From NCBI GenBank assembly GCA_938045545.1, contig CALIBN010000007.1, forward strand, positions 16,073-80,072: a stretch of 64,000 nt of DNA, given 5' to 3'. This DNA comes from an uncultured archaeon. GTDB lineage: Archaea > Thermoproteota > EX4484-205 > JAAOZP01. The position numbers and the translations under genes are program-made. Of this stretch, positions 1 to 64,000 are shown one piece after another (positions within the stretch are counted from its first letter, which is position 1; the number at the start of each line of letters is the position of its first letter). The notes beneath the pieces were generated by a model. That model had not been told where the DNA came from. It saw nothing but the letters and a program-made list of their open reading frames with translations, and did no database searches.

Positions 1-1013
1 CGCCATTCTTTTTTGAAGGCAAAGCCCGCGGTAATCCAGAGCTCACCGGGGCGACGCTCAAACACATAGGGGTAGCTTAACTGCCCACCTCTCTGCCTAG
101 CGATAACCACCGGCTTAGTCCAGTTTTCACCATCGTCCTCAGAAAAAGCTATTGAGAGCTCCTCCCTGTGCCAGGATGTGGGCCTTTCCGAAGCTGGTCC
201 TGGTTTAGCTTTCTCCCATACTCTTCCCTCAGGGTTTAAACGGTTCCATACGAGGACTAGACGGTTGCTCTTCAACCTTAACAGGTATCCTGGAGAATTG
301 CTAGCGTCTATCCGGCTTGGCTTAATTATCCGCCAGTATTCTCCACCATCTTCGGAGAAAGCCTGCCAAAACCGGTCAAGAGTTGTCCTTATAAGCATGA
401 GTAAGCGTCCGTCGCTCAACTCCGCTACAGTGGGCTCCAACGCTCCATCATGGTGTCCGTGTCCACCAAGGTCGATGAAGTTGCTTCTCCTCCATGTTTT
501 ACCCTCATCATCCGAAATCAGGGAGCAGGCTATGAGTCGGCCAGGGTTTCTGGTTAAGTGTTCAACTGTGGCGACGATCCTCCCGCTCCTGGTCTGGATG
601 AATCCGAAGAAACACGCATTGTAGCCGTCTAGAAGCCTCTGTCTGTCAACCCATGTCTTGCCACCGTCCAGGCTGCGGGCTGCCCACAATTCCAGCCGGC
701 AGTCATCCTTAGGTTCGCCCTTTTCATCATCCCAACTAAATTTGTAGGTTGAGAAATCCGCGTAAACTGTTACGAGCGTCTTTCTCTTAGTCTGTAGTAT
801 GTGATACGAGCCGGGCTCCTCACCGTTCACGCCCGGTAATACAGATATTGGAGGCGACCAGCTTTTCCCGTCATCCCAGCTTATCTTAACCCCTTCACTG
901 TCTATGGTCATTAAAACGTCATTGTCAAGAATGATGAAGGGGCCGTTTTTGCTTGCTTCAAGCGGGTGGCAGAGTGGATGCACCCACCGCCCGTTTCCAG
1001 ATGAACTGTTCAT
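1..1013 (-). CDS. BNR-repeat (sialidase-like beta-propeller) glycosidase-family protein; partial, the C-terminus runs off the window edge
   Basis: Manual reverse-strand translation from an ATG at the complement of 1011-1013 is open through position 1, with 2 nt left over. It contains four S-x-D-x-G-x-x-W BNR motifs: SLDGGKTW, SDDEGKTW, SEDGGEYW, SEDDGENW. The ORF track omits it because it is edge-truncated. There is no signal peptide. Its start is adjacent to the stop of the upstream gene 1010..2209. Confidence 0.6.
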   Translation of the reverse strand, partial: MNSSSGNGRWVHPLCHPLEASKNGPFIILDNDVLMTIDSEGVKISWDDGKSWSPPISVLPGVNGEEPGSYHILQTKRKTLVTVYADFSTYKFSWDDEKGEPKDDCRLELWAARSLDGGKTWVDRQRLLDGYNACFFGFIQTRSGRIVATVEHLTRNPGRLIACSLISDDEGKTWRRSNFIDLGGHGHHDGALEPTVAELSDGRLLMLIRTTLDRFWQAFSEDGGEYWRIIKPSRIDASNSPGYLLRLKSNRLVLVWNRLNPEGRVWEKAKPGPASERPTSWHREELSIAFSEDDGENWTKPVVIARQRGGQLSYPYVFERRPGELWITAGFAFKKEW

Positions 1014-2209
1014 CTGCGATCAAACCCCCTTTCGAAGCTGATTGCTCTTCTCGGGCATATGGATAGGCAGAGACCACAGTTATCGCATTTCTCCTGATCC
1101 GGCTCCGGTGTGCTGGCGGGGCCTTCACCTAAAGCATCGTAGGGGCAAACCCTTATGCAGACACCGCACTTGACGCATTTCTCAGCATCAATGTAAAGCT
1201 GGAATCGTTTTCTTCTTTCAAGCCTCGCTAAAGGCACGATTTTGTCCAGAGAGATGCCTGAAAAATCGACTATGCTCCGAAACCCTTTATTGGTCATCCA
1301 CTTCTCAATGCCCCCCAGCATTTCCGGAATAATCTTCAACCCGTTTATCATGATTGCTGTACACATCTGAACTGCCGACGCGCCTACGAGAATAAGCTGC
1401 ACAGCGTCCTCCCACTTTGATACTCCGCCAGAGCCTATTATGGGCACGCCAAGCTTCTCCATGGCTATATGTGCAGTCCAGCCGACACTAATGGGTGTTT
1501 GCCAAGGGCCCCCGTATCCCCCGAAGCCCCCCCAGGAGGTTGGCTGCATTGTCTCCAGGTCGACGATTAAGCCTTGAAACCTGGCTGTTGAAACAAGAGC
1601 GCTAACACCGGATGAAACCATGATCTTCGCTAATTCAACCGGGTTCGCACCCTGGGGTGTCAACTTGCCTATTATGGGTAGTGACGTGGCTCGCCTAACC
1701 GTCTTGACTACTTCTGAAACTTTCTCAGGGCTGGAGGATACGGCTCTCCCCATCAACCCGCCCTTCTCCAAATGTGGACATGAAAGGTTGAGCTCAACCA
1801 TGTCTACACCGGCTTCCTCAACAAGCCTGGCCAGTTTCTCCCATTCCTCAAAAGTTCTGCCAGCAATGCTTGCTATTATCACGCCCATGTAAGCCTTGAC
1901 CTCTTTCTTTACTTCCCTGATTTGCCTGAGCCAGAGTTCAGGCTTATACTCTGACATCAGGTCTATAGAGTAGAAAGAGTAAAACCTGTTTCTTAAAGCA
2001 TCCTCCGGGTTGACCACGAGCATCCTCGGCTTAGGCTGAACCTGCTGCGTCACGTCGTAAGTTATGGTTTTAGTAACAGCTCCCGCGGCACCAGCTCTTA
2101 TACATTTCAAAACGTGTTGCGGTGAGAGCGTTGGAGGCCCAGAGGCCACGATCAGAGGATTCTTAAACTCCACCCCGGATATGTTGACGGACAGGTCTAT
2201 TCCAGCCAT
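1010..2209 (-). CDS. Dihydroorotate dehydrogenase/dihydropyrimidine dehydrogenase (PreA)-like flavoprotein with a fused C-terminal 2x[4Fe-4S] ferredoxin domain
   Basis: The N-terminus MAGIDLSVNISGVEFKNPLIVASG is typical of the class-1 DHOD/DPD TIM-barrel fold. The C-terminus carries two CxxCxxCxxxCP motifs, CVKCGVCIRVCP and CDNCGLCLSICP. Length is 399 aa. Confidence 0.7.
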   Translation of the reverse strand: MAGIDLSVNISGVEFKNPLIVASGPPTLSPQHVLKCIRAGAAGAVTKTITYDVTQQVQPKPRMLVVNPEDALRNRFYSFYSIDLMSEYKPELWLRQIREVKKEVKAYMGVIIASIAGRTFEEWEKLARLVEEAGVDMVELNLSCPHLEKGGLMGRAVSSSPEKVSEVVKTVRRATSLPIIGKLTPQGANPVELAKIMVSSGVSALVSTARFQGLIVDLETMQPTSWGGFGGYGGPWQTPISVGWTAHIAMEKLGVPIIGSGGVSKWEDAVQLILVGASAVQMCTAIMINGLKIIPEMLGGIEKWMTNKGFRSIVDFSGISLDKIVPLARLERRKRFQLYIDAEKCVKCGVCIRVCPYDALGEGPASTPEPDQEKCDNCGLCLSICPRRAISFERGFDRR

Positions 2210-2213
2210 TTCC

Positions 2214-3182
2214 CTATAGCAGCTTCAGGCTTTTCAAAGCCTGTTTTATGGCTTCCTTCTCCTTCTCTGACACTGGCTGCAAAGGTGGCCTAACATACGA
2301 TGTTTTCAACACTCCCATCATTACAAGAGCCTCCTTGAGACGCGCCCTATAGTCTCTAACTGGCTGTGCGAAAATGGCTTCTTCCAAGGGTATCAGCTCC
2401 TCCCATATTTCCCTAGCCTCAGTTACCCTGCCTTTAGCGAATAAGTTGAACATTTCAACCTGCTGGTCTACAGCTATTGTCCCGAAGCCCAGCAACCCGC
2501 CTTCCGCGCCAAGCACGAGGGACTCGTATATGAAGTTATCATTCCCCGTGAGAATCATTATCTTCCTGCCTGCTTTCTTCAAAGTGTGGGCGACGTTGAC
2601 GAACCTCCTAGCGTCGAAAGAAGCCTCCTTAATCGCTATAACGTTCTTAATACTGGCGAGTCTTAACAGTGTTTCAGGCGTGAAGACTACGCCGCCTAAA
2701 GCTTGTTGCAGTTGGAACAGGATGATTGGTAAACCAACTTTCTCAGATATCTCATAGTGATAGTTGTAGATTACGCTGTCGTTCGGCTCACCTACGAAGG
2801 CTGGATGTGGGAAAACCAGCAATCCGTCTGCACCCGCCTCCTTAGCTTCCAACCCGAGTCTCACCGCCTCCATAGTGTTTCGAGCATGCAGCCCTGCGAT
2901 TACAGGCATCCTTCCAGCTATAATCTTAGAGAAGACTTTCAGAATTTTTACGCGTTCCTCAGGGTAAAGGTGAGGCCCTTCTCCCGTATCAACATTGACC
3001 GCAACCCCACCGATACCATGTTTCACCAGCCACCTTACGTAGTCTTCAAGCTGCTCATAGTCAACCTCGAAATCCTTCGTCATAGGTGTTAGAGTCGCTG
3101 GGATTAGGCAGTAGTTTTTCAAAGGGTTCTGAGCCCGCATCCTGGTCATGGCAAGAGTCGGATAGCAAGCCATATTAAACAT
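2214..3182 (-). CDS. DapA/N-acetylneuraminate lyase/KD(P)G-aldolase family class I aldolase
   Basis: A 322-aa TIM-barrel protein. The N-terminal region LIPATLTPMTKDFEVDYEQLEDYVRWLVKHGIGGV resembles the DapA/NAL family. The true start may be the internal Met at about 3149 (MTRMRAQNPLK). Confidence 0.7.
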   Translation of the reverse strand: MFNMACYPTLAMTRMRAQNPLKNYCLIPATLTPMTKDFEVDYEQLEDYVRWLVKHGIGGVAVNVDTGEGPHLYPEERVKILKVFSKIIAGRMPVIAGLHARNTMEAVRLGLEAKEAGADGLLVFPHPAFVGEPNDSVIYNYHYEISEKVGLPIILFQLQQALGGVVFTPETLLRLASIKNVIAIKEASFDARRFVNVAHTLKKAGRKIMILTGNDNFIYESLVLGAEGGLLGFGTIAVDQQVEMFNLFAKGRVTEAREIWEELIPLEEAIFAQPVRDYRARLKEALVMMGVLKTSYVRPPLQPVSEKEKEAIKQALKSLKLL

Positions 3183-3255
3183 TTTCTTTTCTAGTTGCGA
3201 GCATTCTTTTTACAGCAACCGCATAACGCTGTTTTGGCGGTTGTTCGCGTATTGC

Positions 3256-4425
3256 CTAAGAGATTCCGAGCTTCTCATTTATTTCTTTCTGATATTCTTC
3301 AATCCGGAGTTCCTCCACGTCTCTAATGCTAACGGGTTTTTTAAGTAATGCCGATTCGTAAAATCCTAGGGGTATTGCCATATCCCTATAGGCCTCAAGG
3401 CCATTAACCTCCGGGGGCCGATGGTTCACAACGGAGTCGTAAAAATCATAGAGCTCCGTGGCAACAGTGTCAGTAATACCCTTCGGGAACCATTTTGCTT
3501 TTTCTTCAGGCCGGAGGCTTTCGAACATTCTACTTATAAGCGTGTTCATGCTCTGGGTTTCAATCAAGTTTTCCCTCTGAATGAAAAGCCCGTCGTTTCC
3601 TACTGCACCTTTAGAACCGTATATCAATCTTAGGTTTATATCCTTTCCTGGAGCCGCTCTTGTCCATAGCCACTGTGCATAAACATCTCCATCGTAGATG
3701 ACTATCGCCATCGTCACGTCGTCAACAGTAACTTTAACACCCTCTCGAACTGGTTCGAAGGTCTTTTGAACAGCATATACTTCTGTTGCTTCCTTTCTAA
3801 GCTGGTACCTATCTAAATCTGCCAGATGGACTCCGCCGTCGAAAACCCAGCTTCCCCCTGCAGCATACTTGTCCTCCCTCCAGCCCCAGGCCCCGGGGCT
3901 CCACCCAGCAGAGGACCAGACGATCATCCTCGGCTCACCTATCAATCCCTGCTCCAGAGCCCAGCGAATCGCCCTGTTCTCAGGGCTCCGCCTATAGTTC
4001 TCGGCAACAGCAAGTACCCTATTGTTCTTTCTCGCCTTCTCCAAGATAATCCTAGCAGCCCTCATTGTTATTCCCAGCGGCTTCTCTATGATGACGTCCA
4101 GCCCTTGTTCAAGACAGATGTTTGCAACCGTGTGGTGCACGTTGTGAGGCAGAGCTATGTCTACAGCTTCGAGGCTTTCGTGCCTTAACATTTCTTCAAC
4201 ATTCGTGTAAACCTTTGGCTCCGAGTCTTGGAACTCCGCAACCAGCTTAGCCTTCTCCTTTGCGAGAGACTCCTTCACGTCGCAAACAGCCTTCACTTCA
4301 AAAACCCTTAGCCCTCTCGAATGCAACTGTCTAAGCCCGTTTACGTGTGCCCCCATCATGCCTCCACAACCAATTAAAGAAATGTTCATTTTCTCCAACT
4401 TATTGCACCATTGTGGGGGCTTCAA
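3256..4425 (-). CDS. Gfo/Idh/MocA-family NAD(P)-dependent oxidoreductase
   Basis: An N-terminal Rossmann motif NISLIGCGGMMGAHV precedes a C-terminal alpha/beta domain. The start is probably the internal Met at about 4389 (MNISLIG). Confidence 0.7.
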   Translation of the reverse strand: MKPPQWCNKLEKMNISLIGCGGMMGAHVNGLRQLHSRGLRVFEVKAVCDVKESLAKEKAKLVAEFQDSEPKVYTNVEEMLRHESLEAVDIALPHNVHHTVANICLEQGLDVIIEKPLGITMRAARIILEKARKNNRVLAVAENYRRSPENRAIRWALEQGLIGEPRMIVWSSAGWSPGAWGWREDKYAAGGSWVFDGGVHLADLDRYQLRKEATEVYAVQKTFEPVREGVKVTVDDVTMAIVIYDGDVYAQWLWTRAAPGKDINLRLIYGSKGAVGNDGLFIQRENLIETQSMNTLISRMFESLRPEEKAKWFPKGITDTVATELYDFYDSVVNHRPPEVNGLEAYRDMAIPLGFYESALLKKPVSIRDVEELRIEEYQKEINEKLGIS

Positions 4426-4587
4426 ACAAGTATAAAAATCTTACATAGCGTGTGCTAAGATTGCAAACCCTCCGTTCACCCCCATCTGAACTCGTAGGGC
4501 TTAAGCCGACTTATTGATACTTGGAAAGGTTAGGCCCTCTAAGCGAAAGATTTATCAAGAAGAGGCTTATGCCAGCCTTGAAGAAAC

Positions 4588-5235
4588 ATGTCTGAGGTAA
4601 GTCTACTTACGAAACTTAAGGATGCTATAGTTAACCTGGATTTCGACGGCTCTAAGCATCTAGCGCAGGAGGCCCTTGCGAAAGGAATACCGCCCAACGA
4701 GATCATCACTAAAGCAATAAGCTCCGCCATGGAGGAGGTTGGCAGAAAGTTCGAGGCTTCAGAATACTTTCTGTCAGAGCTGATAGTTGCAGGTGAAATA
4801 GGAAAGGAAATATCGCAAATGTTGCAACCATACATGAAGGACGCGGAAATTAAGAAGATAGGCAAGGTTGTAATAGGAACCGTTAAGGGGGATCTTCACG
4901 ACATCGGGAAGAATATTTTCGGAATGATGCTTGAAGCAGCGGGATTCGAAGTCATAGACTTGGGTAACGATGTTCCGGCTGAAGCTTTCGTAGAGGCTGT
5001 GAAGAACCATAAGCCTGACATCATGGGCATGTCAGCTCTTCTAACTGTTACGATGGTTGAGATGGAGAACGTGATAAAAGAGCTTAAGAAAGCCGGGTTA
5101 CGGGAAAAGGTTAAAGTAATAATAGGCGGGGCTCCGATAACAGAGGAGTATGCCAAGAGGATAGGCGCCGACGGCTATGGTAAGGATGCTGTAGTCGGTG
5201 TAGATATTTGCAAGGCTTGGATAGGCAAGAAGTAA
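4588..5235 (+). CDS. mtaC: Methanol-specific corrinoid protein (B12-binding, MtaC-like)
   Basis: An N-terminal B12-binding-2 helical cap is followed by a Rossmann B12 domain with the DxHxxG cobalamin-ligand motif (GDLHDIGKNIF). Length is 215 aa. It sits immediately upstream of the MtaB homolog. Confidence 0.8.
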   Translation: MSEVSLLTKLKDAIVNLDFDGSKHLAQEALAKGIPPNEIITKAISSAMEEVGRKFEASEYFLSELIVAGEIGKEISQMLQPYMKDAEIKKIGKVVIGTVKGDLHDIGKNIFGMMLEAAGFEVIDLGNDVPAEAFVEAVKNHKPDIMGMSALLTVTMVEMENVIKELKKAGLREKVKVIIGGAPITEEYAKRIGADGYGKDAVVGVDICKAWIGKK

Positions 5236-5271
5236 AAAAAGTAAGCACTGTTAAATCAGAGGGCAAGCGTA

Positions 5272-6639
5272 ATGGTTTTATTCAGTAAGCTAGAGATAGA
5301 AAAGCCTTCTGAATTAATCTTCGGGTCGGCTAAACACCCTTTGAATTATGGTTTCGGGCTTAATGTTGGAAAAGGGGAAGTAATTCCTGAAGTAAAATTT
5401 TTCCCAAGGGTTTTTTCGGATAAAGATCCTGAAGGGTTTAAAACTGAGGTTCAGACTATAACGCGAGATATACTTGACAGGGCTGTTGAGCTCGGCATTC
5501 CATCCCTTCAAATAGAGACTGAGCTGACCTTCATGGAGACTAAGAACCCTAGGCTCGCTGCTGAAATAGCAAGTCTCCAAAAATGGTTGATGGAAAAATA
5601 TTTTGACGAACATGGTATAAAACTCGGCTTCAGGGTTACGGTTGCCGATATAAGGGATTTCCGGGAGGGCTTGAGAACAACCGCAAACTATAATCTCATG
5701 ATGGAAACTTTCGACGCTGTTTCTTCCAACGGTGCAGACGTTCTGTCGATAGAGTCTGAAGGCGGTAAAGACGTTTTTAACCACAGCATAATTAGACAGG
5801 ATATTGAAGGAATAGTCTTTTCAATCCTATTGGCATCTTTGGACATGGGTTTTATTTGGAAGGACATTGTTAACGTTGCAAGGAGAAACGGCTGTATAGC
5901 GGGTGGGGATACTGCTTGCGCTATTGCGAACACGGCGATGAAGCTTGCAGGCGGTGTGAAATCAATGTCCTTGCCTCACACGCTCGCTGCAATAGTGAGA
6001 GCCATGTCGGCAGCCAGGTCCCTCGTCGCTTATGAGCAGGGTGCAACAGGCCCGGGGAAGGACTGCGGCTATGAAAACGTGATTCTGAAAGCAATAACCG
6101 GGTTCCCAATGTCGATGGAGGGTAAGAGTAGTGCTTGCGCGCACTCCAGTCTAATGGGGAATATTGCTTCCGCATGCTGCGATCTCTGGTCTAACGAGCA
6201 GGTTGAAAACCTAATGCTTTTCGGAGGGTCAGCTCCACAGGTTTTCCTGGAAATACTTCACTACGATTGCAAGCTGATGAATAGGGCAATAATGCTTGGG
6301 AAAGCTTTAGAGCTCAGAGACATGCTTGTCTTGTCGGATAAGTATGACGACCCTCAGGCCTTGGTTCTCTCCCCCGATGTGGCTATCGAGGTTGCAAACG
6401 CGATAGTCTCCGAGTATGGTGACTACTATAGGAGAGTTAAGTCTGCATGCCGGAAAATAGTCGAGATACTTGAGAGCTCGTCGCCCCTACGCCTAAGCCA
6501 CGCGGAGGCCCGCTTCCTGTCTCATGTTAAAAACATTATTGATTCTCTTCCGGATGATGGGGAAACGTTTAGAGAGCAGATGTGTAAGACTTTTACCGGG
6601 AAGGTGCCAACCTTCCGGGAGAAGGATTACTGGCCCTAA
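5272..6639 (+). CDS. mtaB: Methanol:corrinoid methyltransferase MtaB
   Basis: Long stretches match my recollection of Methanosarcina MtaB: VAYEQGATGPGKDCGYEN, KAITGFPMSMEGKSSACAHS, MGNIASACCDLWSNE, YDCKLMNRA, LSDKYDDPQA. Length is 455 aa. Confidence 0.8.
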   Translation: MVLFSKLEIEKPSELIFGSAKHPLNYGFGLNVGKGEVIPEVKFFPRVFSDKDPEGFKTEVQTITRDILDRAVELGIPSLQIETELTFMETKNPRLAAEIASLQKWLMEKYFDEHGIKLGFRVTVADIRDFREGLRTTANYNLMMETFDAVSSNGADVLSIESEGGKDVFNHSIIRQDIEGIVFSILLASLDMGFIWKDIVNVARRNGCIAGGDTACAIANTAMKLAGGVKSMSLPHTLAAIVRAMSAARSLVAYEQGATGPGKDCGYENVILKAITGFPMSMEGKSSACAHSSLMGNIASACCDLWSNEQVENLMLFGGSAPQVFLEILHYDCKLMNRAIMLGKALELRDMLVLSDKYDDPQALVLSPDVAIEVANAIVSEYGDYYRRVKSACRKIVEILESSSPLRLSHAEARFLSHVKNIIDSLPDDGETFREQMCKTFTGKVPTFREKDYWP

Positions 6640-8483
6640 TCCAATAAAGGAGCCTTCATAGCTATGGCTTTCATCACTCTTGGGAACATGTCCGTTTTCT
6701 TATGGGGGAATTGTGTTGCATCAATAAATTCGCTTTGAAACCCGTTGATCGTATTTAAATCTATAGCCCTCACTTTCCTGGCCAAGATTTCAGCCTCTTC
6801 CTTGACCTTTCTGGAAAGAAGACTCATTGCTGCACCTTGGCCCGAACCATTTCCTATCTGTACGATCTTGCTTAAAGGAAGCTCAGGGATCATGCCGACT
6901 ATCATCGCAGACCTTGGGTCAATATAGTTTCCAAAGGCTCCTGCAATATATACTTTGGATATCTCGCTCAAGCTTACCCCTCCAATTCTTAGGAGAAGCA
7001 GGCATGCAGTAAATATGGCTGCCTTAGCAAGTTGAAATCTTCTAATGTCTGTCTGCGTTATGCAGATTCTTCGGCCCTCCCTGTTAACCGCTAACACGAA
7101 GGCCTTATCCCCATCGATATTCACAATCCTCGGAGTATTTATGTCGGCAATCCTTCCCTTCTGGTCTAAAACTCCGGCTATAAGCATCCATGCTATCGCG
7201 TCGACAACTCCGGAGCCGCATATTCCCCTCGGATCCGCGTCGCCTATCGTCTTATAGTAAACGTCAAAGTTTTCCACGTTAATCGAAACCGATTCTATCG
7301 CGCCATTCATCCCTCTCATACCGTTGGAAAGCCCAGCTCCTTCAACAGCTGGTCCCGCCGCCGTGGAGGACGCGAGCATCAGGTCCCCCGCTTTCAAGAC
7401 GACTTCACCATTTGTTCCAAGATCTATAAGCAGGGACTTCTCATCCTGCTCATGCATTCCTGAAACAAGTATGTCTGCAACCACGTCTCCACCAACGTAG
7501 CCGCTGATCAAGGGGAAAGTGTAGCCGATCGCAGAATCGTTAACTCTAAGGCCTATTTCTCTAGCCTTGAAGCGAAGGCTAGACCTGAAAGGCGGCACGT
7601 ATGGTGCTGATGCTATCGCCGAAACCTCCGCTCCATATAGGAGGCTGGTCATAACCGTGTTCCCGGCGAAGGATAATTCGTAAACGTCGAATGGAGAGCA
7701 TTTCGCTTCATCAGCCGCATCCTGAATCAATTTGTTTATAGTTGCCACTACTTTGCCTTGAAGTTCCTCTAGGTTCTTGCCTCCTTTCACAGCGTAGGTT
7801 ATTCTAGATATCACGTCGTCACCATACGCTATCTGACCGTTGTAATCCGATTTTACGGAGACGATTCGCCCGGTTTTCAGGCTGATCAGGTAGGCGACAA
7901 CCGTGGTGGTGCCTACGTCTACAGCAACACCGTAAAAATCCTGGTCACGCCGCGGTCTAACATCTAGGATTTCACCATCATGTAGAATCGCCTCCAAGTC
8001 CCATTTTAATTCCCGCAGTTTACCGGGTAGCTTCTTTAAAAGCAGGCCGTCGATGGATTTCGCGTTCAATGCTTGTAGGAGGCGTTCAGCATCCGACCTC
8101 TGGTCGGTGAGCGAGGGAGCATAAATCTTAACGTTTACACTTCTCGTTGCAGGGTAAAACCCGAAATCCTTGACGCGTCCCCATTCCAGTATCTTGCCCC
8201 TGGTCTGCCTTGAGGACTGAGGAACCTTAATGACAACGTCACCAATGATTCGCGCCTGACAGGCCAGTCTGAACGATTTCGACATGCTTCTTACTTCTGC
8301 TTCCATCGAGGTTGGCTCGGTCAACCCGCTGCTGAAAACCTCGACGACGCATTTTTTACAAACCCCGCGCCCTCCACAAACGCTTTCAATGTTAACACCC
8401 GCTTCCTTAAGCACAGTTAACAGGTTCGACCCGTAGGAAGCTTGAACTCTAACGCCTTCAGGCTGAATCGTTACCAGGGGCAT
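6636..8483 (-). CDS. ramA: RACo/RamA-family reductive activator of corrinoid-dependent methyltransferases (N-terminal [2Fe-2S] ferredoxin + ASKHA ATPase domain)
   Basis: The N-terminus carries a plant-type ferredoxin Cys motif (VCGGRGVCKKCVV…C). A large ASKHA-like domain follows (DVGTTTVVAY…; DLGTNGEVVL). Length is 615 aa. It is convergent with mtaB, with a 4-nt stop overlap. Confidence 0.65.
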   Translation of the reverse strand: MPLVTIQPEGVRVQASYGSNLLTVLKEAGVNIESVCGGRGVCKKCVVEVFSSGLTEPTSMEAEVRSMSKSFRLACQARIIGDVVIKVPQSSRQTRGKILEWGRVKDFGFYPATRSVNVKIYAPSLTDQRSDAERLLQALNAKSIDGLLLKKLPGKLRELKWDLEAILHDGEILDVRPRRDQDFYGVAVDVGTTTVVAYLISLKTGRIVSVKSDYNGQIAYGDDVISRITYAVKGGKNLEELQGKVVATINKLIQDAADEAKCSPFDVYELSFAGNTVMTSLLYGAEVSAIASAPYVPPFRSSLRFKAREIGLRVNDSAIGYTFPLISGYVGGDVVADILVSGMHEQDEKSLLIDLGTNGEVVLKAGDLMLASSTAAGPAVEGAGLSNGMRGMNGAIESVSINVENFDVYYKTIGDADPRGICGSGVVDAIAWMLIAGVLDQKGRIADINTPRIVNIDGDKAFVLAVNREGRRICITQTDIRRFQLAKAAIFTACLLLLRIGGVSLSEISKVYIAGAFGNYIDPRSAMIVGMIPELPLSKIVQIGNGSGQGAAMSLLSRKVKEEAEILARKVRAIDLNTINGFQSEFIDATQFPHKKTDMFPRVMKAIAMKAPLLD

Positions 8484-8593
8484 GGTGAAGCTCCAATCAA
8501 ATAGTAAATAAACTTTAAAAAAAGTTTAGCCTTTAACAACGCTGCTTACTGTTCGGCGAAAAATTTTTATTTAATCGCTTTAAACCAGTCCTA

Positions 8594-9709
8594 ATGTTCT
8601 TTAAAGAGGATTGGGCTGAGGCTAAGGAACGGCTCTCAGCCTGGTGGGAAAAAGATGCTTTAGACAGACCAATTATACAAGTTTACGCTCCTCGAAGCAG
8701 CCCAAAGTATGCTTCTGAAGAGGATTTGAAGTTCAACTATGATCACTGGGGGTTTCCCAGAAACATTAAGGATCCTGCCGCTATAAGTGGAAACATAAAG
8801 GGTTTTCGTAGGCAGTGCGCGGAAACATATTACGGGGGGGAAGCCTATCCGAACCTTTGGGTAAACCTGGGCGCCGGTGTTCTCGGGGCATACTTGGGTG
8901 CAGAACCGGTCCTGGAGAGTGAAACAGTATGGTTTGGAGCGCAGAGAAATAATGCGCTTGGGAAAAGCTGGGAGGAGTTGCGCCAATTAGAGTTTGATCA
9001 CAGTAACGAGTGGTGGATATTTACGAAGAGAATAACTGAGGCTGCTTCTGAAACCTTGGCGGGATACAGCATTGTCGGCATGACCGACCTGGGAGGAATA
9101 CTGGACGTCGCCGCCTCGCTGCGAGGCGCCGAAAACCTTATTGTCGACCTTACTAGGAATCCTCGAGATGTTAAATCACTATCTTCGAAAATCATAGACT
9201 ACTGGCACGCCTGTTACGACGAGTTGGACAGGATTATAAGAAGGAGAATAGAGGGTACTTCCGCCTGGATGGGCATATGGTGTCCTGAAAGATGGTACCC
9301 GATACAGTGTGATTTCGCCTTCATGCTTTCTCCGAGGCTTTTCGACGAGTTCGTTCTGCCTCATGTTAAAGAGCAGTGTGAAAGGCTTGACCGGGCGATA
9401 TACCATCTCGACGGCCCTGGGGAAATACCGCATCTAGACTCTCTGCTTAAAGTTGAGAGGCTGGATGGCATCCAGTGGGTACCGGGTGCGGGGGAAGAGC
9501 AACAGGGGAACGACTGTGGATCCCCAAAATGGATGCCTCTTTACAAGAAGATCTTGGAAGCCGGGAAGCTTCTTGTGTTGTACATGCCCAGGGAAAAGGT
9601 GATTCCGATGCTTAAGGCGCTTGGCTCTAAGAAAGTATTAATCCAGACTTTCTGCATCAGTGAAGCAGAAGCTAAAAAGCTGGTGGTTGAGGCTGAAAAC
9701 TCGCTGTGA
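8594..9709 (+). CDS. Uroporphyrinogen decarboxylase (URO-D)-like family protein, possible methylcobamide methyltransferase (MtaA/CmuA-like); distant
   Basis: The N-terminal pattern ERLSAWWEKDALDRPIIQV parallels the URO-D/MtaA (E/D)RLLAAL…DRVPV motif. The 371-aa length fits the TIM-barrel fold. It is divergent from ramA in the mta locus. Confidence 0.4.
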   Translation: MFFKEDWAEAKERLSAWWEKDALDRPIIQVYAPRSSPKYASEEDLKFNYDHWGFPRNIKDPAAISGNIKGFRRQCAETYYGGEAYPNLWVNLGAGVLGAYLGAEPVLESETVWFGAQRNNALGKSWEELRQLEFDHSNEWWIFTKRITEAASETLAGYSIVGMTDLGGILDVAASLRGAENLIVDLTRNPRDVKSLSSKIIDYWHACYDELDRIIRRRIEGTSAWMGIWCPERWYPIQCDFAFMLSPRLFDEFVLPHVKEQCERLDRAIYHLDGPGEIPHLDSLLKVERLDGIQWVPGAGEEQQGNDCGSPKWMPLYKKILEAGKLLVLYMPREKVIPMLKALGSKKVLIQTFCISEAEAKKLVVEAENSL

Positions 9710-9787
9710 GCGTGTGGGCCGACATGAAAAAATGTTTCACACGGTAAGTGGTTCCTTCGAATTTTAAAAGCTTGAAGCAAAGCTTGG

Positions 9788-11590
9788 TTATTTTGCTTTT
9801 ATTTCAGGAGCTGCGCCGAACTGAAGCTCGTATAGCTTAGCATACGCACCACCCTTCTTCATAAGCTCCTCATGAGTCCCCTCCTCAACTATTCTTCCGT
9901 TCTCTAAGAACAATATTCTATGTGCAAGCTTAACTGTGGAAAGCCTGTGGGCAATTATTATGCATGTTCTTCCCTTCATAAGCTTAACCATGGCTTTCTG
10001 GAGGAGCGACTCAGTGTAGGAGTCCAAGCTGCTCGTCGCCTCATCCAGTATGAGGATCCTCGGATCCTTAAGCATGGCTCTTGCGAAGCTTATGAGCTGT
10101 CTTTCCCCGAGCGAAAGGTTTCCCCCTCCGGGGGACACTACTGTCTCATACTTCTGCGGCATCCTGTCTATCAATTCGTCTAAGCCAAGTTCCGAAGCCA
10201 CTCTCTTAACATCTTCATCGGAAGCCTCCGTGTTGCCCAGCCTTATGTTCTCCAGAATAGTTCCGTTAAACAGGACTGGTTCCTGCGGCACCAGAGCCAC
10301 CTGTTTCCTGAGGGATTTAAAGGAGAATTCCTTAACATTATAATCGTCTATAAGAACTTCGCCTGACTTGGGGTCATAAAGCCTCAGTATGAGGTTCGTT
10401 AAGGTTGTTTTACCTGCTCCTGTTGGGCCAACTACAGCAACTATCTCACCCGGATCGACTTGTAGGCTCAACCCTTGGAAAACAGTGTTCCCATCGTAGT
10501 CGAAGTGAACATTCTTCAACTCTATTCTACCGGCTTTTATCTCGATCCATCTCGCTTCTTTAGACTCTACAACACTGGGCTTCACCTGTAGGAAAAGGTA
10601 GACTCTTTCAGCAGCCGCTAAGGCCGCCTGCAACGTGCTGTAGAAGGTTGTTAGAGTGATTATGGGCCTGTAGAACATTTCAGCATATCCGTAGAATGCG
10701 ATTAGAATGCCGATGCTGATTTCCCCGGAGACCACTAGGCTTCCCCCGTAAAGTATCAATATCACATAGGAAAGAGTTCTAACAGCGTCGAGCGAAGGCC
10801 TAATCATCGCGAAAACTATCCTCGCCCTAAGGTTTGTCCTCATCGTTTCAGCGCTAAGCTTGTCGAAAGAAGCGATGTCGACGTTTCTTCTCTCCGCGAA
10901 TGATTGGGAGACCCTTGAACCCGAGACGCTTTGCTCAACGCTGCTAGTCAACTCGCTAAGCTTTTCCCTGCTTTGCCTGTATGCCTGTCTTGTTTTGATT
11001 GCGAAATACCTTGAGAGAAACAGCATTAAAGGCACTACGGTGAGTGTAGCTAGGCTTAGCCCCACGTGTAGGGTGAACATGACGTACAGTGAGCCGAGGA
11101 GTGTTGCCGAGCCTATCATTGCTTCTATCGTTCCCGAGGTTGTTACTTCTCCGATAGAACTTATGTCGTTTATTATAAGTGAAATGATTTTACCGGTTCT
11201 CTCAACGTTAACGTGCGCGATATCCATTTCCTCCATGTGTTTAAAGACGGTGCTTCTCATGCTGTAAAGAAGCCTCTGGTTTATCCTGCCAGTCAAGTTG
11301 CCTCTGGCGAAACCTAAAAACCATCCTCCTGCAGCAATCCCCACCAGCACGAGGACATATTTCATCAAGGCGTCTGGATTACCCTGCATAATGCCTTCGT
11401 CTATCAGAAGCCTGCTAACGTATGGGCTCACTACATTAACCCCTATTGAGGCCAGTGCTACGATCACAAGCATGATTGCCTGGAGCTTCATAGGGGTTAA
11501 CCACCGTAGGAGCCACGCGACGAGCTTTCTGGACGCTATTTCCCTAGGCTTCCCCTCGGCCTCAGCAGCTTGACGGAAATGCCAACCCAT
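9788..11590 (-). CDS. ABC exporter half-transporter (fused permease + ATPase)
   Basis: Six-TM permease domain followed by Walker A GPTGAGKTT, signature LSLGERQ and Walker B ILILDEATSSLD. Length is 600 aa. Confidence 0.85.
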   Translation of the reverse strand: MGWHFRQAAEAEGKPREIASRKLVAWLLRWLTPMKLQAIMLVIVALASIGVNVVSPYVSRLLIDEGIMQGNPDALMKYVLVLVGIAAGGWFLGFARGNLTGRINQRLLYSMRSTVFKHMEEMDIAHVNVERTGKIISLIINDISSIGEVTTSGTIEAMIGSATLLGSLYVMFTLHVGLSLATLTVVPLMLFLSRYFAIKTRQAYRQSREKLSELTSSVEQSVSGSRVSQSFAERRNVDIASFDKLSAETMRTNLRARIVFAMIRPSLDAVRTLSYVILILYGGSLVVSGEISIGILIAFYGYAEMFYRPIITLTTFYSTLQAALAAAERVYLFLQVKPSVVESKEARWIEIKAGRIELKNVHFDYDGNTVFQGLSLQVDPGEIVAVVGPTGAGKTTLTNLILRLYDPKSGEVLIDDYNVKEFSFKSLRKQVALVPQEPVLFNGTILENIRLGNTEASDEDVKRVASELGLDELIDRMPQKYETVVSPGGGNLSLGERQLISFARAMLKDPRILILDEATSSLDSYTESLLQKAMVKLMKGRTCIIIAHRLSTVKLAHRILFLENGRIVEEGTHEELMKKGGAYAKLYELQFGAAPEIKAK

Positions 11591-11591
11591 C

Positions 11592-13352
11592 CTATGGCTT
11601 CACCTCCTGAAAAGCGTACTGTGAAACATACAGCTTAGCGTAGACTCCTCCTTTACTCATGAGTTCCTCATGAGTCCCGTCCTCAACCACCTTGCCGTCT
11701 TCAATAACAATTATTCTTTCGCTGAGTTTAAGCGTTGAAAGCCTCTGAGTGACTATGAAGACGGTCTTGTTCTTAACGAGTTCCCTCAGCGATTCGTATA
11801 TTTCCTTTTCTGTCTCAACATCCACGCTTGAAGTTGAATCGTCCAGAATCAGTATTGAAGGGTTTACGAGGAGGGCTCGGGCAATAGCCAGCCTCTGTCT
11901 CTGCCCTCCTGAAAGAGTAACTCCTCTCTCGCCTATAACAGTATCATATCCTTTCGGAAGGCTGGTTATGAAGTCGTGTATTCTCGCCGCCTTCGCCGCC
12001 CTCTCTATTTCGTCCCGCGTAGCGTCAGGCTTACCGTAAGCAATGTTCTCCCTAATAGTTGTGGGGAATAGGAAAACGTCTTGATGAACTATGCCTATGT
12101 TCTTCCTGAGCGAGCTTATCTTTACTTCTCTAATATCCACGCCATCTATCATGATGCAGCCCTCCTGAGGATCGTAAAACCTTGGAATCAGCTTGATCAC
12201 AGTGCTTTTCCCGGAGCCGGTTGCCCCCACTAAAGCCACTTTCTCCCCTGGCTTAACTGTAAAACTCATCCCCTTAAGTATCGGCTTATCCTTATCGTAG
12301 CCGAACACCACATCCTTAAAACATACTTCTCCTCTAACGTTTTTCAGCTCTATTGCACCAGGCTTCTCCTTAACCTCGGGCTCAGTATCGAGGACTTCAA
12401 ATATTCTTCGCGCTGACACCATTGCCTCCGCGTATCTCGACAATACGAATCCTATCGACATTATCGGCCAGACGAGCATGCCTAGGTACATCGTGAAGGT
12501 GACGAGCTGCCCCAGGCTGATCTCGCCCATAATAGCCTGGAAGCCGCCATACCAGTATACAACTGCAGAGCCGACTCCGATTATCAACCCTAGCGAAGGC
12601 CATGTTAGCGAGCTAAGGAGAACGCTTCTCATGCCTATGCTGAATATTTCCTTGTTTTTCACCTCAAACCTTTTAAACATCTCTTCTTCTGCGCCCAGAG
12701 TCTTCAAAACCTTAAATCCTGAAACGGTTTCCTGAATCATCGCGCTCATCCCGCTTGTCTCCATCCAAATCCTTTCGAACAGGGGTCTTACAAAGCGGTT
12801 GAAAGATAGGGAAACAATGCCTATGAAAGGCGTTATTGCCAGCGCTATTAATGCTAGGCTTAAGTTGGTTGTTAAAAGTATTGTGACGACTATTATCAGA
12901 ATGGCTACGGAGCCTATGATGTTTGGAAGCGCGAAACCGAGTAGTCTACCTATGTTCTCCGTGTCCCTTGTAACCCTGGTTATTATTTGCCCGGAGTCAA
13001 CCCTGTCGTAGAAGCTGTACGATAAATCCTGAAGATGGCGGTAAATGCTTATTCTAATCCTGTAGACTATTCTCTGAGCTAAGGATTCACTTAAATACTC
13101 GTTCAGGAAAGATATCCCACCGGCTAAAAGCGTCAGGACCATTATTGCCGCCGCGTAAAACCATAATTCTGACAATGCTTTTACGATAGTTATGTCGATA
13201 ACCCTCCCTGCAATGATTGGGCTAACTATGTTCACTAAGGCTCCTAGTATGATCATGGTTAATGTTAATGGTAGCAGGGTTTTTTCCTGCCTAATGTATC
13301 CGAGAATTCTCAGGAAGGGATGTCGGCTACTACTGGGCATTTTTGAAACCAC
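11592..13352 (-). CDS. ABC exporter half-transporter (fused permease + ATPase), partner of 9788..11590
   Basis: Walker A GATGSGKST, signature LSGGQRQR and Walker B LILDDSTSSVD. Its start lies 2 nt from the downstream gene, as expected for a heterodimer pair. Confidence 0.85.
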   Translation of the reverse strand: MVSKMPSSSRHPFLRILGYIRQEKTLLPLTLTMIILGALVNIVSPIIAGRVIDITIVKALSELWFYAAAIMVLTLLAGGISFLNEYLSESLAQRIVYRIRISIYRHLQDLSYSFYDRVDSGQIITRVTRDTENIGRLLGFALPNIIGSVAILIIVVTILLTTNLSLALIALAITPFIGIVSLSFNRFVRPLFERIWMETSGMSAMIQETVSGFKVLKTLGAEEEMFKRFEVKNKEIFSIGMRSVLLSSLTWPSLGLIIGVGSAVVYWYGGFQAIMGEISLGQLVTFTMYLGMLVWPIMSIGFVLSRYAEAMVSARRIFEVLDTEPEVKEKPGAIELKNVRGEVCFKDVVFGYDKDKPILKGMSFTVKPGEKVALVGATGSGKSTVIKLIPRFYDPQEGCIMIDGVDIREVKISSLRKNIGIVHQDVFLFPTTIRENIAYGKPDATRDEIERAAKAARIHDFITSLPKGYDTVIGERGVTLSGGQRQRLAIARALLVNPSILILDDSTSSVDVETEKEIYESLRELVKNKTVFIVTQRLSTLKLSERIIVIEDGKVVEDGTHEELMSKGGVYAKLYVSQYAFQEVKP

Positions 13353-13452
13353 TTCGTGTAAAACTATTTAAAAGTTACTGAGACGCTGGTTACGTGCACT
13401 ATGTTTTGATTGAAGGTGTGCCAGTGACGCATGACGAGGGTTTTAAAGGATT

Positions 13453-13968
13453 TTAAGTCACCGTTTCAAGAAGCACCCTGCTCCGCTCATCGACTTTATT
13501 AATGTCCTCAACTATGTAAACATTATCATTAATATCGATAATCACGATCTTCTCCCCAGATCTGCTTACGCTTCTCCTTCCCCTTGTTCTGAACTCCCTC
13601 AATCCTCTATCCGTCTCAACATGCCATATGAACTCGTCTCCACTTGTCTCCAACTTCCTAACTCTTCGGATCACAGGCATGAAGTAGAGCTTCCCTAAAA
13701 CTTCTTCAAGAGTTCTCCGCGAAAAACCGTCCATCTTCCTGTAGTCCTCTACTACGCATATCTCGTTTCCCTGAGCATCGGTGAATATCAGGAAATACGG
13801 GTTGCTTATGGGGAAAGGCTTCTTAGGAATCACCTCGAGAAATTCCCCGTTGCTTCCCACTATCTTCACCGTGTTCGCCCTATCCCCCTTGAAGACCCTT
13901 ATCTGCTCCGCGTTCACGACCCATGTCTTGCTCAGAAAGCTTTCAAGCAACGGCAACCTGTTTCTCAC
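13453..13968 (-). CDS. DUF1854-like small cytoplasmic protein associated with ABC exporters
   Basis: A 171-aa soluble protein encoded between ABC exporter genes. The assignment to DUF1854 rests on recollection of this ABC-neighbourhood family. It overlaps the 3' end of the upstream ORF by 26 nt, so the true start may be a later Met. Confidence 0.35.
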   Translation of the reverse strand: MRNRLPLLESFLSKTWVVNAEQIRVFKGDRANTVKIVGSNGEFLEVIPKKPFPISNPYFLIFTDAQGNEICVVEDYRKMDGFSRRTLEEVLGKLYFMPVIRRVRKLETSGDEFIWHVETDRGLREFRTRGRRSVSRSGEKIVIIDINDNVYIVEDINKVDERSRVLLETVT

Positions 13969-16234
13969 CCTCCGTAAACTGCGCCCTATATATTTTAGCG
14001 TATAACCCGTTCAGCCTTAAAAGCTCGTCATGGGTCCCGATTTCAACGATCCTGCCCTTATCCATCACCACTATCTTATTCGATCTTTGAAGGGTTGAGA
14101 GCCTATGTGCAATCACTATCGTTGTTCTCTCCTTAGAAATATTGTCTAAGGCCTGCTGTATCTGCCTCTCTGCCAACGTGTCCACCGAAGAAGTCGCCTC
14201 GTCCATTATTAGGATCTTGGGCTCAAGGATTATTGCCCTAGCTATAGCGATCCTCTGCCTCTCTCCTCCTGAAAGCCTAGATCCCCTCTCTCCAACAGGT
14301 GAATCATACGCTAAGGGGAGGTTCATTATTGTCTCATGAATATTCGCAGCCTTCGCAGCCGCTATCACCTTCTTCAAATCCACCTTCTCAAGACCGTATG
14401 TTATGTTGAACAACACGGAGTTGTCGAATAGAAACGGGTCTTGAGCGACTATCCCTATGCTCTTCCTCAATCTTTCCAGCTTGATTTTCCTGATGTCGAC
14501 ACCGTCTATAAGAATCCTGCCCTCGTTCACGTCGTAAAACCTTAACAGTAGTTTAGTCAGAGTCGTCTTCCCTGAGCCGCTTTGCCCGACTATTCCAACC
14601 ATCTCTCCTTTCCTGATTTCAAGGTTTATGTTTTTCAAAACAGGGATGAAGGGTTCATACCCGAAGGTAACATTTTCGAACTTTATGTCCCCCATTATCT
14701 CGAAATCCTTAGCGTCAGGAGCGTCTTTCACAGCAGGGTCAATCCTCAGTATTTCAAGGATTCGTTCTCCAGAAGTTATTGCCTGCTGCAATGGTTCGGC
14801 AAGGTTTGTCACTGTTTGAATCGGCCCGTAGAACATCCACATGTAGCTAACGAACGCTACAAGCGTGCCTGGAGATATGTCTCCGCTGATGACGTGTAAT
14901 CCGCCGACATACCAAACTATCGCAGCTCCTGCGGAGCTTACGAAGCCCAAGATTGGGAAAAAGCCAAGATGTAGCCTCGTTATGTCAAGATTCGCCCTCA
15001 CCACTTCATTCATTCTTTCAGTAAACCTATTAACTTCACCTTTTTCCCTAGCAAAAGACTTCACAACAGATATTCCAGGTATCGTGTCTACGAGTAGAGA
15101 ACTAACGTCCGCCCATTTTCTCCAGGCTTTATGGTAGACAAGCCTAGCTTTAGACCTGAATCGTGGGAGTCCAAGCATTATGAGCGGTAGAGGCAATAGT
15201 GCGAAAAGAGACAACCTATAGTCCATTGTGAATATTATGATGCCTATTCCAATTATTGAGAGAACGTTAATTATCAGGCTTGGTATTCCCCACACTAAGA
15301 ACCATTGGACTCTCCCAATATCATCAGTAATCCTTGAAATAACTCTGCCAGTGCTCATCTTGTCGTAGAAAGACATTGAGAGCTCCTGCACGTGGCTATA
15401 CAGGTCTCTCCTCATTTCATACACCAGTTTCTGGCTTAGCAGTGAAAGCGAATAGTTTTGAAGTATTCCAAGCAGAGTGTTCAACGCATAAATGGTTATT
15501 AAGAGGATAGTCAGGTTTAGCAGCGTGGCCTCCTGTTTCTGAGCGGCTATCTGGTCTATGAGTGTCCTAAGCAGGGAAGGAGGAACTAGGTTTAAGCCTG
15601 TTATAACGACGGATAGGGTTAAACCAGTTAAGACCAGGTACCAGTGAGGCTTGAGATAGGACATGAGCCATATTATGGCGTTCCTCTTACTCTTCCCATT
15701 GTTTTCAAGGTAGAGTTTGAATTCTATTTCCCGGGGGTCCCTATACTGGAGAAGCGCGTTTATCACGCCAGCCGCATGCCTGAACTCGCCTACTTTATCT
15801 CTTGAAAACCTTGCCAAGGAAAACTCTTTACCATCAACAATTAGGATGAGCTCGCTGTTTCCAAGATAATCGTTAAAGACTACCTGCGTAGCCTTCTTGA
15901 TTTCCAGTTCTACAATTTTATTCCCATATTCCACGTCTATCTTCAACACCCGTTCGTTCGTAACTATTAAGAGGTATGTTGAGAAACTACCGTCTTCACC
16001 AAGGTCGCCTTTCGCAACTGATAAAACCATCTCCCCTGGCTTAAGCGATTTTTCAATCAGCATTCTTTCTTTCTCGCTCAGCTTTTCCAGCAGGATTCTA
16101 TGGGCTTCGTCATCCCCCAACGTCAGAAGCGTGCACCGGAACGATTCTCTATTTAAGGCTTTTTGATTTACTGATGTAAAAAGTTGTTTGGGGACTACAT
16201 ATAGAATCTTTATATAACGCTGATGGATAACCAC
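13943..16234 (-). CDS. ABC exporter half-transporter with N-terminal ~190-aa PH-like (bPH) extension
   Basis: C-terminal Walker A GQSGSGKTT, signature LSGGERQR and Walker B LIMDEATSSVD follow a six-TM domain. The N-terminal segment GEMVLSVAKGD…YLLIVTNERVLKIDVEY resembles bacterial PH-like domains. Confidence 0.8.
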   Translation of the reverse strand: MVIHQRYIKILYVVPKQLFTSVNQKALNRESFRCTLLTLGDDEAHRILLEKLSEKERMLIEKSLKPGEMVLSVAKGDLGEDGSFSTYLLIVTNERVLKIDVEYGNKIVELEIKKATQVVFNDYLGNSELILIVDGKEFSLARFSRDKVGEFRHAAGVINALLQYRDPREIEFKLYLENNGKSKRNAIIWLMSYLKPHWYLVLTGLTLSVVITGLNLVPPSLLRTLIDQIAAQKQEATLLNLTILLITIYALNTLLGILQNYSLSLLSQKLVYEMRRDLYSHVQELSMSFYDKMSTGRVISRITDDIGRVQWFLVWGIPSLIINVLSIIGIGIIIFTMDYRLSLFALLPLPLIMLGLPRFRSKARLVYHKAWRKWADVSSLLVDTIPGISVVKSFAREKGEVNRFTERMNEVVRANLDITRLHLGFFPILGFVSSAGAAIVWYVGGLHVISGDISPGTLVAFVSYMWMFYGPIQTVTNLAEPLQQAITSGERILEILRIDPAVKDAPDAKDFEIMGDIKFENVTFGYEPFIPVLKNINLEIRKGEMVGIVGQSGSGKTTLTKLLLRFYDVNEGRILIDGVDIRKIKLERLRKSIGIVAQDPFLFDNSVLFNITYGLEKVDLKKVIAAAKAANIHETIMNLPLAYDSPVGERGSRLSGGERQRIAIARAIILEPKILIMDEATSSVDTLAERQIQQALDNISKERTTIVIAHRLSTLQRSNKIVVMDKGRIVEIGTHDELLRLNGLYAKIYRAQFTEGEKQVAVA
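16206..16218 (+). promoter_or_regulatory. Putative TATA box for the MscS gene
   Basis: tctttatataacg lies about 26–36 nt upstream of the ATG at 16242. Confidence 0.3.
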
Positions 16235-16241
16235 TGGCTAC

Positions 16242-17222
16242 ATGAGAAGCTTTAAGACGATGGGACTAGTCTTAGCTATACTTGTAATTCTATTATTATT
16301 TGTGATTTACGGCAGGACGGTAATTCCTTTCCTGCCTCCTATTTTCACCATAGAAGTTGAGCCTGCAGCCATTATCCAAGCCGCGCTGGTTGCAGCTGGT
16401 GTCTACATAACTTACGTTATACTATCCTACATGATTTCCTCCACCATAATACGTGCGGGAGGGAAACGCGGGGATGTGAAAATGCTGACGAATTTTCTGC
16501 GTTCAATCATATTTTTCATCGGAATCCTGTTGATCGCAAGCATTTTCACCGGAGGCGGCTTGACCTTCGCCACCGCGCTCGGAGCATTCGGAGGAATGTT
16601 CCTAGGATGGTCGCTGCAGCAGCCGGTCACCGGGCTCGCAGCATGGTTTCTGATAAACATAAGGCGCCCGTTTAAAGTCGGCGACCGTATTTTCCTACCA
16701 GCATGGGGCCTTATAGGCGATGTTCTAGACGTTGGAATGATGTACACGACTCTGAACCAGGTCGGCGGCACTATAGGAAGCGAGGAGCCGTCTGGAAGGA
16801 GAATCCTAATACCTAACGCTATACTCTTTTCAAACGTCATAATAAACTATACGAGCGAGATCAAGACAACTCAACCATACATACTGGATGAGGTCGTTGT
16901 GAGGATAACCTACGATTCAGACTGGGAGGAGGCGGAGAGGATAATGAAGATGGTTGCAACAGAGGTGACTCCAGACATAATAAAGGAGACTGGTGTAGAG
17001 CCCTATGTAAGATCTGATTTCTACGATTACGGCGTATACCTTAGGCTTAGGTATATGACTCTTGCTGTTGACCGCCCGAGGATAGCGCACGAAATAAACA
17101 GGAGGATATTCGAAGAGTTCCAGAAGAATGAGAAGGTGGACTTCGCGATCCCATTCATATACTCCTACAAGAAGGGTGAGAAGGCCTTTAGAACCCTTGG
17201 AGACTCTGAGGTCCCGTCTTAA
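16242..17222 (+). CDS. Mechanosensitive ion channel, MscS family
   Basis: N-terminal TM helices, then the conserved MscS beta-domain region GDRIFLPAWGLIGDVLDVGMMYTTL. A TATA-like box ctttatata lies about 26 nt upstream. Confidence 0.7.
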   Translation: MRSFKTMGLVLAILVILLLFVIYGRTVIPFLPPIFTIEVEPAAIIQAALVAAGVYITYVILSYMISSTIIRAGGKRGDVKMLTNFLRSIIFFIGILLIASIFTGGGLTFATALGAFGGMFLGWSLQQPVTGLAAWFLINIRRPFKVGDRIFLPAWGLIGDVLDVGMMYTTLNQVGGTIGSEEPSGRRILIPNAILFSNVIINYTSEIKTTQPYILDEVVVRITYDSDWEEAERIMKMVATEVTPDIIKETGVEPYVRSDFYDYGVYLRLRYMTLAVDRPRIAHEINRRIFEEFQKNEKVDFAIPFIYSYKKGEKAFRTLGDSEVPS

Positions 17223-17249
17223 AGCTTTTAACCCGGAAACCAGAAAAAT

Positions 17250-17978
17250 ATGCGTGAGACATTGAATTACAGGGAGTTCATCAGAAAGGGTTTGCACTTA
17301 GTTCTTTCACTGATACTGCTTTTACCGTTCGCGCTGAGCCATTTCGAAATAACTTTTAACGCTTCGGTTTTCTACGCGATCTTAAGCATAGTGGCCCTGA
17401 CTCTGAATGCAATCCAGATTAAACGGCCTCTCTTAAGGAGTGAGGTTAAGAGCTTCATGAGGGAGAGGAGGGAGAAATTCTTCAACGATATCAGAAACTA
17501 TATCCCTTTGAAAAGCAGGGTTACCAGTCAGGTTGTAGACAGGATTGAGGAGAAGATCCGCGGGGTAGAGGACCTTATAGACCACCAGTTGACGACTCTT
17601 GAGAGAGACTATGAGAAGAGAGGCGGATACATAGGTTTAACCTACGGGGTCCTCGGCGTAACCCTGTCCTACTTCCTATTTGAAAAGTACGCGTTCTACG
17701 GGGTTATTTCCCTAGCGACTACTGATGCTGTAGCGACCCTGGTGGGTGGGCTGAGGGGTGCTCACAGGCTTCCTTTAACAAGTAAGACTTTTGAGGGAAG
17801 CGTTTCAGGCTTCGCAACCTTTTTCACTGTTTTAATTTTAACGGGTGTTTCCCCACTCGCCTCGTTTATTCTCTCAACAGTGGCTGCAGTGGTTGAGGCT
17901 TACACGGTGGAGGATAATCTGCTCCTGCCGATAGCTGTGTCCTTCCTGTCAACATTCATCGTTAAAGGGTTTCCTTGA
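17250..17978 (+). CDS. Dolichol kinase / CTP-dependent polyprenol kinase (SEC59/DUF92-like) family membrane protein
   Basis: Polytopic membrane protein. The C-terminal motif DAVATLVGGLRGAHRLPLTSKTFEGSVSGF matches the polyprenol kinase D..A..vG…KT.EGS signature. Confidence 0.45.
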   Translation: MRETLNYREFIRKGLHLVLSLILLLPFALSHFEITFNASVFYAILSIVALTLNAIQIKRPLLRSEVKSFMRERREKFFNDIRNYIPLKSRVTSQVVDRIEEKIRGVEDLIDHQLTTLERDYEKRGGYIGLTYGVLGVTLSYFLFEKYAFYGVISLATTDAVATLVGGLRGAHRLPLTSKTFEGSVSGFATFFTVLILTGVSPLASFILSTVAAVVEAYTVEDNLLLPIAVSFLSTFIVKGFP

Positions 17979-18732
17979 ACCATTCTGTCGTAACCTGTAT
18001 AACCCTGTCCTCCCAGTCTCTCCGGCTGAAAGTATGGTCTGCCCCCTCTATTATTACGAGCTTCTTAGGCTCCCCCGCCCTATCGTAGAGCATATGCGCG
18101 TGTGTAACTGGGACAACAGTGTCTTCTGAGCCATGTATAATAAGCAGGGGCCTTGGAGAAATCTTTGAACAACTATCCAATATGTCGTGCTTCAAAACGT
18201 CTGTGAAGAAATCTCTGCCAACCCTGTAGCCACTGGGCAGGTCAGCGTAACCCTTTTCTAAAATGCTTTTCAAATCCATTCCGAAAGCCTTCTCACCGTC
18301 CGAGAGGAGCCTGAATTCAGCGGGGGAGGACCATGTGCACACGGCCTTCACACTCTGGTTTCGTACAGCAGTTAAGATGGAGACTGCTCCGCCTAAGCTT
18401 AGCCCTAAGACGCCAATTTTATCGCGAGCAACCTCGCTCCTCTCAAGCAGGAAGCTTAAGACAGCGTTCAGATCACTGATTTCTGAGGAGACAGTCATTT
18501 TTTCAAACTCGCCCTCGCTCTCGCCGGACCCTCTGAAGTCGAACCTAACTGCAGTGATTCCTTCTCTACTCATTTTCCTAGCGGCACGCACAAACAGCCT
18601 ATGCGCCTCAATCCTGTTTCCCGTGAAACCATGGCAGAAGACGACTGTCGGCGCGGGTGTTACTTTGGGAACATGTATGACACCATGTATTCTCTCTCCC
18701 ATAACGTTTACAAATATCGGTATCTCCTCCAT
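17962..18732 (-). CDS. Alpha/beta-fold hydrolase (dienelactone hydrolase / S9 peptidase-like)
   Basis: Nucleophile elbow GLSLGG, then C-terminal Asp and His (…HGSEDTVVP…ADHTF). Length is 256 aa. Confidence 0.7.
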   Translation of the reverse strand: MEEIPIFVNVMGERIHGVIHVPKVTPAPTVVFCHGFTGNRIEAHRLFVRAARKMSREGITAVRFDFRGSGESEGEFEKMTVSSEISDLNAVLSFLLERSEVARDKIGVLGLSLGGAVSILTAVRNQSVKAVCTWSSPAEFRLLSDGEKAFGMDLKSILEKGYADLPSGYRVGRDFFTDVLKHDILDSCSKISPRPLLIIHGSEDTVVPVTHAHMLYDRAGEPKKLVIIEGADHTFSRRDWEDRVIQVTTEWFKETL

Positions 18733-18799
18733 TTCTGTGGGATCAGGTTGTAAACACTATTTATAAGTTAATCATCTGGAAAGCCTTAGCCTTGAGGGT

Positions 18800-19762
18800 T
18801 TACTCAAACTCTATTGTTGCAGGAGGTTTGTCAGAAATATCGTAAAGCACCCTGGAGACTTCAGGGATATTCCTAATTATCATGTCCCTTACCCCATCAA
18901 GCCTGGCCCAGTCTAACCTAACGTATTTTGCAGTAATAGCGTCTTCGGACTCAACTATTCTCAGGGCAATCATGTATCCGTATTTTCTGGCCGAATCACT
19001 GTCTAACCCTGTAGCCCTACCTTCGAGAAGAACGGGGAAAGCCTGGAAACACTCTAAGTCTTCAAGCTCATCGTCAACTATGGCTGTTGCCTTCTTTATT
19101 ATTGAAAGCTTCTCCTCAGTGACCTCGCCGAGTATTCTGATTGCCAGCCCCGGCCCAGGGAAGGGTCTTCGATTAACTATCTCGTCGGGAAGCCCGAGTT
19201 CTCTCGCAACCATCCTAACCTGGCTCTTGTAAAGCTCCTTCAACGGTTCAACTATTTTAAACCCGTATTTCTCAAGCGGGTTTATGCCTATCTGCTCCAG
19301 CACGTTATGCTGGGTTTTCACTCCTCCAGCGGTCTCAACTATGTCCGCTGCTATCGTTCCCTGCAGAATAATCTTTGCACCCGCCTGTCCAGCAATCCTT
19401 GAAAACGTCTTGTAGAAGGTGTCTCTGAAGGCCTTCCTCTTCTCCTCGGCATCCCTAATGCCTTTTAAAGCCGTTAAAAACTCTCTTTGAACATTATGCA
19501 CATCCACGTTGATTCCAAGGTTTCTGAAAACCCTGCTAATCTTCTCAGCCTCCCCTATCCGCATGAAGCCGTCTTCGAGGAAAACTGCCCTCAGGTTTTT
19601 GCCAACCGCCTTGAACCCTAATACGGCTGTTACGGAGCTGTCGACTCCGCCAGATAGGGCGACAATAGCCATTTCTCCACCGATCTCTCTTCTTAAAAAA
19701 CCTATTTTTTCATCGATGAATTCTCGCGGGTTGAACCGCATCATTTTGCCCTCCTTCCTCAT
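18800..19762 (-). CDS. guaA: GMP synthase [glutamine-hydrolysing] subunit B (ATP pyrophosphatase subunit; archaeal split GuaA)
   Basis: PP-loop ALSGGVDSSV and a C-terminal GMP synthase dimerisation domain. At 320 aa it is typical of the archaeal stand-alone subunit B. Confidence 0.8.
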   Translation of the reverse strand: MRKEGKMMRFNPREFIDEKIGFLRREIGGEMAIVALSGGVDSSVTAVLGFKAVGKNLRAVFLEDGFMRIGEAEKISRVFRNLGINVDVHNVQREFLTALKGIRDAEEKRKAFRDTFYKTFSRIAGQAGAKIILQGTIAADIVETAGGVKTQHNVLEQIGINPLEKYGFKIVEPLKELYKSQVRMVARELGLPDEIVNRRPFPGPGLAIRILGEVTEEKLSIIKKATAIVDDELEDLECFQAFPVLLEGRATGLDSDSARKYGYMIALRIVESEDAITAKYVRLDWARLDGVRDMIIRNIPEVSRVLYDISDKPPATIEFE

Positions 19763-19837
19763 ACGGGCTTAATTTAAGTTTTCCGGTGTTTCTGTTTCCG
19801 AAAATGATGTGCTAAAATATTTTTTAATCAACCGTTT

Positions 19838-20845
19838 TTAAGCTTTTAATCTCTTATTGAAAACCTTTGTGAAGCCTATCTTCATAAGAGCCGGTAGCCC
19901 TATTAGATCAGTCGCTGTGTAGAAGAACCGGTAGAGGAGCGATACGGACACGCCCTCTGGGAGAGAAGTACCGAACAGCTGTAGCAATGCTGCTAAAACA
20001 CCCTCCTGCACGCCTAGGCCAGCTAGGGTTAAAGGTAGGTAGGTGAAGCTTGAAACAAGCGAGTATATGAAGATGAATAACACAGGGTTCAACTCAACGC
20101 CGACGGAGAGGGAGAGAAAGTAGAGGGCCATCGAGTCCAAGATGGATGTTGACAGCATTGATAAGACAACCGGCCCCAGGGCCCTCTTGGCTCTAATACT
20201 CTCCCTCTGAAAGTTTTCAATTCTCTCCAAGTAAGGGTTTAGAACTCTACTTACCATTCTGAACGAGCTTAGCCTCAACGCGAGTTTCCTAGGCTTATCG
20301 GACCAGAGGAGTGCCGCGAAGAATAAGGCGCTGGCTGCCAGAATAAGGGCACTTAAAACAACAATCAACTTTACTCCTGAAATCGATTCAAGAGGACCTA
20401 TTAGATATGCTACTGAAACTATAGTCAGTAAAGCCCTTATGAGGAAGTCAACCATTCCCGATAGGACTGTCGCCACCAAGCATGCTTCAAAAGGTGTTTC
20501 GCTGAGCACCTCCATTACGAATGGGGTTATGAAGTATCCTGCACGTCCAGGTGTAAGGTCACTCGCCAACTGGCCTGCAAAATTTGCTTGGATACAGCTT
20601 GACAGCCTTGCTTTGTATTTTAATGATGAAAGGATAAAGAAGAAGGATAGCGCGATCATCGTTGAAGCCGCTATTATCAGGGAAGAGCCGATTAGGACGT
20701 ATTTGGTATCGGCTTTAAGCAGGGCTTTAAAAGTCTCTTCAAAATCTGCCTGTTGAAGCAGGATAATCAGGATGAGTAGGCCTAGTGCTAACTGGCAGAT
20801 TACTAAAACCCCCTTCTTGGCGCCTTCCCCGTATCTCATGCTCAT
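19838..20845 (-). CDS. Flippase-like / lysylphosphatidylglycerol-synthase TM-domain (UPF0104) membrane protein
   Basis: Eight predicted TM helices. The N-terminal region VLVICQLALGLLILIILLQQADFEETFKAL is typical of the UPF0104 family. Confidence 0.55.
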   Translation of the reverse strand: MSMRYGEGAKKGVLVICQLALGLLILIILLQQADFEETFKALLKADTKYVLIGSSLIIAASTMIALSFFFILSSLKYKARLSSCIQANFAGQLASDLTPGRAGYFITPFVMEVLSETPFEACLVATVLSGMVDFLIRALLTIVSVAYLIGPLESISGVKLIVVLSALILAASALFFAALLWSDKPRKLALRLSSFRMVSRVLNPYLERIENFQRESIRAKRALGPVVLSMLSTSILDSMALYFLSLSVGVELNPVLFIFIYSLVSSFTYLPLTLAGLGVQEGVLAALLQLFGTSLPEGVSVSLLYRFFYTATDLIGLPALMKIGFTKVFNKRLKA

Positions 20846-21002
20846 GTCACTTGGAGGATGCGAGGATTATTAATGGTTGCTGGCTGACACTGGGCAAGAT
20901 CACTGCCGCGTGTATCGAGTTAAGAGTCTTAATCACTCCAGACACCGGTTTTCCCTGTTCCGCTTAACTGCCTCCAGTAAAGGTTCCAGTCATAGTTTAG
21001 AT

Positions 21003-21794
21003 TCAACTCGGCTGAGAAAGATCTTTCTCAGCCAACCTGTTCAATATTATTTTCCTTTCAGCCTCCAGCTCATCCAGCATTTTTCTAAGCCTCGCGCTCA
21101 GCCTATCATATGCTTCTCCAGATATTATGTTATCCTTCTTCTCATCCTCCAAAACAATTAGAAAGGCCCTAATTCTCGTCATCTCCTCTTCTACAACGTT
21201 TAGGCTGGTTGACAGGGCTGGTGCTGTTGGCTCAGATACTTGAGAAGGCTCAGCCGAAGAAATTTGAGCCTCCTCCTTTGTGCCTGATAATGGTTTAAAG
21301 AGATCTATAGGTGGGCCGGATGTTTCCACAACCTCCTCAACAGGCGGCTGGGTTACTGCTGAAACAACCTTCCTCCTAGCGTTAGGCCTAAACTTGCCTA
21401 TTATGATTGCAGCCGCTGAGGCTGCCCAGACGACGAAATAACCTACCCCGTAGCTCGGAACGTTAAAGCCCAATACAGGGTTGAAGACGGTTACTGTGGT
21501 TACGAGTACCATTCCAAGAATACCCATGACGCCGGAGCGCAACGGATAGAGCCCTAGGGCTCCGGCAGCGGTCAGGATTATGAATGATGCTAGAATTATG
21601 ATCTCGTAGATTAAAAGGTTCATGGGCTGCTGTATGCCGCTCGCGACGTTTTCAATAAATTGTACCACCATGCTGAATAAGGTTGCTTGCCCTGGCTGGC
21701 CGGAGGGAAGTAGAAAGGAGCCGAAAGGCAGTAGGAATGTTGCTAGAATCATCACCAAGCCCAGTGTTATCCCGGCAATCCTGTCCATATCCAT
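21003..21794 (-). CDS. Membrane protein with 4–5 TM helices and a C-terminal coiled-coil tail (unknown function)
   Basis: Hydrophobic N-terminal two-thirds, then a Pro/Ser-rich linker and a charged helical tail (…EEEMTRIRAFLIVLEDEKK…LDELEAERK). It is adjacent to the large surface protein gene. Confidence 0.4.
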   Translation of the reverse strand: MDMDRIAGITLGLVMILATFLLPFGSFLLPSGQPGQATLFSMVVQFIENVASGIQQPMNLLIYEIIILASFIILTAAGALGLYPLRSGVMGILGMVLVTTVTVFNPVLGFNVPSYGVGYFVVWAASAAAIIIGKFRPNARRKVVSAVTQPPVEEVVETSGPPIDLFKPLSGTKEEAQISSAEPSQVSEPTAPALSTSLNVVEEEMTRIRAFLIVLEDEKKDNIISGEAYDRLSARLRKMLDELEAERKIILNRLAEKDLSQPS

Positions 21795-21905
21795 CTTTAC
21801 ATTATTTTTATCTTGTTGAAAACATATATTAAGCTTCCCTTTCAGATTCCCTGGGGTTAACCCTGGAGAATGCTGATTCTCGCCTTACTTGCCTGTTTTT
21901 TCCTG

Positions 21906-24506
21906 CTACACTGAAGGAGGTGGAGGCGGCGGAGGGAATGGTTGGGCGTAGGAAGGCTTCCTTCTTCTCAGCAGGAGTATGGCAACGATGACAACAATTA
22001 GGGCTAAGACGGCTGCGTATAGCCAAATAGGTATGCCGACAGTGTATTTTGACACGGGTGTTCTGGCCTCATTGCCCACGTTATCAACCGCCTCAACATA
22101 GTACTGAACCTCTTTGAAAAACATTTGAGAAGGTATGGAGCCCCTGTAAACCCCTTCTACAAGAACCATCGTGACCTTTGTCCAGGTGGAGCCTCCGTCT
22201 GTTGAGTAGTAAAGGCTGGCCTCCTTGACTCCTGAAACCGCGTCTGAAACCTGGCATATTATTGTTGTTTGTTCTCCGAAGACAGGGTTTGAGGGCTCTG
22301 ACAAGCCTGTGATCGTGGGCGGAGAATTGTCCACCTTAAGCATGAAAGAGCCGCTCCAAGACGCCGCATTATCCATGTTGTCAACTGCTTCAACACTCCA
22401 ATTGTGGCTTCCCTCGGAAAGGGTTATTGTCTTAGAATACTCGCTGCCGCCAGCCATGGTTCCCTGCGGAATCCCGTCGACAGTGAGCCTAACCTCCTTA
22501 ACTCCTGAGCCGGCATCCTCAACCCTGACTGTGAGCTTTACGGACGTTGAGCCCATGACTATGCTTCCGGTGGGTGAAGCCCCACTTATGGCGGGAGGAG
22601 TGCTATCAAGGATTACGGATACTGTTTTCTCAGCCTCATTGTTATCGGCCCTGTCTATACTGTAGTATCCTATCGTATGGGGGCCGTCTGAAAGGGCTGA
22701 GAGAGTAAAGCCTGATGTGTAAATATTCCAAGAGCCGCCATCAATCCTATACTTAGTCTGTTTAACCCCGCTTGCATCGTCTGTCGCTGAAAGCTCGAAC
22801 AACGTTGAGCCTGAAACAAAGATTGTTGCACCACTCGAATGCTTCGGATCATAGCTTATTGTTGTTACTGGGGGATTTGTATCAGGGATGACTGTGACTG
22901 TTGCTGTGCCGAGGGTTAGGCCTGTTGCTGAGGCCGTTAAGATCCATGTCCCCCCTTTCACATCGTAATAGTCAACCTTAACCATACTTGAGCCCGCTGG
23001 AATTGTTATGCTCGTTATCCTGGTTGTGGTTCCGAATTTTCTGAACTCCCCCTCAGGCGATGTTGTTGAAAGGCTTACGATTATGGGTGTGGCGCTGGTG
23101 GTTTCATATCCGTTAGCATCCCTGATAGAGATGTTGAGATGTGAGTATGTTACTCCAGCAGCCATGGTGAAGCTTGAAGGCGTTAAAGCAAGCTTCTCTG
23201 GAGGACCCGCCTTAACGTTGAAGGGGTTGCTCTCACCAGTCTTACCCGCGCCGCTAGTAGAAATCTTAACACTGTCCCCTATCCTGCTTATAGTCACCAT
23301 GCCGGTCCACTTCCCGTTTACGAACGCACCTGTTAACCTAGGCTCTATGGTTCCAGTGGTGTCTGAAAGGGTGTTTGTCCCAGTGTAGTCGGTCTTAACA
23401 TTGCCATAAGCATCATAGGCAGTAATGGTTATTGAGAATGGCACTGCAACCTGCTTCGGCGAAGTTATGGTGTCGAATGCGAAACGGTCAAGCGGCCCCG
23501 GCTTAACGGTCAACTGTTTAGCATCGTCACCGTAATTAGGCACGAAAATTATGAAGCCGCCGCTCCAAGTAAAATACATGTAATCGTCTGTCCAAACATG
23601 AATATCCCATGTCCCAGCCTTATCATCATAATACCAGAACTCTTTAGAGTTTCCATCGGATTCAGATATTGTCAGCTCCGTTATCGCTGACCCGCCTTGG
23701 GTTAGAGAGAACTTCTTGTTGGCTGAGGTTGAGGTTGAGCTAAGCTTAACCTTTAAATCTCCACGGGTCACGGGCTCACCGTTATAGGTTTTCCGGGTGA
23801 CAGTCAACTTAACCCATTTACCAGCTTCAAGCGTGGTGCTTGCAAGACTAAGCTCCAAGTGAGGAGGATAATACTTAACCTCAAGGTAGGGACGCAGGCT
23901 TGAATCATCGTGTTCCTTAGAATACATATACCAATAAATTTGAGTAGCGGCCGATTCAGTGCTGTCCTTAAGCCTCCAACCGAAGTTTGGCATCGCGCCA
24001 GCAATATCCTTCGACGCAAACTTTTCAACTGAACTCTTCACATCAACACTAAGCCAAACGTTTGAAGTAGTGCCGACTGTTATGGATGATACTGAAACCA
24101 TGGCTGGAGGCTGATTGTTCCACGTGATTGTTCCCTCATCCCAACCATCTGCATTAACAAGATGACACGCCAACGTTCTGCTTGAAGAAGGAGCTTTATA
24201 CATGAATAGCTTGAGGCTGGCTGAAACGATTACTGAGCCCGGAGGAATCGTGTTCAGATCAAACTTTATGAAGGAGCGCCAAACTTGAGAATCGCTGGAA
24301 CCAGCACTAACCCCTATATGTGTAAGAGCACCGTAATTGTTACTGCTAAAGGATCCTCCTGCAACTAACGCGTCACCTGTAGGGGAGAAACGTCTGGCGA
24401 GCAGAGGAACCTCGTCACCTGCTACTCTCGTAACGATGCATGGTGTTTCCGAGCATACGATTATTATGATTATTAAAAGGCCTAATACTAGACTTGACTT
24501 ATTCAA
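21906..24506 (-). CDS. Large cell-surface protein with an N-terminal DNRLRE domain, Ig-like repeats, a C-terminal TM anchor and a poly-proline tail
   Basis: Signal peptide MNKSSLVLGLLIIIIIV. The DNRLRE-like core is SQVWRSFIKFDLNTIPPGSVIVSASLKLFMY…DGWDEGTITWNNQP. The sequence is Thr/Ser-rich and beta-rich. The C-terminal TM is LAAVLALIVVIVAILLL, followed by RRRKPSYAQPFPPPPPPPSV. Length is 866 aa. Confidence 0.6.
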   Translation of the reverse strand: MNKSSLVLGLLIIIIIVCSETPCIVTRVAGDEVPLLARRFSPTGDALVAGGSFSSNNYGALTHIGVSAGSSDSQVWRSFIKFDLNTIPPGSVIVSASLKLFMYKAPSSSRTLACHLVNADGWDEGTITWNNQPPAMVSVSSITVGTTSNVWLSVDVKSSVEKFASKDIAGAMPNFGWRLKDSTESAATQIYWYMYSKEHDDSSLRPYLEVKYYPPHLELSLASTTLEAGKWVKLTVTRKTYNGEPVTRGDLKVKLSSTSTSANKKFSLTQGGSAITELTISESDGNSKEFWYYDDKAGTWDIHVWTDDYMYFTWSGGFIIFVPNYGDDAKQLTVKPGPLDRFAFDTITSPKQVAVPFSITITAYDAYGNVKTDYTGTNTLSDTTGTIEPRLTGAFVNGKWTGMVTISRIGDSVKISTSGAGKTGESNPFNVKAGPPEKLALTPSSFTMAAGVTYSHLNISIRDANGYETTSATPIIVSLSTTSPEGEFRKFGTTTRITSITIPAGSSMVKVDYYDVKGGTWILTASATGLTLGTATVTVIPDTNPPVTTISYDPKHSSGATIFVSGSTLFELSATDDASGVKQTKYRIDGGSWNIYTSGFTLSALSDGPHTIGYYSIDRADNNEAEKTVSVILDSTPPAISGASPTGSIVMGSTSVKLTVRVEDAGSGVKEVRLTVDGIPQGTMAGGSEYSKTITLSEGSHNWSVEAVDNMDNAASWSGSFMLKVDNSPPTITGLSEPSNPVFGEQTTIICQVSDAVSGVKEASLYYSTDGGSTWTKVTMVLVEGVYRGSIPSQMFFKEVQYYVEAVDNVGNEARTPVSKYTVGIPIWLYAAVLALIVVIVAILLLRRRKPSYAQPFPPPPPPPSV

Positions 24507-24639
24507 CTCTTTTCATCTTAAAAGCGGCTTCCTAGGATATAAACGTTTCCATGTTAAAGCGAATATCTTGGCTCATCCTTTTTCCTTCTAAACATCTTTT
24601 TCACTACTTCTTAAGAACCCGTATAATAATTAAGCGACT

Positions 24640-24652
24640 GTGCTTTAAAAAG
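24640..24652 (+). promoter_or_regulatory. Putative archaeal BRE/TATA box for the 999-aa glycosidase gene (likely leaderless transcript)
   Basis: gctttaaaaag is centred about 25 nt upstream of the ATG at 24667. Confidence 0.3.
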
Positions 24653-24666
24653 TTAAATAACTCCTT

Positions 24667-27666
24667 ATGGCTCGTCAATTTAAAATGATAGAAGAAAATA
24701 AATTTAGAAAACCTGTTTCAATATTCAAGGGCGCTCCATTCTGGTCGATAAACGACCTGTTAACTGAGGATAAAGTTAGGAGAGAGGTTCAGATCTTATG
24801 CAGTGCTGGATACGGAGGCGCGTTCTTTCACGCTAGAGAAGGCCTCGTCACACCGTTCCTAAGTGAGGAATGGTTTAATGCTTTCAGAGTTGCGGTTGAA
24901 GAAGCGGAGAAAAACCACATGTTAATCTGGATTTACGACGAGCTCTGGTGGCCCTCCGGCTTCGCAGGGGGGCTTGTCCCTTTTTTAAGCTCTAAACACA
25001 GGGCTAAGGCGCTGGTCATGATGGTTGACACGAGAAGCTACAAGGGGGAAGACATCATAGCGAGCTTCGAATGTGTTACAGATGGAAACGGTCTTCCGAC
25101 AGAATTTAAGAGGGTTTTCGAAGAGAAGGCGGATTCAGAGAAGCTCTATCTGACATTTCTGAGGTACGTGGCGCCAGTCGGGGAGGCCTGGTACAATAGC
25201 TCATGCTACGTCGACCTTCTTGATTACGGGACAGTCAAGCAATTCTTAAACCTGGCCTACAAGCCTTACGTCGACCTTTTTAAGAAGGATATTGGAAGGA
25301 CTATTCCAGGGGTTTTCACGGATGAGCCCAACTTCTCGTCAAGCAGGCCGCCTCCTAGGCAAGCCATGCCCCCGAGAGGGCCGAGGATACCACCCTTCTC
25401 AGTGCCATGGACAGACGGGCTTCCAGAGAGGTTCAGGGAGGTCAACGGGTATGATTTAATAGATCATCTTCCGAAGCTTTTCTTCGACGTCGGCGACTAC
25501 ATGAAGGTGCGGTATGATTTCTGGAGAACTGTTACTCTTCTTTTCTTAGAGTCTTTCTCGAAACAGATATACGAGTGGTGCGATAGGAATAATCTGAAGT
25601 TTACCGGCCACTATTTGAGCGAGGACGACCTTCTTGGTCAAACAATCCGCATAGGTGCAGCGATGCCTCATTACGAGTATCAGCATGTTCCTGGAATAGA
25701 TCACCTGGGTATGCATGTCTGGAGGAGCCTGCTAACCGCTAAACAGGTTTCCTCGGCGGCGAACCAGCTTGGAAAAGAAAGGGTTCTATGCGAAGTCTAC
25801 GGCTGCACCGGGAACTACCCGACTTTCGAGGACAGGAAGTGGATTGGCGACTGGCTTATAACGATGGGCGTGAACCTGATGTGCCACCACCTAGTTCCCT
25901 ACTCGATGAGGGGTAGGAGGAAAAGGGACTACGGGTTGAACTTCCACTGGGGTCAACCATGGTGGGATTACAACGAGTACATAGAGGATCATTTCTCAAG
26001 ACTGTGCTACGTGCTTTCCAGCGGGAGGAGGATCGTAAACGTGCTCGTTATCCATTCGATTGGAAGCGCCTGGGCAAGCTATTCTCCGCTGAACGATTCC
26101 ACTGTAAGGGTTCTGGACAGTCAGCTTAAAGGGTTGCTAATGTCCCTTCTGAAACTACATGTTGACTTCGACCTTGGCGACGAGATGCTTATGGAGAAAC
26201 ACGCTAGTGTCGAAGGCTCTAGGCTTAAGGTTGGGAATGCTTTCTACGACGTCGTGGTTGTACCGCCTTGTCTAACGCTTGCTGGAAGCACGATTAGGCT
26301 CTTAAAGAAGTTTAAAGACTCAGGAGGAGAATTAGTGTTCGTTAAACCGCTTCCGAGCCTGGTTGATGGGAAGCCGAGCGTAGAACTGGCGGAGCTCATC
26401 AACAGGTGTACAGTTAAAGAGGATTATGACACAGGATCTTTGAGCGACGTTTTGCCGGACCACTGTAAAATTTTGAAAATAGATGGCGATGAAGAGGGTA
26501 ATCTCCTATACCATTTGAGGAGAGACGATTCTGGCGACATGTTTCTGTTCGTTTTTAACTCGAGCAGGGATAAGGCTGTGAACGCTAGAATCGGGCTTCA
26601 CGGTTCTTTCAGCATTAAACTGTTAGATACTCTAAGCGGTTTAACATCGGAGTTTGAAGGCTATGTGGAAAACGGTTGGACGTATCTGGAGCATGTTTTC
26701 CAACCTGTTTCCTCACTCCTCCTTGCTTTCTCGCCTGGAAAGCCGAAGAACATGTCCGTCAAGCCTAGGAAAACCTTAGAAATACCACTGTCTTCAGACT
26801 GGAGTGTTAAACGGATTGATCCTAACGTGCTGGTTTTAGATTACTGTAGGTACAGGACGAGTGGTGATTGGAGTGAAAAAATGCCTCTTTGCAAGGCTAG
26901 AAAACAGATAGTTGCAGAAGGTGTTGGAACAAGGTTTACTTTAAAATTCGATTTCGAGTTGAAAACTACTCCTCTAGGTAAGAGTATTAAGCTGGCCATG
27001 GAGACACCCCACTTGTTCAAGATTAGGATAAACGGGAAAGACGCTCTCTGGAAGGATGAAGGAAACTGGGTTGACGACTGCCTCAGGGTGATGAGTGTAA
27101 CCGAATATTTGAGAGAAGGTATGAACGAGATTGAGCTTGAAGGACTTGTCGGAATCGAGCCTGAGATGGAGAACATTTTCCTCATCGGCGAGTTCGGGGT
27201 TGAGCTTCCCCCTGGAAAAAATCCAGTGATTGTCGATGAGCTTGCTCAGGTTGAAACTAGGGATCTGGCTAAACAGGGCTACCCGTTTTACGTCGGCTCC
27301 TTCGAACTGCGCAACGAGTTTCAGTATGGTGAGGACCCTAGCAGTAAGACGGTTGTCCTGAGGCTGGATGGCTTAAAGGCTGCGCTCGCCGTAGTCTATA
27401 TTAACGGTCAGGAGGCTGGCAAGGTCTTCATGCATCCTTTCACTCTTGATGTGACAAGGCTTGTTAGAAAAGGGGTGAACGAGCTTAAAGTGAAGATCGT
27501 TGGGACGCTGAGAAATGCTTTCGGACCGCTGCACTACGCGGGAGGAGACCCGCTCTACATAGGCCCGGAGACTTTCGAGGATGAAAGACACTGGACTGAT
27601 GAGTACGTTTTAAAACCGTTTGGGCTGGAGAAAGCGGAAATCGTTATTTACGAGAAAAGCCTTTAG
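24667..27666 (+). CDS. Large intracellular glycoside hydrolase (family unassigned) with two C-terminal galactose-binding-like beta-sandwich domains
   Basis: 999 aa, no signal peptide. A central catalytic-barrel-like region is followed by two repeated jelly-roll-like segments (…RINGKDALWKDEGNWVDDCL…, …VYINGQEAGKVFMHPFTLDVT…) that resemble GH2 sugar-binding domains. A TATA-like gctttaaaaag lies about 25 nt upstream. Confidence 0.45.
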   Translation: MARQFKMIEENKFRKPVSIFKGAPFWSINDLLTEDKVRREVQILCSAGYGGAFFHAREGLVTPFLSEEWFNAFRVAVEEAEKNHMLIWIYDELWWPSGFAGGLVPFLSSKHRAKALVMMVDTRSYKGEDIIASFECVTDGNGLPTEFKRVFEEKADSEKLYLTFLRYVAPVGEAWYNSSCYVDLLDYGTVKQFLNLAYKPYVDLFKKDIGRTIPGVFTDEPNFSSSRPPPRQAMPPRGPRIPPFSVPWTDGLPERFREVNGYDLIDHLPKLFFDVGDYMKVRYDFWRTVTLLFLESFSKQIYEWCDRNNLKFTGHYLSEDDLLGQTIRIGAAMPHYEYQHVPGIDHLGMHVWRSLLTAKQVSSAANQLGKERVLCEVYGCTGNYPTFEDRKWIGDWLITMGVNLMCHHLVPYSMRGRRKRDYGLNFHWGQPWWDYNEYIEDHFSRLCYVLSSGRRIVNVLVIHSIGSAWASYSPLNDSTVRVLDSQLKGLLMSLLKLHVDFDLGDEMLMEKHASVEGSRLKVGNAFYDVVVVPPCLTLAGSTIRLLKKFKDSGGELVFVKPLPSLVDGKPSVELAELINRCTVKEDYDTGSLSDVLPDHCKILKIDGDEEGNLLYHLRRDDSGDMFLFVFNSSRDKAVNARIGLHGSFSIKLLDTLSGLTSEFEGYVENGWTYLEHVFQPVSSLLLAFSPGKPKNMSVKPRKTLEIPLSSDWSVKRIDPNVLVLDYCRYRTSGDWSEKMPLCKARKQIVAEGVGTRFTLKFDFELKTTPLGKSIKLAMETPHLFKIRINGKDALWKDEGNWVDDCLRVMSVTEYLREGMNEIELEGLVGIEPEMENIFLIGEFGVELPPGKNPVIVDELAQVETRDLAKQGYPFYVGSFELRNEFQYGEDPSSKTVVLRLDGLKAALAVVYINGQEAGKVFMHPFTLDVTRLVRKGVNELKVKIVGTLRNAFGPLHYAGGDPLYIGPETFEDERHWTDEYVLKPFGLEKAEIVIYEKSL

Positions 27667-27728
27667 CAAAACATCTTTCACACCGTTTTTATTTCTGCTG
27701 ACCTTTTTAACGCGATTCAAATGGAAGG

Positions 27729-27752
27729 TTTAAAAGCCTCTTTAAAAGCCTC
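27729..27752 (+). promoter_or_regulatory. Tandemly duplicated TATA-box-like 12-mer (tttaaaagcctc x2) upstream of etfB
   Basis: Exact direct repeat at 27729-27740 and 27741-27752. It ends about 17 nt before the TTG start at 27769. Confidence 0.35.
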
Positions 27753-27768
27753 CGTTCAGTAAAAACGG

Positions 27769-28563
27769 TTGCTGAAAATAATTGTTCTCATAAAACAGGT
27801 TCCGGATATCGAGAGGGTAAGGTTCGACGTAGAAACAGGTAGAATAGATAGGAGTTCAGCGCCGGCAGAGATAAACCCGTTTGACCTGAACGCTCTCGAG
27901 GCGGCTGTACAGATTAAGGAGAAGGTTGGAGGTTTCATCACTGCCATAAGCATGGGTCCGATGCAGGCCCTAAGCTCTCTGAGGGACGCTATGGCTAGGG
28001 GTGCTGACGACGCGATCCTTCTTGAAGACAGGAGGTTCGCCGGAGCCGATACTTTGGCTACTTCCAACACTCTCGCTGCTGCTATTAGAAAGATCGGGTC
28101 CTACGATATTATTCTCTGCGGGGAGAAGACTGTCGACGGTGACACCGGGCAGGTTGGCGCAGAGGTTGCGGAGCTTCTTGAAATCCCTCATGTCTACTAT
28201 GTTTCAAGGATTGTTAACGTTTCTGAAAACTCTATTACCGTCGTCTCCGAGATGGAGGATGCTTCCTACGTTTTGGAATCTGGTTTCCCGGTTCTGGTCA
28301 GCGTCACGAGGGATGTCAACAAGCCTAGGCTGCCAACATTGAAGAGCAAGATGAAGGCTATGAAAAGCGAGGTTAAAATATGGCACGCTGAGGACTTGAG
28401 CGGTTTTCTAGACCCGGATAAGGCTGGTTACGCTGGCTCTCCCACATGGGTTCACAAGGTTGTTGTTCAAAGGGAGAAAACCAGGCAGGTTAGGATATAC
28501 AGACAGGTTGAAGAGGGGATTCAAGAGTTGATGCGCCTCTTAGAGTCTAAAGGGTTGATTTAA
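27769..28563 (+). CDS. etfB: Electron transfer flavoprotein beta subunit (EtfB/FixA-like)
   Basis: N-terminus KIIVLIKQVPD is typical of EtfB. Length is 264 aa. TTG start. Confidence 0.85.
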   Translation: MLKIIVLIKQVPDIERVRFDVETGRIDRSSAPAEINPFDLNALEAAVQIKEKVGGFITAISMGPMQALSSLRDAMARGADDAILLEDRRFAGADTLATSNTLAAAIRKIGSYDIILCGEKTVDGDTGQVGAEVAELLEIPHVYYVSRIVNVSENSITVVSEMEDASYVLESGFPVLVSVTRDVNKPRLPTLKSKMKAMKSEVKIWHAEDLSGFLDPDKAGYAGSPTWVHKVVVQREKTRQVRIYRQVEEGIQELMRLLESKGLI

Positions 28564-28564
28564 A

Positions 28565-29569
28565 ATGGAGGGTAGAGGCTCAGGTGGAAAAGTACTCGTG
28601 GTCGCGGAGCTTAGGGGGGAGGCAATACACCCTGTTACTTTCGAGCTTCTCGGAAAAGGCAGGGAGATAGTGGAGCATACTGGTGGGGAACTCTGGAGCG
28701 TGGTTTTCGGCAGCAACGTGGATAAGGCTAAGGCTTCAGAGCTAATATATTACGGTGCAGACCGGGTTTTCCTCTTCAACGACCCTGTTTTTTCCGGTTT
28801 AAACACGATGGTTTACGCACACAATCTCACTAGGCTTTGTAGGGAGGAGAAGCCGGACGTAATCCTGATAGGGGCAACATGCTTCGGAAGGTCTCTGGGT
28901 CCAAGGGTTGCGGCAGCGCTTAAAACGGGTTTAACAGCAGACTGCATAGATTTAAGGATGGACGAGAACGGTGAGCTGATACAGATCAGGCCAGCATTCG
29001 TGGGGAACATCTTAGCGTACATTAAGACTAAGACTAAGCCCGTGATGTCTACTGTGCGGTACAAGGTTATGAGGGCGAGGGAGAAGGATGAGAGTAGAAG
29101 CGGCCTGATTATCGAAAAAACGGCTGAGAAACCTTTCCAAGACAGGATCAGGCTTATTGGGGAGGCAATACCCAAGAAGCTTAACATAGCGGATGCTGAA
29201 ATCATAGTTGCAGGCGGCAGGGGGCTGGGGTCTGCGGAAGGATTCAAGCTACTGGGGGAGCTCGCCAGCCTGCTTGGAGGAGTTGTGGGCTCAAGCAGGC
29301 CGCCTGTGGACGACGGGTGGATAAGGAAGGAGCATCAAGTCGGCTATAGCGGGAGCATAGTTAAGCCTAGGCTGTATATTGCTTGCGGAATCTCCGGCTC
29401 GCCGCAACACCTGTTCGGCATGAAGGATGCCGAAACAATAATAGCCATTAACAGCGACCCTTCGGCACCCATATTCAGGGTTGCTGACTACGGTATTGTG
29501 GGAGACCTTTATCAGATCATACCCCTTATGGTAAAAGAGATAAAAGCCAGGAGGGGCGGCGTAGGTTGA
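28565..29569 (+). CDS. etfA: Electron transfer flavoprotein alpha subunit (EtfA/FixB-like); no N-terminal ferredoxin domain
   Basis: C-terminal FAD-binding region with IAINSDPSAPIFRVADYGIVGDLYQIIP, typical of EtfA. Length is 334 aa. Confidence 0.85.
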   Translation: MEGRGSGGKVLVVAELRGEAIHPVTFELLGKGREIVEHTGGELWSVVFGSNVDKAKASELIYYGADRVFLFNDPVFSGLNTMVYAHNLTRLCREEKPDVILIGATCFGRSLGPRVAAALKTGLTADCIDLRMDENGELIQIRPAFVGNILAYIKTKTKPVMSTVRYKVMRAREKDESRSGLIIEKTAEKPFQDRIRLIGEAIPKKLNIADAEIIVAGGRGLGSAEGFKLLGELASLLGGVVGSSRPPVDDGWIRKEHQVGYSGSIVKPRLYIACGISGSPQHLFGMKDAETIIAINSDPSAPIFRVADYGIVGDLYQIIPLMVKEIKARRGGVG

Positions 29570-30930
29570 TGGAGGGTTTAGCAGAGCGACTTGAGGAAAT
29601 CGTAGGCAGGGAAGCGGTGGTAAGCGGTAAAGACAAGATTGAGAGCTACTTGTTCGATGAAACGTGCATTCCGGTGAGACCGTCTGCCATATCAGACTGC
29701 ATAGTGGTTAAGCCTGCTAACAGCGCCGAGGTTTCGAGAATCCTTAGGCTGGCTAACGAAAAAAGAATTCCAGTATACCCTAGGGGAGGCGGGACAGGCC
29801 TTGTGGGAGGGGCTGTGCCGACTAGAAGCGGGATAATCGTTTCCCTGGAGAGGATGAATCGGATTGAAGTGGACGAGGAAAACCTGATGGCTGTCGCAGA
29901 AGCCGGGGCGACACTGGGGGAGCTCCTGAAGGCTGCTGAGGAAGCAGGCCTCTCTTTCCCGCCGCATCCCGGGGACGAGGGTGCTCAGATAGGCGGCCTC
30001 GTGGCCTGCAACGCTGGCGGGGCCAGGGCGGTTAAGCATGGTGTCATGAGGGGCTTCGTAAAGGGCTTGGAGGTTGTTCTGCCCACCGGGGAAATCGTAA
30101 CGTTTGGCGGTAGGCTTCTGAAAGACAACATGGGCTACAGCTTGATGCACTTGATCATAGGAAGCGAGGGCACGCTTGGAATTATAACTAAGGTTGTTTT
30201 AAGGCTTAACCCTAAAGCGCCATACTCCTTCACCCTGCTGCTTCCTTTCAACTCGAGGCATGACGCGCTTAATACTGTCCCAAGAATACTGCGCTCCGGG
30301 GTGACTCCCCTTGCTCTAGAGTATGTCGAGAAGGAGTTGATGGAGCTGTCTGCTGAACACTTGGGCGAGAAATGGGTTTTCGAGGGAAAAGTCTTTCTCA
30401 TAGCAATACTGGCTGGGGAGGAGAACGTTGTCTACTCTGAGGCTGAAAAGCTTTCCCAGCTATGCGTTGAGAACAACGGGCTTGAGCCTTCAGTTGCAGA
30501 GAGAAGGGACGAGCAGGAATCCATTTTGAGAATAAGAAGCAATATTTACACCGCTCTTAAACGCGACTCCATGGATATTCTTGACACGACGGTTCCACCA
30601 TCTGCAATTGGAAAGCTGGCGGACGCTATCGACACTATTGCCGAGAAATATGGCGCGCACATTCCTGTTTACGGTCATGCTGCAGATGGAAATGTTCACT
30701 CCCACGTAATGAAGAGGGATGCTGAGAAATATGAGTTGATTAAGAGAGAAATATATGAGACTACGATAGGCCTTGGAGGAACCATCAGCGGTGAACACGG
30801 TGTCGGGAAAATACGGGTGAAGGAGCTTTACCGGTTCACGCATCCGAAGAAAATCGAGCTTATGAAGGCGGTTAAAAGGCTTTTTGACCCGAATAATATT
30901 CTAAATCCTTCCACGGTGCTAGAGGTTTAG
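29566..30930 (+). CDS. FAD-linked oxidase (GlcD / D-lactate dehydrogenase LctD-like)
   Basis: FAD-binding PCMH domain (…RGGGTGLVGGAVP…) and a C-terminal FAD-oxidase domain (…HAADGNVHSHV…GGTISGEHGVGK…). Length is 454 aa. It overlaps the etfA stop by 4 nt. Confidence 0.8.
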   Translation: MMEGLAERLEEIVGREAVVSGKDKIESYLFDETCIPVRPSAISDCIVVKPANSAEVSRILRLANEKRIPVYPRGGGTGLVGGAVPTRSGIIVSLERMNRIEVDEENLMAVAEAGATLGELLKAAEEAGLSFPPHPGDEGAQIGGLVACNAGGARAVKHGVMRGFVKGLEVVLPTGEIVTFGGRLLKDNMGYSLMHLIIGSEGTLGIITKVVLRLNPKAPYSFTLLLPFNSRHDALNTVPRILRSGVTPLALEYVEKELMELSAEHLGEKWVFEGKVFLIAILAGEENVVYSEAEKLSQLCVENNGLEPSVAERRDEQESILRIRSNIYTALKRDSMDILDTTVPPSAIGKLADAIDTIAEKYGAHIPVYGHAADGNVHSHVMKRDAEKYELIKREIYETTIGLGGTISGEHGVGKIRVKELYRFTHPKKIELMKAVKRLFDPNNILNPSTVLEV

Positions 30931-31008
30931 GAAATTAACAGGTGAAAATAAAGCAAACATAGAGGGTTAAACCTCCGTGAAGGATACAGGTATCCTCTTG
31001 AAACGTAA

Positions 31009-31389
31009 ATCGCATTCTATGTTTCTGATTTAAAGAAGGCAGTAAAATTCTATGAAGAGATACTCGGTCTGGAAAAGAAATACGAGTATTCTAGCTATGC
31101 GGGTTTTGAATGCGGTGGAGTTGAGGTAGGATTAATTCCGAAACTTGAAGAGTGTAAACATGACACTTCAAAATCGCCGTCAGTGGAGTTTCTGGTTGAA
31201 AATGTAGAAAGGTTTTATGAGGAGTTAAAAGGTAAGGGTGTAAAGTTTACTAGGGAGTTGCATGAGGAGCCGTGGGGTGGGAAGCAAGCGACTTTTACAG
31301 ACTCTGATGGAAACATTTTAGAGATAGTGCAGATTGATTGGGAGAAATACTTTAACGTATCTGCCCAGGGAGCGAAAAAGAGGGCATAA
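31009..31389 (+). CDS. VOC-family (glyoxalase/bleomycin-resistance fold) protein; N-terminus unresolved (no in-frame start codon upstream of the domain)
   Basis: Manual translation of the frame containing ORF 31183..31389 stays open back to a stop at 31006-08. It encodes IAFYVSDLKKAVKFYEEILGLEKKYE…GVEVGLIP…VEFLVENVERFYEELKGKGVKFTRELHEEPWGGKQATFTDSDGNILEIVQ, a complete-looking VOC domain. The first in-frame ATG/GTG/TTG is the GTG at 31183. Confidence 0.45.
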   Translation: MAFYVSDLKKAVKFYEEILGLEKKYEYSSYAGFECGGVEVGLIPKLEECKHDTSKSPSVEFLVENVERFYEELKGKGVKFTRELHEEPWGGKQATFTDSDGNILEIVQIDWEKYFNVSAQGAKKRA

Positions 31390-31479
31390 GTATTCGTGCG
31401 CACTGCTACGAAGGCATGTAAAACCTCTCAGGGTCGTTCATAATGGATCTGTAACGTTACTCGCCCTAAAACAATACTG

Positions 31480-32619
31480 TTACGACTCGAACAAGATTCC
31501 TCCTATGAAGGTCATTCGAACCCTGAAGTCTTCCCTTATTACAACCATGTCAGCATCCTTTCCTTCCTCTATGCTTCCTTTACACTCTTCAACACCGAGC
31601 AACCTAGCCGGGTTATGCGAGGCTACTTTAGCTACTGAGCTTAAAGGAACACCCGTAAACTTGACGAAGCGTCTAGCCAGCTCGTTCATGCCTGCTGATG
31701 TTCCAATCAATATGCCGTCCACGTATCTCGCCGTCCCGTTTGAAGATATGAATTCAATACCGTTGTAAACATACTTGCCGTCAGGTAAACCCGTCGACCT
31801 CACTCCATCTGTTATCAATACGATTCGGTCTTCACCCAAAATCCTTGCCGCGAATCTCACCATGGATGGGTGAATGTGAACCCCATCGGATATCATCTGT
31901 ACAGTCACATCCTTAGACTCGAATATGGCTAGCACTGGACCTGGAGCCCTATGGTGAATAGGCGGCATAGTGTTGAAGAAATGAGTAACATGCTTAACAC
32001 CCATTCTTATGGCCTTCAAGGTCTCCTCGTAGTCTGCTGAAGAATGCCCGAGGGACACTATCACCCTGTTTTCAAGCAGAAGGCTTATAACCTGCTCCGC
32101 GCCCTCAAGCTCAGGAGCCACAGTCATCATCCTGAGCCAACCCTTACACTTATCCATTATCTCAGACAGAACTTTAACCGAAGGCTTACAGATCGAGGAT
32201 TCTTGGATCATTCCTCTTCTCTCCATGGAGATAAACGGGCCTTCCAAATGGAATCCTAGAAACCTAGCTCCGTTTAAGCCCCTCGAGACCCCGTTCAACG
32301 CAGCCTCTAAATGCTTGTTTTCAAAACCCGGCTTATAGACGGTGGTTGCAAGGAAACCGGTGACCCCAAACTTGGCGCATGTTTCAGATATAGTGCTGAC
32401 TGCTTCCTCATCCTCGTCGAGAATGTCAGCTCCTCCTGCACCCTGTATGTGAACATCGATAAAGCCTGGGAACAAAAAGTCACCTTCCAGGTCAATACTC
32501 TCCCCCTCAGTGTAGCCGTAGATTGGTTTACCGATCTTCCTTATCCTCCCGCGGTCGATTAGAACGTCTCCAAAGGTTTCCCCCCAAGGGTTAACTATCC
32601 TAGCGTTTTTAATTAGCAT
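31480..32619 (-). CDS. nagA: N-acetylglucosamine-6-phosphate deacetylase
   Basis: MLIKNARIVNP…GFIDVHIQGAGG metal-binding start of the amidohydrolase fold, with C-terminal HSSADYEET and HFFN motifs. Length is 379 aa. Confidence 0.8.
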   Translation of the reverse strand: MLIKNARIVNPWGETFGDVLIDRGRIRKIGKPIYGYTEGESIDLEGDFLFPGFIDVHIQGAGGADILDEDEEAVSTISETCAKFGVTGFLATTVYKPGFENKHLEAALNGVSRGLNGARFLGFHLEGPFISMERRGMIQESSICKPSVKVLSEIMDKCKGWLRMMTVAPELEGAEQVISLLLENRVIVSLGHSSADYEETLKAIRMGVKHVTHFFNTMPPIHHRAPGPVLAIFESKDVTVQMISDGVHIHPSMVRFAARILGEDRIVLITDGVRSTGLPDGKYVYNGIEFISSNGTARYVDGILIGTSAGMNELARRFVKFTGVPLSSVAKVASHNPARLLGVEECKGSIEEGKDADMVVIREDFRVRMTFIGGILFES

Positions 32620-32677
32620 TCAAATCTGCTTGAAACAATTGACTATTAAACCTTCCTTCTAGGGACCCAGCGGGCCT

Positions 32678-33754
32678 TTAAAACTTGAAGAAGGAGCCAG
32701 ACTCTTTAAAATCGAGCACCTCTATTCCAATCTCCTGCCCCGCTTTTTTAAGGTTCAGCCAGTAATTGTAGCCTCCTTGAAGCTCCAGTTCCCTAGCTGT
32801 TTTCAACCCGGTTTCCAAAACGCCCTCCGTGAGGTTTAAGCCGGATATTTCCATCCTCACGCCTCTGATAACCATGTATTTTTCGAAAAACTTTACACTA
32901 GCACGTTTGGGAACGTACAGGCTTATTTTTACCGAGCTAAACTTGTTTTCCCGTATTAAGCTGATGCTTGAAGAGACACTCCATAGATCAACACGGTCTT
33001 TACTCACCAAATACAGCCGGTCATCCTCGATTCTCCCCAGCGTGAACTCAATCATTTTCCTAGCGTCAATAAGTATGCTTCTCGCCCTGCCGATGGAACT
33101 GATTCTAGCTACTCCTTGCTCTACCAGCTCCTTCTCTTTTTCTTCAAAGGCTCTCGGAGTACCGTAAGCGTGCAGAAAAAATCTTTTTTCAACAAAATCC
33201 CCGTCCATCTTGATCTTGCAGCACGCGGGCTCCGGCTGCAAATGGTAATAAAGCTTAGCCAGCTCCTCAACTGTGTGGAAGCACGTATTGCTTTCCAACG
33301 AGGCGCCGATAAACAGTATCTTGCCGCCTAGCTCAGCTATCTTAAAGTATGGAGTGCCTTTTCCGCATGGAGTTTCAGCCTCCTCGTGACCTTCAATTAT
33401 TCTTCTAGCCATTTCGCCTATGGCGGCAACAGAATGAGTCGGATGCCTGCTCCTATATGCTTCCCCTCTTTTCCTCAATGTTTCGGGAACCACCCCGGTC
33501 CAGCAAGGTTTATCTTTAGAATAACTTGGAGGGTTCTCCGGAGAGTCGGATATCCGGCCGGTTATTGTGGGGGCAACTATCGTACCGTCCTCCCCAACGC
33601 TTTCAAGGAGAGCGTCTACCAGTGTTTCTGCACCACCAGGCACGTATCCGATGCTGCTTAAAGAGCTGTGAACAAGAACCGTGTCCCCCTTTTCTACCCC
33701 GATTTTTATTAAGTCCCCAACGATTTCCTCCTTTGTAAACTGGAATCTTTGCAT
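32678..33754 (-). CDS. AAC(3)-family (aminoglycoside 3-N-acetyltransferase fold) N-acetyltransferase with a ~90-aa C-terminal extension
   Basis: The N-terminus LIKIGVEKGDTVLVHSSLSSIGYVPGGAETLVDALLESVGEDGTIVAPTIT is the classic AAC(3)/Antibiotic_NAT opening. An extra C-terminal domain (…LYLVSKDRVDLW…KESGSFFKF) is present. Confidence 0.65.
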   Translation of the reverse strand: MQRFQFTKEEIVGDLIKIGVEKGDTVLVHSSLSSIGYVPGGAETLVDALLESVGEDGTIVAPTITGRISDSPENPPSYSKDKPCWTGVVPETLRKRGEAYRSRHPTHSVAAIGEMARRIIEGHEEAETPCGKGTPYFKIAELGGKILFIGASLESNTCFHTVEELAKLYYHLQPEPACCKIKMDGDFVEKRFFLHAYGTPRAFEEKEKELVEQGVARISSIGRARSILIDARKMIEFTLGRIEDDRLYLVSKDRVDLWSVSSSISLIRENKFSSVKISLYVPKRASVKFFEKYMVIRGVRMEISGLNLTEGVLETGLKTARELELQGGYNYWLNLKKAGQEIGIEVLDFKESGSFFKF

Positions 33755-33826
33755 GCCGGCTGGGATTAAGGGAGTCTAAAAATATTTTATGCTTTTAGAA
33801 TCAAGCATCCTGCGCTTAAACCCGCC

Positions 33827-35182
33827 TTATGAAGCCAACTTTCTAGCTCTTTCAGCGAGTTCCCCACGCTTCCACATTATATCCTTCGGCAGGGTTAACG
33901 AGGCGGCGGTGAGAACCACAGCGCATATCGACCAGGTTATGGTTATTATTACCACCATTCCCCATTCCAATCCCATGATGTCTGCCAAGTAGCCGGTAAT
34001 AAGCGGCGCAAAAGCGGAGCCCGCGTTTTCAACGAACACCTGTACTGATTGAATGGTGCTCCTGACCTCGGGAAGAGCTATGTCTTGAAGGGAAGCTGTT
34101 ACGGCAGGGCCCGCCATAGGAATGAAGAAGCCGGTAAGCGCTCCGAACACGGCGAAAAGCTCCACGCCACCCTTCGTTAAAAGCGTCAGGTCGAAAAAGA
34201 CTAGGCCCACGGCCACCGATATCCCGGCGAAAATCGCCCTTCCTTTCAAGGTCTTCCTGAACGCCCAGTCGCTCGTTATTCCTGCAACCACGTTACCGGC
34301 AACCATTGCTGCAATCGCAACAAGCATGATGAACAGCTGTGAATCCGGGTCGAACCCCCTCTCATAAGTCATGTAGGCAAAAAGCCAATAGGTTATTATC
34401 TGCCAAGGGAAAACCCCGAAGAAGCCTTGCGTAAAAAGGAAGATCATCGATTTTCTCCTCAGCACTTCGATCAACGACTCCTTCCTAAAAGTATCCTTCA
34501 GCTTATCCTTCACAGCGAGCAGTTCCGGCTCAGTGGAACCCCTCGGCTTGTCTCTTAACGTGGCCGCTATTAGGACTGCCAATAGCAAGCCGGGCACCCC
34601 AGTTATCATGAAGGCGCTGCGCCACCCTAGGGTGCTGCCCATGATGGTTCCAATAATGGTTCCCAGTAGGGCCCCGATTGCAGCGGAAGTATTCAGTATG
34701 CCGAAAGCCGTAGACCTCTTCTCAGGGGGGAAATGGTCGCCGATGAACGAGACTATCCCGCTGGTTGCCTCATTGTCAATACCGGTTAAGGCCCTGGTAA
34801 AGGCTAGCTCTACGAAATTCCTTGAGAAGGTTGAGAACACGGTTGTTCCCCCCCAGATAGCGCTGGCTAAAGCGGCTAGGTGGGGTCTAGCGTACTTGTC
34901 GAAAAGGTAGCCCCAGAGGGGCATGAAAACCACTGCAACTACTGCGACGCCAGTCTGTATGGCGCCCAGCTGGGTATATGAGAGAGTAAACTCATCCTTT
35001 ATCGAGGGAAGGAGCGGCGAGATTAGAAACTTATCCGAATTATGGAGCACCATGAATAGGAAGAAAACGAAGACCGCATACCACGCTTCGCGCGATATAC
35101 TGTAGGACGGAATCCTAGCCATCCTATGCTCACCCCTATCTAAGGTTCCTCCAGCCAACCAGAGTGAAACCCAGTTCCTCAA
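33827..35182 (-). CDS. MFS transporter
   Basis: Twelve predicted TM helices and MFS loop motifs. Length is 451 aa. Confidence 0.75.
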   Translation of the reverse strand: MRNWVSLWLAGGTLDRGEHRMARIPSYSISREAWYAVFVFFLFMVLHNSDKFLISPLLPSIKDEFTLSYTQLGAIQTGVAVVAVVFMPLWGYLFDKYARPHLAALASAIWGGTTVFSTFSRNFVELAFTRALTGIDNEATSGIVSFIGDHFPPEKRSTAFGILNTSAAIGALLGTIIGTIMGSTLGWRSAFMITGVPGLLLAVLIAATLRDKPRGSTEPELLAVKDKLKDTFRKESLIEVLRRKSMIFLFTQGFFGVFPWQIITYWLFAYMTYERGFDPDSQLFIMLVAIAAMVAGNVVAGITSDWAFRKTLKGRAIFAGISVAVGLVFFDLTLLTKGGVELFAVFGALTGFFIPMAGPAVTASLQDIALPEVRSTIQSVQVFVENAGSAFAPLITGYLADIMGLEWGMVVIITITWSICAVVLTAASLTLPKDIMWKRGELAERARKLAS

Positions 35183-36011
35183 CTATTTGTCGAGCCTCCT
35201 TAGAGGTGACCAGCTGGTAATCCAGATACCTGTCTACGTTGCTCGTCACGCCATGGCTAGGTATTATTGCCTTCATCTCCTCTTCGGGAAGGCCAAGGTG
35301 TACTATTATCTGAGTCAGGGTTCCCGGCTTAATATCCTTCAAAACATGTCTAAACCATTTTATTCTTTCCTGCAGGTCGGAGCCGAATGTAATGCCGATG
35401 AAATTATCAAGCATAGGCGTACCGGATTTAAGAATCCTGCTTACAAGATCCTCGGATATCGTTATGCCCATCTGCTTAGCCACTTCGAACGCGCTTTCAG
35501 TGGGTTTAATCAACATTGGGATAAGGCCATTATCCAGGGCAACCTTAACATAGGTCTCTAAGAGGTCCGGCCTGAAGAAAACCGTGCCCATGTGAGTGTC
35601 AAGATGAGAGGGCTGTAGACCAAGGTCGAAAGCCTTTTTCACCTGCGCCCTCAGCTCAGCCTCAACCTCCTTCCGCGAGGCTTTTGCAGCATCCTTCGCC
35701 TCCTTGTGAAGGTATCCCTGCTCATCTAAGAGGGTTGGAACCTCACTCGTTGAACTAACCGGGCCCCACCTGTAGAGCCTCCACTCGCTCGTCAGCGTCG
35801 AATGTATCCCGTAGTCGTAATCCGGGTTCTCCTTGAAGAACTCAACCGCCTCTAGTATCCATGGGCATGGTATCATAAGGCTGCAGCTTGAAACCACGCC
35901 GTTTTGAAACCCTAGGAAGGTTGCCTTATTCTCTGCGTGACACATGCCGACATCGTCTGCATGGATAATCAGAAGCTTGTCATTCCGGTCGAAGCCGCCA
36001 GTCAACGGCAT
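35136..36011 (-). CDS. YdjC/ChbG-family carbohydrate (chitooligosaccharide) deacetylase
   Basis: N-terminal LIIHADDVGMCHAEN matches the YdjC IIHADDxG metal-binding motif. Length is 291 aa. It overlaps the upstream MFS gene by about 47 nt. Confidence 0.7.
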   Translation of the reverse strand: MPLTGGFDRNDKLLIIHADDVGMCHAENKATFLGFQNGVVSSCSLMIPCPWILEAVEFFKENPDYDYGIHSTLTSEWRLYRWGPVSSTSEVPTLLDEQGYLHKEAKDAAKASRKEVEAELRAQVKKAFDLGLQPSHLDTHMGTVFFRPDLLETYVKVALDNGLIPMLIKPTESAFEVAKQMGITISEDLVSRILKSGTPMLDNFIGITFGSDLQERIKWFRHVLKDIKPGTLTQIIVHLGLPEEEMKAIIPSHGVTSNVDRYLDYQLVTSKEARQIVEELGFTLVGWRNLR

Positions 36012-36236
36012 ACTTGTGAACTAGAAATGCTAAAATATAAATTTTTAAAAAACAAGGCAGTTTCTCGCCATGTATGCAATATATTACTGCATCCTCAATA
36101 AACTCCTCATCTTAAGATAGTTGAATAATCCTTACGTATTATCAGTCTCCTGACTATCTTTTAGAGACAGGTTGACTTTCCGCGAAGCGTTTTAGCTTAA
36201 ATGACTAAAATATTCCTTTTTCAAGACGCGCAAAAA

Positions 36237-37508
36237 TTACGACTCAGCGTATTGCTTGATTCTGATTCGATACGTCAGTAAAGCTAAAGCCAAGAGTATA
36301 GCAGTCGAGGAAAATATCTTAACAGAGTCGAGAATCAGGGTCTCGGCAAAAGTTTCGAACACGAGTATCCTGCGGCTGGTCTCAATACTCCAGGCTGGGG
36401 GAAAGATTACAGCCAGCAATCTTACGGGTTGAGGCATCCATTCCAAGGGAAACCAGATCCCGGTGGTAAAACTGAGAAGAAGGCCGAGGACGGTACCCAT
36501 GCCTGAAGCACCTCTCACCGTTTTTGATAGCAGTGAGACTAGTGCTCCGATGCTCATGCTCATCAGGGCTCCGCAGACCATGAAGGCAACAGCTAGAAGG
36601 TGTATCGGATTCAACGGGTCTAAAACGATGCGTGCCCCCACAGCTGGAGAGACTCCTACAAGTATCAGTATCAATGCGGATATTAGTAGAGTCGTTAGTT
36701 GAGATAGGAAGCTTCCAACCAGAAACTCTCCTTCAGTAAGCGGGGTTGAGAAAAGCTTCCTAAGAGTCCCCCTCTCCTTCTCGGAGACTACGAGTATCGC
36801 GCCGCTGTTAAACCCGAAGTAGAGGAACATCATGCCTATTGCTTCAATCGTATACCAGCCCAGTGTTCTCACACGATCTTCAAAGAACTCTGGCGATACG
36901 TGGTCAACAGTTAAGTCTAATGGTCGCATGATGCCTTGTACAGTAGCGTTAAACCACAGTTTCTCCTCCTCTGAGATAGGCAGCCATTTGATTATGTTCA
37001 CCGCGTTTTCAACCATCTTAAACGAGACTCCTTCAGAGAACCTTTCGAGAAAGCCTATTATTATTGAGGAAGATATTTGTGCAGACTCGGGGGTTCTTGA
37101 ACCAACGTATGCGTGAAGCCTCGCTTTCTCAACCGGATTGATTACAGCGTAGCCGAATCCTTCAGGCACAACTATTACGCCGTCAAGCTCACCTCTCCTC
37201 AAAGCCCGTAACGCTTCCTCCTCAGATTGATATAATTTTACGTTAAACAGCTTTGAATCGTTATACTCTGCCTCCTCCAAGATCTTAATTAAAGACGAGC
37301 CGTTAAGCGGTGTTTGAGAGCTGTCTAAGTTTACAATCCCAAGGTTAAGCACTATTGTTCCCCCGTCACCGGTCGGCGGCACGAAAATGTATGCAGTCAT
37401 GAAGATCCATATCAGCGGCCATGCTACAAGCCAGAAAACAAACGTCTTATCTCTAGTCATCAGCTTTAAATCACGAATGATGAATGAAACCATTGGTTTT
37501 ATTCTCAT
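36237..37508 (-). CDS. ABC-2-type transporter permease with a large extracytoplasmic N-terminal domain
   Basis: N-terminal TM, then a ~200-aa loop, then six C-terminal TM helices. It overlaps the ATPase gene by 4 nt. Confidence 0.6.
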   Translation of the reverse strand: MRIKPMVSFIIRDLKLMTRDKTFVFWLVAWPLIWIFMTAYIFVPPTGDGGTIVLNLGIVNLDSSQTPLNGSSLIKILEEAEYNDSKLFNVKLYQSEEEALRALRRGELDGVIVVPEGFGYAVINPVEKARLHAYVGSRTPESAQISSSIIIGFLERFSEGVSFKMVENAVNIIKWLPISEEEKLWFNATVQGIMRPLDLTVDHVSPEFFEDRVRTLGWYTIEAIGMMFLYFGFNSGAILVVSEKERGTLRKLFSTPLTEGEFLVGSFLSQLTTLLISALILILVGVSPAVGARIVLDPLNPIHLLAVAFMVCGALMSMSIGALVSLLSKTVRGASGMGTVLGLLLSFTTGIWFPLEWMPQPVRLLAVIFPPAWSIETSRRILVFETFAETLILDSVKIFSSTAILLALALLTYRIRIKQYAES

Positions 37509-38458
37509 TCCTCCAGCCTCCTTCCGGTTAGCTTTAGAAAAACATCTTCAAGCGTAGGCTTGACTACGCTTACACTCAACATCCTTACTCTTTTCTCACC
37601 GAGGATTAGTATGGTCTTAGGCAGATCCTCGTCGGGGTCGTCAGTATGAACATGTACTTCGCCGTTACAACTATAAACGTTTCCCCAACGGCTCTTTAAA
37701 ACAGCAGAAGCATTCTCGACTTGTTCAGGAACGGGCTTAATCACTAGCACAGCTGGCGGGGCATAGAGTTTTTTAAGCTCCTCAGCACTGCCCTCCGCGA
37801 TTAACTTACCCTTGTCTATTATTGCAACCCTGTTTGCAAGTCCTTCTGCCTCGTCAACAAGATGAGTCGCCATGAGGATGGTAACTCTGTTTGAAACTTT
37901 TTTGCGTAGCAATTCTAGGACGCTTCTGCGCATAGCCGGGTCTAAAGCTGTAGTCGGCTCATCAAGTATCAGCAGCTCAGCCTCAATGGCTAGGGATAGT
38001 ATGATTGAAGCGAGTTTCATCTGCCCCGTTGACAGTTTGGAAGAGAGCCTGGTTGCTAACTCCTGAACACCCAATTTTTCAAAAAGCCACTTAGCCTCCT
38101 GCCGGACAGTATTCCTGTTGAAACCGTATAACGATGCGTAGAAATCAACATTCTCCATTACTGTTAGCCAAGGGTATAATGGTGGAGTCGCTGGAAGATA
38201 GGAGATTTTTAAACGCGTTGACGGATCGAAAGGACTACCCCCAAGAACCCTAATGCTTCCAGACGTCGGCTTCATAACGCCAGCTATAATGTTGAACAAC
38301 GTTGACTTGCCTGCACCATTCGGCCCTATGAAAACGTATACCTCGCTAGGCCTAACCGTGAAGCTGACCGCGTCCAGCGCGACGACACTGTTATATGATT
38401 TAGAAATCCCTTGAGCAGCAACCACTTCCTGCCCCATGATTCTATCACATTTTTTCAA
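37505..38458 (-). CDS. ABC transporter ATP-binding protein (ABC-2/DrrA-like)
   Basis: Walker A GPNGAGKST, signature LSTGQMKLAS and Walker B LLILDEPTTALD. Length is 317 aa. Confidence 0.85.
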   Translation of the reverse strand: MKKCDRIMGQEVVAAQGISKSYNSVVALDAVSFTVRPSEVYVFIGPNGAGKSTLFNIIAGVMKPTSGSIRVLGGSPFDPSTRLKISYLPATPPLYPWLTVMENVDFYASLYGFNRNTVRQEAKWLFEKLGVQELATRLSSKLSTGQMKLASIILSLAIEAELLILDEPTTALDPAMRRSVLELLRKKVSNRVTILMATHLVDEAEGLANRVAIIDKGKLIAEGSAEELKKLYAPPAVLVIKPVPEQVENASAVLKSRWGNVYSCNGEVHVHTDDPDEDLPKTILILGEKRVRMLSVSVVKPTLEDVFLKLTGRRLEE

Positions 38459-38944
38459 TCACTATCTTTAAGTCTTATTCTTAATCTATTATCCTAAAAG
38501 ATTAGGCTCATATTTCCTAATGTGCAAGCCATATGGAAATCTATATCAGGTTGTTTAATCTGGAACCCATGTATATGCCTAAACGTACGTTCAGACTACT
38601 TGAGCCAAAAATTTATGGGACTACGATTTGCGAGTTAGGGATTATTTCACCCTCAGGTGGATAAGGATTTGCTTAATGCTCAAGGTTAGAACGACCTAGG
38701 TTTTGATTTGTGCAGGGTTCGGCCCCTGCTATAACTCGGAAGAAAACTGGATTGAAGAGGCTAAACGACTTATAAAGTGGCTTCCCAAATGGAGGTCATT
38801 TCATCGGTTTCTCTAACGAGATGCGCCCGCTCCACTCCTTGAAAGCATCTAGCATTCCATAAGACTGTCAACGAGTATGGCAGACATCCTGCAGGAAGGA
38901 AAACATGTTTCTAAACTGCCGAGCAATCGGTATCCTGTTATCAA

Positions 38945-39448
38945 CTATCTTCTCGCTTCTCTGACCATGTGGCCGATTTCAGGAAGTATCAGCCTCCTAA
39001 TCGCTAATTCCACAGCATTCTTCGAACCCGGTAGACATATAAGTATCTTTCCCTTTACAACTCCTGCGAACGCTCTTGTAAGCATCGCAGCCGTACCTAT
39101 TTCACTGTAGCTGAGGAACCTGAAAAGCTCGCCGAACCCCTCAATCCTCTTCTCAACTGTTTTAGAGACTGTTTCAACCGTAACGTCCCTCCTGCTCAAC
39201 CCGGTTCCTCCCATAGTCAGTATAACGTCGATTCCCCCGTTGCTAAGCAGCTCTTCAATGATCCTCCTTATCTCCCCCTCGTCGTTCCGCACGATAATCC
39301 TCTTGCACACCTCGTGCCCACTGCTCTTCAAAATATCCTCCGCTATCCTACCGGATTCGTCTGTTTCAACCGTTCTGGAGTCGCTTACAGTAACCAGTGC
39401 GAAAACGAGGCTTCTGGGAGAAGCCTTCCTATGTTCTAAATAGTCCAA
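38945..39448 (-). CDS. moaB: Molybdenum cofactor biosynthesis protein B (MoaB/MogA family)
   Basis: A 167-aa MoCF-biosynthesis fold with GGTGLSRRDVT. It is the last gene of the moaD-E-C-B operon. Confidence 0.75.
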   Translation of the reverse strand: MDYLEHRKASPRSLVFALVTVSDSRTVETDESGRIAEDILKSSGHEVCKRIIVRNDEGEIRRIIEELLSNGGIDVILTMGGTGLSRRDVTVETVSKTVEKRIEGFGELFRFLSYSEIGTAAMLTRAFAGVVKGKILICLPGSKNAVELAIRRLILPEIGHMVREARR

Positions 39449-39897
39449 TCCTTAACCTTCTCCTCGATAACTATGCTTTCTATCGCTGTGAACGGATACT
39501 GCCCTTTCTCATCCTTCTCAATCTCCTTAACCATGTCCCAGACCGTTAGTAAAGCTGCAGCCACCCCGGTTAAAGCCTCCATCTCCACACCGGTCTTAGA
39601 CTCTGAGACAACCCGACATACTACTGAAACCCTGTCTTCCCCCGTTTGAAACTCGACAGCTATATGTGTTAGAGGAATAGGGTGGCAGCCGGGTATCAGC
39701 TCAGGAGTCTTCTTAACAGCTAGGATTGCTGAAACCTTTGCAACAGTAAGAACATCGCCTTTCGCAATCCTACCGGTTTTCAACGCATCCACTGTTTCGC
39801 GCCTAAGCCTTATCCATCCCTTTGCAACAGCCATCCTGCGTGAAGGCTCCTTGCCGCTTATGTCGACCATCTCCAGCCCCTTTTCGTTCCAGTTCAA
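39436..39897 (-). CDS. moaC: Cyclic pyranopterin monophosphate synthase MoaC
   Basis: 153 aa, with conserved MVDISGKE…, HMGVT… and GVEMEALTAVSVALLTVYDM-like regions. Confidence 0.8.
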   Translation of the reverse strand: MNWNEKGLEMVDISGKEPSRRMAVAKGWIRLRRETVDALKTGRIAKGDVLTVAKVSAILAVKKTPELIPGCHPIPLTHIAVEFQTGEDRVSVVCRVVSESKTGVEMEALTGVAAALLTVWDMVKEIEKDEKGQYPFTAIESIVIEEKVKDWTI

Positions 39898-39900
39898 GGT

Positions 39901-40311
39901 TTAAACAGCCTCCTTAACCCATCTTTCCCCTCTGGGTGTAACCTCTTTTTTCCATATTGGTGCACGTGCCTTAACCTCGTCTATAATCCAGCTGCAGGCT
40001 TTGAAAGCCTCCCTCCGACTTTCGGCTGAGGCGGCCACCAGAACTATGTTTTCTGCCTGCTTCAGTCTTCCAACCCTATGAATAATGGCTGCATCAATTA
40101 TTCTGAATTTTTCTAAAGCGTTTCTCCTTATTTTTTCAAGCTCCGCCTCCGCAACCTCCCTGTATGCTTCGACAATCATCTCGCTAACAGTCTCCCCTTC
40201 CCTAAACCCCTTCACAACACCTAGGAAAAACACTATTGCGCCGGTTTCCATTCCCTTCAGTGTTGAAGCAACCTCGTCTATTGAGAAATCATCCTCGGTA
40301 ACGCGGATCAT
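39901..40311 (-). CDS. moaE: Molybdopterin synthase catalytic subunit MoaE
   Basis: 136 aa. It is immediately downstream of the MoaD-like gene, with a 1-nt spacer. Confidence 0.7.
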   Translation of the reverse strand: MIRVTEDDFSIDEVASTLKGMETGAIVFFLGVVKGFREGETVSEMIVEAYREVAEAELEKIRRNALEKFRIIDAAIIHRVGRLKQAENIVLVAASAESRREAFKACSWIIDEVKARAPIWKKEVTPRGERWVKEAV

Positions 40312-40312
40312 T

Positions 40313-40552
40313 CTAACCGCCTCCGGCTGGAGGGAACACGGCTACTACATCTCCCTCGTTTAAACAGGTGTTCAAATCCACTGTTCTCCCGTTAACAGCT
40401 ATAAGGAAGTTCTCCCCAGCCAGGTCAGCATGCCTCCCCCTGAGTTTTTCAACGATTTTCCCAACGGTTGTCCCCTCGTCAACCTCCAGTGTCTCCTTCT
40501 CGCCGACTTTCTCCCTAATCCAAGCGTAATATTTTACTTCGATCCTCATCAT
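40313..40552 (-). CDS. moaD: Molybdopterin synthase sulfur-carrier subunit MoaD (ubiquitin-like, C-terminal Gly-Gly)
   Basis: A 79-aa beta-grasp protein ending …VFPPAGGG, followed by the stop. Confidence 0.65.
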   Translation of the reverse strand: MMRIEVKYYAWIREKVGEKETLEVDEGTTVGKIVEKLRGRHADLAGENFLIAVNGRTVDLNTCLNEGDVVAVFPPAGGG

Positions 40553-40625
40553 TATTCCTCCGGCTAACGTAATGATTTAAAGCTGGCTATAAAAGGTTTC
40601 TAACAGAAAAGCGTTTAAGCATGCT

Positions 40626-43097
40626 CTAGTAGTGCGATACTGTTATTCTCTTCCTGAGCTCTGGTTTTGAGAGCGGCCTATACAGCTTTACCAGAATCCT
40701 TTTCTCAATACGCGGGGGAAGGTCGAAGAAGTTATCGCTGAACTCTGCTTTCACCCCTCTAATCCTTACTTCGCATGATTTTACAACATTGTTCGAAACC
40801 AGGGTTAGCTCATAGGTTGCACTGTCCTTTCTGCTAAGCTTCATTCTAATTCTAGGCTTGGGAAGCGTAATATGCTTCACTTTTTCAAGGAATACCACGT
40901 CATACCTTGGCTCAGAGTCTTCAGGCTCGAAAACGCATACTAGAAAATTGCTGAACCTGTCTTTCACGCTTAACTCGCTTAGGCTTAGCTCCATACAGGG
41001 CTTTGAAGAATTCGCCTCTACAACAACCTCCATCTCTACTCCCGCCTTCCTGTTCCCCTTCAGGTCGAAAGACATGATCCTAAGCCTGCCCTTCACCGGT
41101 TTAAGAAGATCATTGCAAACCCAGGCCTCCACCTTATCCTGTTTAACAAGCAGGCTAACGTTAACGGGGTCGAATGCCCTCTTCACGTAGTAGTATGAAG
41201 CCTTAAGGTTACCGTAATAGTCGATCAGGCTCCAGCTGAACACTGGCCAACAGTCGTTGAGCTGCCATATCAAAGCTCCCCCCGTCTTAAACTTTCTCCT
41301 CCTCCAGTGTTCTACACCCGTCTTCATAGCTTCCCCTTGGTTTATTTGAGTCAAGAAGACAAACCTGCTCATTTTTACAGCCAGCTTGAAATGCAACAGA
41401 ATGAAAAACCAGAGTCTCTCCTGCCCAAAATGCTGCTTATTATGGAATTCGATGACTCTGCTCTGCGGATCCCTGTCCCCGGGAAGAGTAAACCTTCTAA
41501 TCGTTTCCATCGAGGGTGCCGACTGGAAGCCGAATTCGCTTATGAACCTGCCCTTATCATTAAGATACTCCGTGTAATCTCTTAGCATAGACCAAACCTC
41601 CCAGTTATGCCTGTCTCCCTCGCTCTGCGAATTAGGATCGTCACCCCCATATGGGCTACTCGGCCAGTAGAAGGTTGTAGGGTCAAGTTTAGAGCAAACC
41701 TCGGGAAGTATTTTGTGGTAGATCGTCTCGCCATAGAACCTATCCTTGATGCCGTACCAATGCGCTTTGAACCCCCAGTGATTCTCGTTGTTACCACACC
41801 ATATTGCTAGGCAAGCGTGATTCCTGAGCCTCTTCACCACTTTCTCAGCCTCCTTTCTAACTAATTCGAAGAACCATTCTTCCTCAGGGTACTCTGCGCA
41901 TGCGAACATGAAGTCCTGCCAGACAAGTATCCCCTTCTCGTCGCAAAGCTCATAGAAAGCCTCATCCTCATACACACCGCCGCCCCAGACTCTTACCATG
42001 TTCATATGCGCCTCCTTCGCCCTGCTTAGAAGATAATCGTAAACCTGCCTGCTGACCCTAGGTAGGAAGGAGTCTGCAGGAACCCAGTTTACCCCTTTGC
42101 AGAAAACTGGAACATTGTTAACTCTGAAGAAGAACGTTTTACCCTCTTCATCCCTCTCCTGAACTACTTCGATCCTTCTTATTCCAACTTTCTTTTTAAC
42201 CATATCTAAAACACCCTTCGAGCCCTCAACAACAATCTCCAAGTCGTAAAGGTTCTGCTCACCATAACCGTTTGGCCACCATAGTTTCGGATTCTGAATG
42301 TTAAACTCGATTTTAACATCGTTTAATCCGGGTGAAACATCCATATGTTCCTCCCTAACCTGATCTTCGCCGAAACCCTTCACCCGAGTCCTCAGCTTTA
42401 CACCTCCCGTTTCGAAGGCCTCTATAGAGACGCTTACACTTATCTTCGAGCTTTTAAGGTCACTGCTAAGTTCGCTGGAAAAATGGAAGCTTTCAATCTT
42501 ACACACATCGTAAGCTTTAAGCTCCACGCTTCGCCAAATCCCTGAGGTTCCCAGTCTCGGGCCCCAATCCCAGCCGAAGGAGTATTGCGCCTTCCTACCG
42601 TAAACAACCGGGGGATAGAACGCTCCGCCCAGCTTAACGCTGCTCTTGTCATACATTTCCTCAAGAACCCTTTTAGGCGAATCAAGCCTAACTACTAGTA
42701 TGTTTTTCCCTTCTTTTAAAAGATCTTTAACATTAAACTCATGCTCGTGAAACATGTTAGCTGTCCTGCCGACCTCTTTCCCATTGAGCCAGATTGTTGC
42801 AAAAGTATCCAAGCCGTGAAACTTGAGCTCAACATGGTCATGGTTGAGAAACTCTTTGCCTACGTGAAACTCTTTCATATACCACCAATCCTTATCCTCC
42901 ACCCAAGCTACCTCAAGCTCGTTCATTCTGAAGAACGGGTCGGGGATCTTTCTATTCCTAAAAAGGTCAAGATGGACAACGCCCGGCACGGTTGCCTTAA
43001 ACCATGGGCCTGAGCTCGGCGGCGTCTTCTCATCTCTCCCGCATTCTTTGAAAAACCATTCCCCGTTAAGACTTATGGTTTCCATGAGTTTCCACAA
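40626..43097 (-). CDS. GH2-family beta-mannosidase (intracellular)
   Basis: N-terminal LNGEWFFKE…ATVPGVVHLDL…DPFF and sugar-binding and TIM-barrel regions (…WQDFMFACAEYP…NHACLAIWCGNNE) are typical of GH2 beta-mannosidases. Length is 823 aa. No signal peptide. Confidence 0.75.
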   Translation of the reverse strand: MWKLMETISLNGEWFFKECGRDEKTPPSSGPWFKATVPGVVHLDLFRNRKIPDPFFRMNELEVAWVEDKDWWYMKEFHVGKEFLNHDHVELKFHGLDTFATIWLNGKEVGRTANMFHEHEFNVKDLLKEGKNILVVRLDSPKRVLEEMYDKSSVKLGGAFYPPVVYGRKAQYSFGWDWGPRLGTSGIWRSVELKAYDVCKIESFHFSSELSSDLKSSKISVSVSIEAFETGGVKLRTRVKGFGEDQVREEHMDVSPGLNDVKIEFNIQNPKLWWPNGYGEQNLYDLEIVVEGSKGVLDMVKKKVGIRRIEVVQERDEEGKTFFFRVNNVPVFCKGVNWVPADSFLPRVSRQVYDYLLSRAKEAHMNMVRVWGGGVYEDEAFYELCDEKGILVWQDFMFACAEYPEEEWFFELVRKEAEKVVKRLRNHACLAIWCGNNENHWGFKAHWYGIKDRFYGETIYHKILPEVCSKLDPTTFYWPSSPYGGDDPNSQSEGDRHNWEVWSMLRDYTEYLNDKGRFISEFGFQSAPSMETIRRFTLPGDRDPQSRVIEFHNKQHFGQERLWFFILLHFKLAVKMSRFVFLTQINQGEAMKTGVEHWRRRKFKTGGALIWQLNDCWPVFSWSLIDYYGNLKASYYYVKRAFDPVNVSLLVKQDKVEAWVCNDLLKPVKGRLRIMSFDLKGNRKAGVEMEVVVEANSSKPCMELSLSELSVKDRFSNFLVCVFEPEDSEPRYDVVFLEKVKHITLPKPRIRMKLSRKDSATYELTLVSNNVVKSCEVRIRGVKAEFSDNFFDLPPRIEKRILVKLYRPLSKPELRKRITVSHY

Positions 43098-43233
43098 TAT
43101 CGTCGCAAATATAAAACTTTATGCCTTTCAGTTTAAGACTTAGATAAATAGGTTTGCAAGCCCTTATCGAACCATTTTAACTTGAGTCGAAATCGGCGGT
43201 TGAGAAAACCATATATACTGCAAACAACGAGGG

Positions 43234-44811
43234 TTGGGAAACCAACTGAAAGGGAAATTGCTCAGAGAAGCCTCTTCAAAAAGGCAGGATGGCGGAAAGA
43301 AAATAGTGTTAACCGCGTCTGCAGTGGAAATGAGCGATTTCAACCTAAACCCGTTCATAGCCTTTTCAGCAGGGTTCCCCCTGCCATTTTCTAAGAGGCT
43401 CCTCAGGGAAAGGCTTTATCCTCCGCCACCGTTAAACGATGATGGAACCATTAAGCATGCCCCATACGGCTTGAGAAAAATAGAGTCTCTCCTTGTAGAC
43501 GAGTTTGGCGAGGAGAACGTTGCAACCGTTTACCCGACCATGCTTGAAATGTTCGTAGGAAAGGAAACAAGGGTTGTAGGGATTTCTTCAATGGATCCGT
43601 TGGGGATAGGGTTTGTAAGCAGGACCTACACGAGCCTTATCGGTATAGATGGTAAGCCCGTCACAAGAGTGGAGTTTGAAACACTTCTTTCCAACCCTGT
43701 TTTCAAGAAGTACAGGCCTAAAGTAGTGTTGGGTGGAAGCGGTGCTTGGCAAGTTGTCAAGACAGGGGTTCAGCAGAAGCTAGGGATAGACAGTGTGGTG
43801 ATGGGCGAGGCTGAGGAGGATGTTGTAAACCTCTTCAGAAAAGCCTTGAACGGTGAAGAGCTTCCGAAGCAGCTGGTGTGTAGTAGGCCCGTGCTTGAAA
43901 AAGTTCCGTGCATTAAGAAAGCATCCCTGTTCGGTGTTGTTGAAGTCACGCGGGGATGCGGAAGAGGATGTCAATTCTGCTCTCCCACGCTTAGACAGAG
44001 ATACTCATTTCCTCTGGAACACGTATTGAAAGAGGTTGACATAAACGCTAGAAGCGGAACCAGGATGATAACTCTTCAGACTGACGATATATTTCTGTAT
44101 AAGGCGGATTCTAGTTTCACGCCGAACGGGGATGCGGTGTTTGAACTGGTTGACTCAGTAGCTAAAGTTAAAGGAGTAAAGTATATTCAGGTGGCGCACG
44201 CGGCTCTTACGCCTGTAGTCTATGACCGTGGGCTTGTTGAAAAAATAGCGCCCACGCTCGTTGAGAAGTCCAGATGGACTTACTTGAACAATCAGAGGTA
44301 TGCGACTTTCGAAATAGGTATTGAAACCGGGAGTGTCAGACTGATGGAGAAATACATGAGGGGGAAGGCGCTGCCATACACGCCTGAAAAGTGGCCTGAT
44401 ATTGTGGTTCAAGCTCTTGGGATACTTAACGACAACCAGATATATCCTTTAGCGACACTCGTAATGGGTCTTCCCACTGAAAACGAGGAGGACGTTACTG
44501 CAACCCTTGAGCTGCTCGACAGGTTGAAGAATAATAGGGTCTTCTTTGTCCCCCTGCTATTCACATCTGAGGAGGATTGCGTTTTAAACAGGGAGAACCA
44601 TGCCGACTTGCATAGTTTATCAGAGCTTCACTGGGATGTTTTCTCAACGTGTTGGAGGCACAACGTGAAAACGTGGAGGGGAAACGGCTTTCAACATTTT
44701 ATCAGAATCGGGGGATTATTCGCCTACTTGGTTTACTACAGGCGGCTGCACGGCCCCTGGGTCCTAAAACATATTCTAAAGGTTTCAGGTTGGGGTGAAG
44801 AACTGCAATAG
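43234..44811 (+). CDS. B12-binding-domain (class B) radical SAM protein
   Basis: N-terminal cobalamin-binding-like domain plus radical SAM core with TRGCGRGCQFCS (Cx4Cx2C) and SFL-like motifs. Length is 525 aa. Alternative start ATG at 43330. Confidence 0.75.
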   Translation: MGNQLKGKLLREASSKRQDGGKKIVLTASAVEMSDFNLNPFIAFSAGFPLPFSKRLLRERLYPPPPLNDDGTIKHAPYGLRKIESLLVDEFGEENVATVYPTMLEMFVGKETRVVGISSMDPLGIGFVSRTYTSLIGIDGKPVTRVEFETLLSNPVFKKYRPKVVLGGSGAWQVVKTGVQQKLGIDSVVMGEAEEDVVNLFRKALNGEELPKQLVCSRPVLEKVPCIKKASLFGVVEVTRGCGRGCQFCSPTLRQRYSFPLEHVLKEVDINARSGTRMITLQTDDIFLYKADSSFTPNGDAVFELVDSVAKVKGVKYIQVAHAALTPVVYDRGLVEKIAPTLVEKSRWTYLNNQRYATFEIGIETGSVRLMEKYMRGKALPYTPEKWPDIVVQALGILNDNQIYPLATLVMGLPTENEEDVTATLELLDRLKNNRVFFVPLLFTSEEDCVLNRENHADLHSLSELHWDVFSTCWRHNVKTWRGNGFQHFIRIGGLFAYLVYYRRLHGPWVLKHILKVSGWGEELQ

Positions 44812-44816
44812 AGGTT

Positions 44817-45170
44817 CTAAGGGTCTGCAATCATATCTCTAAGCGCTTTATCAACTATTCTCGCTATCTCGACTAGCCCAACCAGTATGCAGGGCACTCC
44901 CCTAAGCCTAGCCAAGTCAGCCGTCATCTGGTCCTGCGTGATGATTACGAGGCTGTTTCTAGCCGCGTGTTCAACTATTATCTCGTCCTCCGCCCCCTTT
45001 AAACCCACGTCGTCAACCGTCTGAGCATCCCACCCAAGTGTTTTAAGAAACGGCTTTAAACCGGAGTACATTTCGTCCAATAGTATCTTGACGTTTTTCA
45101 CGAATAGCATCCTGTTCAGGCTTTTCTTTAATCTTTTCTCTACTAAAGTTGAAGACAATCTTAAACGCAA
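44817..45170 (-). CDS. Mut7-C (DUF82) PIN-like RNase-domain protein
   Basis: The N-terminal KILLDEMYSGLKPFLKTLGWDA matches the Mut7-C family opening (FLxDxMLGxLARWLRxLGYD). Length is 117 aa. Confidence 0.45.
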   Translation of the reverse strand: MRLRLSSTLVEKRLKKSLNRMLFVKNVKILLDEMYSGLKPFLKTLGWDAQTVDDVGLKGAEDEIIVEHAARNSLVIITQDQMTADLARLRGVPCILVGLVEIARIVDKALRDMIADP

Positions 45171-45196
45171 AAGTCTTATAAAAGAGAGGCTGCTTT

Positions 45197-46327
45197 ATGA
45201 TTCGTCGGATGTGGGTTCTCAGAAGCGATGCGGTAACCGTGTGGAACAATAAGGATGTTCAGAAAAGGCTCTCATGGTATAGGGCTGTTATGAAAAACCT
45301 TAAACCAGCCAAATTCCTAATAGCTAAAAGCATCCCGGCACAGGTCGGGGTTAAGGATTTAGAGAACATGAAGGAGGAGGAGCTCTGGAGGCTTCATGAA
45401 AAGCTTAGCTTAGAGTTCAGGAGAATCCATGAGTCTGTGAAGACAGGTAAGGCTGGTGAGACCACTCCTGCAGAAGTAAGCTTCCTAGATGTAAAGATAA
45501 TGCTCTCTGAAAGACTTGTTGAACACTGCGAGTTTTGCGAGAGAAGGTGCAGAGTGAACCGGAGGAGGGGGGAGCAAGGGTTCTGCAGAGTAGGGTTTGT
45601 AAGCAGGGTTTCAACATGGTTCCACCACTTCGGGGAGGAGGGACCGTTAATAGGCGAGGGAGGCTCTGGAACAATATTCTTCGCAGGCTGCAACCTCGGG
45701 CCTTGCGTCTACTGTCAGAACTGGGATATCTCTTCAGATCCTGGGAACGGGGGCGAGGTTAATCCGAGAACACTGGCGCTAATCAGCAGGAGGCTTAGTG
45801 CCGAGAATGCTGCAAACATAAACTACGTGGGGGGAGACCCGACGCCGAATCTCCATACAATACTCTCATCCCTTAAACATTTGGATGTAAACATTCCGCA
45901 GCTCTGGAACAGCAACATGTATTGCAGCACTGAGGCTATGAGGCTTCTCGCTGAAGTCATAGACATATGGCTACCGGACTTCAAGTATGGCAGCGACGAA
46001 TGCGCCAGAAGGCTTTCAAAGGTGGAAAAATATTTCGAAGTGGTGGCGAGAAACCACAGGATTGCCTACGAGAACGGCGATATGATAATAAGACACCTGG
46101 TTCTTCCTAACCATCTAGAGTGTTGCACCAAGCCTGTTTTAAAATGGATATCTGAAAACACTCCTAACGTTCTCGTGAACATAATGGGCCAGTATCATCC
46201 GGATTACTTGGTGGCGAGAAACCCTGGAGCGTATCCAGATATCGCTAGAAGGCCTAGTGCGAGAGAGATGCAGGAAGCCTATGATTACGCGAGAAGGCTT
46301 AACATAGTTTTCGAACCGGTGTCCTAG
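45197..46327 (+). CDS. PflA-like radical SAM protein with an N-terminal Cys cluster and an atypical Cx4Cx2C SAM-cluster motif
   Basis: N-terminal HCEFCERRCRVNRRRGEQGFCRV is the auxiliary Cys motif of the PFL-AE-like 'AmmeMemoRadiSam-type' enzymes. The radical SAM core is FFAGCNLGPCVYCQNW. Length is 376 aa. Confidence 0.65.
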   Translation: MIRRMWVLRSDAVTVWNNKDVQKRLSWYRAVMKNLKPAKFLIAKSIPAQVGVKDLENMKEEELWRLHEKLSLEFRRIHESVKTGKAGETTPAEVSFLDVKIMLSERLVEHCEFCERRCRVNRRRGEQGFCRVGFVSRVSTWFHHFGEEGPLIGEGGSGTIFFAGCNLGPCVYCQNWDISSDPGNGGEVNPRTLALISRRLSAENAANINYVGGDPTPNLHTILSSLKHLDVNIPQLWNSNMYCSTEAMRLLAEVIDIWLPDFKYGSDECARRLSKVEKYFEVVARNHRIAYENGDMIIRHLVLPNHLECCTKPVLKWISENTPNVLVNIMGQYHPDYLVARNPGAYPDIARRPSAREMQEAYDYARRLNIVFEPVS

Positions 46328-47250
46328 CTAACCCGGTTATCCCAATATGGTTTTTTCAACATAATTGCCTCAATAAACCTCCTTTTTAAATCATCATCGC
46401 CGCCGCCTGAACGCATTAACCCCACTATGTCCACCAAATTATCGTTTCTCAACAAGCAGGGCTTCAGCCTCCCGTCGCAAGTAACCCTGAGCTTAGAGCA
46501 GTGGGAGCAGAAGTCAGGGTTCCCAGTGGGCGAGACTATTTCGACTAGAACCGTCCTTCCGTTTCTGGGGAGCATGTAGATGGGGCGTTGTCCAGTGTAG
46601 TTGACAGTTTTCCCGGCTGATTTTGAGGAGATGGTTTTTTCAACATACTTAAGGCTGACGTGAAACTCTTGGAAAACCTTCTCACCACCCGGAATCGGCT
46701 GGAGCTCTATGAGCTGGAGAACAGCCCCAATGGAGCCAGCGTAATCCAGCATCTTTTCAACATCCTCTTCGTTAACCCCTTTCAGAACAACCATATTTAT
46801 CTTAACAGGGTTTAGGCCACTCTCTAATGCAGCATTTATCCCTTTGAAAACCCTTGAAACATCCCCGCCACCAGTTATCAGGCTGTACTTTGAAGAATCG
46901 AGACTAGGAAGGTTAACGTTAACTCTTGCTAGTCCCGCGTCCTTAAGATCCCCAGCGTATTTTTCAAGGAGGACACCGTTTGTAACGAGCGAAACCTCCC
47001 TGACGAGCGGGGAGATCGCTTTCACCATGTCGACAACGTCTTCTCTAACCAGTGGTTCTCCACCGGTTATCTTAACAGTTTCAACGCCTATGCTGCTAGC
47101 GACCTCGACGATTTTTCTAACCTCGTTTAAAGCCATGCTTCTCCTAGGAGGAGGGTTCCATTCCCTGTGGCAGAAGAAGCAATTAAGGTTGCAGTTCTCC
47201 GTAACGGATATCCTGAGGTTTTTCAATGGCCCTTCGGCCTGTTGAAACAT
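46324..47250 (-). CDS. moaA: GTP 3',8-cyclase MoaA
   Basis: N-terminal LRISVTENCNLNCFFCHREW radical SAM motif. MoaA C-terminal region with CSHCSKLRVTCDGRLKPCL. Length is 308 aa. Confidence 0.8.
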   Translation of the reverse strand: MFQQAEGPLKNLRISVTENCNLNCFFCHREWNPPPRRSMALNEVRKIVEVASSIGVETVKITGGEPLVREDVVDMVKAISPLVREVSLVTNGVLLEKYAGDLKDAGLARVNVNLPSLDSSKYSLITGGGDVSRVFKGINAALESGLNPVKINMVVLKGVNEEDVEKMLDYAGSIGAVLQLIELQPIPGGEKVFQEFHVSLKYVEKTISSKSAGKTVNYTGQRPIYMLPRNGRTVLVEIVSPTGNPDFCSHCSKLRVTCDGRLKPCLLRNDNLVDIVGLMRSGGGDDDLKRRFIEAIMLKKPYWDNRVS

Positions 47251-47431
47251 TGCGAAAATACTAAAACTCGGTTATAAAAAATTTTACTGGTTACTATGAA
47301 TGGTCGATGTTTAAACGTTTACAAAACGCCTCCTGAAAACGTCTTTCAGTTTAAAAAAAGCATGATCTAATGATTTTTATACCCCAAAACTTTATAAGTT
47401 CAAAAAAAGTATTTTACATGGTGAAAAGAGT

Positions 47432-49414
47432 TTGAGTGAGACGAAAACAGTCTCCGTCATAGAAGAGTTAAAAGCAGGTTTCACCGTTAAAGCAATAATC
47501 CTCGCAATAGTCTTCGGAATAATAGGGCTCTTCGCAAACATAGCTACTTGGTGGGGCCTAGGGATAAGCTTAGAACCTGTTTTTGCAGGCAGAGTAGGGG
47601 CACCAATATACCCACCATACGGGCTCGTTTTCATACTTATTCTTGTAAGTCTGTTCATAAAGGCTTTGACGATCCAGGAGATCGCGGTGATCACTACAAT
47701 AGCGTTCATAACTGCAGACAGCCCGTTCGTCATCGGCGCTTTCCTACAATTCATATTTGCAGGAACCTACTTGGTTAAGACCAACCCCAACGTAGAGGCC
47801 CTGCTAAAGTATTACCCGCCGCTGTGGACCCCGGGCGACTATGACCTGATCGCCCCCGCTTGGGCGGGAAGGGCAGCTGTACCATTGGGCAGGTTGCTCC
47901 CATACCTAGCGTTCTGGATGATAATTATAATCATTTGGTGTCTAATGATGGTTTTCCAGGCCGCGTTAATCAGGCTGCAGCTGATTAAAAAAGAGAGGCT
48001 CCCATTCCCAATGATGATTCCGATTAACGAGATGCTTTCACAGCATCAGAAGGGAACCTTTACGCAATACATGAAGAAGCTTCCATTCATAGCAGGGGTA
48101 ATACTGGGATGCATAATAGGTATACTAGGGGCTTTAAACTATATTATTAAATTCACGACGGTGTTCTTCGCCTTCGGACAGTTCTACCAGCAATGGTTCG
48201 CCGACCTTATGAGCTCGATCTCTCAAAACACGATACAATCCTGGTGGATGTTCATACCCGCGGATGCTGCAATCATGTACCTTGCCCCCTTGGACATTCT
48301 TTCCTCAATAGTCATCTGGCTGTTCATCTTCCAAATCCTGTTCCCACTGGTCCTCGTCAACACTGGGGTGATAACGCCCAACACTAACCCGGCTGGTACA
48401 GGCCCGTTCCCATGGCTAAACTTCAGCTACTACTGGGCCCCGTTGGCGATAGGCATCTGGACAATAGTCTTCGGCTACAAGACTTATGCTGAGAGCTTGA
48501 AGAAGAAGGAGTTTGCCCCGGGCGAACTCCCAAATTCACTCGTATGGTACGGCTTCGCAGCCACATGGCTTCTCTGGCTCATCCTATGGGTCATATTCGG
48601 AGCCAACGTTCTCCCGTTGCTAGTGGGCTTCATCGTGTGGTTCCTGTATACGACGGGTATGGTTGCTGTCTGCGGGGCAACAGGTACCTGGGTAGCTGGA
48701 GGAGACGCTGTTCCGGCGAGATTCTTAGCGTGGGGAGTAGGCACTGGAATAGGCCTGTTCCCAGCAAGCGGTGCGGCTGCTAAAACTCAATCCGCGTGGG
48801 CAACGATGGCCGGCGTCAGCATAACTGCCAGCATGGGTGGAGTGATTCATCAGAACACGCATTCCGCTTGGGCCTACACGTCAACCTACACGATGGTTGA
48901 ACCCGCTAAGGTGAAGGAAACAGACATTCTAAAGTCGCACATCCTAGGAATACTTATAACGGTGCTTATCGGTGTTCCAGTTGCCGTCTACATAATCTAC
49001 GGGACTGGAATAGGCCAGCTGAAGGCCTGGGGCCTCGGCAGCGGTGCAAACATCACCGGCTTCCAAGTGCCATGGGTAGTGGCTGATGCAGCGCCTCCTG
49101 CAGGCTTCCACTGGTGGATGTTCCCACTGGCTATAGTCGTGGTCGGCATCTTGTTCTTCCTGAGGGCTAGGTTCGCATGGTTCTTCTTCAGCCCGTATGC
49201 GTTATTCTTCTACTCTGGAATGTGGCTGATAAACGCCGGGGTAGCGTGGATACTTAAACTCATAACGCTTAAAGTATTCGGAGCGAAGGCCTACGAAGAG
49301 GTTGGAGTACCCGTAGCAATAGGCTTCATGGTTGGTGTCACTCTCATGGCTACGATAATCATGGGAGTGAACTCTGCTACCGGAGGAATATCAGTAGGAC
49401 CGACAGGCTATTAG
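47432..49414 (+). CDS. Polytopic membrane protein (about 14–16 TM), unknown family; paralog of 54082..56001
   Basis: 660 aa, highly hydrophobic. It shares an E(R/K)LPFP motif (KKERLPFPMMIPINEM) and overall architecture with 54082..56001. TTG start, with a TATA-like ctttataagtt about 33–44 nt upstream. Confidence 0.5.
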   Translation: MSETKTVSVIEELKAGFTVKAIILAIVFGIIGLFANIATWWGLGISLEPVFAGRVGAPIYPPYGLVFILILVSLFIKALTIQEIAVITTIAFITADSPFVIGAFLQFIFAGTYLVKTNPNVEALLKYYPPLWTPGDYDLIAPAWAGRAAVPLGRLLPYLAFWMIIIIIWCLMMVFQAALIRLQLIKKERLPFPMMIPINEMLSQHQKGTFTQYMKKLPFIAGVILGCIIGILGALNYIIKFTTVFFAFGQFYQQWFADLMSSISQNTIQSWWMFIPADAAIMYLAPLDILSSIVIWLFIFQILFPLVLVNTGVITPNTNPAGTGPFPWLNFSYYWAPLAIGIWTIVFGYKTYAESLKKKEFAPGELPNSLVWYGFAATWLLWLILWVIFGANVLPLLVGFIVWFLYTTGMVAVCGATGTWVAGGDAVPARFLAWGVGTGIGLFPASGAAAKTQSAWATMAGVSITASMGGVIHQNTHSAWAYTSTYTMVEPAKVKETDILKSHILGILITVLIGVPVAVYIIYGTGIGQLKAWGLGSGANITGFQVPWVVADAAPPAGFHWWMFPLAIVVVGILFFLRARFAWFFFSPYALFFYSGMWLINAGVAWILKLITLKVFGAKAYEEVGVPVAIGFMVGVTLMATIIMGVNSATGGISVGPTGY

Positions 49415-49564
49415 ATCCAAACCCTCTTTTTTTTGAGCCACGGCTTAGTTGCTTCCATGTCAGCTTAAGCCTCCTTATCGTTACCCTTGAGGACATGAGC
49501 TTCCTTTTAAAGAGGGGTTTTAACGACGTAAAGTTTAAATCAATCTCGGTGGAGTTCCACGTTA

Positions 49565-52500
49565 ATGATAATAGTCCAAAGAAAATATTTGCTTGTTGCT
49601 GTGTTTTTAACGATGCTTGTTGTCCCTCTCTTAGCAATACGGGGGAGTCGGGAGGCTGTTGAAGAAAAAACCTGGTTAAACCAGGAAGCCCCGTTGGTTT
49701 CAGCTGACAGGATAAGAGACTATGTGGCGTTGTTTTCATCAATACAGTCAAGGTTCACAGGCTACCCGGGCTCTCTCCAAGCAGCCAGAATCATAATGGA
49801 CAAGTTTAACGAATCTGACCTGAATGTTAGCCTTTTCAACTACACGGTGCTGGTCCCGTATGACTCCGGCTCATACATGAAGGTGGGTGGAAGAGTGATT
49901 AAGGCTTATGCTCTCTACCCTAATGTTGTAGCCACGGGTTTGAAAAAGGCTTCCGGAAAGCTTGTCTACGCGGGCCACGGTACTCCGGAGGAGCTTAGGG
50001 GACTTGACGTGAATGGTAACATAGTCCTCCTTGAGTTTAACTCCGGGTCTGCATGGGTAGACATGGTTAAGCTGGGCGCCTCCGGCATCGTTTTCCTAGA
50101 GGACGGTGACACGAATCGCTTCGAAGCATTGAGAAAAATCTCCTCTGTCCCACTGAATACTCCAAGAATATACGTAGCAGGCCAGGAAGCGTCTCAGCTC
50201 AGAGAAATCGCTAAAAACAATCCGGTTGCAGAGCTCGTTAACGGTATGGAGTGGAGAGAAGTTGAGGCTGTTAACGTGATTGGGGAAATGAAGGGTGTTG
50301 AAGACCCGTCTAAAGTAATTATTATAACGGCGAACTATGACTCCGGGTCGATTGTACCAGGGGTCGCTCCGGGGGCTGATGAAGCCATAGGTATTTCTGT
50401 CATGCTTGAATTCATCAGATCTTTGAAGCATCAGGGCCTCTCGCCGAGATACACAGTTCTTTTTATAGCGATGTCTGGACATTGGCAGGCCCTAGCCGGT
50501 GCTAGAAGCTTCGTGGAACAATTCTACTTTAACAATTCCGCGATAGGCAGGGAAGTCTTCCCGTATCTCGTCATAGACATTAAGATCAGCTCAGGAAGCC
50601 CGCACTTAAACCTTGTTTACAGCGGCATGATGTACTCCATCAATACTCAGTATATTGCAAGCAGGTTCAGAGACCTCCGAATATTTTTTGCAAATTCAAT
50701 TAAATCTTTCATTCAATCTTTCCCAAGCTATAGCGAAAAGGTTTTAACGAGCAACCTGTATCCTGGTCTATACGGCATTGCATACGACTCGGCTAGTCCC
50801 GGTTTTCAGAAGGGCCTTGCCTTCAAGCATATTCTCGAAATGGAGCCTTTTGAGCTGGCTAACAGCATTGGGCTCGGAATAATTACTTTCGACGACTTCA
50901 GGTATCGCGTTTTCACCCCGTCTGACAGGCTGGAGTTCATCGATTTCCAGAACGTCATACCTCAAGCACAGCTAACATTCCAGATCCTGTTCGACCTGTT
51001 GAAGGCTCCGGTTGAAGAATGGTATCCAGGCAGTTGGGAGGGTTTAAGACCGTTAAGAATGGGTGAAACCTACACTGGAGTTGGTTTCACTGTATTAAAG
51101 GTTGAAGTGGTTGAATACGACCCGACTACGCCAGGCCTATACAGCCCGGTTCCAAAAGCTTTCGTCACAGTGGGGAGCACGTTGGACCCATTCACGCTGA
51201 TGTTTTCTAAATCAGATTCTTCAGGCTTCGCGGTGTTCAGGGGTTTAAGGCCATATCCTGAGGCGACGACCGCGTTGCAAACCCCTATTCAGAGCTACGT
51301 GATCGACGAGGAGGGGAGAATAATCTACGCCCCAGACAGGGGGCAGCATGGTGCCGGAACATATCCTTCAAGCGTAACGATAGTCTCACCTGAACAATTC
51401 ACGAGGAACGTTGTGTTTAAATGCGGGAGCGCCGTCATGTTCGATTTAACCGACCCGGACACTCTGCAGGCTGCAGTCTCTCCAAGCTCGATGTTTGGAA
51501 CCACGAATGCTTATTCGGCACAGCTCAGGAATTACGGTGGCTACGAGACCCCGCTAACGATAAGCGTGATGATGATGCAGATACCTGGATACTCTATTCT
51601 AGACTCGTTCGGCTACGAGTTCGACCCCATTCTGTCGGTTGCACAGGTTTACGCCCCGCCCCGCATCAGGTTCGGCTTCGTTGTTAAAAGCACGTCTATG
51701 GCTAAAACGGTTGCAGTCTATACGAATGTGACTCTGCAGAACCAGGATGGGTACGGGTATTATTTGGGTAAAGAGGGGGACAGGCTGCTCGTAAAGGGTG
51801 GAATACCCGGCATGTTCATGGAGATGTTGACATTAGCATATGGCAGGTATTTGGCTCAAGCAGATATTCAAGTTCTGGACCCAAAGACGATGGAGAATTT
51901 GAATTATGCGATAATGTTTAACCAGACGCTTCTTCAGACGGCTTCGAAAAAGGATTACAGCGGGTTCTTGACGAGCGCTTTAATGGCTTGGGGGTTCTCC
52001 AGCAAGGCTTACCAAAGCTCTTTGAGCGTTGTACGCGACGCGGTTACGAGCATAATTCTCGTATTCGCTTTAGCAATACCCTTCATCCTTCTGTTTTCCT
52101 CCCTGGTTTACAATTTGAGCAGCGGCTTTAGAAGCGTCGCCCTTACTCTTGCTGTGGCGCTGTCCGTGGCGTTGCTTTTAACAGTATTCCACCCGGGTTT
52201 CGGGCTAGCGGTAAACGTGCCTGCAATATTCATAGGGACGCTGATAGTTGCCCTGGTTATTCCAGTGATGTTCTTCCTGTTCTCCAACTTCTCTACAGGG
52301 CTTTCCAGGCTGAGGAGAGAAGTTCTTGGTGCGCACTTCCTTGAGAGAAGCGGATTCGACGTTTCGTTTTCAGCCGTATCCATAGGAATAGGCAACTTGA
52401 AGAAGCGTAAGTTTAGAACAGTATTAACGATGCTGTGCATAGTAATCATAAGCTTCTCGCTTTCGTCTCTGACTTCCGTGACGGAGATAAGGGCTTTAAG

Positions 52501-54082
52501 AGTTACCCCAACGCCCACCGAGGTAACTTACAACGGGGTGCTGCTGAGAACAGCCAACTTCGTCCCTTTAAACAGGAAGTTGATCGACCTAGTGTCAACC
52601 TACATATCTGGCAAGACACTTTATGCTCCGAGGTACTGGGTTTATCTTCCTTCCACTCCTGGAGAGGGGACTGCTGGCACAATAGTAATATCCTCTGAGA
52701 AAAGCAAGGCTTTGATCTACGCGGCTGTCGGAATAAGCCCTGTAGAGTTGAAAGCATCGTTCAAGCAGGTTGAAAAAATACTTTTAGAAGGATCCATGTT
52801 TAAAGAGGAAGAGGTTTTCTCAGCATTATTGCCGAACAGCCTTGCGGAAAGCCTTAAGGTGAAGACAGGCGAATACGTCTGGGTTAACGGCTTCCGCTTA
52901 AGAGTAGCAGGCATACTCAACACGACCGCAATTCTAGCATATGTGAAAGATTCAGATGGTTTCGTGGACGTCCTGCCCATGGACACGTATATTCTTTCGA
53001 ACGAGAGAACTCCTCCCCGTGCTGAGGCAGCGTTGAGCCCAGGATCCGTAATATTCGTGCCCGCCGGCCTGGTTGAATTGATTCCGGAGGCATGCTTGAC
53101 AAGCGTTTTCATACCGGCAGACGGGATGGTGTTCGAGGAACTTTACGAGAAGTGCGGCGAGGTTTTCTCCGCTTTCGAAGGTTTAAACATTTATCTGACG
53201 TATAACGGCACTGTCTACCGGTTCTCCAAGGAGAACGTTATCTCGCTATTCGGCTTCCAGTTCATTCTAATACCCATGATCATCGCGGGGCTGATAACTA
53301 TGTCGACGATCCTAGGCGGAGTCATGGAGAGAATACGTGAGGGCTACATATATAGCAGTCTAGGCCTAGCACCGGTTCAAGTAGGCTTAATGTTCTTCGG
53401 GGAGAACATCATATACGCTATCGTAGGCTCGATGACAGGCTATCTCGGCGGCATCTCAGCCTCATACTTGACGAGGAAAATAGGCTTGATAAACCTCCCT
53501 GTGAACTACACGTCGTCATTCGTCATGATAGCTGTCGGTCTGGTGATAGTGCTGGTTCTGGCAGCGTCGCTCTACCCGTTCTACAGAGTCTCCGTCACAG
53601 TAACCCCGTCGCTAGAGAGGAAGTGGCGTCTCCAGACTAAGCCGAAGGGAGACTCGTGGGACATACCGATACCTTTCCGTATAAAGGAGGATGATAGGGC
53701 CGCAGGAATGGCTGTTTTCCTCCATGAGTATCTCTGGAATAAGAGGATAGAGAGGGCAGGAGTCTTCTCCATTGAAAACGTTGAGGTCAGCAAGATAGAG
53801 TCTGGGATTGGTATTAAGTCAAGAGTCTGGCTGGCACCATTCGAGCAGAACATAAAGCAGGATATGAACATAGTGATATTGAAGAGCAAGACAGAGCAGA
53901 ATTTCCTTATTTTAATGAATCTAACCAGGGTGTCCGGACCCTACGACTCATGGGTCAGGTTCAACTATCCCTTTATTGATGAGATAAGGAAGCAAATGCT
54001 GATATGGAACGTTCTCAATCCAGAGGAGCGGGAGAAATACATACGTATGGCTAGGGAGCGTAGCCTAGTAGGTGAGAAATAA
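49565..54082 (+). CDS. Giant (1505-aa) membrane protein: signal-anchor TM + ~760-aa extracytoplasmic PA/M28-peptidase-like (degenerate) region + tandem FtsX-like permease TM modules + ~180-aa cytoplasmic tail
   Basis: N-terminal TM LLVAVFLTMLVVPLLAI. M28-like segment IIITANYDSGS…GADEAIGISVMLEF…SGHWQALAGARSF, in which the canonical H-x-D, D-D and E-E residues are replaced. FtsX/MacB-like TM signatures: KKRKFRTVLTMLCIVIISFSLSS (TM1-like) and LIPMIIAGLITMSTILGGVMERIREGYIYSSLGLAPVQVGLMFFGENIIYAIVGSMTGYLGG (TM2–4-like). An earlier three-TM block is consistent with a first FtsX-like half. Confidence 0.55.
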   Translation: MIIVQRKYLLVAVFLTMLVVPLLAIRGSREAVEEKTWLNQEAPLVSADRIRDYVALFSSIQSRFTGYPGSLQAARIIMDKFNESDLNVSLFNYTVLVPYDSGSYMKVGGRVIKAYALYPNVVATGLKKASGKLVYAGHGTPEELRGLDVNGNIVLLEFNSGSAWVDMVKLGASGIVFLEDGDTNRFEALRKISSVPLNTPRIYVAGQEASQLREIAKNNPVAELVNGMEWREVEAVNVIGEMKGVEDPSKVIIITANYDSGSIVPGVAPGADEAIGISVMLEFIRSLKHQGLSPRYTVLFIAMSGHWQALAGARSFVEQFYFNNSAIGREVFPYLVIDIKISSGSPHLNLVYSGMMYSINTQYIASRFRDLRIFFANSIKSFIQSFPSYSEKVLTSNLYPGLYGIAYDSASPGFQKGLAFKHILEMEPFELANSIGLGIITFDDFRYRVFTPSDRLEFIDFQNVIPQAQLTFQILFDLLKAPVEEWYPGSWEGLRPLRMGETYTGVGFTVLKVEVVEYDPTTPGLYSPVPKAFVTVGSTLDPFTLMFSKSDSSGFAVFRGLRPYPEATTALQTPIQSYVIDEEGRIIYAPDRGQHGAGTYPSSVTIVSPEQFTRNVVFKCGSAVMFDLTDPDTLQAAVSPSSMFGTTNAYSAQLRNYGGYETPLTISVMMMQIPGYSILDSFGYEFDPILSVAQVYAPPRIRFGFVVKSTSMAKTVAVYTNVTLQNQDGYGYYLGKEGDRLLVKGGIPGMFMEMLTLAYGRYLAQADIQVLDPKTMENLNYAIMFNQTLLQTASKKDYSGFLTSALMAWGFSSKAYQSSLSVVRDAVTSIILVFALAIPFILLFSSLVYNLSSGFRSVALTLAVALSVALLLTVFHPGFGLAVNVPAIFIGTLIVALVIPVMFFLFSNFSTGLSRLRREVLGAHFLERSGFDVSFSAVSIGIGNLKKRKFRTVLTMLCIVIISFSLSSLTSVTEIRALRVTPTPTEVTYNGVLLRTANFVPLNRKLIDLVSTYISGKTLYAPRYWVYLPSTPGEGTAGTIVISSEKSKALIYAAVGISPVELKASFKQVEKILLEGSMFKEEEVFSALLPNSLAESLKVKTGEYVWVNGFRLRVAGILNTTAILAYVKDSDGFVDVLPMDTYILSNERTPPRAEAALSPGSVIFVPAGLVELIPEACLTSVFIPADGMVFEELYEKCGEVFSAFEGLNIYLTYNGTVYRFSKENVISLFGFQFILIPMIIAGLITMSTILGGVMERIREGYIYSSLGLAPVQVGLMFFGENIIYAIVGSMTGYLGGISASYLTRKIGLINLPVNYTSSFVMIAVGLVIVLVLAASLYPFYRVSVTVTPSLERKWRLQTKPKGDSWDIPIPFRIKEDDRAAGMAVFLHEYLWNKRIERAGVFSIENVEVSKIESGIGIKSRVWLAPFEQNIKQDMNIVILKSKTEQNFLILMNLTRVSGPYDSWVRFNYPFIDEIRKQMLIWNVLNPEEREKYIRMARERSLVGEK

Positions 54083-56001
54083 TGGAAGAGGCTGCACGTG
54101 AAAAAGAAGCTTTCATCCCTGGGCTGACAATCGTATCGGTCTCCGCAGTATTGTTCGGGCTTGTGGTAATCGTGCCCGCAATAATCTATTTAGGCTGGGC
54201 CGTCGGCTCTTTAGGTGGGACCGAGAGGTTCATCCCGGTTTTCGTCACAATCCTCCTATTCACCGAGGCGGGGAGGCTCGTTAAGAGGTATATAACATCG
54301 CAGGAGGCTTACATAATATACTTCATGCTTCAAGCCATAGCCCTATGGTTCGTCGGCGGAGGAATGTTCGGCGATTTCCTTATAAGGTATTACTACAGGT
54401 CCGCCCCTTACACTATCCTATACGGTATCGCTGAAAAGCTTCCCACATGGTATGTCCCTGAGCTCGGGAGCTACGGCCCACTCCACAGGACTTTCCTCTC
54501 CCCAGACTGGGTGATTCCGATATCGATTTCTCTAGCTGTTAACGTTTGCGTGCTGATGATAGATTACGGTGTTTCTTTCATAACAAACATGCTCTACATA
54601 GAGATAGAGAAGCTCCCATTCCCCGTCGCACCCATAGACTACCAGGCGATTTCAACCCTTACTGAGAGAACACCTGAGAAAATAATGTACTTCTCTTTCG
54701 CCGCTGTGATAAGCTTCATCTACGAGTTCGCCATCTATGGGATTCCAAACATAACCTCGATTTTCCTAGGCAGGGCTATAACCGTCATACCGTATCCCTG
54801 GGTGGACTTAACCACGGGGATTGAAAGAATCCTGCCAGGAGCCGTTTTTGCAGTCGGAACTGATATTGCTCAATACATGGTGGGCTGGCTTATCCCGTTT
54901 AACGCCGCGGTATGGATGTTCATCGGGTCGGTGGCAGTCTGGGTTTTCGGAAACTCTATAGCGCTCAGGATTGACCATCCCTACTTCAGCATGTGGCAGA
55001 GAGAATGGACTTACGGCGCGTCAATCCAATGGTGGTGGCAGAGAGCAATCTACGACCTGTGGGCAAGTCCACAAGTAGGTTTAACACTCGGGATCGCGCT
55101 TGGAATACTTGCTGTAGGAGCCAAAAACATTGCGCGAGCAATCCTCTCCCTCAGACATCTTTCGGCAGAGCAGCTTAAAACATCATACTTGCCTTTCAGC
55201 TGGATAGTTGCTTTAATCGCCGCCGGGTCTATAGGCGGGTTGCTTGTTTCAGTCTCCCTTGCCCCAGAACTATGGTTCGTCTGGGTGGTGACCTGGACGA
55301 TAGTTCCGTTTATTCAAGGTATTCTGACAGCCAGGGCCACTGCTGAAACCGGGTTATCTGTCACCATACCCTACATTAGGGAGGCGTTCTTCGTTTCTTT
55401 CACAAGGCCTGGAGACGTGGTCCCGTGGGTGGTTCCGACTCATGTGACAAGTAGCGCCGGGATAATTACGCACAGGGTCTACGTGGCTAAGCTCCTGAAA
55501 GTCAGGCCCCTGGACTACTACAAGGCCTACCTCATATTCTTCATAGTAGCTATTCTCCTATCCCTGCTGTACGTTTCAATATTCTGGGCGATGACACCCA
55601 TACCTTCTGCCTTCTACCCCTACGCCAGCTACTCCTGGCCTATTTCAGCCCTCTACTTCTCCCTATGGGTCTCCAGGTCGATCGAGATTTTCAAGGTGGA
55701 CGTGATAGCTATCTCAAGCGTCTTATCCTTCATAATGGTCGTCGTCTCCTCCCGTTTCCCAACGCAATACTTCTCCCCAATAGGCTTCCTATACGGTTTT
55801 CAAAACATTCCCGCTTACACGCTTCCACCGTTGATCGGAGCCCTGATCGGAAAATGGCTTGAGAGGAGAATGGGTAAGGATAAATGGGTGGTGCGGAGAG
55901 GAGTGATAATCGCCGGAACATTCTGCGGGATCGCGCTTGCAGTAGCAGCCGCTGTCGCCGTCACTATAATGGGGAGAGCGATAACAGCTAAACCTTTCTA
56001 G
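54082..56001 (+). CDS. Polytopic membrane protein (about 14 TM), unknown family; paralog of 47432..49414
   Basis: 639 aa. Its start overlaps the stop of the 1505-aa gene (ATAATGG). It shares IEKLPFPVAPIDYQA with the upstream paralog. Confidence 0.5.
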   Translation: MEEAAREKEAFIPGLTIVSVSAVLFGLVVIVPAIIYLGWAVGSLGGTERFIPVFVTILLFTEAGRLVKRYITSQEAYIIYFMLQAIALWFVGGGMFGDFLIRYYYRSAPYTILYGIAEKLPTWYVPELGSYGPLHRTFLSPDWVIPISISLAVNVCVLMIDYGVSFITNMLYIEIEKLPFPVAPIDYQAISTLTERTPEKIMYFSFAAVISFIYEFAIYGIPNITSIFLGRAITVIPYPWVDLTTGIERILPGAVFAVGTDIAQYMVGWLIPFNAAVWMFIGSVAVWVFGNSIALRIDHPYFSMWQREWTYGASIQWWWQRAIYDLWASPQVGLTLGIALGILAVGAKNIARAILSLRHLSAEQLKTSYLPFSWIVALIAAGSIGGLLVSVSLAPELWFVWVVTWTIVPFIQGILTARATAETGLSVTIPYIREAFFVSFTRPGDVVPWVVPTHVTSSAGIITHRVYVAKLLKVRPLDYYKAYLIFFIVAILLSLLYVSIFWAMTPIPSAFYPYASYSWPISALYFSLWVSRSIEIFKVDVIAISSVLSFIMVVVSSRFPTQYFSPIGFLYGFQNIPAYTLPPLIGALIGKWLERRMGKDKWVVRRGVIIAGTFCGIALAVAAAVAVTIMGRAITAKPF

Positions 56002-56003
56002 AG

Positions 56004-57053
56004 TTAGCGGCTGTGCTTATTTCCTTTTAGCGCGCCTATCTCGGAAGTATAGAGAATTAGTCGGTCTACCTCCGTGCTCCATCCAAGCTCCCTGGTGTGA
56101 TTCGGATCCACCGCCTCAACCCATATTAGCCACCTGTCGCCCCTTATCTTGTCGAATAAGGCTTGAGCATAGGTGTGAATCGGGTACTCGGCGTGTTCGA
56201 AACGTGAAAGCGGCGTCCAAACTTTTTCGAAAATAGTTTCTAGATTAAGCCTTCCTAAATCAATACTGTAGGCGACAAAATGTTTGGTAAGCGCGTTTCC
56301 CCTTATCACGTCCAGCGTTTTCGTGCCGATGAAAATCAGACCCGTTGAGCCTGGGATTATTGAGCCGCTGAGCAGGAAGAAGTCTGGTTGACTCTTGCCG
56401 TCAACAGTAGGTACTCCAAGCTTAACCCAGTTCTTCCCATCGCTACCGACAGCCAACGCCGTCTTCACGATGCTTGTGCCCGCCCTCCTAGCCTTGTAGA
56501 GGCAGAAGTATCTGCCATCAACTATGTCTATAGTGGCGTCTCTCGATTCTCCACTGTCGTATTCCTCGCTTCCTCTGATTACGAAGCCTTCAGGCTCCCA
56601 TGGGCCGGAAGGGTCTTCCGAAGTAAGTAGGAAGGTTTCCCACCTGCTCTCTGTGAAAGCCTTCCCCTCGACAACCAAGTTCTCCCTTGAAACATTCAGC
56701 GAAAGATAAAGATGGTATCTCCCAGTCAAAGGGTCTTTTAAAAGCTGCTGGTTCTCTATGCTTAGAATCTGGTTTTCCGTCATCTTGCTCAACTCTTCCT
56801 TAGTAATCCATGTTACCAGACCATAATTCTCACCGTCCTTCGACCTGTATATTTCCACAGCGTACCCTCTCTTCATTTCCCTCATCTCCCTGGGCCTACT
56901 CGTCAACCAGTATTCCCTATTCTCCTCATCGATCCACATTTTTCCAGCGCCGCACCAAGAGCCAGGGTTGAAATTGGGAGGGTCGAGGAGCACCTTGTTA
57001 AACCTTCTTTTGGAGAAGATGGCTTGAGGCGGGTATAGGCCATACCAGCTCAT
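56004..57053 (-). CDS. Beta-propeller glycosidase-like protein with BNR-type SxDxGxxW motifs (cytoplasmic)
   Basis: Motifs SKDGENYG, SEDPSGPW and GSDGKNWVK. Length is 349 aa. No signal peptide. Confidence 0.4.
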   Translation of the reverse strand: MSWYGLYPPQAIFSKRRFNKVLLDPPNFNPGSWCGAGKMWIDEENREYWLTSRPREMREMKRGYAVEIYRSKDGENYGLVTWITKEELSKMTENQILSIENQQLLKDPLTGRYHLYLSLNVSRENLVVEGKAFTESRWETFLLTSEDPSGPWEPEGFVIRGSEEYDSGESRDATIDIVDGRYFCLYKARRAGTSIVKTALAVGSDGKNWVKLGVPTVDGKSQPDFFLLSGSIIPGSTGLIFIGTKTLDVIRGNALTKHFVAYSIDLGRLNLETIFEKVWTPLSRFEHAEYPIHTYAQALFDKIRGDRWLIWVEAVDPNHTRELGWSTEVDRLILYTSEIGALKGNKHSR

Positions 57054-57107
57054 AACAACACTGAGAAAAGAAGTGTTATTTAAGGCTTCGCCATTGTTTT
57101 CACTTTT

Positions 57108-58084
57108 CTATATTGCGGCTCGTAGTCTTTTCCACTCGTCTATGAAAGCCTGAACATTCTCCCATGGCCACTGCTCGCGGATAGAGGGTACTGCGTGAAG
57201 AATAAAGCCTCTTCGGCCGAAAACTTGGAAAGCATTCTGAACTGCTTTACGCACAGTCTCCAGCTTCCCCTGGCCTATTTGGATGGGTGCGCTAACACCC
57301 CCCAGATACACTTTCTACCGCCAAGCTTCTAAGCCACGATCCTCATGTCTTGGTTTCCAAGAGCCGGCTCGATGCCGTCATAAGCGTCGAAAGGGAGTTC
57401 AGCCAAATAGTCTAATATGGGCATCACGCCTGTGCAAACCGTGTAGCTGCAAACCCTGCCGGCGGAATGTGCCAGCTCAGCCTCCTCTCGCAACCTTTCC
57501 CCCAAAAAGGTTTGTAGCTGCCTAGGGCTCCAGAAATCCGTGGTCTCGTAGAAGCCGTTGCGGCGCACAATGTCCACACCATTTTCGACCAAGGCTCTAG
57601 CCTTCACCATTCTTTTCTGAAAGGCTTCAACCTCCCGCCTTCCTGGAGGCATGTGCACATAAGCCCAGCGCTTAACATCCTCCATGTTTTCAAGCCAAGG
57701 CTTAACGAAGCGGGAAACGTAAGTCTGAGAGTAGCGGTATTTCCATGCCATGTGGCCAATCAGGGGTTCTCCTTACAGCGGCGGTAAGAGGCACGGCGGG
57801 CGTCGTGATCCCTCGTGAAGAATGGGATAGGGCTCACCCGGTGTCTCCCAAACCCTAAAAGATACTTCAGGATGCTGGCCCGCTGGAACATCCAAGGGTA
57901 TAACAGGGTCGATGCCTAGCTCCTCTGCTTGTAACCGGAGTGCTTGCTCACCATAGGGATCTTGCTGTTGCCAGTCCCTATACTTACCAGGCTCAACCTG
58001 GGGCTCGCTGAAAAAAGTTGAGAGCGACACATAGTCCACATCCCCTCGGCGCATAGCTACTATCACGCGTTCACGAGAGTTCAT
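57108..58084 (-). pseudogene. Disrupted URO-D-family (MtaA-like) methyltransferase pseudogene in three ORF fragments
   Basis: The N-terminal fragment 57773..58084 (SRERVIVAMRRGDVDYVS…), middle fragment 57329..57751 (…YDGIEPALGNQDMRIVA) and C-terminal fragment 57108..57311 are colinear with the intact paralog 61635..62732. They are separated by frame changes and a stop. Confidence 0.55.
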
Positions 58085-58195
58085 CCATTTCTACCTAATT
58101 TACATCCAGCGACTTGCTTACACATATGTTTTTGAATCGTGTTCCTGATCAACTTTTAACGGGTATTCAAAAGGAGCACCGTATTAAACTCAGAT

Positions 58196-59326
58196 TTAGA
58201 ATATGTCTTCCGCGTAGGCTACACCTGCCGCATGTATGCCCCATTCTCGATATTTTAAGCATGTGGCTGAGTAATAAGCCGTATAGATGGTTCCGTCATC
58301 AAGCTGGACACTACTTGGGTATCCGCAGTCAGCGTCTGTCGCATAAGAGACTAAGGCGGCTCTCCTGTTAAACATCCATGATCGGCCGCCGTCGAGGCTT
58401 ATCACCGCATGAACCCCGTAAGGTACCTTCCGGTGTCCAAAGGTTAGCAAAACCTTCCCGCTCTTAAGGTAACAAAGGTCCCCGGGGTGTTCACCGCCAC
58501 CAGTCACCTGTTTAGGCTCAGACCATGTGTAACCCATGTCTCGAGAGCGACTGATGGCAACGCATTCGCCGCCACCCTGAGCATGGGGTCCGCGGAGGGC
58601 TGCCAACAAGTCTCCATCGGGTAATTGTAGAAGAGCGGTTTCATTATATCCTTTAGCGACGATGGTTAAATCCTTCCATGTGAAACCATTGTCCTCGGAG
58701 CGTAGAATATAGCTGGTCTCTATCGAGCCTTCTAAAGTATATTCTTGAGAGTAAACAGACATAAGAATAGTTCCATCATCCGTCTGAAGCATTCTCCCAT
58801 AGGGTGAAACCGCCCCTTTAAACGGAAACTCCAGCGGCTCTGGCTTACTCCACTCCCTACCACCGTTGGTCGACCTCGTTACGAACATTTGCCACCTCAT
58901 CCCATTCCTCTTCCACAACCCATTCTCATAACCCCAGACTCTTGCAAAGGCAACCAGCAGAGTACCGTCCTTCAATTGACATAGCGCCGGATTCCTATCG
59001 TCAGTCTGAGAAACAGTTACGATTCTTGGCATTGTCCATGTCTTACCCCCGTCTTTAGATAACGAGAGTTCCAAGCGGCCTCGTTGACCAACATGGTAAT
59101 CCCCCATGCGGAAGACAACCGCTAGGTTTCCGTCACGGAGTTTAGTCAAAACCGGGAAATATCCACCCATAGGAGTTATAAGATATCTTCTAACCCGCTT
59201 AAGGGAACCAACCATCGCCTCATCGCAAAACTGCATTCCATACTCGAACTCCTCATCGGCTTTCATGTTTTTCCACGGCCCACCGTTTTTCCATATGCGG
59301 GCATTCTTATTAATTTTGATGTTCAT
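58196..59326 (-). CDS. BNR-repeat sialidase-like beta-propeller protein (cytoplasmic)
   Basis: Motifs SKDGGKTW, STNGGREW, SEDNGFTW, SRDMGYTW and SLDGGRSW. Length is 376 aa. No signal peptide. Confidence 0.65.
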   Translation of the reverse strand: MNIKINKNARIWKNGGPWKNMKADEEFEYGMQFCDEAMVGSLKRVRRYLITPMGGYFPVLTKLRDGNLAVVFRMGDYHVGQRGRLELSLSKDGGKTWTMPRIVTVSQTDDRNPALCQLKDGTLLVAFARVWGYENGLWKRNGMRWQMFVTRSTNGGREWSKPEPLEFPFKGAVSPYGRMLQTDDGTILMSVYSQEYTLEGSIETSYILRSEDNGFTWKDLTIVAKGYNETALLQLPDGDLLAALRGPHAQGGGECVAISRSRDMGYTWSEPKQVTGGGEHPGDLCYLKSGKVLLTFGHRKVPYGVHAVISLDGGRSWMFNRRAALVSYATDADCGYPSSVQLDDGTIYTAYYSATCLKYREWGIHAAGVAYAEDIF

Positions 59327-59463
59327 GCTTGCGGGATAAGTATCACCATTGCCATTCGTATCCGCGTGCTAGCTGTGTAGGTGAGCTTTTCCTCACTATA
59401 GTCGCAGAATGTTAACGCAAGAAACTAGGAATTTAAGGTTGTTTTTCACACGCATCAAACGTT

Positions 59464-60312
59464 TTATTCTGCCCTAACCAATAACACTATGGTTTGAGGC
59501 CCGATTTGGAGTGCTAATGCCTTTAGTTTTTCTCTACAGTAAAACGGAGAATAAATTATCGTCATGTTTCCCTGCTTTAAAACATACTGTGCGAATTCTC
59601 CACCATCCCGGGTCCAAGGCAGAATAGGGATTATCTCAAACGATCCATCCTCATACTCCACTTTAACCCCGGCGGAGAACATCTCAACCTCAGATACGGG
59701 TGTATTACCGTAAAAACATTCATGGAGGCGGAGTATTGTTGGCGCAAGGTAGGTGAAGACTACTCCTCTGAAGACTATTTTCGTACCGTTCTCCAGCTCG
59801 CTCGCCGTTACCAGCAGGTATCTGAACCTTAAGCCTCCCACTGTAACAAAATCTTCTGAAAGATCCAGGTTTTCGTAAAGCGGTATTTGCCTTGACGCAA
59901 CCCGATGAATCTCAGGGATCGTCACCGCTGATAGCAGGACAACGATTACAGCTAAACTTAGAATATTAAGCATCCTACTCTTTCTTACACTCATCTGTTC
60001 AACGAGCTGTGTAAACCGTAAAGCCTCCCTCCCATCGTCACTTATCACATACTTTCCATAGGCGTCCTGTTTCACAAGGTCTCTCAGCCTCTCTAAGTGG
60101 TACTGAAGATGGCCACTGCTCTCCATCCCCAGAGCCTTTTTAAGCTCCGAAAAGCCCATGGGTTCCTGCCGAAGAACCTTCAATATCCTTATCCTCACGG
60201 GATGCGCGAGAACGTCGAAGAGCTCAGCCCTTCTTATAGAATCATCCCTCTCCATTGATTCCGAATGTTTCACACATGATTTAAGGCTTTTCAAGTCTAA
60301 AATTCTGGACAA
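59464..60312 (-). CDS. ArsR-type winged-helix transcription regulator fused to a TM helix and an extracytoplasmic domain
   Basis: N-terminal AELFDVLAHPVRIRILKVLRQEPMGFSELKKALGMESSGHLQYHLERL is an ArsR HTH. A TM helix (LNILSLAVIVVLLSAVTI) and a ~150-aa C-terminal domain follow. Confidence 0.55.
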   Translation of the reverse strand: MSRILDLKSLKSCVKHSESMERDDSIRRAELFDVLAHPVRIRILKVLRQEPMGFSELKKALGMESSGHLQYHLERLRDLVKQDAYGKYVISDDGREALRFTQLVEQMSVRKSRMLNILSLAVIVVLLSAVTIPEIHRVASRQIPLYENLDLSEDFVTVGGLRFRYLLVTASELENGTKIVFRGVVFTYLAPTILRLHECFYGNTPVSEVEMFSAGVKVEYEDGSFEIIPILPWTRDGGEFAQYVLKQGNMTIIYSPFYCREKLKALALQIGPQTIVLLVRAE

Positions 60313-60380
60313 GCAGGAATATAGATACCTGATTAGGTCTAGAAGAGAGGCATTATATATGCACTTCTAAATACTCCTTA

Positions 60381-61109
60381 ATGGAAGGAGGTGAGAAGAT
60401 GAGAACAGTAAAAGTGCTGTCTAGGAGAAGTTCTACTATCTTAAGTTTTGCTCTAATTTCCTTTCTCGCGGCAATAGTGCTGTTACAGGGTAAGGTGAGG
60501 AGTCAAGCGGCCGGTCCAGAAAAATTAATCCCGATCAATATTCAAGCAATAAAGCTCGAGAATCCTACAAACGATCCGTACAAATGGCCCCCTCCGTTCG
60601 TAAGGGAAATCATGTTGGATGACGGAAGAGTATTGAAAGTTAACCTCTGGGGCTTCATCCTCAGGGCTACAGGGCAACTTATTAAAGAGGAGGGGTATTT
60701 CTGGATCGCATCTTGGAAGTTCATGTATATTGCCGGATCCCCTAAAGGTTCAAGCTCCGCGAAAGCCACCCTTCATTTCACATTCTTGACCTTTGAGAGG
60801 CCGGAGCCATCTTCAATAGGCGAACCAATCGGAGGAGTGCTTTCTCCTCGAGAGGCCCGCCTACATGGCGGTTTCTATGAACCGGCGGGTGCACCGATAT
60901 GGGTAACAATCACGTGGGAACCGGCGGACAGGCCAATAATAGTATCTACCTACTGCGCCGAAACCAGAAGAGGGCAAGGCTATCAAATCACTGGAGGTAG
61001 CTGGACCGGAAACCTGACGGTACTCGACTCGGGAATCAACTATGTTGTAGTGGGGAACCCAAATGACGATGTCACTATAACGTATTCAGGCGAGTTAATC
61101 TGGCCATAA
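60381..61109 (+). CDS. Secreted/membrane-anchored hypothetical protein
   Basis: 242 aa with an N-terminal signal/anchor (ILSFALISFLAAIVLL). No recognised motifs. It is divergent from the ArsR-like gene. Confidence 0.4.
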   Translation: MEGGEKMRTVKVLSRRSSTILSFALISFLAAIVLLQGKVRSQAAGPEKLIPINIQAIKLENPTNDPYKWPPPFVREIMLDDGRVLKVNLWGFILRATGQLIKEEGYFWIASWKFMYIAGSPKGSSSAKATLHFTFLTFERPEPSSIGEPIGGVLSPREARLHGGFYEPAGAPIWVTITWEPADRPIIVSTYCAETRRGQGYQITGGSWTGNLTVLDSGINYVVVGNPNDDVTITYSGELIWP

Positions 61110-61634
61110 TCCAACTCTATACTCAATCTCCTCTCTCTTATTTTTCCGCTTCGCTGTTTTAAACACGACATTCTCTTAATAAATTTGAGACCATGTTTAT
61201 GGAATAAGTATCAGCGTCATCCCTTATATTCTGTCAGGCGATATGCGCTAAATAGTGATGCAGCGCACCTATACGATTGCTGCCCCTTCTTGAGAGAAAT
61301 GTTCATGATGTTTCCTATGACCTTTGGCATCGATCTGCATAGACAGTTATTGCCGCGAAGAGTCAGGGGCCTCTTACTGAAGCCAAAAATATGAATAGGG
61401 CAGAAATATTTCACTTCTTTCCAATTTCAGAGGAAACTGAATGCAATTTTGAAATCAAGAATGAGTTAAACGCTTCCCTACTGGATTTTAGATTTAGCTG
61501 ATGAAGTTACAGGCCTCATAAAACTTCGAGAGAGGCTTAAATACATGAGGCTTGAATGATGCTGGACAAACAAATTCAAATATTGGAAAATGACAGATGA
61601 AATAAAAATGAAGGCATGAGGTTTAGGAAGGTCT

Positions 61635-62732
61635 TTACGTATATTCTCCGTATTTTCTGATCAGCTTTATGTATTCTTGAAATGCGCTGAAAGAAACATC
61701 AGGCGGCACACTGTGGTCTGAACATGCTATGTATCCCCCGCCTTTTTTTGCGACGGGTATCTTGCGGGATATTTCAACCTCAATCTCCTTGGGGTTGCCA
61801 ATCTTCCTTGCATCGAGGTTTCCAATGAAGGAAAGGGTCTTCCCATATTTCTCTTTCAGCTCGACAACATCCATTCCCGCCTTAACTTCCATCGGCTGTA
61901 AGGCCGTGAAACCAGCTTCGATCAATTTCGGGATCAACAGGTTCACGTTGCCGTCAGTATGCAATATGGTCGGCATATTCCTCACCCTATAGGCAGAGGT
62001 CATTTGAGCATGCGCCGGCTTCACGAACTCGTCGTAAACCTTCGGGGAGAAGAACGGCCCCTTGTTGTAACCTATATCGTCCCAAACCCACAGTCCGTCA
62101 ACTCCTAGCTTAAGATAGGTTTCCACGATCCTTGAGAAATACTGGCCCAAATGTCTGAAAATATACTTAACGAGGTCCGGATCCCTGTGGATCGCGACTA
62201 ACACCTTGTCCACGCTTTCCCCAAGTATATGTCTAGTTGCTTCAAAAGGGCCTATTATCGAGCAGAATACGGCGTAATGCTCCTTCAACCTCCTTATGCC
62301 TTCCTCAAGCTCCCTCTTAAACGGGTATCTGCTGCTTGAAACCCTGATTGGCAGCTCAGGGTCTAACAGGGGCTCAAGCTTCTCTTTAAAATCCTCAATC
62401 GTCGAGACCGATGGTGGTCCAGCGGGATGAGGCGTACCGCTCCTACCGATCCAAGCCTTCACCCTCACGCCCCAGGAATCTATGTATGTTCGAAACTTAT
62501 CATTCTCTTCGAGTATGATGGTGTCATACTTAGGACTTACATCCGGACCTATTAGGTAGATATCGTAGCCAAAATAATCATGTAAGGAAACTCCTCTAGG
62601 CAGGCCCTCGCTATACCATCTCTCCAGGGTTTCGCCCCATGGGAAATCTATGAAGGGAACCCTGTCTGCCTCCTCGTGGTTTAACACTCTTAACACCCGT
62701 TCCCTCGAATCCATGTTTTTCAAAAATCCCAC
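61635..62732 (-). CDS. URO-D-family methylcobamide methyltransferase (MtaA/MtbA-like)
   Basis: N-terminal SRERVLRVLNHEEADRVPFID matches the URO-D/MtaA opening. Length is 365 aa. It is the intact paralog of the pseudogene at 57108..58084. Confidence 0.7.
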   Translation of the reverse strand: MGFLKNMDSRERVLRVLNHEEADRVPFIDFPWGETLERWYSEGLPRGVSLHDYFGYDIYLIGPDVSPKYDTIILEENDKFRTYIDSWGVRVKAWIGRSGTPHPAGPPSVSTIEDFKEKLEPLLDPELPIRVSSSRYPFKRELEEGIRRLKEHYAVFCSIIGPFEATRHILGESVDKVLVAIHRDPDLVKYIFRHLGQYFSRIVETYLKLGVDGLWVWDDIGYNKGPFFSPKVYDEFVKPAHAQMTSAYRVRNMPTILHTDGNVNLLIPKLIEAGFTALQPMEVKAGMDVVELKEKYGKTLSFIGNLDARKIGNPKEIEVEISRKIPVAKKGGGYIACSDHSVPPDVSFSAFQEYIKLIRKYGEYT

Positions 62733-62782
62733 TTATTACTTAAATCTATCCCCTAAGACAAAAAGGGATGAGCCACATGTTC

Positions 62783-63970
62783 TCAAGCGGCTTTTCTAAC
62801 TAGTAAAAACAATAGGGTTGAGAGCAGTGTTAAAAAGCTGGCTGCGTAAAATATGGATGCCGGCCCAAGGCTTTCCCAGAGAAGGCCTCCCAGTATTCCT
62901 CCAAAAACCCCACCCAAACCATTGCTTAACTCTATGAATCCCATTGCTTCCCCAAGGTTTTCACCGTGGCAAATCTCTGCTGTGAGAGTCCTCCTGGCGG
63001 GGAGGTCCATAGCCCCTACGAGACCGAAAACAAAAACGTAAAGCCCCATGGATGTAAAACTATCTGATAAAGCGAGAATAATCCAGGTTGGCGAGGATGC
63101 TGCCAGATGCGTCAACATCATTCTCCAGCTTCCCTTTCTTGTTGTGACCCATGCCCAGGGAAGGAAGCCGGCCGCCAGCCCAATGTTCCAAATCGAGATG
63201 ACCATTCCGACTCCCGCCATGTCTAACCCAACGATTCTCTGGGCGAAAAGACTGATGTATGGGGAGATCATGAAGAAACCCAGTTCGTGAAAGAAGATTG
63301 AGCAACCGTAGAAGATTAGCCGTGGATTCTGCCTAAGCATGTGTAACGTTGTTCTAATGTCGACTGAGCTCGCTAAAACTTTCAGCCTGTTTCCAGGGGA
63401 TCTGCCTGTTCCTCCAGCAATATAGAGAGAATAAATCGGGATGGATAAGAGAAAAAATATTGAGGCGGTAAAAAACGGGAGTTCTACTGTAAAGATTTTT
63501 GAAAGCCAGCCTGCTAAAAATGAGCTTAGCGACGACCCGGCTAGGGTTGCAAGATAGAAAACTGCGAAGAAGAGTGGAGCCTTAGAGGATTCCGTGCTTT
63601 CAAATATTAGGGCACTATTGTTAGGCGTGAATAAGGCTGTCGAAAAACCGATTAGAATATAGAGTGATAAGGCTGTGAAAATGTTTGCTGCGAAATACAC
63701 CAGTATGCATGCTACGGCGCCCAGAATACTGGAAACTATGAGTGGGGTACGTCTACCGGTGAAGTCGGAGAGTCTGCCGAACGGCATGGAGGTGAAACTG
63801 ATGATGCCCCAGCTGACTGAGTTTAATGCACCTATTTGACTCGGAGAGACCCCCTTGCTGTTGAAAAATGGGGAGGCTATAGCCCCCTGCATTGAGGAGG
63901 CTGCCTGATGGAGCAGGCCGCCTGCAAGAACACCTTTGAAATCCCTGTTTCTCCCTTCTTTCAAACCCAT
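62783..63970 (-). CDS. MFS transporter
   Basis: Twelve predicted TM helices. Length is 395 aa. Confidence 0.7.
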   Translation of the reverse strand: MGLKEGRNRDFKGVLAGGLLHQAASSMQGAIASPFFNSKGVSPSQIGALNSVSWGIISFTSMPFGRLSDFTGRRTPLIVSSILGAVACILVYFAANIFTALSLYILIGFSTALFTPNNSALIFESTESSKAPLFFAVFYLATLAGSSLSSFLAGWLSKIFTVELPFFTASIFFLLSIPIYSLYIAGGTGRSPGNRLKVLASSVDIRTTLHMLRQNPRLIFYGCSIFFHELGFFMISPYISLFAQRIVGLDMAGVGMVISIWNIGLAAGFLPWAWVTTRKGSWRMMLTHLAASSPTWIILALSDSFTSMGLYVFVFGLVGAMDLPARRTLTAEICHGENLGEAMGFIELSNGLGGVFGGILGGLLWESLGPASIFYAASFLTLLSTLLFLLVRKAA

Positions 63971-64000
63971 TGAGGAGATCCCGTCTAATCCTTTTTTAAA

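Follow-up and report, generated by a model that had tools for sequence, protein, structure and literature searches.

A probable methanol:corrinoid methyltransferase module in Brockarchaeota DNA and the divergent UroD-superfamily gene beside it

Three genes in a 64-kb stretch of archaeal DNA (the window, which is the whole of the DNA analyzed here) very probably form a module for methyl transfer from methanol to a corrinoid protein in a Brockarchaeota archaeon, a judgment made jointly with the three-step mechanism set out below. The core genes, mtaC, mtaB and a gene for a RACo-type activase, are unambiguous by their Pfam domains, structure-sequence matches and motifs, and the module proposed in a preliminary description of this DNA is thus confirmed. 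What weighs against this explanation is that the organism is known from MAGs alone. The four ORFs of the locus were found at exactly the coordinates listed here; the list also includes the intergenic region between the last two.

4588..5235, plus strand: mtaC, MtaC-type corrinoid (B12-binding) protein, predicted methyl carrier (Pfam domains and motifs)
5272..6639, plus strand: mtaB, predicted methanol:corrinoid methyltransferase (MT1) (Pfam MtaB and 2I2X match)
6636..8483, minus strand: RACo-type activase, predicted ATP-dependent reductive activase of corrinoid proteins (four Pfam domains and 3ZYY)
8484..8593: intergenic region between two divergent genes, with one TATA-like element on the activase side and another on the side of the UroD-like ORF
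8594..9709, plus strand: UroD-superfamily protein of 371 aa with His271-x-Asp273, candidate second methyltransferase (AF2, Foldseek and hhalign)

Judged by sequence identity, the window is from the Brockarchaeota. A 14-kb region is 96.4% identical in DNA to the Candidatus Brockarchaeota MAG GD2_1, and the mtaB product is 97% identical to its counterpart there at the protein level. De Anda et al. (2021, Nat Commun 12:2404; PMC8065059) described Brockarchaeota as having mtaB, a colocalized mtaC and glycan degradation, and as lacking both the H4MPT methyl branch and CODH/ACS; their screen of 15 MAGs and the source metagenomes found no Brockarchaeota MCR. In that paper MtaA is 'lacking' and 'an undescribed protein' is invoked, and the statement that MtaA is missing was repeated in 2024 (PMC11264602). 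Supplementary Data 9 of PMC8065059 contains the orthologous contigs from both GD2_1 and DRTY-6.80, and a supplementary table gives the DRTY-6.80 contig as COG0407 - COG3894 - mtaB - COG5012. The activase (COG3894) and the UroD-like gene (COG0407) next to mtaB occur there only in the table and are undiscussed. The preliminary description had taken the organism for a non-methanogenic or atypical methylotroph with precedent in the Brockarchaeota; this interpretation is right and is not new, being the published non-methanogenic methylotrophy of a hot-spring Brockarchaeota archaeon.

Profile searches detected no mcr or mtr genes among the ORFs of the 64-kb window. The earlier statement that both are absent therefore stands within the window, but stand-alone mtrH and mtrA homologues are listed for Brockarchaeota genomes in the supplementary tables of PMC8065059, and these are plausible candidates for methyl-corrinoid:pterin methyltransferases. 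An ordinary methylotrophic methanogen with mcr and mtr outside the window is highly improbable. The window is short on the scale of that question, and its MtaB is similar at the 55% level to the Methanosarcina enzyme; however, the window is near-identical to Brockarchaeota MAGs from which the published screen recovered no mcr (PMC8065059), its activase is RACo-type rather than RamA-type, and it contains no MtaA-type His-Cys-Cys methylase.

The mtaC product consists of a B12-binding_2 cap (Pfam, E 4e-16) and a B12-binding Rossmann domain (E 2e-30) and has all three expected motifs, namely DxHxxG at D102-x-H104-x-x-G107 (reported earlier and present at residues 102-107), SxL at S149-x-L151 and GG at G180-G181. 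Its top NCBIfam matches are MtgC/TIGR02370-type corrinoid proteins, every one of them under its cut-off; TIGR02370 scores 197, slightly below the cut-off of 215. A conserved BRE/TATA-like element (GCGAAAGATTTATCA) lies about 28 nt 5' of mtaC. Because the mtaC-mtaB spacer is 36 nt long and has GAGGG ahead of the mtaB ATG, the two genes are probably co-transcribed.

The similarity of the mtaB product to MtaB, described beforehand as extensive, is nearly full length. ORF 5272..6639 matches Pfam MtaB (PF12176) with 582.6 bits against a gathering score of 25 (E 7.5e-175), covering residues 4-453 of 455, and it matches M. barkeri MtaB (2I2X) with E 8e-127. All three zinc ligands of 2I2X are kept: E164, C220 and C269 correspond in the alignment to E161, C216 and C265. 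The numbering Glu164/Cys220/Cys269 follows Hagemeier et al. 2006. The methanogen equivalog of NCBIfam (NF040651) gives 560.6 bits, under its cut-off of 720, a shortfall that also weighs against the explanation and makes methanol a presumed substrate. By its sequence, the mtaB product is a separate, non-methanogen MtaB branch.

The activase gene is convergent with mtaB and the gene ends overlap by 4 nt. Its product contains Fer2, RACo_linker, Raco_middle and RACo_C_ter (C-terminal ASKHA ATPase) domains, all above Pfam cut-offs, and aligns over its full length with RACo (3ZYY, E 2e-106); Cys36, Cys42, Cys45 and Cys75 form a plant-type 2Fe-2S motif. Pfam detects no 4Fe-4S (Fer4) domain and no RamA-type tail. 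Identification as RamA was rejected since the product reaches 137 bits with TIGR04270 (cut-off 500) and the match is limited to the ASKHA core. The NCBIfam AcsV model scores 469, under its cut-off of 800. The activase is accordingly of the RACo type with an N-terminal [2Fe-2S] domain and not of the RamA type, as the preliminary description had it, and the distinction between the two agrees with PMC8630106. On the activase side of the intergenic region the element GTAAATAAryTTTAAA is conserved, and GCGAAAAAyTTTTAT is conserved about 25-30 nt 5' of the start of the UroD-like ORF in all relatives; these are putative separate promoters of the two genes.

In the proposed mechanism, the Glu/Cys/Cys zinc site of MtaB would activate methanol, and the methyl group would pass to Co(I) of MtaC to give CH3-Co(III)-MtaC, a step that the 55%-level similarity to the crystallized M. 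barkeri enzyme and the conserved ligands argue for. MtaC that is accidentally oxidized to Co(II) would then be re-reduced by the activase with an electron from the [2Fe-2S] cluster at the cost of ATP, as suggested by the full-length homology to RACo and the precedent of MtoD in archaea. Finally, the methyl group would move off MtaC to an acceptor other than CoM, since the lineage has no MCR. These three steps share the high probability given to the module.

There is no recognizable MtaA-type or pterin-type second methyltransferase in the window. The two further URO-D paralogues reported downstream, one intact and one decayed, are both present, and an MFS transporter gene adjoins the former.

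57108..58084, minus strand: URO-D-like pseudogene, one reading frame with in-frame stops
61635..62732, minus strand: intact URO-D paralogue of the His-Thr-Asp-Gly type (Pfam URO-D)
62783-63970: MFS transporter gene, directly upstream of the URO-D paralogue at 61635..62732

The intact paralogue matches Pfam URO-D with E 4.5e-21, and its closest NCBIfam models are MtaA/CmuA-type, with scores far under the cut-offs. The pseudogene has three in-frame stops (TAA at 57773-57775, TAG at 57329-57331 and TAG at 57275-57277) and no frameshift. Genes for GH106-like, GH2 beta-mannosidase-like, BNR sialidase-like, CBM96, YdjC and esterase proteins also lie in the window, in keeping with the glycan-degrading neighborhood recognized at the outset.

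The 371-aa ORF at 8594-9709 had been labeled 'URO-D-like', a label that fails by sequence models but is upheld by the predicted structure and by profile-profile comparison. Against Pfam URO-D the ORF scores 14.3 bits (E 0.021), under the cut-off of 23.9; there is no NCBIfam match even at E 1, and PDB sequence and profile searches were empty. The AlphaFold (AF2) model has a pLDDT of 96.5, and its top Foldseek match is M. mazei MtaA (4AY8; E 1.4e-8, TM 0.58-0.62), followed by HemE structures at E 4e-7 to 7e-5. Alignment to the UroD paralogues with hhalign gives 95.1% probability and E 3.2e-8 over 177 columns, and the UroD-superfamily motifs S-P-x-x-F-x-E-F-x-x-P and H-x-[C/D]-G can be aligned as well. 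The model and the profile comparison place the protein in the UroD superfamily as a deeply divergent member with a predicted UroD-type distorted TIM-barrel fold.

The putative metal site differs from that of the thiol methylases. MtaA/CmuA-type methylases follow a His-Cys-Cys zinc-site rule (H-x-C ... C), and UroD-superfamily O-methyltransferases have carboxylates in place of Cys ligands (PMC10418091). In the 371-aa protein, H271-L-D273 (HxDG) aligns with H-S-C (HxCG) of the MtaA-like UroD paralogues. C353, the candidate third ligand, is conserved in less than 90% of the family and is missing in one member from outside the Brockarchaeota (L025). The family has no invariant Cys, and about a dozen Trp are invariant or nearly so. 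A CoM-methylating MtaA (MtaA/CmuA, TIGR01463) was considered and rejected because His-x-Asp replaces His-x-Cys and every sequence-model score is under its threshold.

The order mtaB, activase, UroD-like ORF is kept in L001-L003, L005-L007, L023, L033-L037 and L040, with different flanks (H+-PPase, FG-GAP) in L007. In L004 the activase gene is gone from its position, and mtaC, mtaB, the ORF and two URO-D genes follow one another on one strand. The activase and UroD-like genes accompany mtaB across at least three flank contexts, at times where mtaC is absent or mtaB is damaged; where mtaB is truncated, the UroD-like ORF, mtaC and the activase gene are retained, with the ORF and the activase gene intact. 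Within one phylum, descent rather than selection could account for the conserved adjacency, which tells against a corrinoid role for the ORF. Two other loci, L009 of an unrelated archaeon and L010 of a Verrucomicrobium, likewise have UroD-superfamily genes after mtaCB.

The family of the 371-aa ORF has more than 1,800 members in the Thermoproteota and in glycan-degrading bacteria and is not covered by any Pfam or NCBIfam model. Its members are mostly found in sugar-utilization loci, with GH42, GH2, GH3, GH32, sugar ABC transporters and AraC regulators as neighbors and corrinoid proteins beside them only now and then. Of roughly 70 non-Brockarchaeota metagenome loci, about 65 have no corrinoid protein, MtaB or activase within 7-10 kb, and the same holds for 8 of the 11 contexts checked individually. 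Outside the Brockarchaeota, L102 and L115 each have a family member adjoining both a corrinoid protein and a URO-D gene, and in L025 one lies near mtaCB and an activase gene; URO-D paralogues lie no more than 10 kb away in 9 of 80 family loci. In Planctomycetes the family gene is translationally coupled to PhyH-type dioxygenase genes in AraC-regulated units, which points to a corrinoid-independent, sugar-related function for the family.

That the 371-aa protein is a second corrinoid-dependent methyltransferase, using MtaC and the activase in common with MtaB, is the weakest step of the proposal and stands just short of an even chance. Such a protein might load MtaC from another methylated substrate in the manner of an O-demethylase, or it might unload the methyl group to an acceptor that is not a thiol. 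Alternatively, it may be unrelated to the module, a carbohydrate-related UroD-fold enzyme (a decarboxylase or a sugar-modifying enzyme) with the activase as a chance neighbor. This is a serious possibility, though somewhat below an even chance: the spread of the family without corrinoid neighbors, its coupling to PhyH dioxygenases, the ORF's own promoter-like element divergent from the activase and the glycan-degradation region around it all suit such an enzyme, whereas the adjacency that survives in L004 and L007 despite differing flanks, the three independent non-Brockarchaeota links to corrinoid proteins or mtaCB (L025, L102 and L115) and the nearby URO-D paralogues count against it.

If the protein is the second methyltransferase, it could act in either of two directions. 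As the 'missing' MT2 of Brockarchaeota, it would carry the methyl group of CH3-MtaC to a non-thiol acceptor, either a pterin or another O or N nucleophile. The ORF sits where MtaA-like genes adjoin mtaCB in L009 and L010 and keeps company with mtaB through rearrangements, MtaA is the top structural match, and the literature requires an undescribed MT2 (PMC8065059, PMC11264602). However, the Foldseek scores of MtaA and the HemE decarboxylases are nearly equal, the His-Cys-Cys site is replaced, and the ORF and the activase gene are intact where mtaB seems damaged. Most family members have no corrinoid neighbor. The methyl-corrinoid:folate/H4MPT methyltransferases known so far belong to the pterin-binding or MtrH type and not to the UroD type (PMC13391211, PMC8630106), and MtrH homologues are present in Brockarchaeota genomes; as candidates for methyl transfer to a pterin, these stand-alone homologues are no weaker than the 371-aa protein. 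We regard an MT2 role as quite unlikely.

As an O-demethylase-like MT1, the protein would instead pass methyl groups from glycan-derived O-methyl sugars or methoxylated aromatics to MtaC, and the module would gather methyl groups from methanol and methyl ethers alike. His-x-Asp at the metal site recalls the carboxylates of the O-methyltransferases (PMC10418091), the near-invariant Trp recall sugar-binding sites, and the sugar loci of the family, the sets in L102 and L115 and the retention of the ORF with mtaC and the activase gene beside a truncated mtaB are consistent with such a role. It is nevertheless unlikely: most family loci are without a corrinoid protein, the PhyH coupling is hard to fit into a corrinoid scheme, and Trp richness is a weak indicator.

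More broadly, the ORF may found an unrecognized, very large UroD clade of corrinoid-dependent methyltransferases with a His/Asp oxygen-type site, which in Brockarchaeota would have MtaC and the activase in common with MtaB and either be the missing second methyltransferase or demethylate glycan-derived O-methyl sugars anaerobically. This proposal is tentative and rather doubtful as a whole; if it is true, either role would give the methyl-transfer module a functional tie to the glycan degradation around it. In the literature to 2024 the second methyltransferase is reported as missing, yet two undiscussed conserved genes directly adjoin mtaB. The function of the 371-aa protein would close the pathway gap or reveal anaerobic methyl-ether removal from sugars, and it would also inform well over a thousand uncharacterized relatives in sugar-utilization loci.

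Among known systems, the MtaB-MtaC, MtaA and RamA proteins of Methanosarcina (2I2X, 4AY7/4AY8) have in common with the present module the MtaB fold family and zinc ligands, the MtaC B12 motifs and an ASKHA-type ATP-dependent activase core. The module differs in having no His-Cys-Cys MtaA and no MCR to consume methyl-CoM, in an activase with an N-terminal 2Fe-2S domain where RamA has a C-terminal 2x[4Fe-4S], and in an MtaC of 215 aa that is nearer to MtgC/TIGR02370-type proteins than to methanogen MtaC models. In the Mto O-demethylase system of Methermicoccus shengliensis (Kurth et al. 2021, PMC8630106), the MT1 is of the UroD type and the MT2, which methylates a pterin, is a stand-alone homologue of MtrH; the system also has a corrinoid protein, an MFS transporter and a 2Fe-2S RACo-like activase (MtoD). 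A UroD-superfamily protein, a corrinoid protein, a 2Fe-2S activase and an MFS transporter are found here too, but MtaB, acting on methanol, takes the place of MT1, the UroD-like protein has diverged much further than MtoB and there is no MtrH gene in the window. Acetogen MtaA is a pterin-binding-type protein; the Brockarchaeota module has no protein of this kind, and Brockarchaeota are without CODH/ACS. The MtaA-MtaB-MtaC and activating enzyme systems of Acetobacterium, Eubacterium and Moorella, in which a 29.7-kDa MtaA passes the methyl group to tetrahydrofolate, are like the present one in being non-methanogenic and in having a RACo/OdmC-type activase and a non-CoM acceptor (PMC13391211). 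The activase resembles RACo of Carboxydothermus hydrogenoformans (3ZYY) and AcsV in full-length domain architecture; the client there is CoFeSP of the Wood-Ljungdahl pathway, and since no CoFeSP is expected here, MtaC-type proteins would be the client. With the published Brockarchaeota system the locus has in common its lineage, mtaB with a colocalized corrinoid protein, the absence of MCR and a glycan-degrading genome, but several related contigs have no upstream mtaC, whereas the paper has corrinoid genes always colocalized with mtaB (PMC8065059). The locus is no new kind of system and re-discovers the published non-methanogenic methylotrophy of Brockarchaeota; modestly new are the linkage to mtaB of the undiscussed RACo-type activase (a repair enzyme) and of the un-modeled UroD-superfamily gene.

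The four open reading frames (ORFs) of the methanol:corrinoid methyltransferase module at 4588-9709 have exactly the boundaries given in the preliminary description:

4588-5235, + strand: mtaC, corrinoid protein of 215 aa (Pfam B12-binding_2 cap and B12-binding Rossmann domain)
5272-6639, + strand: mtaB, 455 aa (Pfam MtaB, 582.6 bits; M. barkeri MtaB, 2I2X, E 8e-127)
6636-8483, - strand: RACo-type activase, 615 aa (Pfam Fer2, RACo_linker, Raco_middle and RACo_C_ter)
8594-9709, + strand: predicted UroD-superfamily ORF, 371 aa (predicted fold and profile-profile comparison)

The DxHxxG motif reported for the mtaC product is present as part of a full cobalamin signature (D102-x-H104-x-x-G107, S149-x-L151 and G180-G181). 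mtaB begins 36 nt after mtaC and is preceded by GAGGG; the extensive similarity claimed for it is evident from the Pfam and 2I2X scores, and Glu161, Cys216 and Cys265 of its product align to the 2I2X zinc ligands Glu164, Cys220 and Cys269. The activase gene runs towards mtaB, and the ends of the two genes overlap by 4 nt. Its assignment to the RACo rather than the RamA type is correct since the protein has Fer2 and RACo domains, aligns over its whole length with RACo 3ZYY (E 2e-106), carries a plant-type [2Fe-2S] motif (Cys36/42/45/75) and no 4Fe-4S domain in the Pfam search, and scores only 137 bits against the cut-off of 500 for the RamA model TIGR04270, the match being limited to the common ASKHA core. 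An archaeal precedent for a RACo-type activase is MtoD (PMC8630106). Based on homology, ligands and gene order, MtaB would, with high confidence, methylate Co(I)-MtaC from methanol and, equally, the RACo-type enzyme would re-reduce Co(II)-MtaC with ATP. An Rfam scan of the window returned no RNA family and no tRNAs were found; a scan for sigma-70 promoters and terminators gave no enrichment and has no relevance to an archaeal host.

In a scan that took one genome per species, the closest MtaB proteins were those of the Candidatus Brockarchaeota metagenome-assembled genomes (MAGs) GD2_1 (97% protein identity) and DRTY-6.80 (91%), followed by Thermoproteota and Nitrososphaerota MAGs (78-85%), a Bathyarchaeota MAG (53%) and bacterial relatives in the Verrucomicrobiota, Planctomycetota and Bacteroidetes (about 41-43%). 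Over its first 14.6 kb the window shows full collinearity with a GD2_1 contig at 96.4% DNA identity. De Anda and coworkers described Brockarchaeota with MtaB, MttB, corrinoid proteins colocalised with them and extensive glycan degradation, and found MCR absent from both the MAGs and their source metagenomes and the H4MPT branch and CODH/ACS absent as well (PMC8065059). The earlier reading of the organism as a non-methanogenic or atypical methylotroph is thus supported, the window being brockarchaeal by its MtaB and DNA identities, and it is not new because De Anda et al. described the same system in 2021; an ordinary methanogen is rejected in view of taxonomy (the GD2_1 match) and the literature (no MCR). 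MtgB, a Bathyarchaeia-specific first methyltransferase (MT1) of about 300 aa (PMC10989822), was considered as a possible relative from its description. Supplementary Data 9 of the 2021 study lists COG0407 (URO-D), COG3894, mtaB and COG5012 for DRTY-6.80 in the order seen in the window; COG3894, labelled 'uncharacterized metal-binding protein', corresponds to the activase, and the text is silent on both neighbours, COG3894 and COG0407 (PMC8065059). The module is a real finding, correctly read and already published, and the worthwhile thread is the un-modelled UroD-superfamily neighbour together with the undiscussed activase. Both bear directly on the 'missing MtaA' of the Brockarchaeota literature, a gap repeated in 2024 (PMC11264602).

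The stable unit across relatives is the trio of mtaB, activase and 371-aa ORF, which was found in L001-L003, L005-L007, L023, L033-L037 and L040 of the numbered related loci. All four genes persist in L007, where the flanking genes are quite different (one for an H+-pyrophosphatase, the other for an FG-GAP protein). In L004 the activase gene is gone from this place, and mtaC-mtaB-ORF-URO-D-URO-D lies on one strand with an adjoining GH30 gene. No mtaC lies upstream of mtaB in L003, L005, L034-L037 and L040, and a conserved TATA-like element of its own, ATATTTAAAAA, precedes mtaB there; in L006 an insertion of about 2 kb with small ORFs (5925-8001) separates the two genes. These mtaC-less Brockarchaeota-like contigs contrast with the statement that corrinoid genes always colocalise with mtaB (PMC8065059). 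mtaB itself seems to be damaged in some close relatives: it lacks its first 513 nt in L023 (8001-8834) and L033 (7211-8044), has a local frameshift and a TAA in L034 (6695-8043) and a 153-nt deletion in L036 (6614-7804). The damage could reflect decay of the gene or an error in assembly, an artefact being possible for L034 and L036; the activase and 371-aa ORF are intact in all four loci. In most comparisons the 371-aa protein is at least as conserved as MtaB (90-91% versus 83-85% in L003 and L005). The only element common to the mtaC and 371-aa ORF promoters is a generic archaeal BRE/TATA-like GCGAAA..TTTAT, which is thus no evidence for co-regulation. Next to the module, most relatives also keep three consecutive MsbA/HlyB-like fused ABC exporters (9788-16234, - strand in the window), the last of which is 763 aa long, carries a bacterial PH-like domain at its N terminus and has the 'cyanophycin metabolism-associated ABC transporter' as its best model.

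The 'URO-D-like' label of 8594-9709 is the sole soft part of the earlier observation: predicted structure and profile-profile comparison uphold it but sequence searches do not. Pfam URO-D matches at E 0.021 (14.3 bits; gathering score 23.9), NCBIfam gives no match even at E 1, and PDB searches with the sequence (phmmer) or a profile (hmmsearch) return only chance matches with E above 1. The protein has more than 1,800 homologues, and 53 of these went into a very confident AlphaFold model (pLDDT 96.5, pTM 0.93), whose best Foldseek match is the M. mazei corrinoid:CoM methyltransferase MtaA (4AY8, E 1.4e-8, TM 0.58-0.62). HemE decarboxylases rank close behind, and these scores cannot separate 'MtaA-like' from 'decarboxylase-like' for the model. 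The family profile matches that of bona fide URO-D paralogues from the window and related loci (95% probability, E 3e-8), and the alignment pairs their S-P-x-x-F-x-E-F-x-x-P and H-x-D-G motifs. Because of this fold placement and profile-profile comparison, the 371-aa protein is a real but deeply divergent member of the UroD superfamily.

A bona fide MtaA is ruled out for this ORF by the lack of a sequence-model match and by a His-x-Asp rather than His-x-Cys motif. His271-Leu-Asp273-Gly aligns to the His-Ser/Cys-Cys-Gly of MtaA-like paralogues (L010, L015, L111), and Cys353, the candidate third ligand, is not conserved; His-x-Asp-Gly also occurs in the window paralogue at 61635-62732 and in the URO-D genes after mtaCB of L004 and L009. 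Kountz and Balskus noted that S-methyltransferases of the superfamily have a His-Cys-Cys zinc site, while carboxylates replace one or both Cys in the O-methyltransferases (PMC10418091). On that rule the 371-aa protein would be oxygen-type and no CoM methylase, which fits a host without MCR.

Outside Brockarchaeota the family gives a mixed picture. Other archaea, Ignisphaera-like and Thermofilaceae among them, carry the gene amid housekeeping genes, often near an MFS transporter (as in L028, L030 and L032), and corrinoid genes are absent from its surroundings. When metagenomes were scanned with the family alignment, 415 relatives turned up, from which 80 loci were kept. Nine of these have a URO-D paralogue within 10 kb of the family member, and among the roughly 70 non-Brockarchaeota loci corrinoid-related partners occur only in L102 ([GH42][solute-binding protein][family member][corrinoid protein][URO-D]), in L111 (several URO-D genes adjoining ACS/CoFeSP genes and RACo) and in L099 and L100, where a family member and a URO-D gene are arranged in tandem on the same strand with 3 nt between them. 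Bacterial members (in Planctomycetota, Verrucomicrobia, Anaerolineales, Armatimonadota and Caldicoprobacterales) are found in sugar-utilisation loci, with neighbours such as an AraC regulator, sugar ABC transporter and GH3; a GFO/MocA oxidoreductase and 3-keto-disaccharide hydrolase; or GH32 and a sulfatase. The Anaerolineales cluster reads [URO-D][B12 corrinoid protein][unknown][two ABC permeases][family member] ... [GH2]. It (L115, 1427-8092) and the unrelated L102 (5014-12951) each combine a beta-galactosidase (GH2 or GH42) and sugar/peptide ABC parts with a 371-aa ORF homologue, a B12 corrinoid protein and a URO-D-family protein, and on gene content look like corrinoid methyltransferase sets inside sugar-utilisation clusters. 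In the Planctomycete chromosome CP087563.1 (L113, 1-15122), at least five [PhyH dioxygenase][URO-D][AraC] units stand in tandem, one with a 371-aa ORF homologue that shares 4 nt with the PhyH gene. L025 (Phycisphaeraceae) repeats this pairing at a distance of 3 kb from mtaC-mtaB and from a DUF1638-RACo fusion.

Overall, the family is tied to carbohydrates throughout, to corrinoids in a recurring minority of loci and to PhyH in a further subset. For the 371-aa protein, a corrinoid-dependent methyltransferase is a tentative reading with slightly less than an even chance; within it, a role as an O-demethylase-like loader of MtaC is a little likelier than one as an unloader, each being rather unlikely by itself. 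A corrinoid-independent, sugar-related enzyme is a serious possibility that also falls short of even.

The bacterial groups with MtaB relatives are glycan degraders, and their mtaB loci have a mixed glycan context. Upstream of some lie genes for AraC regulators or glycoside hydrolases. Among Verrucomicrobiota, mtaC-mtaB has GH2 and GHL6 glycosidases upstream in L024 (754-9389), an AraC regulator and a His-Ser-Cys-Gly URO-D protein beside it in L010 (6080-10672), and a CobW-type metallochaperone in L021 (7317-10401); other loci hold peptidases, PKD proteins or no Pfam matches. Because of these hosts and neighbours, the natural substrate may be methanol set free from methylated glycans, although the hints are patchy.

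Elsewhere in the window, genes for the beta and alpha subunits of an electron-transfer flavoprotein and, after them, an FAD-linked oxidase (27769-30930, + strand) sit between a GH106-like gene and an amidohydrolase, an arrangement that resembles ETF-dependent lactate/glycolate dehydrogenases. A 1,505-aa protein with M28 peptidase and FtsX-like permease domains and a 639-aa ORF follow at 49565-56001 (+ strand), with a 349-aa ORF beyond on the opposite strand (56004-57053); neither of these two ORFs has a Pfam match. The M28/FtsX block is also in the published DRTY-6.80 table (PMC8065059). The distal URO-D region contains:

57108-58084, - strand: URO-D-like frame with stops TAA 57773-57775, TAG 57329-57331 and TAG 57275-57277, no frameshift
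59464-60312, - strand: ArsR/DUF7347 regulator, near the URO-D paralogue
61635-62732, - strand: intact URO-D paralogue, His-Thr-Asp-Gly type
62783-63970, - strand: MFS transporter, directly upstream of the URO-D paralogue

The paralogue at 61635-62732 is intact, as described earlier, and the decay reported for 57108-58084 fits the three in-frame stops in its one frame, which looks like a recent pseudogene or possibly a sequencing error. A pyrrolysine reading of the TAG codons is rejected, one stop being TAA and TAG being a common terminator that ends 14 of 40 ORFs in the window. A 978-nt COG0407 gene farther along the DRTY-6.80 contig (Supplementary Data 9) equals this frame in length but has a different gene neighbourhood.

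The methyl acceptor would, with moderate confidence, not be CoM, given that the lineage lacks MCR and that the window encodes no His-Cys-Cys UroD protein. Candidates for unloading MtaC would be UroD-like proteins and stand-alone MtrH homologues, the latter listed for GD2_1, DRTY-6.80 and others (PMC8065059). The 371-aa protein would be eligible as a UroD-like protein, a role as unloader being rather unlikely for it. The MtrH homologues are candidates for the unloading methyltransferase (MT2) by analogy with MtoA of the Mto system (PMC8630106), and the MFS and URO-D layout at 59464-63970 (- strand) recalls the pairing of a transporter with a UroD methyltransferase in the Mto cluster.

Follow-up and report, generated by a model that had tools for sequence, protein, structure and literature searches.

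A conserved archaeal gene module encodes two OPT/YSL-like paralogs and a giant FtsX/MacB-type permease whose M28-like ectodomain is degenerate

Type VII ABC mechanotransmission systems, including MacB, LolCDE, FtsEX, HrtBA and YtrEF, are among the closest described counterparts of the gene module reported here, together with the large single-polypeptide FtsX-family permeases of BceAB and of E. coli YbbAP-TesA, a type VII system tied to a hydrolase-fold extracytoplasmic component (PMC12646458). A second line of comparison comes from the OPT/YSL transporters (barley YS1, fungal and plant OPTs). Their characterised members are importers (PMC3061005, PMC9691689), YS1 works as a homodimer by an elevator mechanism (PMC9691689), and the prokaryotic members, predicted to import peptides, were biochemically uncharacterised as of a 2011 review (PMC3061005). 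The PA-M28 aminopeptidases (2ek8 and B. subtilis YwaD) and their relatives nicalin, nicastrin and transferrin receptor (TfR), which have lost catalytic residues, provide a further reference. We found no description of a system that combines these elements in the literature searched.

The locus lies on a Candidatus Brockarchaeota contig, in a 64-kb stretch of DNA that was analysed as a whole (hereafter the window), and comprises three real, conserved genes. P1 (47432..49414, +) encodes a 660-aa polytopic membrane protein with a TTG start, P2 (49565..54082, +) a giant permease of the FtsX/MacB type (1505 aa) that bears a pseudo-aminopeptidase ectodomain, and P3 (54082..56001, +) a 639-aa OPT/YSL-fold transporter-like protein. 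An earlier note on this DNA had seen two paralogs bracketing a tandem-FtsX/M28 fusion on the same strand, with a start/stop overlap at 54082; its ORFs, the paralogy, the P2 domains and the missing neighbouring ATPase all held up, whereas the tandem FtsX arrangement was not confirmed and the idea that the paralogs belong to no family proved wrong. The TAA of P2 overlaps the ATG of P3 (TAATG, 54080..54084, +), an arrangement indicative of translational coupling, and the P2–P3 junction is similarly tight (-19 to +29 nt) in most archaeal loci.

To place the locus in a wider context, we compared P2-type genes among GTDB species representatives, which hold 218 such loci. Among the 39 archaeal loci with enough flanking sequence, an OPT-like gene lies within 3 kb of the P2 homologue in 35 and both paralogs are present in 32, demonstrating that the proposed three-gene unit is syntenic across related genomes and supporting the earlier suggestion that the flanking paralogs are conserved partners of P2. 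The order and orientation of the genes vary among archaeal loci. P2 and the OPT-like gene also stay together in 8 of 10 bacterial loci. DUF6785, the family of P1, occurs in the archaeal modules and is absent from these 10 bacterial loci, which carry an ATPase and a mini-FtsX instead. Several genomes contain two to four divergent copies of the module (for example, L029, L034, L036 and L080 in MAG JAWBXL01). Together, these observations support the view that P1, P2 and P3 form a conserved functional unit.

Both flanking proteins are polytopic, as had been noted, judging from hydropathy and a helical model. They share a motif at equivalent positions, ERLPFP in P1 (residues 188–193, 47993..48010, +; E188, F192 and P193 invariant in the family) and EKLPFP in P3 (residues 176–181, 54607..54624, +), which is the most conserved motif of both families. 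Pairwise BLASTP of P1 against P3 gave no significant similarity (E 0.4); hhalign comparison of the two family profiles, however, gave a match over the full length (probability 98.3%, E 1.9e-14), so the paralogy claimed earlier is real, and at the profile level P1 and P3 are true but very distant paralogs. P1 matches Pfam DUF6785 (PF20581; E 5.6e-13, 48.7 bits against a gathering cutoff of 25), as do 18 of 18 P1 relatives. Neither P1, P3 nor any of these 18 relatives matches Pfam OPT (PF03169), which is matched by 11 of 30 P3 relatives at E<=0.01 (best 3.5e-17).

We then asked which known fold the P3 structure model (pLDDT 90, pTM 0.89) resembles. Among PDB folds, Foldseek found a single significant match, barley YS1 (HvYS1, 7wst; E 4e-10, probability 1.0), with superposition over ~670 columns at a TM score of 0.65–0.69, indicating that P3, as modelled, has the OPT/YSL transporter fold. 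P1 can be placed in the OPT/YSL superfamily indirectly, through its sequence homology to the P3 family. Both proteins have the size of OPT/YSL members (~640–660 aa), and the presence of two paralogs per module matches the working of YS1 as a dimer. They depart from known OPT/YSL proteins, however: their genes accompany those of ABC components, Pfam lists P1 under DUF6785/DUF6784, and P3 is only 14–15% identical to HvYS1. P1 and P3 lack the eukaryotic OPT motifs NPG and KIPPR (as cited in PMC3061005); NPG is found in 2 of 18 P1 relatives and 1 of 30 P3 relatives, and KIPPR in none of either set. The earlier note had recognised no characterised family for the pair, which is incorrect; the OPT match that it named as an argument against its own proposal exists at the level of fold and superfamily, although P1 and P3 are not ordinary close members. 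The searched literature yielded no experimental study of a prokaryotic member of either family.

P2 begins with a predicted hydrophobic anchor or signal peptide (residues 1–29, 49565..49651, +, from hydropathy), followed by a PA and M28-like domain (residues ~41–480, 49685..51004, +) and by beta-rich extracytoplasmic domains (residues ~490–745, 51032..51799, +) assigned from model secondary structure (model residues 25–260). Pfam Peptidase_M28 matches only the N-terminal half of its domain (residues 237–319, 39.5 bits against a cutoff of 21.3), and the P2 family profile matches the PA-M28 aminopeptidases 2ek8 (E 7e-29) and YwaD (E 1e-20), which, like P2, have a PA domain inserted in the M28 fold. 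The catalytic AEE of 2ek8 aligns to GHW of P2. Of 33 family members, 30 have His (H306) in place of the general-base Glu, the others Arg or Phe and none Glu; the metal-binding second-site Glu is Trp (W307) in 26, Tyr, Phe or Asn in 6 and Glu in 1. Most members retain His257, Asp272 and Asp340, which, judging from the Aeromonas aminopeptidase active site, would form one of two zinc sites. In the window's P2, the first ligand His is additionally replaced by N257 and Asp by K340, leaving a vestigial site (N257, H306, W307, K340), and a D/E-x-E motif (E425-M-E427) replaces the last zinc-ligand His. The full M28 set (catalytic Glu and zinc ligands H, D, E, D, H) is thus not intact in P2, and a strongly conserved motif, SGHWQALAGAR, occupies the former active site. 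The degenerate PA/M28-like ectodomain reported earlier is therefore confirmed. Because catalytic residues are lost as in nicalin, nicastrin and TfR, a binding role is suggested by analogy; unlike these relatives, the P2 lineage is prokaryotic, and its domain is fused to an ABC permease and carries SGHWQALAGAR.

The canonical MacB/FtsX unit of P2 spans residues 930–1346 (52352..53602, +) and consists of an amphipathic helix, TM1, a periplasmic core domain and TM2–4. It contains the single Pfam FtsX match (PF02687, residues 1233–1343), the family profile matches MacB (E 1e-15), and the core domain between TM1 and TM2 is of the MacB_PCD type (Porter/Sabre). The structural neighbours of this MacB-type fold are YtrF, HrtB, LolC/E, MacB and YbbP. 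Between TM2 and TM3 lies the coupling-helix motif ERIREGYIYSSLGLAP (residues 1255–1270, 53327..53374, +), the expected ATPase docking site, in which E1255, G1267 and P1270 are invariant and R1256 and E1259 at least 90% conserved among archaeal P2 proteins. Upstream, a bundle of three TM helices that includes a stalk helix (residues ~798–921, 51956..52327, +; model helices H314–364, H371–397 and H401–437) has FtsX-like topology in the structure model. The cytoplasmic TM2–TM3 loop of this bundle is only ~6 residues long in the model, so it would lack a coupling helix, and hhalign of residues 795–915 against 1225–1350 found no similarity (probability 0.2%). The MacB/FtsX unit and the M28-like region of the proposed fusion are both present, but a second FtsX unit is not detectable by sequence. 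A family-specific cytoplasmic alpha/beta domain (residues 1347–1505, 53603..54079, +; beta-alpha-beta4-alpha2 in the model) completes the protein. This domain has no Pfam match and is found in at least 1311 cluster representatives (50% identity), always at the C-terminus of ~1450–1550-aa proteins where matches are full length. Our results support reading P2 as a type VII ABC permease of the MacB/FtsX type whose M28-like ectodomain is degenerate.

Like MacB, LolCDE, FtsEX, HrtBA and YtrEF, P2 thus has one complete FtsX unit including the coupling helix. It differs from these systems in its ~800-residue N-terminal ectodomain (PA/M28-like and beta domains), an extra 1+3 TM anchor and a unique ~150-aa cytoplasmic C-terminal domain, and in the module's obligate neighbourhood with OPT-like transporters. 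As in YbbAP-TesA and BceAB, the permease is a large single polypeptide with more than four TM helices, although YbbP and BceB have two recognisable FtsX units and 10 TM helices, compared with one unit and 8 helices in P2. The hydrolase-like domain of P2, unlike that of YbbAP-TesA, is fused and catalytically degenerate, and neither YbbAP nor BceAB has a known OPT partner.

No ABC ATPase gene adjoins the module, as the earlier note stated; the nearest (37505..38458) belongs to the DrrA type and is paired with an ABC-2 permease of its own, and the 64-kb window contains neither a LolD-type ATPase nor a mini-FtsX. Among the 39 archaeal loci, only one has a LolD-type ATPase within 3 kb. Homologous operons elsewhere do carry the LolD/MacB/FtsE-type ATPase expected of type VII ABC systems. 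The bacterial order is miniFtsX-ATPase-P2-OPT-like, and a metagenomic five-gene operon (L147) reads miniFtsX-ATPase-DUF6785-P2-OPT-like on one strand; a further locus (L159) likewise unites ATPase, mini-FtsX and DUF6785 in one operon. On a 1.47-Mb archaeal contig (Ga0315312_1000004), DUF6785-P2-P3 lies at 857–877 kb and a miniFtsX+ATPase pair at 1,255–1,272 kb, ~390 kb away. In view of these loci, the missing ATPase is no peculiarity of the mechanism; in this and most archaeal genomes its gene is presumably unlinked from the module, in contrast to known type VII systems. The mini-FtsX is ~205 aa long and, also unlike known type VII permeases, essentially without an ectodomain; the pairing of two different FtsX proteins in a heterodimer has a precedent in LolC/LolE. 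The coupling motif ERxRE..SSLGLAP is common to P2, its ATPase-linked bacterial and L147 homologues, and the mini-FtsX.

We tentatively favour, at somewhat short of an even chance, a type VII ABC mechanotransmission system that is energised in trans, coupled to OPT-like transporters and probably captures and imports an oligomeric nutrient. With its single canonical FtsX unit and coupling helix, P2 would most likely draw its power from a LolD-type ATPase dimer acting with a mini-FtsX, a pair presumably encoded elsewhere in this genome and possibly common to paralogous modules. ATP-driven mechanotransmission would move the large extracytoplasmic assembly of P2, comprising a catalytically dead domain for binding that derives from PA/M28, the beta-sandwich domains and the periplasmic core domain of MacB type. 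P1 and P3 would act as divergent OPT/YSL-type elevator transporters, probably as a heterodimer by analogy with homodimeric YS1, and the ectodomain may capture the extracellular substrate and hand it over to this pair, in a physical complex, for uptake. The presence of multiple divergent copies per genome fits substrate-specific nutrient systems. A mechanotransmission module acting on the envelope or S-layer had been proposed earlier; the type VII ABC permease stands, but we found nothing pointing to the S-layer or to envelope remodelling. A more specific version, which we regard as possible but doubtful, is a hybrid primary/secondary machine in which a heterodimeric type VII ABC motor of mini-FtsX and giant P2 mechanically gates or loads an OPT-family elevator dimer.

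Export or extraction is an unlikely alternative, in which the OPT-like pair would move a cytoplasmically synthesised or membrane-embedded compound to the outer face and the type VII part would extract or expel it. This scheme is modelled on MacAB, LolCDE, HrtBA and YbbAP-TesA, with the pseudo-M28 ectodomain as receiver or chaperone. To our knowledge, every type VII ABC system characterised so far works outward or at the outer leaflet and none imports, which favours export and counts against uptake; the structural neighbours of P2 argue in the same direction, and weak START/Bet v1-like and KA1-like fold matches of P2, possibly from its C-terminal domain, hint at lipid or hydrophobic ligands. 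However, the OPT/YSL proteins so far characterised work as importers, several divergent copies per genome would be unusual for a housekeeping envelope machine, and the module has no conserved biosynthetic neighbours.

That the archaeal variant dispenses with an ATPase, with P2 serving proton-driven OPT-like transporters as a static receptor or scaffold and DUF6785 standing in for ATPase and mini-FtsX, we judge improbable. The lack of an adjacent LolD-type ATPase in 38 of 39 well-flanked archaeal loci and the distribution of DUF6785 against ATPase and mini-FtsX are consistent with it, but the coupling-helix residues of archaeal P2 vary little or not at all and match those of ATPase-linked homologues in type, L147 and L159 carry all three components in one operon, and on the 1.47-Mb archaeal contig the module coexists with an unlinked miniFtsX+ATPase pair. 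Co-localised, co-regulated genes with independent functions and no complex would account for the few lineages whose P2 gene has no OPT-like neighbour (L037, L039, L043, L046, L048 and L066); this is quite improbable given that adjacency survives many rearrangements (in Thermoproteota, Bathyarchaeia, Brockarchaeota, Armatimonadota and others) and that the P2–P3 stop/start overlap is conserved. An active exopeptidase that trims extracellular peptides for import by the OPT-like proteins is very improbable, since the loss of the general-base Glu in all 33 members and of the second-site Glu in all but one, with N257 and K340 in the window's P2, outweighs the retained His257, Asp272 and Asp340 of most members and the frequent proximity of OPT genes to peptidases (PMC3061005).

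These assignments bring DUF6785/DUF6784 and an unannotated partner family into the OPT/YSL superfamily, place a large ~1500-aa "FtsX-like permease / M28 peptidase" family in a defined multi-gene system and give an entry point to the prokaryotic OPT homologues. Should P2 and its OPT-like partners form one machine, mechanotransmission would reach beyond efflux, lipoprotein extraction and hydrolase activation; the hybrid machine, if true, would mark the first time that type VII mechanotransmission serves import and the first case of an OPT transporter with accessory subunits of its own, in a system widespread among TACK archaea and Armatimonadota-like bacteria. In Bathyarchaeia, Brockarchaeota and Thermofilales-type archaea, groups seen as important in breaking down detrital polymers, the module occurs frequently and in multiple copies, so it could serve as a significant route of nutrient acquisition and may bear on carbon cycling. 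Given the two protein families, the parsimonious guess would be a peptide-like substrate, but it is a weak one because one P2 homologue has a discoidin-type carbohydrate-binding insertion, and a glycan is also possible. Among the immediate neighbours over 105 module flanks there are no peptidases, and the commonest are GFO/IDH/MocA oxidoreductases (9), accompanied by some sugar-related enzymes, a pattern that counts against the favoured reading.

An open-reading-frame reading of the window recovered the three genes as an earlier note had described them: P1 (47432..49414, +; 660 aa, TTG start), P2 (49565..54082, +; 1505 aa) and P3 (54082..56001, +; 639 aa), with the P2 stop and P3 start overlapping in TAATG. 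Each has dozens of homologues, at identities from >90% down to ~25%, and P1, P2 and P3 are real genes. The window, at 97% protein identity to MAG GD2_1, belongs to a Candidatus Brockarchaeota genome. We scanned GTDB species representatives for P2, using as query an alignment of 10 closer sequences and not the 33-sequence set, and found 218 loci, the best 80 of which were searched with local HMMs for synteny counts. An OPT-like partner lies within 3 kb in 35 of the 39 archaeal loci with sufficient flank, both paralogs are present in 32 and neither in 4, and a single locus has a LolD-type ATPase within 3 kb. Among the 10 bacterial loci (Armatimonadota, Latescibacterota and others; sufficient flank in only 2), 8 have an OPT-like partner, none has both paralogs (no DUF6785), 2 have neither, and 7 have a LolD-type ATPase within 5 kb. 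The tight P2-P3 junction is conserved, and several single MAGs carry 2-4 divergent modules. Gene order and orientation vary (P1-P2-P3, P2-P3-P1, divergent) while adjacency is maintained, which is strong evidence that the three genes are functionally coupled.

The earlier note took P1 and P3 for polytopic paralogs of no recognisable family. Hydropathy and the P3 model bear out their polytopic nature. Pairwise BLASTP of P1 against P3 was not significant (E 0.4), the sole aligned piece being the E(R/K)LPFP motif. Comparing profiles of the P1 family (A1, 18 sequences) and the P3 family (A2, 30 sequences) by hhalign gave a probability of 98.3% (E 1.9e-14) over the full lengths, and E(R/K)LPFP is the most conserved element of both families; because of this full-length match and shared motif the paralogy is correct, though ancient (~18% identity). 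The lack of a family, by contrast, was wrong. P1 matches Pfam DUF6785, as do 18/18 of its relatives, and P3 has an OPT/YSL fold: P3 itself has no Pfam match, 11/30 of its relatives match Pfam OPT (best E 3.5e-17), NCBI names some of them 'OPT/YSL family transporter', and a confident AlphaFold model (pLDDT 90, pTM 0.89) has as its single significant solved fold the OPT/YSL transporter barley Yellow Stripe 1 (YS1; E 4e-10, TM 0.65-0.69, ~670 columns). Searching PDB sequences with either family profile returned no match even at E 10, and neither protein contains NPG or KIPPR, motifs of eukaryotic OPTs. Given the DUF6785 and OPT matches, the YS1 fold and the missing eukaryotic motifs, we place P1 and P3 in the OPT/YSL superfamily, where they form divergent branches and are not ordinary members. 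YS1 works as a homodimer and is a proton symporter of the elevator type (PMC9691689); prokaryotic OPTs, biochemically uncharacterised as of a 2011 review, are mostly predicted peptide importers (PMC3061005).

P2 carries Pfam FtsX at residues 1233-1343. In a model of residues 485-1505 (pLDDT 81.6, pTM 0.72), beta-rich ectodomains come first, then a stalk and three TM helices. An amphipathic helix, TM1 and a periplasmic core domain of alpha/beta type follow, after which TM2 leads through a coupling helix to TM3 and TM4; a ~150-aa cytoplasmic alpha/beta domain ends the chain. Of the tandem FtsX arrangement proposed previously, one unit stands; the second is unconfirmed, since the first TM bundle shows no FtsX similarity in an internal-repeat test (hhalign probability 0.2%) and has a modelled cytoplasmic loop of only ~6 residues at the place of the coupling helix. 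P2 offers one canonical ATPase-docking site. Its C-terminal domain is family-specific (1311 cluster representatives at 50% identity), forming the C-terminus of ~1450-1550-aa proteins among full-length matches; Pfam scans of this domain and of small neighbouring ORFs gave no match. At the other end, residues 237-319 match only the N-terminal half of Pfam Peptidase_M28, and the family profile matches the PA+M28 aminopeptidase 2ek8 (E 7e-29, residues 41-328), as well as YwaD, nicalin and the transferrin receptor. In the profile alignment the catalytic 'AEE' of 2ek8 falls on 'GHW': the general-base Glu is replaced by His306 in 30/33 family members and a metal-binding Glu by Trp307 in 26/33, and the window's P2 has Asn257 at the first zinc-binding His and Lys340 at an Asp ligand. 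These replacements confirm the M28 region as degenerate. The strong conservation of the replacement motif, SGHWQALAGAR, suggests a putative binding site retained at the former active site.

The absence of an adjacent ABC ATPase was likewise borne out, with neither a LolD-type ATPase nor a mini-FtsX (a small FtsX protein with next to no ectodomain) found within the window. The nearest stand-alone ATPase (37505..38458) was rejected as the P2 partner: it is DrrA-type with its own adjacent ABC-2 permease, the two genes together covering 36237-38458 (-), and is not of the LolD type used elsewhere by the P2 family. Three consecutive fused ABC exporter genes (9788-16234, -) are also not LolD-type. 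ATPases at bacterial P2 loci are LolD/MacB/FtsE-type, and a close relative lies 2.1 kb upstream of P2 in the Bathyarchaeia locus L020. Using the L020 ATPase as query for a metagenome contig scan and searching the flanks of its matches, we found similar ATPases almost always paired with a mini-FtsX (~205-240 aa; Pfam FtsX at 1e-17 to 1e-21) with four TM helices, roughly a dozen residues in its outer loop and a canonical coupling helix, SVTERYKEIG. The order in bacterial four-gene operons, such as that of the Armatimonadota L078 type, is miniFtsX-ATPase-P2-OPT-like, and locus L147 has miniFtsX-ATPase-DUF6785/DUF6784-P2-OPT-like on a single strand. On the 1.47-Mb contig Ga0315312_1000004, DUF6785-P2-P3 lies at 857-877 kb and a miniFtsX+ATPase pair at 1,255-1,272 kb, so module and pair can be unlinked within one genome. 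The pair is widespread (L084-L163; for example L110 7319-8675, with a ~205-aa FtsX essentially devoid of ectodomain), often as an orphan and sometimes beside ~1000-aa FtsX proteins (L121 8668-11670; L134, L140, L141, L143, L153).

The reading of P2 with the best support is that of a mechanotransmission permease of the type VII ABC class. The one FtsX unit of P2 would join either mini-FtsX, forming a heterodimer like LolC/LolE, or a second P2, and would sit on a dimer of a LolD-type ATPase whose gene lies in trans; ATP hydrolysis would move the large ectodomain with its pseudo-peptidase. P1 and P3, both OPT-like, are the conserved partner. They probably form a heterodimer, as judged from dimeric YS1, and possibly a homodimer takes their place in bacteria; the ectodomain would capture an oligomeric nutrient and hand it over for uptake. 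We infer this uptake role, on mixed evidence, because each of the two partner families descends from proteins that handle peptides, the OPT/YSL members characterised so far are importers, and the modules occur in multiple divergent copies, as nutrient systems do. A census of 105 module-flanking proteins turned up neither peptidases nor any further partner that is conserved; sugar-type oxidoreductases were modestly in excess. In the L147 P2 homologue (10806-15656), an F5/8 type C (discoidin, galactose-binding-like) domain is inserted after the M28-like region, a hint that some members bind glycans. The window module is itself flanked by a GH2 beta-mannosidase-like gene (40626-43097), a weak GH43-like gene (56004-57053) and a BNR/sialidase-like gene (58196-59326), a layout resembling a polysaccharide-utilisation neighbourhood. 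With these features and no peptidase neighbours, the substrate could be glycan-derived.

A machine for export or extraction, like MacB, LolCDE or YbbAP-TesA (PMC12646458), would share the permease type, and we consider it unlikely beside importing OPT/YSL relatives. An ATPase-independent archaeal variant would fit the scarcity of linked ATPases in archaea; it is quite doubtful, as P2 in the window keeps the coupling motif ERIREGYIYSSLGLAP, as in ATPase-linked homologues. Mere co-regulation of the genes with no complex would fit the few lineages whose P2 has no OPT-like neighbour, and is improbable set against the conserved tight P2-P3 junction and adjacency that survives rearrangement. A still-active M28 peptidase is highly improbable with its catalytic residues replaced. 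Each component of the preferred mechanotransmission module falls in a known superfamily; the combination of mini-FtsX, a giant FtsX whose ectodomain is a PA/M28 pseudo-enzyme and whose C-terminal domain is unique, and conserved OPT-like partners appears undescribed, and literature searches for DUF6785, DUF6784 and the FtsX+M28+archaea architecture found no relevant paper.

Other features accompany the modules. A Caldarchaeales-like P2 clade (L037, L039, L043, L046, L048, L066) has no OPT-like or DUF6785 neighbours, and its P2 is followed by conserved proteins of 339 aa (weak Yip1 match) and 297 aa. Some modules (L051 6860-9898, L054 11146-14181, L055 9322-12345) encode an extra FtsX protein of ~1010 aa, its gene lying between those for the OPT-like and DUF6785 proteins; the one scanned, from L051, has CarboxypepD_reg and MacB_PCD domains. 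A 376-aa radical-SAM gene (45197-46327, +) is a recurrent neighbour, adjoining the module in 8 loci (for example L002 9586-10641 and L018 7220-8272), including distant relatives at ~35% P2 identity. Two more radical-SAM genes lie at 43234-44811 and 46324-47250 (the latter MoaA-like), and an ArsR/DUF7347 regulator at 59464-60312. A scan for sigma-70 promoters and intrinsic terminators, which does not apply to archaea, scored at chance level. Two adjacent ORF fragments, 57329-57751 (-) and 57773-58084 (-), probably reflect decay of a gene or a frameshift. The first is similar to a URO-D/MtaA-like protein whose gene is intact in L042 (5821-7011); the second is tied to that family only via the genes of the close Brockarchaeota relatives L004, L008 and L011, which are fragmentary too. 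tblastn did not reproduce a proposed match of 57329-58084 to a URO-D gene intact in L005; the similarity is to L042 and the fragmentary genes of the relatives.

Follow-up and report, generated by a model that had tools for sequence, protein, structure and literature searches.

A 1,505-residue archaeal protein, of a kind listed as a "peptidase" in databases, points to an undescribed three-part membrane system. In the reading that we favor, with a probability of roughly 0.42, it would be the central subunit of the module: a chassis of the MacB type bearing a head that binds a ligand without catalysis, and working with a pair of OPT-like permeases. The function and energy source that we infer for this module are as follows: the dead-peptidase head would serve as substrate receptor, most likely for an oligopeptide or some other small organic compound able to occupy a pocket of the aminopeptidase type, and would pass the substrate to the OPT-like pair, which would carry it across the membrane by the proton gradient, while the FtsX-type chassis would position or gate the head. 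The archaeal module would have no dedicated ATPase of its own, and its distant bacterial counterparts would gain an ATP-driven conformational cycle from two LolD/MacB-class ATPases and a small FtsX protein. We found no literature on this three-protein membrane system. The features lie as follows in the window, the whole 64,000-nucleotide stretch of DNA analyzed, whose host lineage is Brockarchaeota.

47432..49414, + strand: partner A, a 660-aa polytopic membrane protein, DUF6785, distant OPT/YSL superfamily member
49565..54082, + strand: big protein, 8 TM helices; two of its domains lie outside and the C-terminal one in the cytoplasm
49586..49639, + strand: TM1 or signal anchor, residues 8-25, from a hydropathy scan; sequence YLLVAVFLTMLVVPLLAI
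49655..51049, + strand: PA + M28-like pseudo-peptidase domain, residues ~31-495, from Pfam M28, HMMER, the family profile and Foldseek
49892-50239, + strand: PA insert within that domain, residues ~110-225
50324..50350, + strand: ITANYDSGS, residues 254-262, with Asn257 at the first His ligand and Asp259 retained
50372..50392, + strand: GADEAIG, residues 270-276, with Asp272/Glu273 at the bridging-Asp position
50474..50488, + strand: SGHWQ motif, with His306-Trp307 where the Glu-Glu pair would supply general base and zinc ligand
51089..51796, + strand: beta-sandwich part (residues ~509-744) within the first outside domain, from DSSP of the model; no family assigned
51803..52027, + strand: three-helix stalk into TM2, residues ~747-821, from DSSP of the model
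52040..52294, + strand: TM2-TM4 of the N-terminal module, residues ~826-910, FtsX-like by topology only, with no coupling helix
52409..53248, + strand: TM5 (residues 949-972) and second outside domain (975-1228), MacB periplasmic-core-like
53252..53593, + strand: true FtsX domain, TM6-TM8, residues 1230-1343, with coupling-helix motif MERIREGYIYSSLGLAP
53597..54079, + strand: cytoplasmic C-terminal domain, residues 1345-1505, conserved; no Pfam or other family assigned
54082..56001, + strand: partner B, a 639-aa polytopic membrane protein, divergent OPT/YSL-family member

The reading frame of the big protein is real and of full length compared with its relatives (approximately 1450-1540 aa). 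Charged residues around the TM segments, as read from the sequence, put the N terminus inside and both large loops outside. The first loop, of about 800 aa between TM1 and TM2 (residue ~828), holds the PA + M28-like domain, just where an earlier sequence-only reading had placed it. That the region matches M28 is borne out by Pfam (Peptidase_M28, residues 237-319, E 6.4e-10, above the curated cut-off, spanning profile positions 1-79 of 193 only) and by the AlphaFold model of residues 30-822 (pLDDT 89, pTM 0.88), whose Foldseek matches, at E 1e-26 to 1e-21, are to PA+M28 aminopeptidases, GCPII and transferrin receptor. The HMMER alignment to 2ek8 spans residues 57-317, and the family profile matches 2ek8 at E 1.3e-32 as well as ZNRF3 PA domains. 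The best matches in sequence and structure for residues ~40-320 (Foldseek E 6e-26) are 2ek8 (Aneurinibacillus), YwaD/BSAP 6hc6 (Bacillus subtilis) and PaAP 8acr (Pseudomonas). They have the same order of PA insert and M28 core but are active enzymes, soluble, with two zincs and every ligand of the His/Asp/Glu-Glu/Asp/His set. A paralogue of ~1049 aa has all parts from TM3 to the C terminus in common with the big protein, yet its first outside domain is unrelated: the chassis stays constant and the head can be exchanged.

Fold and sequence support a MacB/LolCE/HrtB/YbbP-like membrane part. Pfam places FtsX at residues 1233-1343 (E 4.6e-11, above the curated cut-off), the family profile aligns with MacB, YtrF and LolC/E across this domain, and in a 13-sequence alignment Glu1255, Arg1256, Glu1259, Ser1264, Gly1267, Leu1268 and Pro1270 are invariant. 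The second outside domain has a weak Pfam MacB_PCD match (E 0.0044, below the cut-off) and a Foldseek match to the LolE periplasmic domain 5udf, and PF12704 is precomputed on many relatives of the big protein. The "tandem FtsX" permease of the sequence-only reading finds no support in the sequence: FtsX similarity is detectable in the C-terminal 4-TM module only, and the tandem is one of topology; likewise, the FtsX TM2-4 signature that it described as preserved is present in the C-terminal module and absent from the N-terminal one. The N-terminal 1+3-TM module has no detectable similarity to the C-terminal FtsX module (hhalign probability 3%), and its TM2-TM3 loop, where a coupling helix would be, is 6 residues long. 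Among 1.84 billion cluster representatives, the cytoplasmic C-terminal domain recurs in 1314 proteins with a cut-off of E <= 1e-3 (788 with E <= 1e-10), always at the C-terminal end of the protein among the 150 best matches listed. Foldseek links it weakly, at E 0.02-0.06, with the DcrB and Bet v1/START-like folds.

The most informative feature of the context, absent from the earlier reading, is the pairing with two flanking OPT-superfamily membrane proteins. Partner A matches Pfam DUF6785 (E 5.6e-13), and over 575 columns hhalign relates it to B as a distant paralogue (probability 99%, E 3.9e-18). Pfam OPT is matched by 12 of 36 partner B orthologues (best E 8.1e-12), with no direct Pfam match for the window's own B, and some B relatives carry the NCBI name "OPT/YSL family transporter". 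From these profile matches, A and B are members of the OPT superfamily, although very divergent from characterized OPT transporters. In the window the ATG of B overlaps the TAA stop of the big gene (TAATG). Among 42 archaeal loci whose big gene is complete and flanked on both sides by 3 kb or more of sequence, B lies within 1 kb in 37 and A within 3.5 kb in 36, and both are present at 35; any other gene family is found in at most 13 of 84 loci. Paralogous copies, several in one genome, each have their own A and B. The distance matrices of the three proteins correlate at Pearson 0.94-0.97 (Mantel, 0 of 999 permutations as high), and in 36 of 48 triads the big protein and B share their nearest neighbor. 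The three proteins co-evolve: they are inherited, duplicated and diverging together. We propose that they may form a physical complex. The gene neighborhoods often contain glycoside hydrolases, not peptidases, so the ligand could also be a glycan.

The former active site was compared, residue by residue, with solved M28 enzymes (2ek8, the Aeromonas aminopeptidase and GCPII) in HMMER alignments, and the positions of pocket residues were derived from the same kind of sequence alignment. The sequence-only reading had quoted ITANYDSGS and GADEAIG, both of which are located as it said, and had seen Asn in place of a metal-binding His and no Glu-Glu pair. The alignments put Asn257 under the first His ligand and His306-Trp307 under the Glu-Glu positions, and thus confirm replacements rather than revealing the canonical His/Asp/Glu ligands at the true motif positions. 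Its view that GADEAIG replaces the Asp-Asp pair needs qualifying: the string, one residue shorter than G-A-x-D-D/N-A-S-G, is an altered motif and not a lost one, with Asp272 or Glu273 keeping the bridging-Asp position acidic. Asp338 aligns with Asp179 and Phe450 with the last His ligand, and 4 of 6 zinc-ligand or general-base positions are substituted in the window protein. None of 168 non-redundant relatives has the full ligand set; the equivalents of Glu152 and His256, both ligands of one zinc site, are missing in essentially all of them, and that of Asp179 is Asp in only 18. Judged from these alignments, the canonical co-catalytic site with its two zincs cannot assemble in the ectodomain, which is also without the Glu general base.

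"Degenerate", the earlier term, understates the case, as the replacement motif is strongly conserved across the 168 relatives. Asp259 is retained in 167, position 273 is acidic in 160, His306 is present in 151, and 154 have Trp, Tyr, His or Phe at position 307; position 257 is His in 99 and Tyr in 50, and Asn or Ser in the window's clade (at least 78% identity). Asp259, Glu/Asp273 and SGHWQ are among the best-conserved ectodomain columns, invariant or nearly so. The ligand loss, shared by all 168, is not private decay, and with Asp259, the acidic residue 273 and His306 conserved at ~90-99%, the old active site is, on this evidence, repurposed and under selection. The predicted remodeled pocket consists of Asp259, Asp/Glu272-273 and His306-Trp307-Gln308, and may have taken on a new function in binding, with a metal or even in catalysis. 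A re-tooled enzyme would build a mononuclear-metal or metal-free catalytic site from Asp259, Glu/Asp273 and His306, together with His or Tyr257 in most relatives and Ser262/Ser304, and would trim substrates outside the cell for import of the products by the OPT-like permeases. We consider this unlikely, even though the residues are so well conserved, line the same pocket by homology to solved M28 enzymes and have a parallel in PDB 2anp, the Glu151His mutant of the Aeromonas enzyme with His at the general-base position, the residual activity of which is reportedly compatible with such a His. The losses at Glu152, His256 and Asp179 speak against it, the change of His257 to Asn or Ser in the window's clade argues against an essential metal ligand there, and the known M28-fold proteins with such losses (transferrin receptor and nicalin) are non-enzymes. 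The face-value annotation, an active extracellular M28 aminopeptidase merely anchored by a permease-like membrane domain, has the above-cut-off Pfam match and the NCBI name "M28 family peptidase" of several relatives in its favor, but is highly improbable and already contradicted by the substituted ligands, and the Pfam match itself stops at profile position 79 of 193.

A stronger rival to the non-catalytic receptor module, although still a doubtful one, keeps the archaeal module as an ATP-driven MacB-type (type VII ABC) machine, with a small FtsX protein and two ATPases encoded elsewhere and shared by paralogous triads. ATP would then move the ectodomain, a substrate such as a peptide or surface component would be expelled or extracted outward, and the OPT-like proteins would be the membrane-crossing route or accessories. 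Five distant, probably bacterial loci (L085, L086/L087, L088, L089 and L090) have an extended operon in which A, the big gene and B, or two of these, stand in one gene string with an FtsX protein of 224-493 aa and two ABC ATPases closest to MJ0796, LolD and MacB (E ~1e-63 to 1e-65); at L089 no A is seen, and the contig ends just past the second ATPase gene. The coupling-helix motif, to which the ATPase binds in MacB-type systems, is invariant or nearly so across archaeal and bacterial members, ATPase-less archaeal loci included, as expected if an ATPase encoded elsewhere is still used; shared ATPases occur in other ABC systems, and with several triads per genome a shared energizer would be economical. 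To our knowledge, MacB-type machines export or extract substrates and none is an importer, which counts against the receptor module. Against the ATP-driven machine, the big gene has no ABC ATPase within 1 kb at any of 42 archaeal loci and, at only 5, one within 5 kb, those examined being of other kinds or non-conserved neighbors. The 64-kb window has no MacB-type ATPase, its ABC genes being type IV exporters and a DrrA/ABC-2 pair, and the small FtsX partner is missing from the archaeal loci. The N-terminal module lacks a coupling helix, and hence a single chain offers one ATPase docking site only. The sequence-only reading's non-catalytic ectodomain is supported as far as the two-zinc site and Glu base are lost, but its "mechanotransmission permease" implies an ABC ATPase, which none of the 42 loci has within 1 kb. 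In favor of the receptor module, a small PqqD-like protein occurs in the bacterial extended operons, and its peptide-binding fold is in keeping with a peptide theme.

Among known systems, the type VII ABC group (MacB, LolCDE, FtsEX, YbbAP and BceAB) is similar in the true C-terminal FtsX domain with its ER-x-RE coupling-helix motif, the large outside domain that separates helix 1 from helix 2 in each module, the MacB-periplasmic-core-like second outside domain and the LolD/MacB-class ATPases of the distant bacterial relatives; Foldseek and HMMER matches of the big protein include MacB, LolC/E, HrtB, YbbP, BceB and YtrF. It differs in that the archaeal loci have neither ATPase nor second FtsX protein, and that here a single 8-TM chain has an N-terminal half not detectably FtsX, a first outside domain (~800 aa) of PA/M28 fold instead of Porter/Sabre subdomains, an extra conserved cytoplasmic tail domain of ~160 aa and two obligate OPT-like partners. 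Transferrin receptor, nicalin and NAALADL-type proteins likewise combine a PA (apical) and an M28-like domain that has lost its metal ligands, a fold that serves them as receptor or scaffold outside the membrane, but they are eukaryotic with a single TM anchor, whereas the protein here is polytopic, prokaryotic and permease-like, with its own conserved motif (SGHWQ) at the former active site; the helical dimerization domain of TfR/GCPII was not identified in it. For the partners, the likeness to the OPT/YSL family lies in the B orthologues that match Pfam OPT and in A as their distant paralogue. Characterized OPT/YSL members are proton-coupled importers, and we know of none that needs partner proteins, is paired with an FtsX-type protein or forms a conserved heteropair. 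The proposed logic resembles that of TRAP/TTT systems, in which an outside receptor feeds a secondary transporter, and we claim no membership. FtsEX-PcsB/EnvC/CwlO/RipC and YbbAP-TesA are FtsX-type machines that regulate or bear a hydrolase outside the membrane and are similar in concept, an FtsX-type module coupled to an outside hydrolase-fold protein; unlike them, the protein here has the hydrolase-fold domain fused into a loop and probably catalytically disabled, and they have no OPT-like partners. YbbP is itself among the structural matches of the big protein in Foldseek.

The 1505-codon gene at the centre of the locus is uninterrupted in the window, and its product (the big protein) probably belongs to a large, uncharacterised and new type of multi-protein membrane module. 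It lies between the genes for two membrane proteins, A and B, with which it forms a triad.

Genes of the triad in the window
47432-49414: A, 660-aa DUF6785 protein, upstream of the big gene
49565-54082 (+): big protein, 1505 aa, with a PA and M28-like first outside loop and an FtsX-type membrane part
54082-56001: B, 639-aa OPT/YSL-like protein, downstream of the big gene

Database searches returned 62 clusters that match the big protein, most of them 1450-1540 aa long and aligned over 96-100% of its length, which shows that it is no fusion artefact. A hot-spring MAG of Candidatus Brockarchaeota gives the nearest genome match (97% identity); further relatives occur in Bathyarchaeia, Thermofilaceae, Thermoproteales, Caldarchaeales and Micrarchaeia, and there are often 2-4 copies of the gene per genome. 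A hydropathy scan and the predicted helices give eight transmembrane (TM) segments. Basic residues beside these segments fit an N-in topology, which would put two large loops (residues ~26-825 and 975-1228) outside and leave a tail of ~160 residues in the cytoplasm.

Transmembrane segments of the big protein
Residues 8-25: TM1
Residues ~826-910: TM2-4
Residues 949-972: TM5
Residues ~1230-1343: TM6-8

The sequence-only reading had placed a catalytically degenerate PA/M28-peptidase-like domain in an extracytoplasmic loop of this protein. The M28 alpha/beta fold is present by Pfam, predicted structure and Foldseek. Peptidase_M28 is matched at residues 237-319 (E 6.4e-10), covering positions 1-79 of the 193 in the profile, and a model of residues 30-822 (pLDDT 89, pTM 0.88) is a PA-domain-bearing M28 fold that aligns with M28 enzymes at E 1e-26 to 1e-21. 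This model matches the PA+M28 aminopeptidases 2ek8 and BSAP best, followed by the transferrin receptor, GCPII and PaAP. The PA fold is inserted in the M28 core, with the alignment to 2ek8 running across the insert, and the profile of the big-protein family also matches the PA domains of ZNRF3. Pfam PA has no direct match on the big protein of the window; it is recorded on three database relatives (P0030, P0039 and P0044), and the relative at locus L039 scores E 8e-4.

Residue-level alignments to solved M28 enzymes were used to locate the metal-site positions, and conservation was counted in 168 non-redundant full-length relatives of the big protein.

M28 metal-site residues (Aeromonas numbering) and the residues aligned with them in the big protein of the window
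His97 (first His, H-x-D): Asn257
Asp99: Asp259
Asp117 (bridging Asp): Asp272/Glu273, register ambiguous by one residue
Glu151 (general base): His306
Glu152 (ligand): Trp307
Asp179: Asp338
His256: Phe450

The ligand columns are substituted largely as the sequence-only reading had proposed. The first His ligand is absent and Asn stands in its place, the clade of the window having Asn or Ser at a position that is His in 99 and Tyr in 50 of the relatives. The claim that no E-E pair follows also held: His306-Trp307 lies under the Glu-Glu pair, with His in 151 relatives and Glu in 1 at position 306, and Trp, Tyr, His or Phe in 154/168 at position 307, where Glu again occurs in 1/168. As for GADEAIG in place of the D-D pair, the motif is indeed altered and one residue shorter, but an acidic residue appears to be kept at the bridging position, under which Asp272 or Glu273 lies, and position 273 is acidic in 160/168. 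The Asp179 column is Asp in just 18/168 relatives, although Asp338 of the window aligns there, and in the His256 column Gly, Phe and Lys predominate, His not being among the residues listed. None of the 168 relatives keeps the full M28 ligand set. Membership among the active M28 peptidases was rejected because the defining ligands are replaced (Asn257, His306-Trp307, Phe450), and, judging from these columns, the domain cannot perform canonical M28 chemistry.

Other positions of the site are strongly kept. Asp259 occurs in 167/168 relatives and, together with the acidic residue at 273 and His306, belongs to the most conserved positions anywhere in the ectodomain. The old pocket is under purifying selection, and the head is repurposed rather than decaying, since the loss is family-wide and the pocket residues are conserved. 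The pocket could now serve ligand binding, hold a single metal or support another chemistry, all three being possible; a re-tooled catalytic site in a domain that combines such conserved residues with the family-wide loss of the ligand set strikes us as quite improbable. Transferrin receptor and nicalin offer parallels for a peptidase fold turned receptor or scaffold, here in a prokaryotic setting.

The membrane chassis is of the FtsX type. An FtsX domain, with its preceding TM helix and outside domain, is present at residues ~949-1343 (Pfam FtsX E 4.6e-11), and the family profile aligns with MacB, YtrF and LolC/E across TM5, the second outside domain and TM6-8. The ER-x-RE coupling-helix motif lies inside that alignment (MERIREGYIYSSLGLAP in the window), and a model of residues 815-1505 (pLDDT 83.5) matches MacB, LolC/E, HrtB, YbbP and BceB. 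A second, tandem FtsX domain, as found in BceB and YbbP, is not detected by sequence: comparison of residues 815-925 with residues 1222-1350 by hhalign gave a probability of 3%, and a profile search against the PDB gave no extra FtsX match for residues 815-925. In the N-terminal 1+3-TM module, TM2 and TM3 are connected by a 6-residue loop without a coupling helix. The proposed tandem FtsX arrangement, which does hold for the FtsX-like 1+3-TM topology, is for these reasons best taken as a statement about topology only and not as a sequence repeat.

The cytoplasmic tail (residues 1345-1505; window 53597-54079) matches no Pfam family, and its domain occurs in 1314 cluster representatives (E <= 1e-3), of which 788 score E <= 1e-10, so that at least 788 clusters at 50% identity bear it. 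It is always C-terminal in the best 150 matches listed, and the proteins among those listed are mostly 1430-1580 aa and some ~1045 aa long, the shortest being probably fragments. Foldseek similarity of the tail to Bet v1/START-like and DcrB folds is weak (E 0.02-0.06). A 1049-aa paralogue at locus L013 (8156-11302) has the chassis in common with the big protein from TM3 through the tail and carries an unrelated, shorter first outside domain; on this comparison the head would be exchangeable on a constant chassis. Similar ORFs of ~930-1130 aa lie beside some triads (L022, L053, L078 and L080; weaker in L024, L026 and L059), which suggests either exchangeable heads or a second chassis subunit.

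Proteins A and B are both polytopic membrane proteins and distant paralogues of one another (hhalign probability 99%, E 3.9e-18, 575 columns), a kinship visible solely at the profile level, as direct BLASTP of A against B was not significant. A matches Pfam DUF6785 (PF20581) at 48.7 bits against a cut-off of 25 (E 5.6e-13). B of the window gave no Pfam match, and none to Pfam OPT at E <= 1; 12/36 of its orthologues do match (best E 8.1e-12), PF03169 is precomputed on many of its relatives, and NCBI names some of these "OPT/YSL family transporter". Sequence searches of the PDB with A, with B and with a profile of A returned nothing at E <= 10. The ATG of B overlaps the TAA stop of the big gene. 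Between A and the big gene lies a gap of 150 nt (49415-49564), with an eight-T run directly past the stop codon of A and a TTTAAAT box ~30 nt ahead of the ATG of the big gene; these signals suggest that the big gene and B may form a transcription unit apart from A.

The analysis of the triad covered 79 loci in species-representative genomes and 4 in metagenomes, the genome scan being run with a 13-sequence alignment of the big protein. For the 42 complete big genes with at least 3 kb on both sides, B lies within 1 kb in 37, A within 3.5 kb in 36 and both in 35. Where one genome has paralogous copies of the big gene, each has its own A and B. The distance matrices of the three proteins correlate closely (Pearson 0.94-0.97; Mantel test, 0/999 permutations as high), and the nearest neighbour is the same for the big protein and B in 36/48 triads. 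All-against-all clustering of 926 neighbouring ORFs gave no family beyond the triad in more than 13/84 loci. Given this co-occurrence and co-divergence, and that no further neighbour family is conserved, the functional unit is the triad.

A subfamily of 1556-1590 aa (loci L039, L045, L047, L051 and L061, match ~9850-14650 in each) is without OPT-like neighbours. Its tightly coupled downstream genes encode a membrane protein of 339 aa and a soluble protein of 293-296 aa, neither assigned by Pfam. The possibility that the 339-aa and 296-aa genes encode split OPT-like proteins was rejected; they are unrelated to A or B.

In type VII (MacB-type) ABC systems, a cognate LolD/MacB-class ATPase is normally encoded beside the permease. 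The big protein shares the FtsX domain with these systems and differs from them in the missing tandem repeat and, in archaea, the missing adjacent ATPase. An ABC ATPase was found within 1 kb in 0/42 archaeal loci, the 64-kb window holds no MacB-type ATPase, and no small FtsX protein was found near the archaeal loci, that of the window included. Five distant loci (L085, L086/L087, L088, L089 and L090), probably bacterial and one of them named Planctomycetes by NCBI, have the triad genes inside a longer gene string. L090 shows the order in full: A, big and B are joined there by a small FtsX protein and then two ABC ATPases; in L089, A was not seen and the contig ends just past the second ATPase gene. 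In these bacterial loci the gene order varies, the small FtsX protein has 224-493 aa and the big protein 1596-1804 aa, and some also encode a small PqqD-like protein, so that the archaeal triad here becomes a string of six to seven genes. The closest matches of both ATPases are MJ0796, LolD and MacB, which firmly ties the big-protein family to MacB-type ABC machines. The arrangement suggests that two coupling helices, one in the small FtsX protein and one in the C-terminal module of the big protein, pair 1:1 with the two ATPases.

We infer the function and the energy source of the module from sequence, predicted structure and gene context. The sequence-only reading had combined its observation of a degenerate head, confirmed here, with an interpretation as a binding or scaffold ectodomain coupled to a mechanotransmission permease, which is supported in part. 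In the reading that we favour, at a probability of about 0.4, the head is a substrate receptor that feeds the OPT-like pair: the non-catalytic PA/M28-fold head would capture substrate outside the cell and hand it to the pair for proton-driven uptake. This builds on three findings: the head is non-catalytic and its remodelled pocket conserved, the chassis is of the MacB type, and two partners of the OPT superfamily co-evolve with the big protein. The leading candidate substrate would be an oligopeptide, as suggested by the aminopeptidase-type pocket, by the kinship of the partners with OPT proteins and by the PqqD-like protein of the bacterial operons. A glycan in place of a peptide is a live alternative as the ligand of the head, given that the pocket is lined by Trp, His and Gln and that genes for glycoside hydrolases often lie nearby. 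The expansion to several sets per genome, in which the heads diverge and the chassis stays constant, would resemble the diversification of nutrient receptors. Such a receptor feeding the OPT-like pair would work as a cross between receptor-assisted secondary transporters and machines of the FtsEX and YbbAP type, in which an FtsX module is likewise coupled to an outside hydrolase fold.

The archaeal module may be ATP-independent, or it may draw on a shared energiser whose genes lie elsewhere. That the coupling-helix motif is nearly invariant speaks for a conserved cytoplasmic partner, whereas independence is favoured by the finding that none of the 42 loci has linked genes for an ATPase or a small FtsX protein. 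A MacB-like role that is driven by ATP and acts outward, with ATPases supplied in trans, would accommodate the former, and we consider it unlikely. We also put forward, tentatively, a broader proposal that we regard as possible: the triad and the bacterial six-gene version would constitute an unrecognised class, in which an FtsX/MacB-type mechanotransmission module is physically joined to a heteromeric OPT-superfamily permease pair and a pseudo-peptidase head recognises the substrate. If true, this would be the first MacB-type module serving a secondary-transporter pair and possibly, in archaea, the first FtsX-type protein working without any ATPase. Triads with and without MacB-class ATPases provide a natural experiment on the question whether mechanotransmission of the FtsX type needs ATP hydrolysis.

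To our knowledge, a partnership of an FtsX-type protein with two OPT-like permeases lies outside the current picture of either transporter superfamily. Literature searches returned nothing relevant on this family, DUF6785, DUF6784, FtsX with M28 in archaea, the OPT family with FtsX or orphan MacB, and in the library searched no paper was found to mention the parts of the family together. The family is large and unstudied, with several copies per genome in hot-spring and sediment archaea, and its members carry names such as "M28 family peptidase" or "FtsX-like permease". Metabolic reconstructions of Bathyarchaeia and related archaea infer protein degradation from predicted extracellular peptidases. 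The protein-degrading potential of Brockarchaeota was likewise inferred from predicted extracellular peptidases (PMC8065059). If such inference uses family-level homology, pseudo-enzymes of this family would inflate peptidase counts.

Two sets of ABC genes in the window were rejected as partners. Those at 9788-16234 (-) form a run of three fused type IV exporter genes (600, 586 and 763 aa) that is interrupted by a DUF1854 gene (13453-13968), and the 763-aa gene has a weak N-terminal match to a bacterial PH domain; the ATPase at 37505-38458 is DrrA-like, with an ABC-2 permease.

Recurrent extra neighbours of the triad include URO-D-like, GFO/IDH/MocA, radical SAM, MFS and KaiC-like genes, some of them confined mainly to closely related, collinear loci. 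In L046 (12674-13351, -) and L001 (14538-15197), the big gene and A are separated by the gene for a ~220-aa protein that no Pfam family matches; the family of this protein recurs in 13 loci, these two included. In some clades, glycan-related genes lie near triads (window 40626-43097, 56004-57053 and 58196-59326; L001 5148-7865 and 17571-21605), among them GH2 beta-mannosidase-like, weak GH43-like, BNR/sialidase-like, GH42-like and GH3 genes and a CBM4_9 protein; they could hint at a carbohydrate ligand or simply reflect CAZyme-rich genomes. A URO-D-family gene (MtaA/uroporphyrinogen-decarboxylase-like) is present at 61635-62732 (-) in the window, and such genes occur within 10 kb of the triad in 13/84 loci, which may simply mean that they are common in these genomes. 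Directly upstream of A, at 43234-47250, are three radical-SAM genes (525 aa, 376 aa and a MoaA-like 308 aa), of which the 376-aa gene recurs beside the triad in 9 loci and the MoaA-like gene in 6, and these counts include L007 and L010, which are closely related. MoaC and MoCF-biosynthesis genes are found at 38945-39897 of the window.
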